Shown one piece after another: positions 1-64,000 of a DNA stretch of 64,000 nt. Each line of letters starts with the position of its first letter. Positions within the stretch are counted from its first letter, which is position 1. The notes under the pieces are model-generated. The model saw only the letters and a program-made list of their open reading frames with translations, made no database searches and was not told where the DNA came from. The position numbers and the translations under genes are program-made. Origin of the DNA: Mobula hypostoma (lineage: Eukaryota); contig NC_086118.1 of NCBI RefSeq assembly GCF_963921235.1, positions 54,312,001 through 54,376,000 of the forward strand, given 5' to 3'.

Positions 1-54
1 GTAGGTTTTCTATGTTTCTATGTACATCTATAGAAAATTGTTAAGAGTTTTTGT

Positions 55-920
55 GACATAAGACTACTCAAATCTCCTCAAAGTCTTAATGAAGTACAGC
101 TATTGGTGAGTCTTCGTGGTGCATCAATATTCTTCATCCTCTGGGACACTGATGCCCAGGAACTTGAAGCTGCTTGTCCTTTCCACTGCTGACCCTTCAG
201 TGAGGACTGGTGTAGGTTCTCCTAATTTGTCCTTCTTTAAGTGCACAATTCCTTGATCTTGCTGACAGCGAGTGCAAGGTTGTTGTTGTGACACCACTCA
301 ACCAGCTGATCTATGTCACTGCTGTATGCCTCCTCAGGGCCACCTGAGTGGTGTCATCGGCAAATTTGTTGATGGCGATTGAGTTGTTCCTAACCACACA
401 GTCATGAGTGTAGAAAGAGTAGAGCAGTGGGCTAATCACACATCCTTGAGGTGCACTAGTGTTGACTGTAAGCGAGGAAGAGATGTTATTACTGATTCGC
501 ACTGACTGTGGTCTCCTGATCTCCCAATAAGAAAGTCGACAATCCAGTTGCAGAGGTAAGTACAGAGGCTGAGGTGTTGAGGCTTTTTGGTTAGTACTGA
601 GGGGAAGATGGTATTAAACACCGTGCTGTAATTGATACACAGCAGGCTTGCTGTTGTCTAGGTGCTCCAGAGCCAAGTGAAGAGGCAGTGAGGCTGCATC
701 CACTGTAGACCAGTTGTGGTGGGTAGGCAAATTGCAGTGGGTCCAGGTCCTTGCTCAGGCAGGCGTTAATCTGAGCCATGACCGACCCCTCAAAGCACTT
801 CACAGTAGATGTGAATGCTACAGGATGGTAGTTGCTGAGTCGGTTCATTTTGCTCTTCTTGGGCACCTTTGATGCCTTTGTGAAGCATGTTGGAATCTCT
901 GACTGCAGGAGTGAGAGGCT
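55..920 (-). mobile_element. Rex1/Babar-type non-LTR retrotransposon fragment (degraded RT)
   Basis: Broken ORFs with SAPQGCVISPLLYS.YTHDC...KFADDTT, LCNWIVDFL and LDPLQFAY. Confidence 0.8.
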
Positions 921-1700
921 GAAATTATAAATCCTATCCCCAGAGCAGGCAAGATCAGCCATAATGGAGCATTGTGCTACTATTTGCTCAACAAGCTCCC
1001 ACTGCATATGTCAGAAGTCCAGCTACATTTACAAATCTTATGGTAGCTGTAGTCTTAAAGTGCAATTCCTGCTAAGAGCAATACTATTTATAATTTGCTG
1101 AGAAACAAGAGAAAAAGTATATTTACATAAGATTTGAGTTTCTACAGGCAATATGAGCATTTTGAAAGGATGTATGAAAGTTTGGTAAAACAGAAAATGC
1201 TGTAAATATTTGAGTGGCAGCATTGGGCAAGGAAGAAACATTTCTATCTAGAAATTCATCCATGGGCAATACTGCTTCACATAGAAGAGTCAGTTTGTTC
1301 TACTTTCTGAAATTCTGCTCCGAAGCAATTAAACAATTTTGTACATGGAATACAACGTGCTGCATTGGCAAGAGATGAATTTCTAGGCGTTAACACTTTG
1401 TATCAATGATCTTCCCTTCAGACTGATTTCTGATAGGCAGGTGCTTTTTTTGTGTTTTGGAGTCCACTATTAATATTACGATTGTATCACTGTTATCTGC
1501 CAAATATTCATCATTTGCATGCTGGATTCTTACCACTTCCAACATTCTGGTTTTAGTTGAGATTCTCAACATCTCCAGTGCTATTGTTCCATGGCTGCGT
1601 ATAGTTCCAGAATTTTATTTTTGTACAGTTCCTCATAAAGATCATTTGTGTTTGCGAAGCCATTTCTTACTTGCTCTATTGGTTTCTACCTTATGATACA

Positions 1701-2244
1701 CACTCAGAAACCACTTGATTATGTTTACCTGTTCACCTATTTGTCAATGCATTTATCTAATCAGCCAATCAAATGGCAGCAACTCAGTACTAAAAAACAT
1801 GCAGACATGGTCAAGAGGTTGAGTTGCAGTTCGGACCGAGTATCTGATTGGGAAGAAATGTGATTTATGTGACTTTGACCATGGAATGATTGTTGATACC
1901 AGACGAGTGGCTTAAGTATGGCAAAAACTGCTGATCTCCTGGGATTTTCACACATAACAGGCTCTAGCGTTTTTACAGAGAATGGTGCAATAAATGAAAA
2001 AAAATCCATTGAGTGGCAGTTCTGTTGGCGAAAATGCCTTGTTAATGGGAGAGGTCAGAGGAGAATGGCCAGACTGGTTCAAACTGACAGAAAGGTGACA
2101 GTAACTCAAGTAACCCCATTTTACAACAGAGGTGTGCAGAAGAGCTTCTCTGAATGCACATGTTGAACCTTGAAGTGGGTGGACTACAGCAGCAAAGGAG
2201 CCCAAACATACACTTAGTGGCCACTTTATTAGGTATAGGAGGTA
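1701..2244 (+). mobile_element. Tc1/mariner deletion derivative (transposase N-terminal HTH remnant)
   Basis: TIR-like cactcag..ccactt.att at 1701 and a second copy cacttagtggccactttattaggta at 2211. Translation contains DFDHGMIV..TADLLGFSH..GQRRMARLV, typical of the Tc1 paired-like domain. Confidence 0.8.
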
Positions 2245-3009
2245 GATCACCCACTTCACTTCAATTTAAAATGTTTGATTTCTAAGTTTCTCAGTCCTGC
2301 TGAGGTGTCAGGGGCCTCTCTCCATTGATGCTGCTCAACCTGATCAGTATTTCCAGCTTTCATTTCATTCCCGCTCAAGCTGGATTTCATTTAGGTGACA
2401 GAACAGAAGAGTAGCACCTTAATGATATGTGGATCAAAACTACAAAAGAGAAAACAATTAGTATTATTTAGTGGGGTAAAAGCACAAAGCTCCAGCAAGG
2501 TATGGTACTACAGTAGTTGCCATTAAGTTGATTCCTGAAGTCAGGACTGTAGACTGAAGTTTGAAACTACCATACCTTGTGGGAGAACTGAAATTCAGTT
2601 CAGAAGTCAGTATTAACAATGGTGGCCATGAAACTAATGGATTGTTGGTTCAGTATTATCTGCCACCCTTGCCTGGCTACTCTGGCTAAGTTGGGGGCAG
2701 CAAATGCCAACCGTGCTACTGGCACCCACAAAAAAAAATCAGAGTTCTAAGCTAAAACTGGAAGTAAAATTTGTCTTTCACAGGATTAACTGGTGAATTG
2801 TCGAATGTTTACATGATTAGTGTATTATCATCAACATGCTTCATTTCTGAAAATTGTCCAAGCCCTTTGTACAGCTTTCAATACTTAACAACTGTGGGAT
2901 TTGAGTGAAAATAGTACAAAATGTAAGTGAAACAGGCACAAATGGATTCAATTTTACACCATCTGTATTCTGGCAGATGCAAGTTTGTCAATTTACTAAC
3001 ATTTTGTGT

Positions 3010-3536
3010 GGCACAGTAACGTAGCGGTTAGTAATAATGCTGTACAGCACCGGCGACTGGAATTCGGGGTTCAATTCTCGCTGCTGTCTGTAAAATGTTC
3101 TTCTTGTGACTGTGTGGGGTTCCTCCTGGTGCTCTGATTTCCTTCCAAAGTCTTATGAAGAAAGCCCTTAACTCCGAGTGGAGTCATCGGGATGCCGTCA
3201 TGATGGTGTGTTTTTTTTAACAGGCTTTCTTATTTTTACAAGGCCCAGTTGCTAGCTCAATGCTCAACCCAGCACGGATGGAAAGCGTGCAAGGGAGCTG
3301 GCTGGATTTGAACTCGGGAGCCTTCGCTCCGAAGTCCGGCACTGATGCCACTACACCACCAGCCAGCTCAAAAATCTTCTGGGTTTGGGTTAATTGTGGG
3401 CATACTGTGGTGGTACTGGAAGTATGGCCACACTTGTGGGCTGCCCCTAGCATCTTTGGCCTGTGTTGGTCGTTGACGTAAATGACACATTTCCCTGTAT
3501 GTTTTGACATACATGTGACAAATAAAGTTTATCTTT
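3010..3536 (+). mobile_element. tRNA-derived V-type SINE interrupted by a second SINE
   Basis: A box (tagcggttag), B box (ggttcaattc), V-domain-like gggttcctcctggtgctctgatttcct, and a tail catgtgacaaataaag resembling Rex/Babar 3' ends. Confidence 0.75.
3158..3368 (-). mobile_element. tRNA-derived SINE (Arg-TCG-like head) nested in the V-SINE
   Basis: Minus strand reads GGCTGG TGGTGTAGTGG ... GACTTCGGA ... GAGTTCAAATCCAGCC. Degenerate TSD caaagtcttatg / caaaaatcttctg. Confidence 0.7.
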
Positions 3537-6500
3537 CATTTGTGAACCACTGTAGATAAATCGAGTGTCTAATCTGCTTAAAGTAATATACCTCAAAGAG
3601 TAGCTGCAAAGCATTTTAAGGAACAATAAAGTGTCAAAGGTACGACTAAAATGCAAGTTTCTTTTTTTTTACTATACTTAACATCCTATTTTTCTAAAGA
3701 CTCTGGCCTTGTTACCTCACTTAATCTTTCTAAGTCCTATTTGAACTTTACATAGGAACCGAATTAAGCCCCTCGGGTTGGCATTTTAAAAAATTCACAT
3801 CTTTCTTTTATCTGTAGTGCCACTGGTAAGAAGAAAATCGAATGTGCTGCCAGCTGCAATCCTTCATTACAAACGTGCCTTGAGATTTGCTTAGTGTTTA
3901 TGCTATCACGTTGCAGAATTCTATTTTCAGACTTTAGACTAAAAGATAGGTGGCAGAATGTTTGCTAGAAGATTAATCATTCTCTGCCACCTTCCTATAA
4001 ATAGAGACAATGCTTCTAGTGCAAGATGTACAATCACTCACCAACTCCCTTTTTCTTTCTTTAGCACCAATCTGTTTCACTGAACAAGCTTTTTAAGATC
4101 AGATCAGAATTGGGTTGATAAAACTCCTAAAGAAATTCTGCCATTTAGTTCAGTGATTTTTTTTTCTCTCTAGGCTGTCCCTTGGGGTGGAGAAGCATTT
4201 ACGTTTATTGAGGTGGCTGGTAATACAAGAAAGATTTTATGTGCTATATGAAAGACTTATGGGAAACAATTGCTTGTGGGCAATGGAGAGCTATTTTGGT
4301 CTTCTCATGAAGTGCTTATTGTGTGAAGGCTGTGGATAAAGAATTTTGTAAGATCAGTCAGGATCAAGTGAACGTTTGGCATACATACAAGAGGTAAGAG
4401 TTGTGGGATTTGATTGAAGAAGCACCCTTGTCTATGTCAGTTTGGGGAGTGGGCTACTGAAGCTAGCCAAGTAATCCTCACTAATCAATCCAATGATTAT
4501 GGTGTCATGTATGAGATCTTCATTCTTAATGGAGGGTGAGGTTAGATAGAATGGTGTCCAATCCCATCTTACACCTGATACTGAAAGTAAAACTGTCCCA
4601 AATCATTAGAGACTGCCTAGTAAGCACGTTTAAATGAAAATTATAATCTATATATATGTTCCACTGTAAGAGATTTAAATTAAAGACTGAGGTCCACTTT
4701 TCAAGTTGATGAATTATTTATGAAAAATTACAAGGCCTAACTGTTTGGAAATGTATTTATATACAGAGTAGAGCAGCATATATTGCCCATCCTTAACTAC
4801 CATGAATAGGTAATAGTGAGCTGCCTCCTTGAACTGCTACAAGTTCACCTGGTAGAGGTACTTTTCAGACTGTCATTGTGGAGAGAATTCCAGGATATAC
4901 ACCCAGTAACAGGGAAACAGAAGTCATATATTTAAAGTTGTGATGAGTTAAAGGGAACTTGCTTATGGTGGTGTTCCTTGCAGCTGCTTTCTTGCCCATC
5001 TTAGGAGCAAATTGATATGAGTTGGAGTTCAGAAACAATTTTGTTGATTCAGTTGTACGCAGTGTTGATTATACCTCACCTGAGGTAATGTTTTGGTTCC
5101 TTAATTTGTGAATGTAGAAGCATTTTCTGATATGAATGGAGTGTACTATAATTAACGACTAAAAAAATGTATAGATCTATATCCTTTGAGCTTCACCCTG
5201 TCTATGCCCCTCATGATCTTACTGTATATACTGCTATCAGGTTACCCCTCAATTTCCTGTGCTAATCAACACAACCTTTCCTTGTAACTCAGGCACCCAC
5301 GTCCAAGCAACTTCTAGTAAATCTTTTCTGCATCTTTCTCATTTAGTGATAGCAAAACTGTACACAATACTCCATAGGGCCTCACCAATATCTAGATTAT
5401 AACTGCAACATAACTTCCCATCCCCTATATTCAGTGCCCTGACTAATGAAGGCCAATGTGCCAAACATTGTCTTCACCACCCTGTCTACCTGTAACGTCA
5501 CTTTCAGCAAAATAAGCACTTATACTTTCCATTTCATAACATAGAATTATATTTTTTCTGTTTCTTATTTGCACCTTTACTTAAGGTCAGAATACTTTAA
5601 GTACATCAATAGGAATGGACTATTTAATCCCACAGGCGAATTCTGTTATTACTTATTCTTCATCTGCATCTTAATTATATTCATCTGTATCAAACCCAGA
5701 GCTTTGCATAACAGGTCTAATAGTCTGTTTTGATAAATTTAGTTGACTGTTATAGCCACTTGAATGAGTCTGAAATTTTCGTTATCTTTTGCATGAAAAA
5801 TTCTGTCCAAACTCAATCCTGAGTGGGCTAGTTCTAATTTTAATATTATGCCCACCAGCCTTTGAAAACATTGCAGTACTCCAGACAATTTGCACTGTAC
5901 ATTCTTAAGTTGCTTTATTGAGGTTCAATGTCTGAAATGCAATAATGAATTCTACATAAGTAAGATTTCATTCAACCACTGTATCCCTTTCACCTTTTTG
6001 AATTTTAAAACCCTTGAGATAAAAACAGCATTCCGTTACCCATTTTGATTATTTTTACCTGGCCACAAGTTGTTGGTAATTTCAGTACAAAAATACAAAA
6101 ATGTTTTGGTTCTTCCACAGTTCCCAGTCATATCATTACAAGGATAATTAATAAATGCTGTGTCAATCTAATTAAGATCTGTATTGAGCAAACATTTAGT
6201 GAAGGTGGGATGCCAGTCACAGGTTCCCCGAGGTTTAGATATCATAACACCTCTCCTTGGAGCTATGGAGTATCACAGCTTTTATAAGCATTATGCTGAA
6301 ACAGCTGTTTTTATTTCAGAAGCACAAGAGGCACCAGGATTTACTGAAGAAGGGAATGCGAATGAGACTTCTGACCTCAACAGCTTTCTAGACACTTCAC
6401 CCTACATTTTGTGTTGAACCGCATGATGACATCCTCTACTCTGATAGGCTGCCATTCACTATCTAGGCTTTCACATGAATTAGTGTCCATCTGTTGATCC

Positions 6501-9500
6501 ATAACTTGCCAAGGAAATTAATGCCATCGGGGTGGAGAGGTGAAAGCTTAGGGAAATTAAATGCCAACCTTATATTACTAACTATAAACCCATTAATTTT
6601 ATTTCTTGACATAGGTATCAAATTCTTCTGCTTTCAAAATCGACCACTAGTGTGTTTCTCAAATTCTGCCATGTGGTTTCAAGATTGCAAAACCTTAGAA
6701 ATAATGGATGGTAGAAATATATATTAGTAATCCTGCCTGTAACCTACCACAAAACAAAAAGTACCGTGCTGTATAGCAGTTATCAAAGTAGCATTTCCCT
6801 TTTCACTTGTTTCTTCCTTTCCCTAAATTAATCATATTCTTTTTAGTTATTTTTACAAACTGAGCATCCTAACTAAAGCAATTTAAGTCAACAATTTATT
6901 TTGGTTATCTCACCCTGCCTTTATATTTAACTGCTGAATATTTAACTTCATCCTTAAATGAAATTATTTAAGGTTGCAAGAGTATTATCTTATGGCTTCT
7001 CTGGATTATTCCAATGACATCATTGTATTTCTACCCATGAGCATATGAAATAGGAGCAGGATACTTGAACCTCCAGACGGTATACTGTGGATCATAGTGG
7101 GACAATATTATGATCAAGATGCAACTGGTGAAACATTCAGAGATTGAAGATTTGGAAAATACTATAGCTTCAGATTCAAATTGCAATGTGCAATCACAAA
7201 GATACCATTTCCACTGTAGTTATGGGGTCCTGTGCCATATAGTGGTGCATTACTTTTATTTATAAGGATTTCTTTATGAACCGGAGCAAATAGCCTCTGA
7301 TCAAGTAACATAGTACAGTTGATTTGACAGCAGCCAATTTGTGTACAGTAATGATTTCCCCACCTAACCTACTATAGTCAAACAACACTACAGCATAGAA
7401 ACAGGCCCTTTGGTCCATTTAGCCCATGCTGAGCTATTATTTTGCTTAGTCCCATCAACCTGCATCTAACCAAATTTCTCAGAAATATTCAAATCAAACC
7501 CGCATCTAGCGCTTCTGCTCACAGCTTGTTCCACACTCTCACCCTCTAAGTGAAGAAATTCCTTCTTGTATTCCACTTAAATGTTTCACCTATCACCTTT
7601 ACCCCATGACCTCTAGTTCTAGTCTCACCCAACCTCAGTGGAAAAAGCCTGTTTGCATTTACCCTCTGTAGCCTTCAAAATTTTGCTTTTTCCTACAGAT
7701 GACATAATTTTTAATATAGGATGATTTACTCAATTTATGCTTTTTACGTATCTGTTATTAAACTGTTAGAAAGCCATTGCCTGCCTGTAAGGCTCAGATA
7801 CTGATGTTCCAGTACTTCTTCCAAATTAAAACTCTAAATTGAGCCAAAGATACCACATAGAGTAAGGCACGACTGCAAGGAAATTCGATTACATTTCCTG
7901 TGGAAGTCCATGAGTAATCAACATATCATAAATAATCTTTCACACTATTTTTAACACAGCATAATATGAACTGTGGCAAATTTAGAAACATTCATTGAAA
8001 GATGATTTGAATTGAGGATAAAAGTAGGGAATATCTCCAGTGGTTGGATCTGCGTCATATAGTTCATAAAGTATTAAATCCCAGTTAGTTACACCATTTC
8101 CTAATTTTTAAGTTGATTAATTGTTCCTATCACAGGATGATTAATCAAAGTTCTGGCAATTTTGAGGTCTTGATTTAATGCACCCGTAAGGGAGACACAA
8201 GTGCTTCTCATAGCTACCAGGAGTTTCACATTGAACCCTTGTAGTTCTTTATTATGTTTTATTCCAAACAAAATACAAAAATACAAACTGTTTTTAATAG
8301 AATTTTACAAACGCTATAAGTTGCTAACTGTTCACGTGGTAATTAACACCCATAATTTCAGAAACAAACTACATTTCATCAGTAAATCGTGCTGCTGAAA
8401 CCACTATGGTATAAACCGGGTTCTAGATGTAACGGTCTCGGGGATAATCAGCTTTTCAAATCATGTTCAGATCTTATTACAACAATTACAATGAGGATGT
8501 CAGCTGACATGAGGTAAATTTAGATTAGAAACTAACCAGATTCATTTATTGTGGTGATCTTCAAGTTCCATACTCTTTTTGAAACAAGTTGTCTTCAGCT
8601 ACAGCAAATAATCATGAAGGCTAATGAATGATGCAATTTATTTCAAGGGATATACCGTATGAAAGTAAGGGAGGTTTGCTGCAACTTTATAGGAGACATT
8701 GCTTCAAAAAAGTCATCCCTTTTTTGAGAAGGACAGAAGTCATAAATGTTTGGGAATTCTCTGTTCAGAGAGCTGCTGTGAAGATTGGGGCAAGGCAAGG
8801 ATAGTTTTCAATGTGCAGTCAACTGAACTGAGATAGGTCCTCTTTACACAGTATGGGACTGGAGCCATTTGGTATACTGAGAGAAAATAAGCATGCAAAC
8901 GAAGAGTTCAAGGGTGAAATTTGCTGAACAGTTATTATTAGTCTTTAAGGTAGATTCTATTGGCTATTAACACCTGTAGTATCGTATATGATTGGTGATT
9001 GATTATGCAAATAAGGAATTTGAACATTCTCAAGGTTACCAATTGGTCAATTACTACATCCAATTTGTCAATTTATGTATAAAAATGGCATTTCTTTCTT
9101 CAAACATTAGTACAGTATTGGGAGATATGGTTCATTTCTCAGCAGGCCTTCATTTCAATAAGTTAGGAAAAGGATGTGCATTTGCATTTCTGATGGGACT
9201 TGTGATTCATTGGGGAGAGGAATGCTGAATGCACACATGATGTGACTGCACATCTGCTTTGCTGCAGTGACTCAGGGTCAACTTAGGATACATGTCTGCG
9301 TAAATGTTGCCAATTGTACTTGAAAGTGTAGCCGAGGCCAGTTTAGGGAGGAACATCAAGGCTATCACAAGATTTAATTTGAAAGTCAACTGGCCTGTTA
9401 CATTTACTGTCCATATTCGCTTGGGTGAAATTTGTAGACAAGAGTTCAAATGCATCCTATATAAATTAGCACCTTCATGAGTGAGTAGAGAAATAAAGAA

Positions 9501-9809
9501 TGGTATTTGGAGGAAGTAAGCAGAATGCTCATTACACATCTTAAACTGTTTACTAGGATTTTTATGATATGAATTCATAATTGTAAACATGAACCACTAA
9601 TAGTAATTAATGTTTCTTTAGATTAAGTTGCTCAAAGCACCATATAAAATATAGCAAAAATAAACAGATGCAATTTATTACTAATATCTACATTGAGGGA
9701 AGATGGCCCCTCATCTGTATCATTGTTTACTTTTCAAAATAAACCATGCATATACAAAATGTTAGGAATTGTTGAAAGGGTAGTCACATCCATCGTGCCT
9801 TCATTTTGA

Positions 9810-10620
9810 ACACAGAACAGTATAGCACAGGAACAGGCCTTTTGGCCTATGACGTCTGCACCAAATATGATGCCAGATTAAAGTAAATCTCTTTTGTCTG
9901 CACATAATCCATATCCTTTCATTTCCTGTATGGTTTGTCTAAAGGCCTGTTAAATGCCAATACTGTATCTGTTTTAACTACTATCTGGGCAGTCTGTTCC
10001 AGGTTCCTATCACTGTTGGTGTTAAAAAAAATCTTGCCCACACATCACCTTTAAACTTTCCCCTCTCACGTTAAATACATGTCCTCCATATTTGACATTT
10101 CTACCCTGGGAAAAATATTGACTGTAAACCTTATCTATGCCTCTCATAATTTTATAAACTTCTACCAGGTCTCTCTCAGTCTCTGATAACCCAGAGGAAA
10201 CCATTATTTATCCAATCATTCCTTTTAACTGATGGTCTCTAATCCAGGCAGTATCATGGTAATCCTCTTCTGTGACCTCCACATTCACTGACTATTGGGA
10301 GGCCTGTAGAATAATCCCATCAAAGGGATTGCCCCTCTCTTATTCCTTTGTCTACTCGTATAACGTCATTAGTTAATCCCTCCAGGACATTCTTCTTGAG
10401 TACTGCCATGATCTTCTCAGCGTAACCCTCCCCTTTCATGCCAAAGTTATTACTTTGCTCAGAGTTGCCAGTCCCGTCCCTCCATCAACCACGTTTCTGA
10501 GATTATAAATGTATCATAGCCCTACACCTGATCCATACACCCAACACATCTATCCTACTTGTGAGACTCCTTGCATTAAAGTTACAGTTAAACCACTGGG
10601 TCTTTCATGCTCCCTCTCTT
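9810..10620 (-). mobile_element. CR1 LINE 3' fragment
   Basis: ORF remnant RDLVEVYKIMRGIDKV and CR1 tail (acagcacaggaacaggcct). Confidence 0.75.
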
Positions 10621-10635
10621 GTTTGATGATACTTA

Positions 10636-10830
<195 letters not shown>

Positions 10831-11179
10831 TCAGTTGCATTCACTTTAGATATAATTTTGAAAGTAGATTATCTGCAAATTACTGAATCTAATTGTCCCT
10901 TATGAAACAAGGAACAGCAGTTGAAGTATAAATAAAAAAAAAACTGCAGATGCTGGAAAACTGAAAAGACTGAAATTATACTGGAAATACATCAAATAAC
11001 ATCTGTTACTGATAGAGGCATTATTTAAAAAACACAAAAAGACTTTTTTAATGGGGAAAAACAGATCTAAGATATTAGATAAATTTAGGCTTGCTGAATA
11101 TAAAATACACTTAAATTTTCGAACAGTCATTTGTTCCCTGACCTCCTGATTCCAGATCTAACCTGGGCTGGGCTCAGTG

Positions 11180-11930
11180 GGCATCAGACATGGGAGATCT
11201 ATAGAACGTGGTGCTCAACATTTTGGACAATCAATCAGTATAGGACTTGTCAATGACTTGGCATTTAATGTATGAGTGTTGTGCAACAGTGTGACCTGTG
11301 ATTACAAGTGCATAGCTTGCTGAAAGTGGCCACACAAATAGCCAGGGTAGTGAAGAAGGCACTTACACACTGGCCTTCAGTTTAGAAGTAGGGTCTTTAT
11401 GTTGCAGTTATGCAAACTGTTGGTGAGGCCACACTTGAAGTATTGTGTACAGTTATGATCACCCTGTCACAGGAAGGAAACTGTCAAGCTGAAGATGATG
11501 CCAAAGAGCTTTATGAGGATGCTGTCAGGAATAGAGGGCCTGAGTTATACAGCGAGGTTGACTTGGCTGGATCTTATGAAGTGCAGGGGAATGAGAGGTG
11601 ACCTCACAGAAGTTTATAAATTCATGAGGAGTAGGGATAAAGTGGATAGTCATAGTCTTCCCCCCCAGGAGTCTGAAACTTGAGGGCACAGATAAAAGAT
11701 AAGAGACAAGAGACTTAAAAGATATCTGAGAGGTAACGTCTTTGTTCAGAGGGTAATGAGCTGCCAGAGGAAATGGTTGAGAGAAGTCCGACTGCAGCAA
11801 TTAAGAGGCACTCAGATAGATTTGGAGGTTTATAGGCAGAATGTGGGCAGCTGGGACTAGCACGGAGGATACTATGGTCGCATCGACCAGTTGAGCTGAA
11901 GGCTTGCTTCCTTGCTGTATTACTCTGTGA
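11180..11930 (+). mobile_element. CR1 LINE 3' fragment
   Basis: LVRPHLEYCVQ-like and RGMRGDLTEVYKFM remnants, plus the CR1 3' tail. Confidence 0.75.
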
Positions 11931-12489
11931 TCCCAGCACAGCGAGGGTGTCAGTGAACTGAGTTATAGTGGAATGCTGCAGTTTAGCCATTGTTCTGCTT
12001 GGCTAAGATCTTACAAATAGTAAAGGAGAATATCTGGCCCATTATTTATTAAGGTTCTTTTCCACATTTTCCTCCTTCAGGCCAGTGCTTCCTGTTCTTT
12101 TTGAATGAAGGTCTCGGGATGGGAGCCACTGCAATAGACTCTACTTTATCGGACAGCAGATCCCATTAGCACCAATCTGCATCTGCTTCAGCCACCGGTG
12201 GGAAAATAAATACCATGCAATTAGAAAACCATAAAATATTACTATGAATCTTTTACTCTTTATCCTGCACTGATCGCAGGACATCCAGGAAATAACAGAA
12301 ATGCCATGCTTTCATTCAGACATCTGATATTTTTATTACAATTATTTCACCAAAAAATCAATCCACTGATGACAACAGATGAGCATTGATGACCCTAATT
12401 TTAAAAGGAATGAATTGTATTATTTGATGCCTTATTTTTTATAAATGTATGCATGTTGGAATAATGAACAGATGTATAAACATTATGAA

Positions 12490-13920
12490 TGACATTGCTG
12501 GAAATATTCAGCAGGTCAAGTAGCATATGTGAAGAGAGAAATTGCTAATGAATGAAGTCCATGATCTTCCATCAGAACTGTGTGTTTAGAAAATGAACAC
12601 ATTTTTAATTGTGTGGTTTGGGTGTAGAGTGGAGAATAGGAATGCCTATGTTATGAGAGTAGACTGAACAATATAAAAGGTAACAGAGGCTGATCTATCT
12701 GAAAGAGAAGGAAATGTATGAATGAGGACAAAGGGGAAAGATAACTCCCTGCCAGAATTGAGATACAAAATACTGCAGTGGCTACAAATCTAAAATGAAA
12801 TTATATTTTGCAAATAGCCAGCAGGCCCTGTCAAGAGAGGGAATAAAACTGAATTCATGTTATAGAATGATGACTTTTCATCTGCACTGTGGAATAGAAA
12901 AGTTATCTGAAATTGTTAAATTTAGTATTAGGTTTGGTGGGCTGTATTTTGCCTTCCATTTTGTTCGGCTGTGTTGGAATAAAGGCAGAGATGTCAGAGT
13001 GGGAATGGAGTGGAGAACCAAAGAGACAAGCAATATGACATTCAGGATCACACCAGTAGTCTGAATGGAAATGATCTTTCAAAAGGAAACTACACTGTGA
13101 GCATCAAATGTCAAAATGGAACCGATGCTGTCAAGTGCCTTGTCAACTATGGGAGAAGGGGTAGCATAGTTAACAAAATGGGAAGGTGTCTTGGAAAATT
13201 CATGTGGAGAGAATTATTATCTGAACAGGTACAGTGCAGCTGGAAAACATGAGGTAATGAAATGGAGCTCCTACAGTATTACTTACAATTTAGTACCTCA
13301 TTTGGTCTCCTCTATATAGGGAGAAATTGCTCTGTAAAGGAGAATTTGAGGTTCTAGTTACCTGTCACTTTAATTCTCCATTCTGCTCTCACTTTGGCCT
13401 CTTGCACTAAAAAGCAGCAATTCACTTTCTGACTGGGCACATTGCAGCCTAACACTGACACCTATCAAAGTAGCTGTACCAGGCAGCACTCAACACTGAA
13501 GCCAACAACTTCAGAAAACCAGCCTTTCCAGTTTCTGTCAGAACCTGATGAAAGGTGATTGACCTGTTACATCAACTCAAGTTTTCTCTTTCCACAGATG
13601 CTGTCTGACCTGGGCATTTCCCAAACTCTGTTTTATTTCAGATTTACAACTGTTCTGTATTACAGTTCCTGACATTTTTCTCTTTCTCCCTGTTGCCTTT
13701 ATTCATTGTTTTCCGTTTATAATCCTTCAAGAAAAATCAGCTATGATTAACAAGTCTTCACCATTCTCTCTTGCCCATTATCTTTCCTGCTATTTAAAAC
13801 ACCTTTGATTTCTTAATGCAAATGAAAGGGCAGTAGCTTGAAGAGTTATTTCTCTCCCTGCAGATGCTACCTAATCAATTGCCCTTTCGATCTTAGATTT
13901 ATAGCATCTGCAGTTTTCTT
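12490..13920. mobile_element. Old Penelope-like element in inverted (fold-back) arrangement with tandem pLTR remnants on each arm
   Basis: Minus-oriented pLTR remnants at about 12495 and 12765 and plus-oriented ones at about 13540-13650 and 13800-13920. GIY-YIG remnant (ggtctcctctatataggga, GLLYIG) at about 13305. Confidence 0.55.
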
Positions 13921-13957
13921 ATTATTATCATCTTCCATTCAGCATCAACACTCTTAC

Positions 13958-14020
13958 CTGTAAATTATTCCTTTCTGATGCAAGAAGAACAGTCCGACTG
14001 CAATCTCTGCTGCATAAAAA
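13958..14020 (-). CDS. PRKCA: PKC alpha exon 12 (FYAAEIAVGLFFLHQKGIIYR), absent from the ORF track
   Basis: Translated by hand: ttttag|T TTT TAT GCA GCA GAG ATT GCA GTC GGA ... ATT TAC AG|gtaaga. 63 bp, phases match exons 11 and 13. Confidence 0.95.
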
Positions 14021-14743
14021 CTAAAATGACAGAGAGCAATATTAAAGTAAGCTGCAATGGACACACGATCAAAATGGTAAATTTCAAATCTCTCAACCGA
14101 CGTGATACAGTCATACCTTGCCGATTGTTTTTAGATTTAAGTTATCAGTTCTATCTGGTTTTTTTTTTGAAACCATAATGGTATCCTCACATAACTTTCT
14201 AAATTCCATGGAATACAGCCGTAGTTATTTTTCATATCCTTGGTAATTTAACCCTTGTAATTCAAGATGCATTTCTACAACTTGCATTACCTCTGTATGA
14301 TTTAACTAATAACTTGCATGACTGCTAAACTTGTAGCATTGTCTGGCAGATATGAGGGTCAGCATTTCATTAAACTTGGTTAATATTTGGTTCCCTCTGA
14401 TTTTAATAGTTTATAGTTCCCTCTAATTTGAATAATTTTAAAAATTAGAGGGAATCCAATACCTGAACTCCAGGTCCCTGAACCTTCTGTTTCCTATTTT
14501 AAATAAACTAACAATTACCTGGTCCTATCTAGTATTTGACCTCCTAATAACTAACATTTAAATCTATTTGCCAACACCGAGATGTTTCATAATTTAGCTT
14601 AATATATATATTCTTTGTAATTTAACACCACTTTCTATACTAGTCAAAATGTCTCCCATTACTTCATCAGAATCCTAAATAATTAGATCTTCTAATGCAT
14701 CATCTAAATCATTAGTATGGTGAAGAGATAAATTCTACAAATA

Positions 14744-15155
14744 AACACTTCTTGGGCTTTCAGCCAGGTAAACATATGGATTTTAACCGACGCTTTGAAG
14801 ACAAACTATGCCATCTTCATCAGGGATGATGCCTGGGCATGTCTAGTCCAGTGGTATATATACCTCCGTTATTCGTTCCTCCTGTTTGGTTAGTCCTCAT
14901 TCAATCAGGTTTCCGCTGCCCCACCTTGCTTACAATCAAGTTCCAGTTCTTACTTAGAGAAAAACCTTTATGTATCTGTTTGGGTTAGCCAGAGAAATTG
15001 GCGGTAGCAGAACACTGCATGCGCATTGGCCATAGGATTGACTCTGATGGCACAAAACTACTGTGCTATGCCAGTGGGATCTGGGACCGCCTGATAAAGG
15101 AAGCTATTGAAGTAAAGCTAGAGAAAAAGAATTTTAACAAAGACAAGGGTCTCTC
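14744..15155. mobile_element. Penelope-like element, second family: inverted pLTR plus GIY-YIG C-terminal remnant
   Basis: Plus strand 14995-15150 translates as KLAVAEHCMRIGHRIDSDGTKLL...RLIKEAIEVKLEKKNFNKDKG. A minus-strand pLTR at 14744-14970 carries a degenerate hammerhead, CTGATGA-agatggcatagtttgtcttc-AAAGCGTC. Confidence 0.7.
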
Positions 15156-15296
15156 TGAAAGGTTCTGAAAAGAGCTTATTCATCATATACACCAGGAAAG
15201 CACTAGATCAGGTTAAATTCTAACTCAAATTTTTCTGGGTTGCCATTAATCACATTTGCTCATCCTTACTCTCTGGTTAAAAGGGATCAACACTTA

Positions 15297-15569
<273 letters not shown>

Positions 15570-16846
15570 TCACGCCCTGATCAATCAAGAACCTCTGCCT
15601 TATATACACATAAAGTCTTGGGAACCAGATTAAAAATGCAGGGGTTTTTTGGCAGCAGCTTTATAACAACACTTCCATAAAATGACCTCACAACTTTTAA
15701 CTATTGTGAGCATGAGGAATTAGCCAGGATATCAACTGCAGTGCGTCAGTAACAAAAATTGTTTATAATAAGGATAAACATCTCGAAATAAAACTGAGGT
15801 ACAGTAATGAAAACAGGAAATGTTGGAAAAATTCAGTGGGTCAGGCATCACTTGTGTTAACTTTTCAGAGTGAAGATTTTTCATTGCAGATCCTCTTTCA
15901 CTCTTCCTCATTGAGAAGTAACAGTTAGCATGAACTGGCTGGGCATATTGAGCTTGAGACTACTGGGGGTAGCATGGTGAGTCTCCAGCTTGCAGTTGGC
16001 TACTGAGACTAATGATTTTAAATTATGTCCGGGCCTCACTGCCAGCTCCCAAGTGACTTTCTCTTCTGATCCTTACCAGGACCCAGATCTGGCCAATGAC
16101 TAGGATGGGATTATAGCTGGCAGAAGGCACTCCAATGCAAAGATAAATTGGTTCAGGTTATCTGGATGCACTGTAGTAGGAGAGGATATGTGCACACAGT
16201 GGGGAGGAAAACATGGCATGGAGAAAATGTTGGTTTCATTGATTCTCAGATTCATAAAATTACCTCATAATTACCCAATGGCTCCTTTTAAAGGCTAAAT
16301 TAGTTATGTGCTCAAAGTTTTTCAGTGTTTGCAATAATATAGTAAACTTATGGAGGGCTGTTTTTATCGTAAGAAAATGATCCATTTTAATAATTGTTTC
16401 TTTGGAATTATTCTCTTGACCCCCCCCCCCCAAAAACAGGAAAAAAGATCTTTTGATATTTAAAAGAAACAGCTGAAAGTGAAACACTATTTAAAATTTA
16501 CAAGGGAAGAGTAAACTGAATTTGGTCAAGAAAAAATTATTGACATCAGAGCAAACACCCCAGGTCTGTGTACCAGTAGATAATAGTGAAATGATGGATA
16601 ATGGTGAGGAAACATAGATAATAAATCATTAAGTAACTGAACATAACCAATCTTGTGCCAAATTGAGTAGCCATGATGACAGAGTGGAAATATAAATCTC
16701 AGAATTCAGAGGCAGTTGATCTAATTAATTAATGAAAGTATATTTAGAAACAGCAAACATTATTTTAGAATTGATCAGTTTCAAGGATTGAAAGTAGAAT
16801 AATTTGTGATTTAAAAAGATATTAATAAGTATTGATAGTACTATGA

Positions 16847-18818
16847 AGAGTGTTTGATGACGCTGGGCCTGTATTCACTAGAATTCTGAAGAATGAGGGG
16901 TGAGCAAATTGAAACCTATCGAATGGTGAAAAGCCTTGACAGAGTGGATGTGGAAAGGATGTTTCCTGTGATGGAAGAGTCTAGGACCAGAGGATACAAC
17001 TTCTGAATAGAGGGGTGTCCTTTTAGAACAGAGATGAGGAAGAATTTCTTTAGCCAGAATACTGAAGCTGTGGAACACACACAATATGCTAGAGAAACTC
17101 AGCAGGCCAGGCAGCATCCATGGAAAAAGAGTATAGTTGACATTTTGTACCGAGACCCTTCATCGGGATGGGAGGAAAAAAGATGACCAGTCAGAGTTAC
17201 AAGGTGGGAGGGGGAGTGGAAGGAGGAACACAAGATGATAGGTGAAATTGGGTGGGGGTAGGGTAAAATAAAGAGCTGGGAAGTTGATTGGTGAAAGAAA
17301 TATAGGGCTGGAGAAGTGGGAATCTGAAAGGAGAGGACAGAAGGCCACAGAAGAAAGAAAAGGAGGAGGAGTGCCAGAGGGATGTGATGATCAAGTAAGG
17401 AGATAAGGTGAAACAGGGAAAAGGGAATAGGAAATGATGAAGTGGGGGGCACTACCGGAAGTACAAGAAATCAATGTTCATGGCATCAGGTTGGAAGCTA
17501 CCCAGACGGAATATAAGGCTCCTCCAACCTGAGTGTTGCCTCATTGTGACAGTAGAAAAGGCCATGGACTGACATGGGAATGGGAAGTGGAATTAAAATG
17601 GGTAGGCACTGGGATATCCCGCTTTTTCCGGTGGATGGAACATAGGTGCTTGGCAAAGTGGTCTCCCAATCTATGTCAGGTACCGATATACAGAAAGCCA
17701 CACTGAGAGCACTGGATACAGTAGATGACTCCAACAGACTCACAGGTGAATTGTTGCCTCACCTGGAAGGGTTGCTTGAGGCCCGGAATGGTAGTGAGGG
17801 AGGTGGTGGAGGGGCAGCACTTGTTCTGCTTACGAAGTTAAGTGTTGGAAGGGAGATTAGCGGGGAGGGATGAATGGACAGGTTGCGGAGGGAGTGATCC
17901 TTGCAGAAAGCAGAAAATGCGAGGGAGAGATGTGTTTGGTGGTGGGATCCCATTGGAGATGCTGTAAGTTACAGAGAATTATGTGCTGGATGCAGAGGCT
18001 GGGAGGGTGGTTGGTGAAGACAAGAGGAAACCTATCCCTGGTGGGGTGATGACAGAAGTGTGTGAAATGGAAGCGATGCGGTTGAGGGCAGCACTGATGG
18101 TGGAGGATGGGAAGCCCCTTTTTTTTTTAAAAAGGAGAACATTTCCTTTGTTCTGGAATGAAAACCCTCATCCTGAGAGCAGATGCAGCAGAGATGGAAG
18201 AATTGAGAGAAGGGGATGGCATTTTTACAAGTAACAGGGTGGGAAGAGGTATAGTCCAGGTGGCTATGAGAGTCAGAGACATCAGTAGATAAGCTGCCTC
18301 GAGAGATAGAGATCAAGAAAGGGGAGGGAGGAAGTAAACGGTCCAGGTAAATTTGAGGGCAGGGCAGAAGTTGGAGACGAAGTTGATGAGCTCGACAAGT
18401 TCTGCTTGGCCCAGGAAGCAGCACCAGTGCAGTTGTTGATGTCGTGCTGGAAAAGTTGGGGAGTGACACCAGTGTAGGCTTGGAATATAGACTGTTCCAT
18501 GTCGATGACAAAAAGGCAAGTCCAGCTGGACCCATGTGAGTACCAATGGCTATGTGTTTGAAGCAAATGGAAGGAGCCGAAGGAGAAATTATTGATAGTG
18601 AGTCTGTGGAATTCGTTGCCACAGACAGCTGTGGAGGACAAGTCATTGGGTATATTTAAGGCAGAGGTTGATAGATTTTTGATTGTTCAGGGCATGAAGG
18701 GATATGGGGAGAAGGCAGGAGATTGGGGCTGAGAGGAAAAATGGATCAGCCATGATGGAACAGCAGAGCAGACGATGGGCCAAATGGCCCGATTCCACGC
18801 CTATATCTTATTGCCTTG
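16847..18818 (+). mobile_element. CR1 3' fragment split by a Penelope insertion
   Basis: CR1 sequence stops at ttagccagaa (17059), resumes at gtgagtctgtggaattc (about 18598) and runs to the CR1 tail. Confidence 0.8.
17075..18600 (-). mobile_element. Penelope-like retroelement, 5'-truncated and degraded (RT C-terminus, GIY-YIG, pLTR)
   Basis: NNFSFGSFH.LQT, FCPALKFTW, HSHLDYTSSHPVTCKNAIPFSQF and ATLRLEE remnants. pLTR contains gatgctgcctggcctgctgag. Confidence 0.85.
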
Positions 18819-18859
18819 TAACATGCATATGGGCTCTAGCTTGATTACACAATATGAAT

Positions 18860-20420
18860 CCAGCGTCACTTTTGCTAGTACTCTATCATATGCAACAACT
18901 GCAATCTTAGAGAGTTTATGGCATCTGGTGTGACTGCATGAAGTCAGCGCAGGCCATGGGAAAATGTGATGTGTTCCCTTGTTTGACTTCTGTTGTGCAG
19001 ATATAAATTGATTTAAATTTCTATTGGTGGTGTAAAAAAAATCTTGGTCCTTTACATCTGGGTTAGGGCTGCCAATGTGTTGGCATTGCTTCTATTGGAA
19101 CAGTGATAGAGGTCTTCACAAAAAGTGTTGTTACAATAATATCATTGATCTTTGCTATTAAATCAGAAACATCCATGTATCTTGATGAAGGAGGTACATC
19201 AGTGAAGCTCTTTCCCATGGCATTTGTCTTAAGTTCAGCTTTATTCTTGGCACGTCTTCCATCTCGTTGTAAATCGGTTTTAACGAAGTACCAGAAGTGC
19301 AGCTGGTGAAGAGGGCAATGGGTTCAACTAAAGTCTCAGGATGTGATGTTCATCAGTGTCAGGAGCTGGGCAATGGTATGGACTTTCACTGTTCCACAAA
19401 CTGTATACACTGTTTAGTTGCATATTCAGCATCTTTAGTGATCGTCCATCCATACTCTGTGATGCAGCATAATAAAGTTGTGGTTCTTTGAACCATGTAG
19501 ACCAAAGTTCAAAGTAAATGTATGATCAAAGTATGTATATATTACCATATGCTATTCTGACATTCATTTTCTTCCAGGCATTTACAGGAAAAAGGAAATG
19601 TGATAGAATTTTACAGAAAAAGCTGTTCATATCCGGACAAAGACTGACAAATATCACTGTGCAAGAGAAGACAAATTGTGCAATTAAGAATAACACTGAG
19701 AACATGAGTTGTGAAGAATGCTTGAAAGCACAGTGGTGGTAACTGAAGTTATTCACACTGGTTCAGGAGCCTGTGGGTTGTAGATAAGTAACCTGAATGT
19801 GGTGGCACGGGACACAAGTCTCCGTAGCTCCTGCTCGACAGCAGCAGTGATGGTGGGGGTCTGTGATGGATGCTGCTTTCTTGTGGCAGGGCTCCCTCCC
19901 TGTAAATGCACTCAATGTTGGGGAGGGTTTATTTAACTCTCTAACTGCACTGTGCATATATCACCAATTAATACCCTATATTTACATACTTTTCAGTATT
20001 CTCATTTTGGAAGGAGGGATTCATACAGTCAAGTCATCTGCAGGACCTAAACTATTTACAGGTTCACCAAGTAACGCTGATCATCACAGGGAATTTACAT
20101 TGTTGATGCTGCGTCTACTTCTGACTCAATTAAGTAAGCCTCATGTTATTTCTTCCATCACCTCCATTACATCAACTTCTGGATTACACTCATAATCATT
20201 TAACAGTTTTCTCAGGTATACCTCTTACACTAGACTTGGGTGTAGAAATTAGATGATCAGAATAGCTTTGATTTGCTACTAAGGCTTTTAACTTGTATAC
20301 TAAGGGTTAAATATTTGCCATTTTAATTAGCATTGGTGTAATGAAGGAATAGCTTCTGTTACATTATAAAAGCAATTCCTGTCTGTCTTTAGTATGAGAA
20401 CACCAACAGAGAGCAGAGTT
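18860..20420 (-). mobile_element. Possible highly degraded Gypsy pol (integrase zinc-finger region), interrupted by a Rex/Babar tail at about 19500-19925
   Basis: Weak hand-translated similarity only: DDLTV..IP..MRIL and RTTTL....YGWTITKDAEYATKQC, resembling the H2C2 region. Confidence 0.25.
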
Positions 20421-21696
20421 TCACTTGAGATTCTCAGCACAGTGGTACTATCAGCAACCCATTCTCTATACAAATTCACCCGTTTAGTGCTGATTCTATT
20501 AATGTCTCTTTCCTGAACACTATGAGCTAGTAGTATATAATTATTTGATAGAAAATATCTTTTCAGTCATTCTGTGCATGAACTGAAAGAATAACATACC
20601 CAATTGGATGACTAAGGCTTCCAGAATGATTAGTCTGAGTTGGACGGCTGTTTTATCCTGATCCTATTTCTCCTGGCGCACTATTACACATCATGGTACT
20701 GCCTGCATGCATTTTACCCCATTTCTGTTGTTTCTAACAATGCAGCATTTGGTAGGTCCTCAACCTAATCTCTGTGCAAGATCAAAATGGAAACAAGTAA
20801 TTGCATAACTTGAAGATTCATCCTATCTAGTCATTGCTAGTGTGTAGTGTATGCTCTCAATCCTTACTCTGAACACTAATAATACAGACAATAGGAGAAA
20901 CACAGAAGATATGGAGAGCTGCTGGAATGTGTGAAACTTGCTTGTCTAACTAGCATGCCTGTATGCGTCACACATTTATGTCATACATTTGCACATACCA
21001 CCGCAGTTACTACTATGGATAGATTGAGATGGGGTTTTCAATTATAGAAGCATCACTTTAATTCCTTTAGAATTTTGTTCAATGTAATGCTGGCTAAGGT
21101 GGCTGTCTTTGCACCTAACCCTTTGATGTCAGTATATGTCATCTTGAGCGATGCCATGCTTGGTACATGGAGATCTCTTGCAGGATGATGGGATGATTCT
21201 CGTCAATATATATGAAACACACTGTTAGTGCTGAGTATTAAATTTGTGCTAACTACTGAACATTCTAAAATTGGGACTAACCGTCTTTAGCCTATGTAGC
21301 AGAAGGACTAAGCATAGGGAGCTTTATTATCAATTACCAGTAAGTAACAATATATCTTGTCAAAGGATCACTGAATTGAACAGAATGTTTTTAATTGGTT
21401 GTTTTGTGAAAGAGCTATGCCTCCTGAATTTCTGCTCGGAGACCAATTTTCGAAAACTGATATTTCAGCCATGTGTAAATAAAGAACTGTCATTTAATCT
21501 TTGCAGACAAAAACATGGCTGTCTTTAAGTAGCCAATACATAATGACTACAAAACTGATTGATTTTTTAGCTTCTCTAACTTTGTAAAACTATGACAGAT
21601 GATTTGGGGAAAAGCAGTGCTGTCCAGATGCAGACCAGGACTGTACAGAGGCCCCAACTTGCTATTATTTCCCTTTGTTCGATGGAAGGTGGTGCA

Positions 21697-21985
21697 AGAT
21701 TAAAGATTAGCTGTCTTTGTCATATGTTTCAAGGTGCATAAAACATACCGTGAAATGTGTTGTTTGATTCAGTGACCAGCACAGTCTGAGGATGTGCGGG
21801 GGCAGCCCACAAGTTACTAACTCTAATTTGTACATCTTTGGAATGTGGGAGGAGACTGGAGCACTCGGAGGAAATTGGAGTCACGGGGAGAGCGTCCAAA
21901 CTCTTTACAGACGGTGGTGGGGATTGAACCCTGATCTTCGGATCGCCGGTGCTGTAAAGTATTACGTACACTAACCACCACTGTG
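21697..21985 (-). mobile_element. V-type tRNA SINE
   Basis: B box (ggttcaatcc on minus) and V domain ctccccgtgact..tttcctccgagtgctccagtctcctcccacattccaaagatgtac. Confidence 0.8.
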
Positions 21986-24900
21986 ATGTGGGAGTGATCT
22001 GGCTGTGACATCTGTCACTCTATTGATCACTTGGGTTAGTGCAAGAGTGCATTCCAAAACACCTGTAGATGAGAACTCCACCCTGAGACTGCAGTGGGGT
22101 CTGCAAGGTTTCCAAAGGCAGGCTTAACTTTCAAAGGTATATCCTACTTCCTTCCAATTTTACCATTAATAAATAGAAGTTCTGAACCCTTGCAGTCCCT
22201 GATTCCAAGTCAGTATTTTGTTGATGTGTTGTTAATGCAAATGGGTGTGGTATTGATGTGAATTTGTGTTGAAGCTGTGATTTCTGAGAGAGTATAACTG
22301 CCTAAGAAAAAGGGGTAAAGAGCTACTTTGTTCTCTTATGAGGAATCGTGGGCAGCCTGTGTCTCTTGTAATTAACCTGATTCTAGTGACATCAAAAAGA
22401 AATGTTCCAGATTTTTTAAAGCTGGCTACCATACTTCAATTATTTGTTTTTGATTCTGTGAGACACTGCATAAGCAGAAAGTAGGAAGATAATGCACAAT
22501 ATTGCACCATCAATCAAATGTGGTATGTTGTATACATCCAAATACTTGGAGGCAAGCACTTTATAGATAACAGTAATCTTATATATTTCCAGATTCCCCC
22601 CCTTTTACTTCAATTATTCATGTCACTTTATAGAAAAAGCCAATGATTTCTCAATATCTATTTTCATTTAATACCTCCTAATATAATCTGAACATCCCAT
22701 AATGTGTTGGGTTCTATCTGGCACTTTTCAGTTTGAATTAGTTACTCACAAATTAAGGCAAGTAAAATAATAATGCTGTAGTAAAATATTTGTGACATAT
22801 GTAAAGGGCTGAGAAAGAACAAGAGGAACCATAGAGATGAGTAACTTAGAGTCAAATGATGTATAGAAATAAAAATACAGGGTAAGAACAGAATAAGAGA
22901 AAAAGTAGAAATTGTACAATATTGATTTATTTTCTAGGAACTGGCTATCTGCAGGAATAAGAATGAATTATTTAAATTGAACCACTTTTGAGTCGATTGC
23001 TATTACATTTGCAATAATCCTGTTGTTAAAATATACTTGCACTACCTTTTGATGCTAACTTTTTGCAGCATTTGAAATAGAAATCCCACAAGTTCGGTGA
23101 GAGCAAAGTACCAATTACTGGGTCGCAATGCAAAAGATGCAAATCAACTAGCAGGTTGGGGAGAGTTACAACACATGGTGTATCTCTTAATCCCCAGGAC
23201 TAGATGACCAAATCTTTTCTGCAATATCCTGTGATTCATCTCAATGCTGTCTTTTTGGACAACTAGGTTGAGACGTCATATAGCTCCTACCTCTAATCTA
23301 TTAAACATGAATGTGTAAAAAAACAAATTGCTTTACAATATATCCCATTATTAAAATTAATCAATCCATTGTTAGTAAATGGTATTATGGTGAATTTTAC
23401 CACCGGCTTCCTCCTATTAAGGCAGTCCCTGTGGGCTGAGGATAACTAGCTGTTAATTATAAACTGGTGAAACCACAGATTTTTCCACTGTAGGCCCTTG
23501 ACAGGCTATGCCACTGGTTTATTTGAGAGATGGGTATAGATGGGGTAAATGCAAGCAGGCTTTTCCCACTGAGGCTGGGGGGTCTACAATCAGGGGTCAT
23601 TGGTTAAGGGTGAAAGGTGAAAAGTTTACTGGGAAACTTCCTCACTCAGAGGGTTGTGAGAGTGTGGAATGACCTGCCAGCACAAGTGGTGCATGTGAGG
23701 TAGATTTCAACACTTAAGAGAAGTTTGAATAGTAGGGGTATGGACGACTGTAGTCCCAGTGCAGGTCAATGGGAGTAAGCAGATTAAGTGGTTTCAGCAT
23801 GGACTAGATGGGCCGAGGGGTCTGCTTCTGTGCTATGTTTCTCTACGACTCTGTGGCTCACTCCTCCTCCTGTTTACTCAGGGCTTTGTTATCTTCTCCT
23901 CGAACAGAAACTAGGCCAACCTGATGATTTGACTCTGTACCTACACGTGAGAGCTTGCTGAATATAAACTGGAATTCATCCACAAAATGGCAACTACAGC
24001 ATCATTTATTAATTGAGATACTTCCAACCTGCACTGGCTGATGTACAAGTCGAGTTATTTCTCTCTGTTTTATTGTTTTAGCAATATATTTACCTTTCCC
24101 TTTAATGTGCAAAAGCAGAAACCTACTGTTGCAGAAGCCAACAATAATCATTTTCATACCCCAGGTGAAAAATAACACAATTAACAACAGATTATATGAT
24201 AACATTATAAGATATGAACCCATGGTGTAAAGTAAGCTGACACCCACCACTTGCATAGGAGAATGTCATTCTACGACTATCACACAGCAAACAAGATACC
24301 TTATTATAACCAAAAAGATTCATTGCCTCTAGCACAAGTCAGGGGACTGCCTTAAAATCAATACGTTAGAGTTGCTATGGAGATAGTACAGCTTACACTG
24401 GCACCCGGAATGGATCATTTACAAGAACAATACCCTAAAACTGAATATTGAATTTATCCAGTGATCAGCACAGCTATATAGTAACCTTACATTTATGCAG
24501 CTCAATAAATATCTCAAGATACTGTACAGGAGTACTATAAAACTCGTATTAATATGGACAGTCAAAGGCCTGACCAGAAGCCAATTCTGAGGCGCACACA
24601 AAAAGAGAAGATGGAGGCAGAGGGTTTGAGATTTTGCTGTAGAAAGCATGTTTGCTGATGTTGGGGTAGCGGAAATTGGGGATCCTAAGGAGTTGTAGAA
24701 CCAAAAAGGTTAAGGCTTCTGCTTAAATGGTTGATGAGGGTAGCCCCAGAAGAGCTGCCAGTGGTACTTGTGGATAAGACAGATTGTGCAGAGGGAGAAT
24801 AATAATAGCCAATGGGGATCCAATATACCATGGGAAGGACATGATTAAAGTAGCTGTAGTTCGTGTATTCTCAGTGTGATTTGAAGTGATTGCCCAAACC

Positions 24901-25774
24901 TTGACATTGAGATGGACAGCACTGAGCCATGTTGGAAAAATGCTTACACATGAGTGTAAATGGTATCATTTTTATTAAGATTTCAACAATGATTAGCTTG
25001 GCACAAAAATTACTGTACTTGCTTGGATAGTTGTTCCCTCAAAGTAAATGTTACTTTCCAAGTCTTAGTGACTGTTAGAAAATAGGGAATTGTAGTCAGA
25101 GGGTATGAAGTACAGTAATTATTAATATAAGCAAGAACTAGCTTACCACTTCCAAATGTGATGGACATGCAGTAATAGGTCTCAAAATTATATGGTTGGC
25201 AGCACAAACAAATGCTTGTTGATCTCAGGAGCAGTAAGAGGAAATTGAAAAGATGTGCTTTGGAGACTAACAAGTCGGTGCTTGATCTCTCCACAAATAC
25301 CTGCATAAAGGTACTGTATCTGTTAAACATTGGGACAAAGCAAAGGAAATTATTCCAATATGCACTGGCCAAACGTAAAGACAGTGGTGCTAGGTTAATT
25401 TGATCATATTGAAACCCCAGCCATGACTACGTTGAGAGGGAAATGCATTCATCCAGAGAAACTATGAATGAAGTTATAAGCATTAGAACCATGCATCAGA
25501 AGTGAGACATCTTGGGCTTTGCACATATTTTGCTCCATGTTTCCAACTCCAGAATGAGGTCACAGGAAATGACAGATAGGCATTTTGCTAATTAGCACTT
25601 CAAACAAGCTCATGGTCATATTTGTTGTGCTTGCGACACCACCCCCTCACGATTTGTAAGAGAGGAAGTTTAAATCTTCTCTTCGACGGGAGTTCAGTGA
25701 AATCACCTCTCAGTGCTCCCCATCTATAATTTCTTCGGCTCTTCAACTTTTTGACAACATTTTGACTCAGACTC

Positions 25775-25975
25775 CCTTCTCCTATCATTTCCGATCTCCC
25801 CCTCCCCCTCCCACTTTCAAATCTCTTACTAGCTGTTCTTTTAGTTAGTCCTGACGAAGGGTCTTGGCCCGAAACGTTGACTCTACCTCTTCCTAGAGAT
25901 GCTGCCTGGCCTGCGGCGTTCACCAGCAACTTTGATGTGTGTTGCTTGAAATTCCAGCATCTGCAGATTTCCTCG
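25775..25975 (+). mobile_element. Solo Penelope pLTR (young family)
   Basis: Near-identical to the 3' terminus of the element at 28092-30065, in the opposite orientation. Confidence 0.85.
25847..25882 (+). ncRNA. Minimal type-I hammerhead ribozyme motif (antisense to PRKCA)
   Basis: AGTC CTGACGA A GGGT CTTG GCCC GAAA CGTT GACT. Core intact, stem I AGTC/GACT, palindromic ACGT stem III, cleavage triplet GUU. Confidence 0.75.
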
Positions 25976-26039
25976 AAGTTGTGAAGAAGTTCTGGGTTTC
26001 AGAGTGTTGGGTCTTTTAATCTAATCATGATTCCATCCC

Positions 26040-27205
26040 ACATGCCCCTCCATTTGCCTATTCAAGATGTATCTGCCACTATGATCGCTCTGACAGTGCC
26101 TTCCACACACTCATTACTCTCTGTGTAAACACAAAACTGACATCACCCCTATAATTTCCTCCAATCATCATAAAATTACGTCCTCCAAATTGGATCAACT
26201 TTATTACTTACATCCTTCACATACATGAGGAGTAAAAATCTTTACGTTAAATCTTAGTCTAAATGTGCAATTTATAGTAATTTGTAATAAATAGTATGTA
26301 GAACAGGACAGTCAATATAATACAAATGCAATTGTATCAGTGTGAATTAATCAGTCTGATGGCCTGGTGGAGGAAGCTGGCCTGGAGACTGTTGGTCCTG
26401 GCGTTTATGCTGTGGTACCGTTTCCCGGATGGTAGCAGCTGTAACAGCTTGTGGTTGGGGTGACTCGGGTCCCCAGTGGTATTAGCCTTTGCCATCCTGG
26501 GGGAAAAATGCTGGCTGTTCACTCGATCAATGCTTCTCATCATCTTACACACCTCCATCAACTCTCCTCTCACCCTCCCTCACCTCAAAAAGAAAAACCT
26601 TAGCTTGTTCAACCTTTCCTCATAAAACATGTTATCTAGTCCTGATAAATCTCCTCAGTAACCTCTCCAAAGCCTCCCCAACCTTCCTATAATGAGGTGA
26701 CCAGAACTGAGCACAGTGTAGTCTAACCAGAGTTTTATAGAGCTACAACATTATCTTGCAGCTCTTGAATTCAATCCCGCCCCCACTTATGAAGGCCAAC
26801 ACAACATACACACCCTATCAATTTGAGCTGCATCCCTAAGGAACCTGTGGACTTGGACCCCAAGATCCCTTTGTTCCTGCCATTAACTTTGTACTCTGCC
26901 ATCAGATTCGACTTACCAAAGTGAATCACTTCACACTTTTCCCGATTGAACTCCATTTGCCACTTCTGCATCCTATCAATGTCTCACTGTGACCAATGAA
27001 AACCTACTACACTATCCACAACACACCATCAACCTTTGTGTCAACTGCATTCTTACTAACACACCCCTCTACTTCCTCATCTAAGTCAGTTTTAAAAATC
27101 ATGAAGAGCAGGGGCCCTAGAACAGATCCCTACAGAACACCACTAGTCACAGTCTTCCAGGCAGAATATGCTCTATCTACAACCACACTGTTCTTTCAGT
27201 GGGCA
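26040..27205 (-). mobile_element. CR1 fragment with a nested Rex/Babar 3' piece (about 26190-26475)
   Basis: WQMEFNREKCEVIHFG and MRGELMEVCKMMR (CR1) abut DPSHPNHKLLQLLPSGKRY (Rex/Babar). Confidence 0.75.
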
Positions 27206-27474
27206 AGTATTACAACAGTGACTCAACTTTGACTATGTGCTCAAATTTCTAGTACCAAATGATCAAGCCTGTCTTTACATTTACCACCCAGTTTTCTTCG
27301 TATTTTTATCTGTGGTTGAGACTTCTGTACTGCTGAGCATATTCACTGCAAAGCCGTGTTTGGCCTTTGTCACAGAAGCATGAATGACAGAAATGCAACT
27401 ATTATGTTTATCCTACAAAGCAACTTGTCATGTTGATAAAATTATCAAAATCCCAAATCCCATTTTCACAGTAT

Positions 27475-27768
27475 TTATTTTTATTTAGAGATACAGTGCG
27501 GAAGAGGCCGTTCCAGCTCTTCCAGCCACACCGTCCAGCAAACCTGATTTAACCTTAAACCTAATCGCAGGACAATTTACAATGACCAGTTAACCTACTT
27601 GGTATGCCTTTGGACTGTGGGAAGAAACCGGAGGACCCGGAAAAAAAAAAATCCGCGCATTCCACTTGGAGGACATACAGAGACTCTTTACAGAGGGTAC
27701 TGGGATCAAATTCTGAACTCTGATGCCCCAAGCTATACTAGGGTTACGCTAACCACTATGCTACCGTG
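27475..27768 (-). mobile_element. HE1-like V-SINE with CR1-derived tail
   Basis: tRNA head (cacggtagcatagtggttagcg), V domain (ccgggtcctccggtttcttcccacagtccaaag), tail ccgcactgtatctctaaataaa. Confidence 0.75.
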
Positions 27769-28091
27769 TTGGAAGAATTGGATCAATCAGTGTGTATAAC
27801 AAATTTTTAAATTATGAAGAGGCAATAGAAGATGGAATCAATAATCAGATGGGAAATAATTAGCAATTACAAAATTGATTTTAACTTTCCACTTTGATTC
27901 AGACACAGAGGAAGTGCATGGAGAAAAGAAAGCTGAATTCCTGTAATGTACAACAGACTCCTTCCTCGGCTGAATTTTTTGAGCCCTGCAGGAACAGAGA
28001 TGTAAGCTGTTCCGGTTAAAATTAACCACGTCAATCAGATGAGTTAAATGTGGGTAAAAACCCTGGTACAGCGGCAAGCAGCAAAATAAAA

Positions 28092-30065
28092 AGCAACACA
28101 CATCAAAGTTGCTGGTGAACGCAGCAGGCCAGGCAGCATCTCTAGGAAGAGGTACAGTCGACATTTCGGGCTGAGACCCTTCGTCAGGACTAACTGAAGG
28201 AAGAGTGAGTAAGAGATTTGAAAGTGGGTGGGGGAGGGGGAGATCCAAAATGATAGGAGAAGACAGGAGGGGGAGGGATGGAGCCAAGAGCTGGACAGGT
28301 GATAGGCAAAAGGGATATGAGAGGATCGTGGGACAGGAGGTCCAGGGAGAAAGACAAGGGGCGGGGGAACCCAGAGGATGGGCAAGGGGTATAGTCAGAG
28401 AGACAGAGGGAGAAAAAGGAGAGTGAGAGAAAGAATGTGTATAAAAATAAGTAACAGATGGGGTACGAGGGGGAGGTGGGGCATTAGCGGAAGTTTGAGA
28501 AGTCAGTGTTGATGCCATCAGGTTGGAGGCTACCCAGACAGAATATGAGGTGTTGTTCCTCCAACCTGAGTGTGGCTTCATCTTTACAGTAGAGGAGGCC
28601 GTGGATAGACATGTCAGAATGGGAATGGGATGTGGAATTAAAATGTGTGGCCACTGGGAGATCCTGCTTTCTCTGGCGGACAGAGCGTAGGTGTTCAGCA
28701 AAGTGGTCTCCCAGTTTGTGTCGGGTCTCGCCAATATATAGAAGGCCACATCGGGAGCACCGGACGCAGTATATCACCCCAGCCGACTCACAGGTGAAGT
28801 GTCGCCTCACCTGGAAGGACTGTCTGGGGCCCTGAATGGTGGTAAGGGAGGAAGTGTAAGGGCATGTGTAGCACTTGTTCCGCTTACAAGGATAAGTGCC
28901 AGGAGGGAGATCAGTGGGGAGGGATGGGGGGGACGAATGGACAAGGGAGTCGCGTAGGAAGCGATCCCTGCGGAAAGCAGGGGTGGGGAGGGAAAGATGT
29001 GCTTAGTGGTGGGATCCCGTTGGAGGTGGCGGAAGTTACGGAGAATAATATGTTGGACCTGGAGGCTGGTGGGGTGGTAGGTGAGGACCAGGGGAACCCT
29101 ATTCCTAGTGGGGTGGCGGGAGGATGGAGTGAGAGCAGATGTGCGTGAAATGGGGGAGATGCGTTTGAGAGCAGAGTTGATGGTGGATGAGGGGAAGCCC
29201 CATTCTTAAAAAAAGGAAGACATTGCCTTCATCCTAGAATGAAAAACCTCATCCTGAGAGCAGATGCGGCGGAGACGGAGGAATTGCAAGAAGGGGATGG
29301 CATTTTAGCAAGAGACAAGGTGGGAAGAGGAATAGTCCAGGTAGTTGTGAGAGTCCATAGGCTTATAGTGGACATCAGTAGACAAGCTGTCTCCAGAGAC
29401 AGAGACAGAAAGATCAAGAAAGGAGAGGGAGGTGTCAGAAATGGACCAGGTAAATTTGAGGGCAGGGTGAAAGTTGGAGGCAAAGTTAATGAAGTCAACA
29501 AACTCATCATGTGTGCAGGAAGCAGCACCAATGCAGTTGTCGATGTAGCAAAGGAAAAGTGGGGGACAGATACCAGTATATGCCTGGAACATGGACTGTT
29601 CCACAAAGCCAACAAAAAGGCAGGCATAGCTGGGACACATACAGGTGCCCATGGCTACACCATTAGTTTGGAGGAAGTGGGAGGAGCCAAAGGAGAAATT
29701 ATTAAGAGTGAGGACTGATTCTCCTAGACGGAGGAGAGTGGTGGTAGAGGGGAACTGGTTACGTCTGGAATCCAAAAAGAAGTGGAGAGCTTTGAGACCT
29801 TCCGGGTGGAGGATGGAGGTATATAGGGTCTGGACATCCATGGTGAAAATAAGGCAGTGGGGGCCAGGGAACTTAAAATCATTGAAAAAATTCAGAGTGA
29901 GAAGTGTCATGAACATAGGTGGGAAGGGATTGGATAAAGGGGGATAAAACAGTGTCAAGGTATGCAAAAATGAGTTCAGTGGGGCAGGAGCAAGCTGAGA
30001 CAATGGGATATTTGGAGATTTCATGAACTCCAGGATCAAGCCAAATGAAGTAGAAGAGGTAAAGG
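28092..30065 (-). mobile_element. Penelope-like retroelement, young, 5'-truncated: RT, GIY-YIG endonuclease and 3' pLTR
   Basis: RT motifs TMDVQTLYTSI, GVAMGT.M.PSYACLF, YIDN (catalytic D to N) and FLDL. GIY-YIG with Cys motif GVIYCVRCSRCGLLYIGET. A premature stop at about 29305 makes the copy inactive. Confidence 0.92.
28156..28191 (-). ncRNA. Minimal type-I hammerhead ribozyme motif, sense to PRKCA pre-mRNA (intron 10)
   Basis: Minus strand: AGTC CTGACGA A GGG TCTCAG CCC GAAA TGTC GACT. Core intact, GUC cleavage triplet, stem III palindrome changed from ACGU to AUGU. Confidence 0.7.
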
Positions 30066-31249
30066 AATAAAACTGGGAGATTTCCAAAAAGAAATTGCAT
30101 ACTTAGTTTTAAAACTGCTTTGGTTGTGGATCCCTTGCTGTAAACTTTAGAAGCACCCAATACTTTCACACCATAGGCTGAGGATTGGGACTTGGGGTCA
30201 GGTTGATGAGAAGGAGACTGAGGGTGTTGGGGGCAGTGATAATTAGATGAATCAAAGCCTGGAATATCTGGATTGGGGCCTTAGAGGCAGCAATCAGATG
30301 GATGTTTGGGCCTCTGATATAAGCCTTGTGGAGTCACTGAGCCTGTGGAAAGAGAACAATTGTTGGAGGTTGCTCGTGGTTTGGGGAATCGGTCAAATTT
30401 CCTCTCTAACATCTACTGATCCTATAATTCTCATTACTGCAGTTCACTCCTGAAAGTTCATCTCAATCATGTAGCACTGAAGAGGCAAAAACTAGGAGAT
30501 TGAATTTGTTGTAATATCCTTTTAAAAAAAAGCCAATTGCTCCAGTTTCATTATGTCATTGAAAGAATATTACTGAACACTTACTGTGAAATTGAAGAGG
30601 GCTATTAAGTTTGTAAGAATAACATTCTAAATAAGTGGCTATAGACAAGATGAGAACGTGGAGGACGCTACAAAAGGATCATTATTTTATAAACATGCAA
30701 GTAGAAAAAAACAAACGGAATCACGGGAGTGAGGTCTGTTGAATAGCAACACCAATGATCAATTATGTAATAATTATTTCCCTTTTGGTTTTTGCTAAGA
30801 GCAGGATATTAGAGAGGAGGGGAATCCTGAAGTGATTGAGAGTGAGAGGGATTATATGACAGTATGTGAGTAAATTTTTTCAGTGTTGATTGAGCTAAAT
30901 AAAGAAGAGTGTGGGCCAACAGGATTGATCAGAGGATGAGGTTGGAGACCAAGGAAGGAAACTAATGAAGTCCTAGAAGTTAAATTATTGAGAGCGGACA
31001 TGCACATTAGGAGTGGAAAGAAGTCCGCAGGGAGATAAAAGTAGGTGTACTCATGATTTAACACGGGGGGTTGATTAGAAATTTCTTCAGATCTTTCAAA
31101 TTATGTAACTGATTAATAAAACTGCATGCTTTAATTGACCAGCTCCATGTTAATACCTTTTGCATAAACATGCCTACTTCTTTGTACATTGGCTTCAAAC
31201 ATGCACAATCTTAGAATCATCTTAAGTAACTGTTTAACGTTAATATTTA

Positions 31250-32895
31250 ATGTCAACATAAACTGCTTACAGAAACCTTTGTGACAGCAAGGCAATGAGT
31301 GATGCAACAAAAGGAAAGCCCCCTCTCCCCCTGAGGAACAGGCACCCTGTCTGACCACAGTCAAGGTGAGGAGGATCCTAGCCAGGGTAAATCAACGCAA
31401 AGCTGCAGGGCCACACAACATACCCGATTGTGCAGCCCAGCTAACAGAGGTCTTAATGAATAGGCTTAATGTCTCTTTGCAACAGTTCACTGTACCTACA
31501 GGCTTCAAGGCAGCCACCACCATTCCATTGCCCAAGAGAGTATGGTAACCGGCCTAAACAATTACCACCCAGTGGCACTGACCTCAACAATCATTAAGTG
31601 CTTTGAGTGGCTGGTAATGGATCATATAAAGTCTCACCTTCCAGCTACATTGGACCTTTTCCAGTTCGCTTATGACTCAAACGGGTGCTTCAGCCCCTCC
31701 ACTCCGTCCTGCCCCACCTAGGAAACAATGCCTCATAGGCCAGGTTATCGTTCATCAACCTCAGCTCGACATTTAACATGGTCATTCCTCAGAGGTTGGT
31801 GGGTAAATTACCCTCACTGGGGCTCAACACCCCTCTCTGTAACTGGATCTTGGACTACTTGATCCCAATCAAATCAAGTTAGCAGCAACATCTCAAGCTC
31901 CATCGTGCTGAGCACTGATGTCCCCCAGGGATGTGTGCTCAGCCCACTGCTCACTCTCGACTGCACTGCCAGATCCAGCTCAAACCACATCATCAAGTTC
32001 GCTGAAATGCCACAGTGGTTGGCTTCATCATCAACAACGATGAGTCGGCATACAGAGAGGAGGTAGACAGGCTTGTCACATGGTGTGAGAACAACAACCG
32101 GAGTCTCAGCATGGACCAGACAAAAGAGATGATTGGGGACTTCAGGAAGGCACAGGTCAACCACTCTGCATTGCACATCAAAGACTCTGCCGTGGAGAGA
32201 GTGAAGAACACAAAGTTCCTTGATGTGCACTTAATGACTGATCTAAACTGGACCCACAACACCTCCTCATTAGTCAAGAAGGCACAGCAATGTCTACACT
32301 TCCTGATAAGATTAAGGCATGCAAAGCTTTCTGCCCCAATTCTAATAACTTTCTAAAGGAGCACAATCAAGAATATCCTGTCTGGCTGCATCATTGTGTG
32401 GAATGGAAGCTACAAAGCATTGGACTGCACGACCTTACAGTGCACAATAAGAAACTGCTGAGGGGATGACCAGGGTCTCCTTCCCCACTATTTGTGACAT
32501 TTACTGGGAACGTTATATGTGAAGGGCCTGAAGCATTGTTGAGGATCCCTTCCACCCATCCTGTAATCTTTTTGACACACTCACTGCAGTCAAGTGGGAA
32601 GTACAAGAGCATCAGGACCAGGACTGCCAGACTGGGTAACAGCTTCTTCCCTCAGACTGTGAGACTACCGAATACCCTGCCACCACCGCTATCTCATCAC
32701 TAGGACAGTGAGTTGTTTACTGTTTACCTGTGCTGCACACTACATGCCGTTTAAATTATATTTTATTAACTAAATTGTGGTAATATTTTATTCGATGTGC
32801 TGTGTGTGATACATGTATTATGGGTGCACTGTGTTTTGGAGAAATGTTTGGTTATATGCATGTACTGTACAGTCAAATGATAAACTTGAACTTGA
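31250..32895 (+). mobile_element. Rex1/Babar LINE, 5'-truncated, degraded RT plus 3' UTR
   Basis: RKAAGP, PQGCVLSPLL, ESAYREEVDRLVTWCENN, KTKEM..DFRK and VKKAQQCLHFL remnants. Tail taaacttgaacttga. Confidence 0.85.
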
Positions 32896-34089
32896 ATTAG
32901 CAAGAGATGGAGGATTATGCTCTTTTTAAACAAAGTTCCTTGTTAAATGCCAATGCTATTTGGAATTATCCAGTTCTATTAAGATTCTAGAATAGTTCAA
33001 TATTTCCCTTTAAGAATATAGTTTTGTCAGCTGGAACTACATGTGAAATAAAAAAATACAGCCCAATGAAAATTAATCTAAAAACCACCAGATATTGTTG
33101 TGCTCTGACAGGAATTAAGAGTGAAGTAGAAAAGGTACAAAACAAAGCCAAAAAAAGCCTCATCCTGTGGAAGACTTCGAGGGTTCAGATTAAACTGCAA
33201 CAGTTCTGCGAATGACAAAATTTTTATTTTTAAGTAGAGATTTAATGAAGGATTTTTCGGCACTAAATTTGAATGTATATACAGGAGAAGTAGCATGAAA
33301 ATATGTAAGAAAATCAAGCACTCAGAAATAAATTAATGCCTATTAATAAAATAAAGCAATAAATTAAGGTTACAAATGGACTGAAACTGGATTTGGAGTT
33401 GAGGGGTTTGGAGAGGGGATTCATAATTAGATTTCATGCTTACGAAGCATCCATCTGCATCGCAAGGATCTTCTAGTTTGAGAAAGTCCAAACTCAAAAC
33501 CTTGTGGCTCCCTAATACTTGAAGGAATATTAGGTATTACACCGGGAATTAATTTGATTGAGGTTGCTTCAGAGCTGTTGTTGAAAGTGTCAGTTTTAAG
33601 CACAGAAGTTACAGAAAAAATTATAAAAATGATTAGGAAAACATGAGGTTAAAGTAGAAACTGGAATTTCCTAACAAATTTTAAGGTAAGAATAATTCTA
33701 ACAATTAAACGTAAAAACACAGAACAGTACAGCACAGGAAAAGGGGCCCCACAATATTAAGATGAAATAATTAGTCATTAAATGCCCAACTAAACTAATT
33801 CCTTTTCTTTGTACAATATTCATATCCTTCCATTCCTTGTATGTTCATGTACCTATCTAAGAGTCTCTTGGACGCCTCTATTGCATTGGCATTCACCACT
33901 ATTTCTGGCAATGTCCATCATTCCCTGCGTAAAAAAAAACTTGGCCCACCTGTCTTCTTTAAACTTACACCCTCTCACCTTAAATGAATGCCCTCTGCTA
34001 TTAGACATTTTAACCTTGGAAAAAGGGTAATGTCTGTCTACTCTATCAATGCCTATCGTAAGCATATAAACCTCTATCAGGTCATTTTT

Positions 34090-35016
34090 GGCGATTCTGT
34101 TTGGGGGGGGTGTTAATCACAACCGGAATATAGGTGATAAGTGGCTAATGCACTCAATTTCGTTTCTAAAAGGATTTATCTAACGAATTTAATATTAAAC
34201 ACACAGCGCATCTTTTTCTCGCATGAATATAGTGATAAGTCAATTATCGGGGAGGACGGGAGCTTGAAGTAAGTGTTGAACGAACTTATAGTAGAAATGG
34301 TAGAGGCAGGTTCGACGTTATCATTTAAAGAAAAATTGGATAGGTATATGGACAGGAAAGGAATAGAGGGTTATGGGCTGAGTGCAGGTCGGTGGGGCTA
34401 GGTGAGAGTAGCGTTCAGCATGGACTAGCAGGGCAGAGGTGGCCTGTTTCCGTGCTGTAATTGTTATATGGTTATATAAGTCACTTATAAGTCAGTAGCA
34501 TCATAACATTTTAAGTAACATTTGGATATTAATCACGCAGCACATATTTTCCCCGTATGAACATATAAAATCATTGCAACACACCAATATCGCTGAATCA
34601 GTGGGAGCCCTGGGCTTGTTTTCCTGCAACAAGACGGTCCTATCGAGGGGCGATGGGAGACAGCGATACTCGAAGGAGGTTCCTTATGTCCAGTCTATTC
34701 TGCAATTTAGTTTTCGTTGCGTTCATTGCAGAGATATGTTGGAAATGGAAGCAATGTTTTCAGTGCTTTCGTGGCTATCTCAGGATATTCAGCCTTGACT
34801 TCGATCCAGAATGCCAGCAGAGATGTTATGTCAAACATACTTTTCAGCCCGCTGTCATTTGCAAGCTCGAGGAGTTGATCTTCCCACGCTGACATGGATG
34901 ACGCGTAGATAATGACCTTGCATGCGTTCAAATTCAACAGTGGGCGTGACAGGGAATGAGGAAAGGTTTCCTCACGGCCCGGTACCGGTCCGCGGCCCGG
35001 TGGTTGGGGACCGCTG
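34090..35016 (-). mobile_element. hAT (Charlie/Buster-type) non-autonomous element with transposase C-terminus and internal CR1 tail (about 34250-34478)
   Basis: TIR CAGCGGTCCCCAACC ends at 35016. Dimerisation-domain remnant FWIEVKAEYPEIATKALKTLLPFPT and terminal DRLVAGKQAQGSH* (stop at 34598-34600). Confidence 0.85.
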
Positions 35017-35272
35017 GTATGGGGCATGTTCTGCTTGCAAGGGGAAGTGCCAGGAAGGACAAATGCACAAGGGAGTCACATAGGGAGCAATCCCTTCGTA
35101 AAGCAGAAAGTGGGGAGGGAAAGACGTGCTGCTTGGTGGTGGGATCCCATTGGAGATGGTGGAAGTTTTGGAGAATTATGTGCTGGATGCGGAGGCTGGT
35201 GGAGTGGTAGGTGAGGACAAGGGGAATCCTATCCCAAGTAGGGTGGCGGTAGGATGGGGGAGAGCAGACGTG
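35017..35272 (-). mobile_element. Penelope internal fragment
   Basis: Homologous to about 28860-29145 of the larger Penelope copy. Confidence 0.75.
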
Positions 35273-35983
35273 CGTCGTCAGAGATCCCCACCACCCAGGT
35301 CATGCTCTCTTCTCACTGCTGTCATCAGGTAGAAGGTACAAGAGCCTCAGGACTCACCACCACCAGGTTCAAAAACAGTTTCTACCTCTCAACCATTCGG
35401 TCCTTGAATAAAAGTAGACAACTACACTCATTTGCCCTATCAGTGAAATGTTCCCGCTTTGTGAAGCATGCTCCTCAAGACTTGGCTTAAACTAATAAAG
35501 GAATTAGTATTTTATCTACCTCCTGCAACAAGTCTGTGCTGGATTGTGATTCATGACAGACTGGTTCAGTACATTTCTCGCATATCTCACTATCTAAAAT
35601 ATTTAAGTTTGGTGACATCACATACAGAACTGAAGATGCCATCATTTATCCTGTCTTCAAATTCAGCTCATTCGGTCTCCCCCACAAAATTTGAACTTTC
35701 CATCCTGGGCAACATCCTGGTGAATCTGCTCTATATCTCCCCAGTTCATTCACATCCATTCTGTAAAGTGGTAATTAAAACTGCACACAAATGGCCAGCT
35801 GTGGTCTAAACAAAGTTTTATAATGGCCTTCATATTGTTTTATTCTATACCCCAGTAAATAAAGACCAACAACTTACATGCCTTCTTCACTACCTCACCT
35901 ACATGTGAGAGTCTGTGGAGTCATAGATCAAATTCCCTCACTACTCCCAAAGGCCCTGCCATGCATGATATATCCTTATTAAT

Positions 35984-36275
35984 AGGCATTCGTTACTCTC
36001 GTGAGACCATGGATTTGCACCTTGGAAGGTTTCCAGGACGCAGGCCTGGGCAAGGTTGTATGGAAGACCGGCAGTTGCCCATGCTGCAAGTCTCCCCTCT
36101 CCATGCCACCGATGTTGTCCAAGGCAAGGGCACTAGGGCCAATACAGATTGGCACTGGTGTCATTGCAGAGTACTGTGTGGTTAAGTGCCTTGCTGAAGG
36201 ACACAACACGCTGCCTCGGCTGGGGCTCGAACTAGCAACCTTCAGATCACTAGACCGACACCTTAACCACTTGAT
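35984..36275 (-). mobile_element. tRNA-derived SINE (CORE-like central motif)
   Basis: A and B boxes plus a gtgtccttcagcaaggcacttaac motif. Closely similar to 37109-37415. Confidence 0.8.
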
Positions 36276-37108
36276 TAACGCATCATATATCCTTACTGGG
36301 CCATACAAAATGCATAACTTGCCCTTATCGGGATTAAGTTTCATCTCCCTTTGCTCGAGCAAACTTTCCAGCTGGCCAGTTATTGTTCGTCAACCGAAGA
36401 GAATTCTTTGATTATCAACACCACTAGCACTTTTTGTGTCATCAATAAACTTGCTAATTGCACCTATTGATGAAACCCTGATGTCAATGCTGGGCTATGA
36501 AGCTCAGCTAGTAAGAAGTGAGCCAAAGTTTCAGCATGCCAGGTTCCAGAGTCTGCAGCACCCAAAGACGAAATGTCACAAAATTGTACAGCACAGAAAA
36601 TTGTACTGACCATCAAGTAGCTAATTATTCTGATCCATTTAACAACACTTTATCTAAAGCCTTACTTTGTCATGGCAGTGCAAGTGCTCGACTGAATACT
36701 ACTGAAGTGTTGTGAGTGTCTTTGCTTCGACCTGCCCCTCAAACAGTGCATTTCAGTTTCCAGCCACCCTCTGAGTGAAAAAGTTCTTCCTCAGATTCCT
36801 TCTGTGTCTTATTCACTACTCTAAACCTATGCTTTCTAAGTTATTTAATTATCAAAGTACATACATGTCTCCACATACAGCCCTGAGATTCATTTTCTTG
36901 TAGGCATTCACAGTAAACACAAAGAAACACAATAGAATCAATGAAAAAATGCACACAAGACAGACAATCAATGTGAAAAGACAAACTGCAAATACAAAAA
37001 AAATTTAAAAATTAAATAAACAATAAATATCAAGAACATGAGATGAAGAGTTCTTGGAAGTGAGTCCATTGTTTGTGGGGGAAAAATCCTTACTATCTAC
37101 CCTTTTGT

Positions 37109-37415
37109 GGGCACGTGGCCAAGTGGTTAAAGCATTGGACTAGTGATCTGAAGGTCGTGAGTTCCAGCTCCAGCCGAGGCAGCACGTTGTGTCCTTGAGC
37201 AAGGCACTTAATCGCACATTGCTCTGTGGTGACACTGGTGCCAAGCTGTATGGGTCCTAATGCCCTTTCCTTGGACAACATCAGTGTCGTGGAGAGGGGA
37301 GACTTGCAGCATGGGCAACTGCTGGTCTTCCATACAACCTTGCCCAGGCCTGCACCCTGGAGAGTGAAGACTTTCCAGGCGCAGATCCATTGTCTCGCAA
37401 GACTAACGGATGCCT
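37109..37415 (+). mobile_element. tRNA-derived SINE (same family as 35984-36275)
   Basis: gtggccaagtggttaa (A box), gagttccagctcc (B box), gtgtccttgagcaaggcacttaa. Confidence 0.8.
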
Positions 37416-38324
37416 TAACCTACCCTTTTGTCCTTCATAATTTTGTTTAACTCGATTGTTGTATACGTACTTCTGTATTGAAAATGTTTCAACCTAACGT
37501 ACAGAGGGGGACGGGATTGTTAGTAATAATACATTTGACTGTGAATTAACTTAATTCACTAGTTTTGAACTAAAGAAAGATGCATTAAACAGGAGGAACA
37601 AACTGGCATTCCTGTTGTGAGGCTCCTTCAGGTTTCAATCGAAACCAAATTACACTGTCTGCTGCCAGCATAGCTAGAATGCAATTATTTTCTTGGAGAC
37701 GTGGTATTCTGCCAGAAGAGAAAGGATGCTTTTCCCTGCATGGCTTTGCCCACTACAGACGTCAAAATTATAAATCCTGCTTCTCTAAACAGCAGTGGAT
37801 TGAATAGGATAGGAAAAAAATATACCTCTGCAACTATTAGAAACTTAAAAACTTGTCTTTCTGTATGTACGTATCAGTGTTCATCTCTGGGACAACTTGC
37901 TGTAAAACACTGCAATTCAAGACTGTCATCTCAGGTGGGTGACCTGGTCATCACTTGTCCCTACATTAGAAGACAGATCGCCCCGTTGCTGTCACAGACT
38001 GGCTGCTTCGTTCTCCTCTATTACAATATTAGCAATTCTGCAATAGTGGAAAACAAAGTAAGCTGCATGTGCTGGAATATGAACCAAAAGCAGAAATGCT
38101 TGAAGAACTCAGCCAGTCAGGGATTCTCAATTCTGAAGGAAGAGTTGCTGACTTAAAACATTCATTGGTTTATCTTTTAATAGATGCTGCTTAATTGGGC
38201 AAGTCCTTCCAGCATGTGGTTTTGCTACAAAAATGTTTTAATGGCTGCAACGACTGCAAAAAGCACAGTGTAAAGTGCAATTCGTTAGTCCCATTTTCAG
38301 ATTTCCCAAACTTTCCTCACTGAA

Positions 38325-39292
38325 AGACCACAGTCTGTGCAGATCAGAAATAACATCTCCAGCTTATTGATAATCAACACTGGTAGCCTTAAGGGATATG
38401 TGCTTAGCCCACTGCTCTACTCTCTCTACATCCATGACCGTGTGGCTAGGCACAGTGTAAATGCCAGCTATTAATTTGCTGACAACACAACTATTGTTGG
38501 TAGAATTTCAGATGATGACTAGAAGGCATACAGGAGCATGACAGATCAGCTGGTTGAGAGGTGTTGCAGCAACAACCTTGTACTCAACGTCAGTAAGACC
38601 AAAGAATTGACTGTGGACTTTGGAAAGGGTAAGGTGGGGTTCTCATCAGCAAATCAGATATGGAAAGGAATTTCATGTTCCTGAGCGTCAACATCTCTGA
38701 TGATTTATCCTGAGCCCAACATACAAAGAAGGCACAAAAGCTGATATATTTCATTAGGAGCTTGACGAGATTTGGTATGTTACCAAAGATACTTGCAAAT
38801 TTCTACAGATGTACTGTGGAGAGCTTTCTAACTGGTTGTATTACCGTCTGGTATGGAGGGGGGGAGACTGCACAGGATCCAAATAAGCTGCAGAAAGCTG
38901 TAAACTCGGTCATCTCCATCATTGGCACTAGCCTCCCCAGCATCCAGGACATTGACAAGGAGGTGGCATTCATGATTAAAGACCCCTGTCACCCAGGACA
39001 TACCCTCTTCTCATGCTACCATCAGGTACGAGACCCTGAAGGCACAATCTCAAAGATTCTGGAACAGCTTCTTCCCCTCTACCATCAGATTTTTGAATGG
39101 ACATTGAACACATGAACACAACCTTACTTTTTTTTCTCTCTTTTTGCACAACTTATTTAATTTAACTTTTAAAATATATAAACACCTCAAACTATAATTT
39201 ACAGTTTTATTATGTATTGCAATATACTGCTGCCACATGGCAACAAATTTCACAACATGTGCCAGTGATATTAAACCTTATTCTGATTCTGA
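38325..39292 (+). mobile_element. Rex1/Babar LINE 3' fragment
   Basis: FYRCTVESFLTGCITVWYG and IKDP.HPGH remnants. Tail attaaaccttattctgattctga. Confidence 0.8.
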
Positions 39293-39889
39293 CTTTATTT
39301 CAAAACATGGTGCCTAGTTTGGTTTGAAAATCTTTCCTTTGGTTCGCACTCTCCCTTAGCACATTAAAAGTTTGTCCCTTGTATTTATTTTTTCTTCCTC
39401 TATCAAGTATTAGAAACAAGTGATGATATAAATAGAGCTTAAGAAGGATAAAGTTTTCAATTTTCACATCAGTTTGAAATCACCTCAGATAAGTTTTTCC
39501 CTGCATGATATCCAAGATCAAAGTTACCTTTTCAAAACCAATTGTCAGGATTGTATTTAAAGTGATAATGTTCTGAGGATTGTCAGTAAGTGCTGTGAGA
39601 AACACTTTTCTGTAGTCTCTGCAATGCTCTGAAGCCAGCCATAAAGTTTACTTTTTTACTTGTATCCAGGGCCTTTAATCTAACAACAAAGGGAAGAGAG
39701 TGAGATTCATGCCTCACTGTAACTTCAAAGTCTAATTATTCTTGTAATGCTGGAAATGTGACACCACTTTGGCCAGGTGTTCGTTCAATGCTAGAATACA
39801 AAAACTTCAGTCACAATCAAATCCAGAGTAATACTGAGTTGCCAGCTTCAGTCTGGCACAGCAACAACACTATCCATTGGCCCATAGCT

Positions 39890-40122
39890 GACGCTATGTG
39901 GACATCAGGACTATGAGGAGGGAACGTCGACTCAGACCATGAGAGGCCTGCGTCAGGCATTTTCATGCCTTACAAGGCGCAGATTGGAAGTCTATGTGGG
40001 GCGCCACTCCTCACACAGACTAGAGCAATGTGTGATTAAGTGCCTTGCTCAAGGGCACAAACACGCTGCCACAGCTGAGGCTCGAACTGACCTTGAGATA
40101 ACACACTTGGCCAACGTGCCCA
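39890..40122 (-). mobile_element. tRNA SINE with the same head and core as the 37109 copy but a different 3' half
   Basis: Shares cacgttggccaagtg and gtgcccttgagcaaggcacttaatcacacattgctct, then diverges. Confidence 0.7.
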
Positions 40123-40476
40123 ACACTATGAGGGTCTTATCTTCAGTACATAATCTTTGCTTTATACTAGCAGTGATCTTAAATTGAACAAATGCGTAGG
40201 AACAGAGGATCCTTTTAAGCTATGCACATTTACTATTACATATCTTAACATACTGCATCTCATATCTAACACATAAAAAATTGAATATCATATCTAAGCC
40301 AATTTACAGATTTGCTTCCACATGTTCCTGTTCCAGACATCTTGTTTTCTATCATTTATAAATAACCTCCTTCTGTAGTCTCTTTAGATCAAGAATGGCA
40401 GGCTCTGATTCTGAGGGAGAGGGTGATCTGTTATATGAATATGGAACATCACTGGCCACCTTACTAAGAATTGTTA

Positions 40477-41030
40477 GTCATAGCCATAGTCATACTTTAT
40501 TGATCCCGGGGGAAATTGGGTTTCGTTACAGTTGCACCAACCAAGAATAGAGTATAGATATAGCAATATAAAACCATAAATAATTAAATAATAATACGTA
40601 AATTATTATTTACAGGAAATAAGTCCAGGACCAGCCTATTGGCTCAGGGTGTCCGACCCTCCAAGGGAAGAGTTGTAAAGTTTGATGGTCACAGGCAGGA
40701 ATGACTTCCTATGATGCTCTGTGTTGCATCTCGGTGGAATGAGTCTCTGGCTGAATGTACTCCTGTGCCCACCCAGTACATTATGTAGTGGATGGGAGAC
40801 ATTGTCCAAGATGGCATGCAACTTGGACAGCATCCTCTTCTCAGACACCACCGTGAGAGAGTCCAGTTCCATCCCCACAACATCACTGGCCTTACGAATG
40901 TGTTTGTTGATTCTGTTGGTGTCTGCTACCCTCAGCCTGCTGCCCCAGCACACAACAGCAAACATGATAGCACTGGCCACCACAGACTCGTAGAACATCC
41001 TCAGCATCGTCCGGCAGATGTTAACGGACC
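40477..41030 (-). mobile_element. Rex/Babar-type LINE 3' end (young)
   Basis: ORF 40636-41007 LRMFYESVVASAIMFAVVCWGS...HPLH...RKSFLPVTIKLYN. Short-repeat tail (gtatgactatggctatgac on minus). Confidence 0.8.
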
Positions 41031-41868
41031 TTTTATAAAATTATAAAAGGGCTTGAAAGCACAGTCATAAAAGTGCAGTTTCCACTCGTGTGGGGAGTGA
41101 AATATTAAATTATTAAAGAGAAAACATTCACCAATAAATCTAGAAGGGAATATTTACATGTAGAAACATGAAAGTATAAAGCAGAGATCTACTTAAGAGG
41201 AAGTCAAATAAGAATGTGAGACAGAATGAATCAAAAAAATCTGGTAAACATTTTAGATATGAGAAGAATGCATGCCAGTAATTAAAGAAATTAAAAATAT
41301 CAGCATGTTGGTCCAAATCACTGATGGCTCATTTATAGATTGTCTATAAAATATAATGTCAAATGTCTTTATTCACTTACATTGACCTACTTTAAAGTCT
41401 ATTTTCTGACACAGATTCATCCTACAGTAATAAAATCTGTTCCTGTCGAGGCTTGCCTAAACTGTTGCTTTCCGCCTCATTTCTAACAACAAAATCAGTT
41501 CTATCGGGTGCGAAGAAACTAACTGAATGACACAGTGCAATAACGACTAGGAACCATGGGAACCATGAATCAATTGGAAGAAACATCTGGGCATTGCACC
41601 TTGCCTATTATCACCACTGCTTTACATGAGAACAAATGTTCAGAAGTCTAAAAAGGGAAACTCAAAGCCCAACAGCATGAAGAAATGGGCACAAGGAGAT
41701 CAAGAAAATAAAACTATCCTCGTAATTTCAAAACAATGTAAACACACCAACAGCCATTTAAAACAAAAAACATATAAACAGGAACTAGTGTAATATTTTT
41801 CAAAGATTTTAATTATAGGCATGAAGTCCTTGGTGACCATCTTTTGCGATGTTTAATTTCTGGAACTA

Positions 41869-42120
<252 letters not shown>

Positions 42121-42706
42121 TTAATTTTGCTAATAGTGGGGAGGGGTGCACTTTGAGACAAAAGTGGTTAAGGTTTTTGGCACCTAATATTTTGTTCTTC
42201 CAGATCAAGTATAGGCACAATAAAAAGTGCACTTTCATTGTCCCTCTCTCAAATTTTTCTATAAGGCCAAATGGAAATTGCTCAAGAAAGTACCAGTGTC
42301 CTAGATGATACAATCAATCTTTAGCTTCAACCAGCCGACAATTCCTCTGAGCTATTACGGTGGCGATTAGATGCTTAGGCACCTTGCTAGTGTGTATTCA
42401 TAGGAAAATAATTCCATCACATTCCATTAAATATATATTAGCTAGACCTTAAACTCTGAACCTCTCTCCAAGTCATTAAAACCTTCCTCCATGCTTGATT
42501 CTAAGTTTTTTCTGAAGTTATTCCTGCAAAATGTTGGCCCTTTTTACTCTGTTAATATCATAACAAATGTAAAATATATTAAGTGCGGCAACTTCCTCAA
42601 GGACCTGCTGAGTCTTTCATTGTGGGCTAAAATTCTTCCCCTTAACATCCTCAGAAACCAATATCATCCCCTTTGAAACGATTTTCCCCGATGCGTTTTT
42701 ACAAAC

Positions 42707-42838
42707 CTTGCCAAAACTTCCTTTGCCCAACACCATTAAGAAGTTGAAGTCTGATATATTCACATGGTCCAAATTATTTGATGGCGAACTTGCTTTCTTT
42801 TCAATCACCTTTTTACCAGCTGGTCCAAGTTTGGCTTT
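42707..42838 (-). CDS. PRKCA: PKC alpha exon 9 (hinge plus Gly-rich loop: KAKLGPAGKKVIEKKASSPSNNLDHVNISDFNFLMVLGKGSFGK)
   Basis: Acceptor caatag|AAA, donor AAG|gtttgt, 132 bp, phase 0-0. GxGxxG motif present. Confidence 0.95.
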
Positions 42839-45299
42839 CTATTGGAAACATAAAGGAAGAATATAACTTTAATATCGCTGGCTTGTGGAATACTATGTGT
42901 AGTTCTTGCACTGAAGTAAATACATGAATGGATTCTGACAATTCAAGCAATGGGTTCATACAGCACCATACTGCCATGGAATCCTACCTTCTCCAGGGAG
43001 GTTCTTGTACAGAATAGCTAAAAGACCAAGTAGGATGTCATTGTGACACCTCCGTTTGCTTTTGTTTTATGCTTCCTTCTGAGTAATACTGAAAGCTCCA
43101 ACCTGTGCTGGAAATGCAAGATAGAAGGCTCTACAATACCTTTAAATACATGAGCCCAAAAAGATCAGATCAGTAGGCTGCTGTACTTCAGAGGGCATCA
43201 TTGCTGGGCCTGAACCTGCCTTTTGTTAGACCATGGAGATACTTTGAATGTGGAAGCTAGTGAAAACAGATGGGCAGCAGGAACCCTGCCTGCTTCCCCA
43301 CACTGGAATCACGGGATGTTGAAGCCAATTCTGGTGGAAGTATTGCAATGTTAGCTGGAGATCAACTTATCATCACAGACCAGCATGTTGATCTGCACAG
43401 CTTATGTGACACAGATTAATATTTCTTCAAATACTTGAACAGGAGGTTCCTCGCACATCACAGAGAAAACCCAATCCTGTGCAGTTGAAAATAGGTTGAA
43501 CCAATACTGCATCCTTTTTCAGGCTTTAGCGTCCAGCAAGAGGTACAATTACTGACTTCCAGGCAGGAATTTTGTCAGCATGAGAAATATAGTTATTGCA
43601 CTAAGCTCTACAAAATGCCATTAACAATAATACAATGCCTAATATTCACTGCAAATGTATAGTTCTGATCTTCATAAATGGTAGTTATCTTGATGTCCCA
43701 CGGTCTGAAAGAAGCTATAGGTTATAGCAGCTATTCATGAAGCAGAAATGTTCTTTTGGAACTAGAACAGTATTGCTTGTATTCTGCATATTTTCCTTCC
43801 TCCCAAGGTCACAGCTGCATGGCTAAGTGTTGGTTGCTGCGTGATTCTGCAGATCAAAACAACCGCGTACACTGAAACTGGCAGCAAAACCATGCAATTT
43901 TCAAGAAAAATTTAATCTATATGTAACTTTAGGGTGTTACAGTAGACTGTTAGGGTTGCATATAATGCTGCTCTAATAATATCTAAAAAGTAGGAGTGCT
44001 GAGCTTATGAGTTTTAATCAGGTTAATTTGTTTATTACGTGTTTGGAAGAACGATATGTTAATGTAATTGCAAGTTTTAAATTAACTCCAAGATAAAAAC
44101 ATTTTATAAAATGTCATTTAAATACCCTTTAAAATCCAAAGTTTCCTTTAGCCCTGTAAGAAGACTTGAGTGTTTACAACATAAACCGGGTCTGGGTCAG
44201 ACCTTGCCATTGGAAAAGAAAAACCTCCAAAACTGACCAGCATAAGGCTGCTTATTTTTTTTTATTAGTATTTCAACAGTGACAATTGATTTTTCATGCA
44301 ATGAAACCAGATTAAATGAAAATTCTGGGTCATGGTTTGCTGGGGAGCACCAAGAAATTGATGAGGAAAGTTAAATATGAGAGTAATCTGATGAGAAACG
44401 TAAAAACAAACTATTAAATCCTTTCTACTGAAGTAAAAAAAAAATTTCCAAAGTTAGATAGGTTTGAACACTATAAGGAAAAAGCTAAGAAGTTAAACAA
44501 AATTTCCTGGAAATAGCAGAGAGCAACATGTTTAGAGTGGATGAAGAGCTGAAGAAAATAAAAACATTTTGGAAATTAATGGGATGGGAGGTTAATAAGT
44601 TACCAGGAACTGATGACCCATAGTCTGAAAGAAGTGACAATGGAGATGGCGGGGACAATGGCTGACATCTTCCAAAGTTCCTGAGACTCTAGAATGGTTC
44701 CCATAAAATGGAAAGTTACAAATGTAACCTCATCGTTTAACAACACAGATCAGAGCAGTCAGCCTGACCTCAAAAGTAGGAAAAATATTAGAATCGATTA
44801 CTATGGAACTGGCAATGAAAATGCACAGTGTCAACGTAGATTGGAGTAGCCTAATAGATAAAGGGGAACCAATGACGTGTTTAAAATTCAGAGGTTTTTA
44901 AACAAAATTAGAGCACACACAAACAGGACACTGTACTGGCAGTAATTGAGGACTGGTTGATAGACAGTAAACAGAGCTAGAACAGATAAATGGGAGATGT
45001 TTGGGCTGGGAAGCTGGTGTTGACTGATATCACAGCCAGTCTTTACCATGGTATGACTTTTCTTCACTCACCCCTACACCCTGATTCTGAAAACCTATTA
45101 ATCCCCGAGACTGTGCCTCCCGAGTTGCAAAGATTTATCACCTTCTGGGTGAAGAAATTTCTTCTCATCTGTCTGTCCTGAACGGCCAATCTCTTATTTT
45201 TGTCACTTTTGGTTCCACATACCTCAGGCAAGAGGAACATCAAATTTTACCTTGTTCTTCTACACTCAAGGCCAGGGTACCAGCCAGGTCTGTCTCATT

Positions 45300-45378
45300 C
45301 AGTGGTTCCCAGCCTGGGATACACCGACCCCTTTGTTAACAGTAGAGATCCATGACATAGAAAGGTTAGAAACTCCTG
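45300..45378 (+). mobile_element. Small hAT MITE (about 79 bp)
   Basis: Termini cagtggttcccagcct / aggttagaaactcctg with a degenerate 8-bp TSD (gtctcatt / gcctaatc). Confidence 0.6.
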
Positions 45379-45429
45379 GCCTAATCTCTCCTTGTGACAA
45401 AGCAAGGCAGAACAATGGATCCTGTCTAT

Positions 45430-46810
45430 ATGGACTTTGACAAGGTCCTGGAAGATTACATAGCATGGAATTCAGGGGGCTCTAGTGAGGTGGATTCAGA
45501 ATTTGCTGAATGATAGAAAGCAGAGGATAATGGTTGAAGCTCGATTTTCCGACTGGAGTTTTGTGATTAGTGGGGTGTCCGGGGGCAATTGTTGGGATCT
45601 CTGTTATTCATTATATATGTAAATGATTTGGATGTGAATGTAGATGACGCAATTGGCAAGTTTGCCAGTGATACTAAATAAAGTATCTTGAAAAACTTGT
45701 TGATATTGAAGTAAGTTACAAAGAATTGCAAAGCAATCTTGATCATTTAGGGAGATAGGCTGAGGAATGGCAGATTGATTTCAGCTAAGGCAAGTGTGAG
45801 GTGATGTATTTTGGATATTTAAACTAGGCCAGGACTTGTACAGTGAATGGCAAGGACTGGGAAATGTTGTGAAACAGAGGGACTTGGGAGTACAACTATA
45901 GAGTATGTTGGAAGTCACTGCACAAGGGGACAGAATGGTGAAGAAGGTGTTGAGCATGCTGGCCTTTATCAGTCAGGGCATTGACTTTAGGAGTAGCGAC
46001 CTTATGTTGCAGTTATATAAATCAGTGGTGAGGCCACACTTGGAGCATCTCAGGGCACATCCTGATGAATTTTTACTCAGCCATCATTGAGTGTTGTGAC
46101 CAACTCTATCACTGTTTGGTTTCCTGCTGCCTCCTCCCTCTCCAGGCAGCGAGCGGTCCACTCAGTGGGGAAGATCATTGGCCGTCACCTACTGACATTA
46201 GAAGATCTGTTCATCGCTAGAGTAAAGAAAAGAGCTGAAAATAGTCACCTATTCACTAAACTGATGTCAGGGAGATGCTACAAGTCCATCACCATCAGGG
46301 CTATATGTCATCTCCAAAGCTTCTTTCCTGTAGCTAACCAGGCTCTCAAAATTCACTCTGGTGTAATACTCCAACTGTCCCCGCACAACATTAAATAGTC
46401 TTTCCTACTCTCCTTGTTCTATTCATATGTTCACATTTATTCAAGTTTGATTATTGACATTTGCACATGTGACCATTCTGCTAATTGTTAATTCCTCATG
46501 GATGTTTTGCACTTTATCTTGTAAATTGTTGGTTGCTATTGTGTTGTCTGTTATGGTATTGTACTGTTTAAGAGACACGTGAAAGGTCACTTCTTTACAC
46601 AGAAGGTAGGAATGCCTGGAATGAACTACCAGAGGAAGTAGTTGAGGCAGTATTTAAGAGGCACTTGGATAGGTACATGGAAGGGAAGGTCTTGGAGGGT
46701 TATGGGCTGAAAACGGGCAACTGCAACTGGCAGGGAGGATGCTGTGGTTGATATAGACCAGCAGGGCTGAAGGGCCTTCTTTTGTGCTGTATTACTCCGT
46801 GACTCTATGG
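45430..46810 (+). mobile_element. CR1 fragment with a nested Rex/Babar-like piece (about 46050-46570)
   Basis: LYKSVVRPHLEH (CR1), then SITVWF..HLF..L.SGR.Y (Rex-like), then the CR1 tail resumes. Confidence 0.7.
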
Positions 46811-49049
46811 CACTTCCATTCTTGCAGCTGACTTCTCCTAACCCCCTAATTGCCTCAGAAACAAGATCATTTGACCAGCAGTGATGAAGATCCCACTCTC
46901 TAAATCGTATCTAACTTACACGATCATCACTCTAAACCTCAGGCCCTAAACCTTCTTAAGACTGATCCTTCCTTCCCAAACTGGCTACTTACCTACCCTG
47001 GCAATATCAGGTCCTGATCTTCGGTTTCTAACCATTGCTTTTAACCCCAACGTTTCAGATATGACATACATATCTAAAAGTCTTTCAGTCTCTTACTTAC
47101 CTTGATGATACAACCTGAGGCCTTGATGCCCATCAAATTCCATTAAACCCCAACATACAGTGTCAGTCTCAGATGATGCACTTTCCAAAATAGAAGAATG
47201 CAACACAGCAGAGGGTTCATGAACAAGAGATTCAATGACTCTCCACTGAACAATAGAATTTATAGTCTGACAGATCTCAGAGCTTAACTGGGTTAAGGAA
47301 AATTAGCGGTTCCTGTGTCAACTCAAATTCTATAGCTGCCAGAGACAATGGTTCTGAATGACTAATATTTTAATTCTAGTCTGAGCAATGTGTTATATCT
47401 ACAACAAATTCCCTTGTGATGCAATGAACCTCTCACTCAATCTGCCACCTCTTGAAAATTACCAAGCAGTGCGCTAGAACAAAGACTTTTGTTTTAAAAG
47501 TTGATACAAAACCATAAGATAGATATGCTGCAGCTAGAGTATAAGGTCAAAGGGCCTGGGTTTCCAGCTGAACAACACAAAGAACCAAGGTTTTTCAGCA
47601 ACCAGAATGCTTGCAACTTTGCAAGCTCTGCTTCTGAACTATCATGTTCTCAATTCCTGTACATGGTCATTGTGGGAGAGACACCATGCATGTGAAGGAA
47701 AAGTTTAGCTTGCTATTTTAATAGCAGAGGGCAGTGAATCACTGGTCTCAGACAAATCACAAAAGGCTAAGTTAAGTTATTAGATTGGGTTGGAGTGGTC
47801 AGAGTAGGAGGAATTTGAGGTGATGCTTGTTTTCCAACCATTGACATGCCAGTGGAAGGGTGTGTAGAATGTGAATCATTTTGTCAAGAGCAGCCAGCTA
47901 TCGAGAGTGCAGTGAGAAACCGCTAACATTTCAAGTATGTTGGGAAGTGGGCTGTTAAATCACAGAGCTGCACAGTTAGCAACGTTGACCTTGTATTTCA
48001 GCAAGTTCCCAAAGATGCGCACACTTTGGTTGAAGTGAACAGGACTTGGTAGGACATATCCAACAGGTAATAGTGAAGAAATAAACTCTATTCTCCAACC
48101 TGAAGATAGAGGTATGGTGAGGGAGTATCGGTGCAGGCTGGCAGCTGCAGAAGCAATGCATCAAAAGCACATAACCAACAGCAGCAGGAATGGACCTTGG
48201 GGCCACTCAGAACTACTCTACCCATCAATCAGAACTAATCTATTAATCACATATCCTTCAAAGCCTTTCATATCCAAAATCCATCAGACCCTGTCTTGAT
48301 CAAACATCCTCAGTCCTCTTGTGTAGGGTATTCCTAACAAAAACTTCTCATCCTGAATAGCCAACTCTTGTTCTGAGATGGTGGCCCTCATTTTTAAATA
48401 CCCCAGCAAAGGAAAACATCATCCTGAACTCAGATAAAAATAAAGTGTTCCAAATACTCAGCAAGTCAGTCATCATCTGTGGAGGGAGAAAATGAGTTAT
48501 CATTAATTACATCTCAATTAACTTACTTCTACTCTATCCCCATTGGATTTTGTTATGTTTAATTAAATCACCTGACATCCTTCTAAATACAAGAGACCTA
48601 TTGTGCTCAGATTTGACCCATTTATCCTCATTGAGCAATCTCCTAATTCGGAGAATTAATCTGGTGAACTTTTGCCACGTTCCCTTTATCTCACCCATCT
48701 GTTTTCTTGGGTCAGAAGACCAGAGCAGATACACAATACAGCAGTATTGCAAGTGTGTTCTCACCAGGGTTCTTATTACAATAAGACATTTTTGCTCTTT
48801 TACTTAGAGTTCCCTTACAAGAAAGGCCAGCTAGAGTTTGGCTTCCTGATGCCTTGCTGTATTTGAACATCAACAGGACAAGTTGCGATTCACTGTGTGC
48901 TATTAACGTAAAGGTCTTGGTACAAACAAACCTGTTTGAATTGATTTGTTTTCCTATATTAACTATTTTTTATTCAAGGATATAATAGAAGTATTCCATT
49001 ATCATTGCTGAACTTTAGAAATTCAGTTTGCCATTTATCTTGTGTTCCC

Positions 49050-49068
49050 ACGCTGCCCTCTGGTGGTC
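49050..49068 (-). promoter_or_regulatory. Consensus CTCF core motif in intron 8
   Basis: Minus strand GACCACCAGAGGGCAGCGT matches the CCACYAGRGGGCRS core. It lies in sequence I cannot assign to a repeat. Confidence 0.5.
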
Positions 49069-50231
49069 CACTACTGTCATATGGATTGTCATCACCTGCA
49101 GTTAGCTGAAGAGCACAGATGCCACATGACGTTAGTAGATGGCTCTGGAGAAATTCATGAAATATCGGACAATTGCAAGGACAACACAGACTGGTTAGAC
49201 TGCTCTGCCACCTTCAGTATGTGTTTTATCACAGGTGCATAATGCTGCTTAACTCAATCAAAAGGCCAAAATTAAACCCTGGCATAGTACAGTGTCAAAT
49301 AATTCCAATAACAGTGCCACCACTTTGAATCAGTTTCTTGCCTCTACATTTTTAAGGTTTAGGTTCAGTCTAACTGGCACATCAATGTACCAGTTCGGAA
49401 GTTCCCTGAGATTGCTTCACATCTTCAGCCCCAGACTTTGTGCAGATTTTTTCCTTAATTGCCAACCCTACATCCCCATTACAAGAAGTGGAAATGGGTA
49501 AGGCTGGCCGACAGGGCTCTGGTGAAGCTGTCTAACCCAATCCCCTGTACAGCAGATACAACGGATTACAGAAACATGAATGAACTCCTCTGTACCATTG
49601 ACTGGGGGGTGGGGTTCTAACATTTAACTGTCATTCATTCTTTGGTGCACTCCTATGTTTTCATGGATGTTTGCAAAGAAAAAGAATCTCAGGATGTATA
49701 TTGTATACATTCCTCTGACATTAAATGTACCTATTGACTTTGGAGGTCAATGGAGATCGAGGTCATCAGGGGCCTATGCTCCACTGGGAGCCAAGGGCTC
49801 AAGTAAGTAAGTACGTTTTCCCCACTTCAGTGTGAGCTTCCGTGACTTTGCTAAGTTTCCACTTGGTGGAATTCTCTCCTGAAATCGCTGTGCCTCTCTT
49901 TCTCCTACTTTAGGATGCTGTTTAAATCTATCTTCTATGTGGCAAGTTTGCAAGCTTTGTTCAATATTCCCTCCTGTGAAGTATCCTGGGAACTCACTAT
50001 ATTGAAGACACTTTATAAATGCACGTTGACAGAGGTCTGGGTCCTTGAGAAGATACTGAACTGAACCTATTTGCCTGTTCACTCAAGAGAACTAGTGACA
50101 ACATATTGCAACAGCAAATAATACCATTGTCCTTGTCCACCTCAATTCCTCAACTGAGAAACAGTTTAATTATCTGCTCTTCTGTTTACAAGACGTCGTT
50201 GGGATGAGATTTATTACCATGATTGTCTACT

Positions 50232-50922
50232 CAGTGCTACTGGGCCGCGAGGAAACGATATGAGTCAGCTGCGCCTTTCCTCATTCCCTGTCACGCACTG
50301 TTGAACTTGAACATAGGGTTGCTAACTGTCCTGTATTTGCTGGGACATCCCGTATATTGGGCTAAATTGGTTTGTCCCATACGGGACCGCCCTTGTCCCG
50401 TATTTCCCCCGCTAAGGTAGAGCATTCCTATGAAACCTTTCGTGCTGAAATGGCGTAAAGCGAAGAAGCAATTACCATTAATTTATATAGGAAAAATTTT
50501 TGAGTGTTCCCAGACCCAAAAAATAACCTACCAAATCATACCAAATAACACAAAAAACCTAACATATAGTAAAAGCAAGAATGATATGATAAATGCACAG
50601 CCTATATAATATAGAAATAATGTACATACAGTATAGTTGGGAAGATTAGCATGTATGCGCATTCGCACGTCACATATGCGCATGTGCACAGAGGTCTCCG
50701 TGCAAGGCTTCACAGTCATGGTAGTCTTTCCTGGGGTAAAGTGTCCCGGGACTTGACTGCTACTTCTGTCCCTTATTTGGGAGTGAGAAAGTTGGCAACC
50801 CTAACTGTAAAAGACATGTTGAGGTGAGTTTAACCCTACTTGAACACCTCCCCCCCGCCAGTTCGCAAGAATATTGTCAATATTAAACTGGTCCGTAGTG
50901 CAAGAAAGGTTGGGGACCCCTG
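50232..50922 (+). mobile_element. hAT (Charlie-type) MITE containing a second TIR element (50314-50803)
   Basis: Right TIR ggttggggacccctg, left end partly deleted, TSD gtctac(a)t / gtctacat. Inner TIRs tagggttgctaac / gttggcaacccta. Confidence 0.8.
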
Positions 50923-51567
50923 GTCTACATGACAGAAGTAATTGCGTGTCAGAAGAAACTTAGTGGCTGTGAAGTACTTTGACTATTGAGGATGTGGTTG
51001 GGGATAATAATATCCAAGTTGTTTCTTATTTTCACTCTGAGTGCTGACAGGTTCAAAGGCACGGAGAACAGGAAGTTGTGGGTCTACAGTATGTTCAAGA
51101 CCCTGCAACTGTTATCGTAAGCTACTTTAACCCTTCATGTGGCATCATAATTTGAGCCCAGATTTTTGTAACTGTTGGTGAGCGGTGAAGAGATGTGGCT
51201 GTGAAAGTGGATTTGGTGAACACCTTATCAAAGATAAGCAGGAAAACAACAACCATCGAGGTGAACAGGGCAAGAGGGACAGAATTCTGATTGAAGAGCA
51301 GAGTTCCTTAAAGTTAGGCATTCCTGGAGAAATAGCAATGAATTCAAAGTTACTGAAAATAAAAAAAACTGCAGATTCTCCCAGTATCTGCAGTTCTGTT
51401 GATTTTCATTTTTGCCACAGTGAAAAGTACACGATATCTCATATTCAAAGTAAATTTATTATCAAAATATGTATATGTCATCATCTATTACTTTGAGATT
51501 CATTTTCTTGCAGACATTTATAGGACAATATTTTAACATCCTTGGTTTAACATCTAAGCATACCATG

Positions 51568-52113
51568 TACCATTCCCATTCTGATATGTCTATCCATGGC
51601 CGCCTCTACTGTGAAGATGAAGCCACGCTCATGTTGGAGGCACAACACCTTCTATTCCATCTGGGTAGCCTCCAACCTGATGGCATGAACAATGACTTTT
51701 CTAACTTCCGTTAATGCCCCTCCTCCCGTTCTTACCCCATCCCTTATTTATTTATTTTTCCCCTTTTTTTCCTCTCTCTGTCCCTCTCACAATAACCCCT
51801 TGCCTGCTCTCCATCTTCCTCTGGTGCTCCCCTCCCCCTTTCTTTCTCCCTAGACCTCCCAACCCATGATCCTCTCCCTTCTCCAGCCTTGTACCCCTTT
51901 TGCCAATCAACTTTCCAGCTCTTAGCTTTATCCCTCTCCCTCCCCCTCCCACTTTCAAATCTCTTACTATCTCTTCTTCCAGTTAGTCCTGACAAAGGGT
52001 CTTGGCCTGAAACATCGACTGTGCTTCTTCCTATAGATGCTGTCTGGCCTGCTGCGTTCCACCAGCATTTTGTGTGTGTTGCTTGAATTTCCAGCATCTG
52101 CAGATTTCCTCGT
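51568..52113 (+). mobile_element. Penelope 3' fragment (GIY-YIG C-terminus plus pLTR) with a decayed hammerhead at 51985-52020
   Basis: HSHSDMSIHG...LGSLQPDGMNNDFSNFR*. Hammerhead reads AGTC CTGACAA...GAAACATC GACT (G8 to A). Confidence 0.85.
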
Positions 52114-52124
52114 GATTGTATCCA

Positions 52125-55100
52125 AGCATACACATTGTTTCAAAAGGACAGGCAGGTAGGCAGAGAGGGTGAGTTGGTTCTATTATAAAAATGACATCAA
52201 ATCCTTAGAAAGAGGTGGATTGGCCAGAAGCTTGAGGTAAAGGAAACTTGAGGAGCCAGTGATCATAATATGATAGAATTCACCCTGCGGTTTGAGGGGG
52301 AGAAACTAAAGTCAGATATATCAGTATTATAGTGAAGTAAAGGGAATTACAATGGGATGAGAGAGGAACTGGCCAAAGTTGATTGGAAGGGGACACCAGC
52401 AGGGATGATGATAAAACAGCTGGAGGGCTGGAGTTTCCGAGAGCAATTTGGAAGGTGCAGGATAGATACATCCCAAAAAAGAAATATTCTAAAGGGAAGA
52501 TGATGCAACTTGGCTGACAGGGGAAGTCAAATACATCATAAAAGCATAATAGTAACTTATTTATAGAGCACTTTTCATACAGTCGATGTAGTTCAAAGTG
52601 ACTTACAAAGGGATAAGATGCAAATATAAAAATAAAAGACAAATAAATGTTAGTTAAAAGCAAGGTTAAATAAATAGCTTTTAGGCTATTGTTTAAAATT
52701 TTCAGCTACATCTGCATCACTTATAGTTTTACATATTGAGTTTCACAGTTTAGGACCGTAGTTTAAAAAGGCTGACTGACTGGCAAATCATCTTTTGAGA
52801 GAAATTGTTTAAATTTAAGAGGCCAGAAAAAGGAGACCTGAGAACTCAAACAAATGAAAGCAATTCTGTGATGTACTCCGGTCCCAGACAATTGAGAGCT
52901 TTAAAAACAAAAGAACTTTAAAAACAATTCTAAAAGATAAGGAAGGCAATGCAGATTACCTAGGACTGAAGTGATATGTTTCCTCATTCTGCTTTTAGCT
53001 AAAAGTCTAGCAGCAGCATTCTGAATGAGCTGAAGTTTGTCAATAGATTACTTTGGAAGGCCAGCAAAAAGTGCATTGCAGCAATCTATTCAATAAAAAG
53101 GTGTGAATTAGTTTTTCAGCATCATTACGTGACAGAAACTGACTTACCGTTGCAATATTTCTTAAGTGAGAAATGCTGCTCTGGTCACTTTATGAGGGAT
53201 TTAAAATTCAAATCTGAATCAAGGATAACACCTAGGAATGTTAATTCTAATTTTACAAGAGAAGCCAAACATTCAATTTATCAAAAAGTTTATCAAAAGA
53301 GAGGGCATTTAAGATAGGAAAAATTAGTGGGAAATTCAAAGGATTGGGAAGCTTTTAAAAAACAACAGAAGGCAACTAAAAACAGGAGAGAAAAGATGAA
53401 ATACGAAGGTAAGCTAGCCAACAGTATAAAAGAGGATACAAAATGTTTTTTTTCAGATATATAAAGTGTAAAAGAAAGGTGAGAGTTGACATTGGACGGA
53501 TGGAAATTGATGCTGGGGAGGCAGTAATGGGGAACAAGGAAATGGTGGATGCACTTAATAAGTATTTTGCATCAATATTCACTGTGGAAGACACTAGTAG
53601 TATGCCAGAAGTTCAAGTACCAGGGCAGAAATGAATGTAGTTGCTATTACTAAGGAGAAGGTGCTTGGGAAGCTGAAAGGACTGAAGGTAAATAAGTCAC
53701 CTGAACCAGATGGACTACGCTCTAGGGTTCTGAAAGATAGCTGAAGAGACTGTAAAGGCATTAGTAGTGACCTTTCACGAATCACTAGATTTTGGGATGT
53801 TTCTGGAGGACTGGAAAGTGCAAATGTCACTCCACTCTAAGAAGGGAGGGAGACAGAAGAAGAGAAATTATAGGCCTGTAAGGCTGACTTCAGTAGCTGG
53901 AAGGACCTTGAAGTGCATTATCAAGGATGAGGTTTCAGGGTACATAGAGGCACATGATAAAATAAGCCAAAGTGGGCATGGTTTCCTTAAGGGGAATTCT
54001 GTTAAATTCTTTGAGGAAATAATAGGCAGGATAGACAAAGGAGAGTTGGTGGATGTCATATACCTGTATTTTGGGAAGGCCTTTGACAAGGTGGTGCACG
54101 AGGCTGTTTAACAAGATAAGAGCCCACGACATTACAGGAAAGATACTAGCAAGGACAGAAGATTGGCTGACTGGCAGGAGACAAAGAGGGAGAATACAGG
54201 GGACTTCTTCTGGTTGGCTTCAGTGACTAGTGGTGCTCCGCTTCTTTTCCTGTTGCGTGTCAATCAATTGGATGATGGAATTGAAGGCTTTGTGGCCAAG
54301 TTTGTGGATAATACAAAGTCAGATGGAGGGGCAGGTAGTGTTGAGGAAGCAGCGAGTCTGCAGAAGGACTTAAACAGATTAGGAGAATGGACAAAGAAGT
54401 GGCTGGTGGAATATACTGTAGGGGAATATATGGTCATTCACTTTGGTAGAAGGAATAAAGGCATAAACAGAGGAATTAAAAAATAATTGTAAAAGGATTT
54501 GAGAATCCTCATGCAAGATTGCTTAAGCGTTAACTTGCAGGTTGAATCAATGGTAAGGAAGGCAAATGCAATGTTAGCACTCATTTTGAAAAGAATGGGA
54601 TATAAAAGTAAGGATGTAATGCTGAGGCTTTATAAGGCATCGGTCAGACTGCACTCGGAGTATTGAGAGTAGCTTTTGGCCCCTTACCTATGAAAAGATG
54701 TGCTGGCATTGGAGAGGGTCCAGGGAGGTACATGAGAATGATTCCAGGAATGAAAGGGTTAATGCACAAGGACAGTTTGATGGCTCCAGATCTGTACTCA
54801 CTGAAGTTTAGAAGAATGGGGGGGGGAGGAGGGGAGACATTGAAACCTATTGAGTATTGAAAGGCCAAGATAGAATGGAGTGGGGAATATGTTTCCGATT
54901 GTGGGTGAGTCTAGGACCAGTGGACACAGTCTCATAATCCAAGGACATTCCTTTAGAACAGAAATGAGGGGGAATTTCTTTAGCCGGAAGGTGGTGAATC
55001 TGTGGAATTCATTGCCATGGATGGCTGCGGAGGCCAAATCATTGGATATATTTAAAGCAGAGGTTGATAGGTTCCTGTTTAGGTAGGGCGTCAAAGGTTA

Positions 55101-55215
55101 CGGGGAGAAGCTAGAGAAGAAGGTAGAAAAAGATAATAAATCAGCCATAATGAAATGGTGGAGCAGACTTGACAGGCCAAACGGCCTGATTCTACTCCCA
55201 TGTGCAGTGGTCTTA
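52125..55215 (+). mobile_element. Long CR1 fragment (ORF2 RT region to 3' tail) split by an L2
   Basis: KKGGRQKKRNYRPV.LTSV, DVIYLYFGKAFDKV, AKFVDNTK, LGEWTKKW and NLWNSLP remnants. Confidence 0.85.
52547..53293 (-). mobile_element. L2 LINE 3' fragment nested in CR1
   Basis: Minus-strand LGVILDSDLNF..CNALFAGLP..KLQLIQNAAARLL remnants and the L2 tail (aagtgctctataaataa). CR1 is continuous across the insertion (ataaaagc | aaaagagagggcat). Confidence 0.8.
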
Positions 55216-56961
55216 TCCTCTGATCTTCCACTCTAAGTTTCTTTATATATTAACTTGTTAAACATTTATAATTTTAGTAGATGTTGATTCAAGTTTGGAG
55301 CCCACATAAAGCAGTCAGCACATGCAAAAACCTCACCCACCATAGACAGTCTTTCGTCTCCCCTCTCTCATCGGGCAGAAGATGCAAAAGCCTGCCACCA
55401 GGCCCAAGGACAGCTTCTATCCCACTGTTATCAGACTCTTGAATGGGCCTGTTGTACAATAAGATGAACTCTTGGCTTCACAATCTACCCTATGAGCTTG
55501 TACTTTATTGTTTACCAGCACCGTACATTTTTTGGTAGCTTTAACACTCTATTCTGCGTGGTTATTGTTTTACCGAGTTGTACCTCAATGTACTGTGTAT
55601 TGATTTGATCTATATTAAACAGTATGCAAGACAGATTTTCACTGTATCTTCATATCTCTGACAATAATAAAGCAATGTCAAAACCAATATTCTAATAAAG
55701 GAACTTTGACCAGTAACGTTAACAATATCGCTTTTCACGGATACTTCCTGACCTGCTCCATGGTTCCATTATTTTATGCTTTTATCTCAAATTTTCAGCT
55801 ACTGAACTTAATTTTTTTGCTAAGATTGCCGTATGTGTGTTTATAAAGAGACCAAGCAGAGTGTTGTGGTAAATTTTGAATAATGGAATGCTTTCCACTT
55901 GCATGGAAATTTATCATATACTCAAGAAATTCAACCTGACCAAGGACAGGTTGTAACAGCTGATGATGACAAGTAACATGTAAGAGTGGGCAATAGATTG
56001 AATGTTCCAAAATATCATCTTCATAAATCAGAGCATTGAGCACAGGAGTTGGGATTTTACGTTGAAAAATTGTATAGGACTGGTGAGACTGAATTTTGAG
56101 TACTGTGTGCAGTTTCGGTCACCTACCTACAGGAAAGAGCGAAAAAGTGCAAAGAAAATTTACAGGGTGTTGCCGGGACTGGAGGACTTGCATCTTAGGA
56201 AAAGATTGAGTAGGTTAGGACTTTATATCTTGGAGCATGGGAGAATGAGGAGAGATCTTATAGAGGCACATATGAGGGATATACAGTAGGTAGGGTAAAT
56301 AGAAGCAAGCTTTTACCCCTGAGCCCAGCTGAGACTAGAACTAGATCAAAGGTTTGGGATGAAAGGTGAAATATTTAAGAGAAAGCTAAGGGGGAACTAC
56401 TTTGAGGGTGGTGAGAGTGTGGAACGAGCTGCCAGTGTAAGTTTTAATTATTCAGACAGCTGACAGAATGGTCATAGAGTGGGCTTATGGAGTTCCTTAG
56501 AAAAGCTTTGAACCAGCTACCTTTATTTTATAGCCACCTGGTTCTGACAGGCAATTGATTCAAAACTCCTTTCATTTTGTTGCCAGGAAACAGGAACTTA
56601 AAAAAACTCTGATCCTCTTCAGACATTGGCAATGTGTATCAATGGCCTGAAAAAGGTCAGGAAGCTCAAACAGAAGATGTCCACCCCGTTTCCACCCTGC
56701 CCTGCGTGACTTCCAGAATTTTCATAACTGACCAATGTGTAATGTTACTTGCTGGAAATCTCACACCTAACATATAGCACTAGTCTAATAACAATTGTGC
56801 TAGTTATACAGGGCTGCATGGTAGGGTCAGCATTTGGAAGTATTGAACAGCCTATTCCAGAGAGGAGAGAGCTGAGGGTACCGGGATAATAAATATTATG
56901 GAAATAGTTGATGGGCAGATTAGAGAATTTATTTCCACTTGTGAACGGGACGAAAATAAGG

Positions 56962-57149
56962 GCAACACACATCAAAGCTGCTGGTGAACGCAGCAGGCCA
57001 GGCAGCATCTCTAGGAAGAGGTGCAGTCGACGTTTCAGGCCGAGACCCTTCGTCAGTCAGGACTCGTCAGTCCTGAAACGTCGACTGCACCTCTTCCTAG
57101 AGATGCTGCCTGGCCTGCTGCGTTCACCAGCAACTTTGATGTGTGTTGC
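56962..57149. repeat. 78-bp inverted repeat (Penelope pLTR fold-back) with a 32-nt spacer
   Basis: Arms 56962-57039 and 57072-57149 are reverse complements with one mismatch. Confidence 0.92.
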
Positions 57150-59102
57150 TTGAATTTCCAGCATCTGCAGAATTCCTGTTGTTTACGAAAATAAGGGTAT
57201 TTGAATAAAGGATAGCAACTGATTTAACAGAAAATTTATGAGAAGGTTCTTGACCTAGGTGGTGGTTAGAGTTAAAAAAAATTTTCTCACTGAGTGGCTG
57301 ATTCAAACAACATCTAAAGCAAAGTTAGATAAGGACATGTACAAAGGAAATGTTTAAATTGCTGATAGGAGGAAGCTCATTTTGAACATAAATACTCACA
57401 TGTACTTTTTGGGCCAAATGACCTGTTTCTGAGCTGTAAATCCTGTGTAACCATATGCAAAACCATAAGGTCAACTTGATTTTAACCCCTTCCTTTGAAC
57501 GGACAGTCATCAGATAGACAGCCCCATCATGTTCTGGGCCAAGCCACAGGGCACAAGCCAGGGATGCAGCTGAAGATTGCTCTAGCGGTCACATAAAGCT
57601 AACACAAAGAAACAGGCAAGCACCCAGTGATCTAGCAGCAAATGGGAATCTGCCCCTGCTTTGAAAGGTTAGTGGAGTTGGAGTTACTTCATTCCTTTCC
57701 AGCATCTCCTAGCTCTCAATCCTCCCCCTCTTTCCAATTCTTCATCTGGACCTTGTTTGGTTCTTTTTCTTAATTCAATCACAGTATTTCATAACCTGCT
57801 GAATGAATCTGAAGCTAATTCAATTTTGCTGGGGGCAAATGTTTTTTACTGTGAATTTTTGAGGTGTTTTGATATTCATCATCACTGTTTAACAAAGGAA
57901 CTTCAGAATTGTTTCCTATCTGCCTCATCTTATTTTTTTAAAATCCTACCATAAATAATCATAAAGTCACAGATAAAGTGCAAATGTGCTAAAACATTGG
58001 GACAGTGGCCAAAGCAAACTTAACTGCAGTTCAGAAGATGGCAAAGTAAACATTCCAACATACACATTTTAAGGCAGTGACACATCAAGGAAGTTTATTA
58101 GGACAACTCCTGGGTCTCACAATTTCACTGTTGTTTAATGCTGTCTTAATTGGAGTGATAACCTCTCTACATTTATACTCTGTGCCTTCAGTTACGAACA
58201 ACAGGGTCCTGAGCTTTGCTATCTACTCTCACAACACATTGTGACACTTTCAAAGATTTATCTGCATATACATCCAGATCCCTCTGTCCTACATTCCCTT
58301 TTCATGTTTAGTCACTTTTTTTGATATCTTTACTCTTTCCACCATACTGTACAATTTCATGTTCTTCTACATTTTACCAACCTCATCTCTGCCCCCTTAC
58401 AGTATATAACTACACTTCACAACGATTATTTCACCAAAGTCTTCTGTCATCTGCAGACCAGAGAATTTACACTGAGCACCAATGCCTAATCAGTTGCAGC
58501 TATCCAAAAACTGAAGTTGTCCAGCACTGCCTCTTGAGGGACATCACTGGATGAAAAAAATTAAGTTTGATGGATGGATGCACATAAACAGTAAACAAAA
58601 AAAAACACATTGGCCATCTGAGATAAACACTAGAAGTCCTGGCGTTGCTTAGCAGCTGGAGTAGCATCTATGGAGAGTGAATCAGAGTAAATGTTTTAGG
58701 TCGACCAACCTTTCTTCTTTATTTCTCATGAAAGGTTATCAACTCAAAATGTCAACTGTTTCTTCCTGCTCAGGTAATGCCTGAACTGCTGACTAATTCC
58801 AACATTTGTAATTCATCAACATCTACAATTCCTCTACCTTGTGAACAGGCAGCATATTAGCATACCCTTAGCATTACACCTGCGGAGTGCAGTATTTATC
58901 AATGACCTCTCCGGCTCACTCCTAGCAATGATGTGACCATCACTCTCGCTGCACTTCCAAGGGCAATGATCATAGTGTCTTGAGTGATACATACAGACTT
59001 CAATCTCTTCAGCTGAGAACAGGGAGAGCCTCATTCAAGTTTTGGGGCCTCTCCTATTCCCCTTCCATCCACGACAACCACACTGGGATAGGAATCTTAC
59101 TA

Positions 59103-59318
59103 ACACAAAAAATGTATGGGTATGAAGTCTTTTCTGGAGGAATTCAACAGGTCAGGCATAAACAGTTGACATTTCGGGCCAAGACCCTTCGTCAGGTCTC
59201 GGCCTGAAAAGTTGATTATTTATTCCTCTCCGGAGATGCTGCCTGACCTGCTGAGTTCCTCCAGCATTTTGTGTGTGTGTTACTCTGGATTTACAGCATC
59301 TGAAGAATCTCTTGTGTT
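59103..59318. mobile_element. Penelope pLTR fold-back mini-element with hammerhead core at 59164-59195 (minus)
   Basis: Inverted arms ctggaggaattcaacaggtcaggca / tgcctgacctgctgagttcctccag. Core CTGACGA AGGGTCTTGGCCC GAAA TGTC. Confidence 0.7.
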
Positions 59319-60095
59319 AAACATTGCCTGTGTCTGAGTTGCAAACAATTTCATCTGTAATTTCTGAGGCTGGAGCACATGCTGATGACTGCAGCTCTCT
59401 GATTCCATGTTAGAGTGATCAGGAGAGTCTTGAGATGTTGCTGATCCCAAAGTAACCCTTGAAAGACCAACTCAGCTTATTATTGAAGGTGAAAGACAAC
59501 CCATGAAGACTGCATTCATGTTTAGATGTGCACTTCCAGAAGAAGGTGTACCACTGTCTTGTTCATTAAACTGGCTCTCTCCTACCATCACATCAGTGTC
59601 AGAGCTTTTAGGTTCCTCTGCTATGATAACAGACTGGTGTTTCTAGAGAGAGTGAAAAAGCTTGTGCATGATTTTGCTTAACAATTGGACAACGATTCCT
59701 GTACAGACTGGACAGAGTGAAACTTGGTCCAAGTGGCAAGGAGTCCAAACTGACTGGAGATCAAGCCCTACTCGTATACATTAACACAGATATGTTGAAC
59801 CATGCACAAGCACGTGCACAAACATTCACAAATACATGTGTGGGCTCAGGCATGTTTATTATTGTTTATTGATTCTTCCTTGCACTCCCTCCCTCACCCA
59901 CTCTCCCTTCGACTCCTTTCATCTTTCCTCGATGTATGAGATTAAATTGTGATGTGTCTGAGTGTCCAATTGTTTGAATAACACTTGACTCTTTGTGAAG
60001 TCTCCGAACACTATTCCTGAAAAGTCAAATTGAAAAACAAACCACAAATTAAGCCCATTTGCGAGGGAAAGGAATCCACACTTGGAAGTTCTCAC

Positions 60096-60186
60096 CTCAA
60101 ATTTCTGATGTAGCTCAGAATCCCCATTATCCTCCATGATGGGAACATTGTAGTACTCTCCTTCTTCTTGGCTTAGCAGCTTGAAC
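60096..60186 (-). CDS. PRKCA: PKC alpha exon 8 ([30 protein letters not shown])
   Basis: Acceptor acag|G completes the Trp codon from exon 7. Donor GAG|gtgag. 91 bp. Confidence 0.95.
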
Positions 60187-61065
60187 CTGTGGAAGTGACA
60201 CAACGGGTAATGTTACTGCTGACAGCTACAATATGAGAGGAGAATCATCTGATCAAATTATGGAGTTACAACAATGACATGGAAGCACTGGCTAACACAA
60301 ACTGTCAGAGAAAGTGAATACTGTCAAGATAAAATTCAGTGGACAGTGAGGTGCAGTAGAGACCTGATTGGATATAAAATTAACTACTAACTCAAATCCA
60401 GACTGACCACAGTCAACTTAAACTTAACCTGACCGCAAGGACATGAACTTTTTTCCATGGTTGACCCCACCTAATCCAACAGATCCAGTTTAGATAACCC
60501 AGGCCTTGCAATGAAGTTATGGCTTGAGAAGCAGGAAGTGTTGTGTACTCTCAGCAATTTCCTGATCACTTGTAACTGTCAGCCCTATCCTATCAATGTT
60601 ACTGAGGCTAAGTGCATCTGGCCCACACCAAACCTGACGCAATCAATTGCATTCCATCAGTCAAATGTTAGCTAGCAAGGTTGGATGGGACTTCAATCAG
60701 GCAGAGAGCAGAAGTGGTGCACTGGAAATCAATATGACAAGATGGATGGCAGCAGAATTTGGAGCAGTGAATTGCACATTTAAAAAGCAGAGTCTTGGGA
60801 GACCCAGGTGTGCACAGTGATCACACATGCCCAGAGGAAATTAAGAACACTACAGACCATCTCTTGCACAATGGACTTCTCTTTAAATTGTGTGCGTGCA
60901 CACTTTTTTCATTATTTTATATAATTTATGTATTATTGATGTTGTGTGTTGTTTAAATCTACATGCCTGTGATGCTGCTGCAAGCAGGTTGCATCTGTAT
61001 CTCATCGTACGTGTGCACATGACAATAAACTCAACTTGAACTTACTTGAATTAAAACGCCATCTT

Positions 61066-61263
61066 AGAAATATAGAAAACCTACAGCACAATACAGGCCC
61101 TTCGGCCCACAAAGCTGTGCCGAACATGTCCCTACCTTAGAAATTACCTTGGGTTACCCATAGCCCTCTATTTTTCTGAACTCCATGTACCTGTCCAGGA
61201 GCCTCTTAAAAGACCCTATCGTATCCACCTCCACCACCGTCACTGGCAGCCCATTCCACGCAC
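61066..61263 (-). mobile_element. Young CR1 3' end
   Basis: tagaaaacctacagcacaatacaggcccttcggcccac, a CR1 tail with its 3' stem-loop. Confidence 0.75.
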
Positions 61264-61626
61264 CTTGTTTAAATTTGGAAATGTAGAAATAGGAGTCAGC
61301 CATTCAAACCTCTCGCCTCATCGAATCACAATGTATGTTGATTCCCTCTACCTTACTTGGTTCCACGATCATGACTTTTTATCCAACAAAACCTACAGTT
61401 TGAGATTTGAAATGAATTGACCTCCAGTTACAAGAGCTTTCTGGAGTGAACCAATCTGAGATTCCTACCATCTGATGAGTTTCCTAACCTCACCCCTGAA
61501 CCAAAGCGGGATCTAGTTATAAGTCTATGTGTCCTTGTTCAGGTCTGTTCCAAAAGAGTAAATAGTCTCCCTTTATCAACTGAAGAGAAAAGGTTTTTAT
61601 TCCCAAAGGCCTCAGGGAACACGTAC

Positions 61627-61761
61627 CAACCAGATGCTCCGGACTTCATCAGCTCAGATACACCGAAGGACAAGGCTCCCATGAAGTCATTCCTGGTGGT
61701 GCGATCCCAGTCCCAGATTTCTACCGAGAGTCGTCGATCTTTGTCACTATTCTTCAGTTTA
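61627..61761 (-). CDS. PRKCA: PKC alpha exon 7 (C2 domain C-terminal part: [45 protein letters not shown])
   Basis: Acceptor ctgcag|T, donor TG|gtacgt, 135 bp. The Ca2+-binding DWDRTTRND loop is intact. Confidence 0.95.
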
Positions 61762-62824
61762 CTGCAGGATGAATAAGAGAGAGATGGGGTAAAAGTTACC
61801 ATCATTTTACACCTATAAAAACCCAGCGATAATGTTAATCATGCAATTGGGGTCAAGCTGAATGTTCTGTAACTGTTAATATATCCACACTGTGATGTCC
61901 TCACTGACAGCGTTCAAGAGCAGATGATGTAATATCACTGAGATTTCAGGAGGTTCCACAGATTCATGGCAAAACCTACAAAGTCCCAGCATGAAGGTGG
62001 GCTGATGATTGCATCACAAAGACAGGAATTACTTTTGCAATATCTGCAAGCAAGATGGAAGCAACCTCCAAGCAACAAGAAGTACTAATTCAGCAAGTCA
62101 TTGTACAAGAGCTGGCATGTAGCAGCATGGTGAATGGCTGAACTTGTTACTTGATTCATTGATGGGAAATGATGGGCAGGACAATAGAAAAAGATCTCTT
62201 TTATCCTTTTAAAAAGATTGCTAATATCAATAGAACAGATAGTCCAATTGCAAATTAACTTTTCACTTACAGGAAGGCATCTCTAATGTTGCTTATATTA
62301 TTGTTCTAGAGTGGGGTTAGGTCAGAGAAATATACCATACAGCTACAAGTTCAAATCAGAATAAAGGAATCCATCTAATTCTGCTTTAGTCCTTGAAGTC
62401 ATGAGCAGGTTAAGAGAAAACAAAACTAGAGTTTCAAGTAACACAAGTTTCTTGCAGTCAAAGTCAATGTAGATTCATTATCAAAGTACATACATGTCAC
62501 CATATACAACCCTGAGATTCATTTCAATACTCAATAGATCCAATAACAATAATAGAATCAATAAAGGACTGCCCCCAACAGGGCAGACAACTAGTCCATA
62601 AAAGATAACGAAGTGTGCAAAAGCAAAATATTAATAATAAACAATAAATATTGAGAACATGAGAAAATGTTTCTCAAACAATTAAAGTACAGTAACCAGA
62701 CAATTGAAATGCGTGTAACCATTGCAGATGTTGACTCATTCTTGCCCTTGCTGCTGTTACACTTTTAGGTGGCAGAATGATTGGATTAAGTCCCTTCATG
62801 CTCAGATAATCCATGGGGTGCGAA

Positions 62825-62945
62825 TATGCACCATGCACGGCCCTTGGGCTTTTGGGGGGGAGTCATGTGCCACACATGGCCAGTGGTCTTTGGTGGGGAC
62901 GCAAACTACGCGTGGCCCATGGGCTTTTGGGGGGACATGTGGCAG
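62825..62945. repeat. Degenerate G-rich minisatellite, about 3 copies of a 36-38 bp unit
   Basis: Units cacggcccttgggcttttggggggg / catggccagtggtctttggtgggg / cgtggcccatgggcttttgggggg. Confidence 0.6.
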
Positions 62946-63134
62946 GGTGGGACATGTATCACTCAGGTCGTGACCAAACCTGCAGTAAATGTCTGGAACT
63001 TGTGGGTAGTTGCAGAGCATTCAAAGAAAAAAGCTTATAACTCCAACTGGAGTCACAGCAGGGAAAAGTTTAATCAGCACTCATTAACAATATAGATGAA
63101 CGATGGCAAATAGAAATAAATGGGTATGATGTAA

Positions 63135-64000
63135 AATCCATTTTCATTCTAACCGTACATCAGCTCTGCAGGGCAGAATGAGACAGCGTTTCCCAGGAGC
63201 AGTGCAATCATAACATAACAAATGCAACACTAAATAATAAACATAACAATAAATAGTAAAACACAACAGCCACATGTCAGTTAAAATCAAGTTATAAGTG
63301 TCCAGCGCAAGTTAAAAGTGTCCAAAGCAGAGTCAGGTGGAGCAGCTATTCAGCAGTCTGACTGCCTGTGAGAGGAAGCTGTTTAGTAGCCTTGTGGTTT
63401 TAGTTTTGATGCTCCTGTAACGTTTGCCTGATGGCAGAAGAACAAACAGTTCATGGAGAGGGTGTGAGGGGTCTTTAATGATGTACCGTGTCTTCTGGAG
63501 GCATCGACTCCGAAAGAGGTCTTGGACAGAAGGTAGGGAGACCCCAATAACCTTCTCTGCTCCCCTAACCACCCTCTGCAAGGCTTTTTTGTCGACAGCA
63601 CTGCAGCTGGAGTACCAGGTTGTGATGCAAAAGGTCAGCACACTTTCAACCACACCTCTGTAGAATGTAGTTAAGATGTTAGTGGGGAATGATGCTTGTT
63701 TAAGCTTCCTCAGAAAGTGCAATCTCTGCTGGGCCCGTTTCACAATCCCAGTGGTGTTCCTGGACCAGGTGAGATTGTCCAAGATCTGCACCCAAGGAAC
63801 TTGATGTTTTCCACTCTCTCCACTGTGGAGCCACTGATGCTGAGGGGTGTGTGCTCAGGCTGAGACCGTCTGAAATCGACGATCATCTCCTTGGTTTTAG
63901 TGACATTAAGCATCAAGTTGTTATCACTGCACCAGCTCTCTAGGTGTTTGACCTCCTCCCTGTACATTGTTTCATCATTTTTGCTGATGAGCCCCACCAC
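63135..64000 (-). mobile_element. Rex1/Babar LINE 3' part, young (continues beyond the window)
   Basis: ORFs 63740-64000 and 63333-63791 join through a single frameshift at KFLG|VQI. Motifs LNVTKTKEMIVDFRR, KRAQQRLHFLRKL and HPLHELFVLLPSGKRY. Confidence 0.88.

What the first reader, a model, noticed from the sequence alone, without database searches (positions are those of the whole stretch)
28156..28191. Hammerhead ribozyme motif in the sense strand of PRKCA intron 10
Seen: the pLTR of the young Penelope copy reads AGUC-CUGACGA-A-GGG UCUCAG CCC-GAAA-UGUC-GACU on the transcribed strand. That is the full hammerhead core (CUGANGA / GAAA / NUH = GUC) with a 4-bp stem I and a short stem II. Established: Penelope-like elements carry minimal type-I hammerheads whose tiny palindromic stem III favours cleavage as dimers. 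Inference: the kinase pre-mRNA carries a potentially self-cleaving RNA, and other copies in the same transcript could supply the dimer partner in cis. The family palindrome ACGU is AUGU here, so this copy may be weakened.
Basis: partly seen in the sequence, partly recalled or inferred. Interest (0 to 1): 0.7.

Follow-up and report, generated by a model that had tools for sequence, protein, structure and literature searches.

The report
Penelope retrotransposon hammerhead motif in intron
The hammerhead (self-cutting RNA) motif is really there, on the same strand as a protein kinase C gene, but it is one ordinary copy of the stripped-down motif that Penelope-like jumping genes carry by the thousand in this ray genome. 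Nothing at this locus suggests that it cuts the kinase transcript.

Summary
Observation confirmed. The minus strand 28191->28156 reads AGUC-CUGACGA-A-GGGU(CUCA)GCCC-GAAA-UGUC-GACU. All hammerhead core residues are intact, and cleavage would fall between 28160 and 28159.

The motif lies about 75 nt from the 3' end of a 5'-truncated Penelope-like element (PLE), 28083-~30170, whose frame is broken. The element's reverse transcriptase (RT) and GIY-YIG endonuclease remnants are on the same strand. It matches the published PLE minimal hammerhead ('min-HHR') point for point.

Classical protein kinase C (PKC) kinase exons are also on the minus strand. The motif is therefore sense, inside one 26,488-nt intron (41877->15390). 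Whether the gene is PRKCA or PRKCB, and the exon number, could not be settled.

The functional inference is not supported locally:
- The monomer has no helix III and is predicted to fold as an inactive rod.
- The only other same-strand copy in this intron has a dead core.
- The two upstream copies are 29-31 kb away, in another intron, with broken helix I.
- An inverted tail copy 2.1 kb downstream can lock the whole motif into a 172-bp duplex (-308 kcal/mol).

Published PLE hammerheads cut poorly, or only with dimers or PLE protein. Available runs are contigs, so RNA ends could not be read. The scan has already noted this family hundreds of times in this genome. Verdict: ordinary, a new member of a known kind.

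The parts
28156..28191 (-). Minimal type-I hammerhead motif (copy A). Helix I AGUC/GACU, CUGACGA, unpaired A, helix II GGGU-CUCA-GCCC, GAAA, UGU, C17 at 28160. Predicted cleavage between 28160 and 28159.
28083..28483 (-). 3' non-coding terminal region (pLTR/tail) of the Penelope-like element. The element's 3' boundary is at about 28083-28093.
   Evidence: All window copies end here. Contigs with many different flanks break at 28092/28093 (table 7).
28484..28810 (-). GIY-YIG endonuclease remnant of the PLE (VIY-x10-YIG, GETRHKLGDHFAEH).
   Evidence: Pfam GIY-YIG E=0.0016, below the curated cut-off
28811..29304 (-). RT-EN linker region, broken into short ORFs in several frames. This copy is not coding-competent.
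29305..30169 (-). Reverse-transcriptase remnant of the PLE, 5'-truncated.
   Evidence: RVT_1, weak. (Atlas clusters with RVT_1 + HTH_animal +/- GIY-YIG). (83-87% identity to Mobula hypostoma proteins, E down to 4e-99).
25776..25973 (+). Solo PLE tail (copy B), inverted relative to A. It carries an intact-looking min-HHR at 25847-25882 (+), with ACGU and U17. In the PKC pre-mRNA it appears as the complement of A's tail.
   Evidence: (I3: 172 nt, 92% complementary)
17074..18602 (-). Older PLE copy G, in the same intron and on the same strand. Its hammerhead core is dead (CCGAUGA, CAAAA, helix II broken).
15390..41877 (-). Host intron that contains the motif. 26,488 nt, GTAAGT...TTTCAG, phase 0, between the exons that encode ...LHSCFQTM and DRLYFVMEY...
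56953..57151 (.). Head-to-head pair of PLE tails (copies C- and F+). C keeps the core but has lost helix I. It lies in the upstream intron.
   Evidence: (I9)
59162..59292 (.). Fold-back fragment of a related tail subfamily (copy D). The core is intact, 15.2 is U, and helix I is mismatched.

Best explanation
The motif is a passive relic: the minimal hammerhead that every canonical Penelope-like element (PLE) carries in its terminal repeat. It was brought here when a 5'-truncated PLE copy inserted in sense orientation into an intron of a classical PKC gene.

In the element's own life cycle the motif is thought to process or mark PLE RNA. It acts only as a dimer or with PLE protein.

At this locus it is transcribed as part of the PKC pre-mRNA (inferred from strand), but it is not expected to cut it:
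- As a monomer it has no helix III.
- It prefers an inactive rod in which G5-G8 pair with 15.2-17.
- It has no competent partner in the intron.
- Once the inverted tail 2.1 kb downstream is transcribed, it can be buried in a 172-bp duplex.

The U at 15.2 and the changes in sister copies sit at CpG sites of the other copies, as expected for neutral decay after insertion.
For: Motif and coordinates.

PLE context on the same strand: GIY-YIG and RT remnants, Atlas neighbours with RVT_1 + HTH_animal + GIY-YIG, and 170 relatives, the best from rays. All copies share one 3' end.

Match to the published min-HHR definition in PMC4209133: an extra nucleotide between 9 and 10.1, the G10.1-C11.1 pair, a short helix I and pLTR location.

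Host gene strand and intron.

Energetics:
- Monomer MFE is the rod, at -12.4 kcal/mol, against -8.7 for the hammerhead-competent fold.
- Its z-score against shuffles is -0.56.
- The active-type dimer scores -12.0 (A+A) to -16.3 (ACGU version), against -24.8 to -28.2 for two rods.
- The A x anti-B duplex scores -308 kcal/mol and covers all 36 nt.

Partners: copy G is dead, and C and D have lost helix I.

Family abundance: 5,900-10,300 contigs >=95% alike per run.

Literature:
- A single PLE min-HHR shows no detectable cleavage, and dimers cut weakly (PMC4209133).
- The Anolis Poseidon hammerhead cuts only with PLE protein, and no RNA-seq ends were found at its site (PMC11167929).
Against: - All catalytic residues are intact, so activity cannot be excluded.
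- AUGU can still pair with AUGU or ACGU through G.U wobbles.
- Abundant PLE-tail RNAs or PLE protein in trans could assist cleavage.
- Nearest-neighbour energies ignore tertiary contacts and co-transcriptional kinetics. About 2.2 kb is transcribed before the inverted copy appears.
- No RNA-end data could be obtained, because only contigs were available.
Confidence: 0.8

Rival explanations
1. The motif is a weakly active ribozyme in the PKC pre-mRNA. In the minute or so before the inverted copy is transcribed, it dimerises in trans with abundant PLE-tail RNAs, or is helped by PLE-encoded protein. It then cuts a fraction of nascent transcripts and lowers PKC output.
For: - The core is intact.
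- The family is very abundant in runs that are probably RNA.
- AUGU/ACGU can form a 4-bp helix III with one wobble. The active-type A+ACGU-version dimer scores -14.5 kcal/mol.
- Protein-assisted cleavage is shown for an Anolis PLE (PMC11167929).
Against: - Published min-HHR dimers cleave poorly and mostly at non-physiological Mg2+.
- No RNA-seq ends were found at the Anolis site.
- The rod monomer and other dimer folds are 10-18 kcal/mol more stable than the active dimer.
- This copy's own ORF is broken.
- The runs' RNA status is only a guess.
- Intronic copies are common in Xenopus, at about 43% of retrozyme copies.
Confidence: 0.12
2. The relevant feature is not the ribozyme but the inverted pair of PLE tails, 28091-28262 and 25776-25947. 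In the intron RNA they form a long double-stranded stem that could attract ADAR or dsRNA-binding proteins, or loop out 2.1 kb. The hammerhead sequence is merely part of one arm.
For: 172 nt at 92% complementary, with 2,143 nt between the arms (I3). Predicted duplex energy is -308 kcal/mol, against -30 and -36 for the arms alone.
Against: - No evidence that the stem forms or matters in vivo.
- No A>G differences were seen within the arms in the contigs laid (table 3), though contigs are poor evidence.
- Such inverted TE pairs are commonplace in introns.
- No exon lies between the arms.
Confidence: 0.06
3. Chance resemblance: the hammerhead boxes are fortuitous in a GC-rich hairpin of the repeat and have no ribozyme ancestry.
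For: - Rfam hammerhead models give no hit.
- The fold's z-score is only -0.56.
- No compensatory changes were seen among the few window copies.
Against: - The full descriptor is found 2 times against 0.045 expected.
- The motif has the non-descriptor hallmarks of PLE min-HHRs: an extra nucleotide after A9, the G10.1-C11.1 pair and palindromic 15.2/16.2 in sister copies.
- It sits exactly where PLEs carry them.
Confidence: 0.02

Closest known systems
Minimal hammerheads (min-HHR) of metazoan Penelope-like elements (Cervera & de la Pena 2014, PMC4209133). Seen in Xena/Poseidon/Neptune elements of fishes and in coelacanth, Xenopus and reptiles.
   Same: - Type-I layout with no helix III or loop 3.
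- CUGANGA / GAAA / UH boxes.
- An unpaired nucleotide between A9 and G10.1, and the G10.1-C11.1 pair.
- A 4-5 bp helix I.
- A palindromic ACGU in sister copies.
- Location in the terminal repeat, on the ORF strand, of an RT + GIY-YIG element.
- Very high copy number, mostly as solo or truncated copies, with inverted pairs nearby.
   Different: - Helix II is 4 bp with a tetraloop, shorter than the 6-8 bp described for Schistosoma and Drosophila.
- This copy has U15.2, so its helix III would be A-U, U.G, G.U, U-A.
- The host is a ray, a group the 2014 paper did not cover.
Poseidon PAc hammerhead of Anolis carolinensis (PMC11167929)
   Same: A PLE hammerhead in the pLTR with stems I and II only. 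Cleavage depends on C3/G8.
   Different: In PAc the motif overlaps the ORF start, and it was shown to cut only with PLE protein. Here nothing was assayed, and the motif lies about 300 nt after the EN stop, about 75 nt from the element's end.
Intronic hammerheads of amniotes (HH9, HH10; Rfam RF02275, RF02277)
   Same: A hammerhead motif in the sense strand of an intron of a protein-coding gene.
   Different: Those are single-copy, conserved at orthologous sites, have a stable helix III and loop-loop contacts, and cleave efficiently as monomers. This one is a repeat copy without helix III, and Rfam models give no hit.
Non-LTR retrozymes of animals (PMC7229834; bioRxiv 10.64898/2026.07.22.740005)
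   Same: Type-I hammerheads related to PLE pLTRs, with many monomeric dispersed copies, about 43% of them intronic in Xenopus.
   Different: Retrozymes are tandem units that give circular RNAs. There is no tandem array here, and the nearest same-strand copies are 11 and 29 kb away.

Membership tests
PLE minimal hammerhead (min-HHR, Cervera & de la Pena 2014) | Catalytic boxes CUGANGA and GAAA with a UH cleavage site, in type-I order | tested here: met
   CUGACGA ... GAAA ... GUC on the minus strand
PLE minimal hammerhead (min-HHR, Cervera & de la Pena 2014) | [quoted passage not shown] | tested here: met
   An A lies between CUGACGA and GGGU. It is present in copies A, B, C, D and E.
PLE minimal hammerhead (min-HHR, Cervera & de la Pena 2014) | G10.1-C11.1 pair closing helix II | tested here: met
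   GGGU/GCCC in A, B and D. Copies C and E have G.U after a C>T change at a CpG.
PLE minimal hammerhead (min-HHR, Cervera & de la Pena 2014) | Palindromic 15.2-16.2 (no loop 3), allowing a shared helix III in a dimer | tested here: inconclusive
   Copies B, C and F have ACGU. This copy, with D and G, has AUGU, which is palindromic only through G.U wobbles. No variant at 28163 reached 10% of contig depth. AUGU may therefore be a subfamily trait, but a missing row is weak evidence.
PLE minimal hammerhead (min-HHR, Cervera & de la Pena 2014) | [quoted passage not shown] | tested here: met
   RT 29305-30169(-), GIY-YIG 28484-28810(-), motif 28156-28191(-). Each Pfam hit alone is below its curated cut-off. 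The order, strand and relatives agree.
PLE minimal hammerhead (min-HHR, Cervera & de la Pena 2014) | Self-cleavage, as a dimer or with protein | not testable with these tools
   Only Logan contigs were available, and they cannot show RNA ends.
Rfam hammerhead families (RF00163, RF00008, RF02275-RF02277) | Score at or near the family's covariance-model threshold | tested here: not met
   No hit at gathering on the whole window, nor at E<=10 on 1.1 kb or on 78 nt
Animal non-LTR retrozyme | Tandem head-to-tail units, each with a hammerhead | tested here: not met
   No second same-strand motif within 10 kb
Host gene = PRKCA, intron 10 | Exons are orthologous to PKC-alpha rather than PKC-beta or PKC-gamma, and the exon count is known | tested here: inconclusive
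   Bits against PDB alpha/beta: exon 41878-42048 98.5/98.9, exon 15297-15389 58.8/55.3, exon 10681-10818 83.8/87.8. Upstream exons lie outside the window or were not mapped, so the number is unverified.

The most novel reading that the evidence does not exclude
Intact sense-strand Penelope hammerheads inside introns, such as this one, are cut at a low rate in vivo. They would pair in trans with the very abundant PLE-tail RNAs, or use PLE protein. The tens of thousands of copies in this ray genome would then impose a measurable tax on host pre-mRNAs, and inverted neighbours such as copy B would act as accidental suppressors.
Probability: 0.05. Interest if true: 0.6.

Novelty: new member of a known kind. 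Interest (0 to 1): 0.15.

Why it matters
It matters little by itself. It is a correct sighting of a published class of motif, the Penelope minimal hammerhead, in a ray, and one of a very large family in this genome.

The only open question it touches is a general one: whether PLE hammerheads ever cut in vivo, and whether sense-intronic copies harm host transcripts. This locus offers a convenient natural construct for that question: an intact sense copy, an inverted masking copy 2.1 kb downstream and a dead copy 11 kb downstream, all in one intron. It gives no evidence either way.

Tried and rejected
- Rfam at gathering and at E<=10 on three nested slices gave no hammerhead hit. This was rejected as evidence against the motif, because the models require helix III.
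- A single-strand fold gave z = -0.56, and the MFE is an inactive rod.
- My first dimer evaluation failed because the drawing was pseudoknotted. I redid it with strand-swapped helix I.
- Sequencing runs: the first request was unanswered. The second returned only Logan contigs with guessed RNA status.
- Laying the contigs showed family abundance and the element's boundary. It could not show RNA ends, strand or expression.
- Contigs that break at 28161 or 28157 continue into another tail subfamily. They are not cleavage ends.
- NCBIfam gave nothing for the ORFs, as expected for a prokaryote-oriented library.
- PKC paralog assignment from three exons against PDB sequences was a tie.
- I did not submit a spliced protein as typed letters, so no full-length homology search of the kinase was made.
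- The literature search for chondrichthyan hammerhead reports was swamped by shark papers. Only the 2026 preprint mentions one chondrichthyan.
- No compensatory base changes were found among the seven window copies. There were too few copies to test covariation.

Full report
**1. What is in the sequence**

The + strand at 28156-28191 is the reverse complement of the reported string. The motif is therefore on the minus strand, 28191->28156: AGUC | CUGACGA | A | GGGU CUCA GCCC | GAAA | UGU C | GACU.

In standard hammerhead numbering:
- C3 U4 G5 A6 C7 G8 A9, then one unpaired A.
- Helix II starts with G10.1-C11.1 (3 G-C pairs plus one U.G, tetraloop CUCA).
- G12 A13 A14, then A15.1 U15.2 G16.2 U16.1.
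- C17 is at 28160 and G1.1 at 28159.
- Helix I is AGUC/GACU, plus a U.G pair.

There is no helix III hairpin.

A loose box pattern gives 5 hits in the window against 1.27 expected, and four of them are homologous copies. A full structural descriptor written for this check gives 2 hits (this one, and 25847-25882 on the + strand) against 0.045 in simulated sequence.

Rfam's curated hammerhead models do not score it at any threshold tried. The likely reason is that the motif has no helix III hairpin.

**2. What it belongs to**

On the same strand, upstream of the motif, lie two ORF remnants:
- A GIY-YIG endonuclease remnant at 28484-28810 (VIY-x10-YIG, GETRHKLGDHFAEH; Pfam GIY-YIG E=0.0016).
- A reverse-transcriptase remnant at 29305-30169 (RVT_1 E=0.009).

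Both Pfam scores are under the curated cut-offs. The other evidence agrees, though:
- The RT piece has 170 relatives. The best come from rays and sharks (Mobula hypostoma 83-87% identity, E down to 4e-99) and carry RVT_1, HTH_animal and DUF8422.
- Its nearest ESM-Atlas clusters combine RVT_1, HTH_animal and, in one large cluster, GIY-YIG.

RT followed by a C-terminal GIY-YIG nuclease is the architecture of canonical Penelope-like elements (PMC4209133, PMC8557442).

The stretch between RT and EN is split into short ORFs in several frames, and nothing PLE-like continues beyond about 30170. The copy is therefore 5'-truncated and not coding-competent.

BLAST of the element against the window shows seven further pieces of the family. 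All of them end at the same point, 28083-28093 in this copy. Contigs from public runs break at 28092/28093 into many different flanks (table 7). That is a true element terminus, and the hammerhead cleavage site lies about 75 nt inside it.

**3. Comparison with the published motif**

Cervera and de la Pena (PMC4209133) defined the 'min-HHR' of metazoan PLEs. It has the catalytic boxes only, no helix III or loop 3, a short helix I and pLTR location. Three hallmarks were not part of their search descriptor:
- a conserved G10.1-C11.1 pair;
- palindromic 15.2/16.2.

The ray motif has the first two. Sister copies B, C and F have the third (ACGU). This copy, with D and G, has AUGU.

In the aligned copies, the differences in and next to the core are transitions at CpG sites of the other copies:
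- 15.2 C>U in copy A;
- C17>U in B;
- G8>A and G16.2>A in E;
- C11.1>U in C and E.

This is what neutral decay of methylated CpGs would give (inference). No variant at 28163 reached 10% of contig depth. AUGU may therefore be the state of a whole subfamily rather than a private lesion, but a missing row is weak evidence.

**4. The host gene**

Six-frame motif searches found classical-PKC kinase exons on the minus strand:
- ...NFLMVLGKGSFGKV (about 42704-42745);
- MLSERKGT...LHSCFQTM (41878-42048);
- DRLYFVMEY...KEPQAV (15297-15389);
- FYAAE...GIIYR (13957-14019);
- DLKLDN...TPDYIAPE (10681-10818).

Splice signals are canonical: ATG|GTAAGT at 41878/41877 and TTTCAG|GAT at 15390/15389.

The motif is therefore in the sense strand of a 26,488-nt phase-0 intron that lies wholly within the window.

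Against PDB sequences the three exons tested score the same for PKC-alpha and PKC-beta. The sums are about 241 and 242 bits. 'PRKCA' and 'intron 10' are neither confirmed nor contradicted.

**5. Would it cut the pre-mRNA?**

Nothing local suggests so.

(a) Fold. The monomer's minimum-energy fold is a rod in which G5-A6-C7-G8 pair with 15.2-17. It scores -12.4 kcal/mol, against -8.7 for the fold that keeps helices I and II and leaves the core free. The sequence is no more stable than its shuffles.

(b) Dimer. A hammerhead-type dimer sharing helix III scores -12.0 kcal/mol for A+A. It scores -14.5 for A plus a version of the same sequence with ACGU restored, and -16.3 for two such ACGU versions. 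Two rods score -24.8 to -28.2, and the unconstrained dimer optimum is about -30.

(c) Partners.
- The only other same-strand copy in the intron (G, 17074-18602) has CCGAUGA, CAAAA and a broken helix II.
- Copies C (57029-57056) and D (59168-59195) are 29-31 kb upstream, beyond two exons. Both fail helix I.
- C is also locked in a 78-bp, 99% hairpin with F (I9).

(d) Masking. A solo tail in the opposite orientation (B, 25776-25947) lies 2,143 nt downstream in the transcript. A's tail and the complement of B are 172 nt long and 92% complementary (I3). They are predicted to form a -308 kcal/mol duplex that pairs 33 of the motif's 36 nucleotides.

(e) Published biochemistry:
- A single Schistosoma min-HHR showed no detectable cleavage, and dimers and trimers cut weakly.
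- The Anolis Poseidon hammerhead cut only when PLE protein was added. No RNA-seq reads began or ended at its site (PMC11167929).
- Craig et al. consider the function of PLE hammerheads still unclear.

**6. Reads**

The run index returned only Logan contigs whose RNA status is a guess. Laid on 25600-30400, they show:
- 5,870-10,331 contigs per run at >=95% identity on the PLE part, a third of them >=99%.
- The summed depth peaks over the tail bin that holds the motif.
- The unique flanks have only a few exact low-depth contigs.

This shows a very abundant, recently amplified family and confirms the locus.

**7. Context from the scan**

This family has been noted many times in the same (devil-ray) genome: 436 notes hold the words 'hammerhead' and 'Penelope'. 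One follow-up claims more than 80,000 intact-looking copies. These are unchecked notes. My contig result agrees in direction only.

With such numbers, sense-strand intronic copies must be common. In Xenopus about 43% of related retrozyme copies are intronic.

**8. Verdict**

The classification as a Penelope minimal hammerhead is right, and so is the sense orientation in a classical PKC intron. The proposal that the kinase pre-mRNA carries a working or cis-dimerising ribozyme is not supported by the anatomy of this intron.

The most likely reading (about 0.8) is a passive, probably inactive relic of a known kind. Low-level trans- or protein-assisted cleavage (about 0.1) remains possible and is testable as described under next steps.

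Noticed in passing
window 25776-25947 (+) with 28091-28262 (-): Inverted pair of Penelope tails within one PKC intron: 172 nt, 92% complementary, 2,143 nt apart, predicted RNA duplex of -308 kcal/mol. A possible long intronic dsRNA.
   Followed up: partly
window 56962-57149: Head-to-head Penelope tails forming a 78-bp, 99% hairpin with a 32-nt spacer that holds rearranged hammerhead boxes. It matches the inverted-insertion by-product described for PLEs (PMC8557442). It is already listed as a separate finding of this window.
   Followed up: partly
window 59162-59292: A second fold-back made of a related tail subfamily. The core CUGACGA...GAAAUGUC is intact, but helix I is mismatched.
   Followed up: partly
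   Followed up: partly
window 32015-32356 (+): ORF with a Pfam ALKBH8_N hit (E=5e-11). From my own knowledge this is probably part of a LINE-type retrotransposon next to the Penelope copy, not a host gene.
   Followed up: no
window 36032-36273 with 37120-37361: Another inverted repeat in the same intron: 242 nt, 86% complementary, 846 nt between the arms. Its identity was not examined.
   Followed up: no
protein P0011: A protein labelled Proteus mirabilis, on a 474-nt contig, is 71% identical to this ray Penelope RT. This is most likely animal DNA contaminating a bacterial assembly.
   Followed up: no
proteins P0002 and P0004: NCBI models named 'chitinase domain-containing protein 1 isoform X1' (Mobula hypostoma) and 'nicotinamide riboside kinase 1 isoform X1' (Amblyraja radiata) match the Penelope RT at 87% and 63% identity. 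These gene models have probably swallowed a transposon fragment.
   Followed up: no
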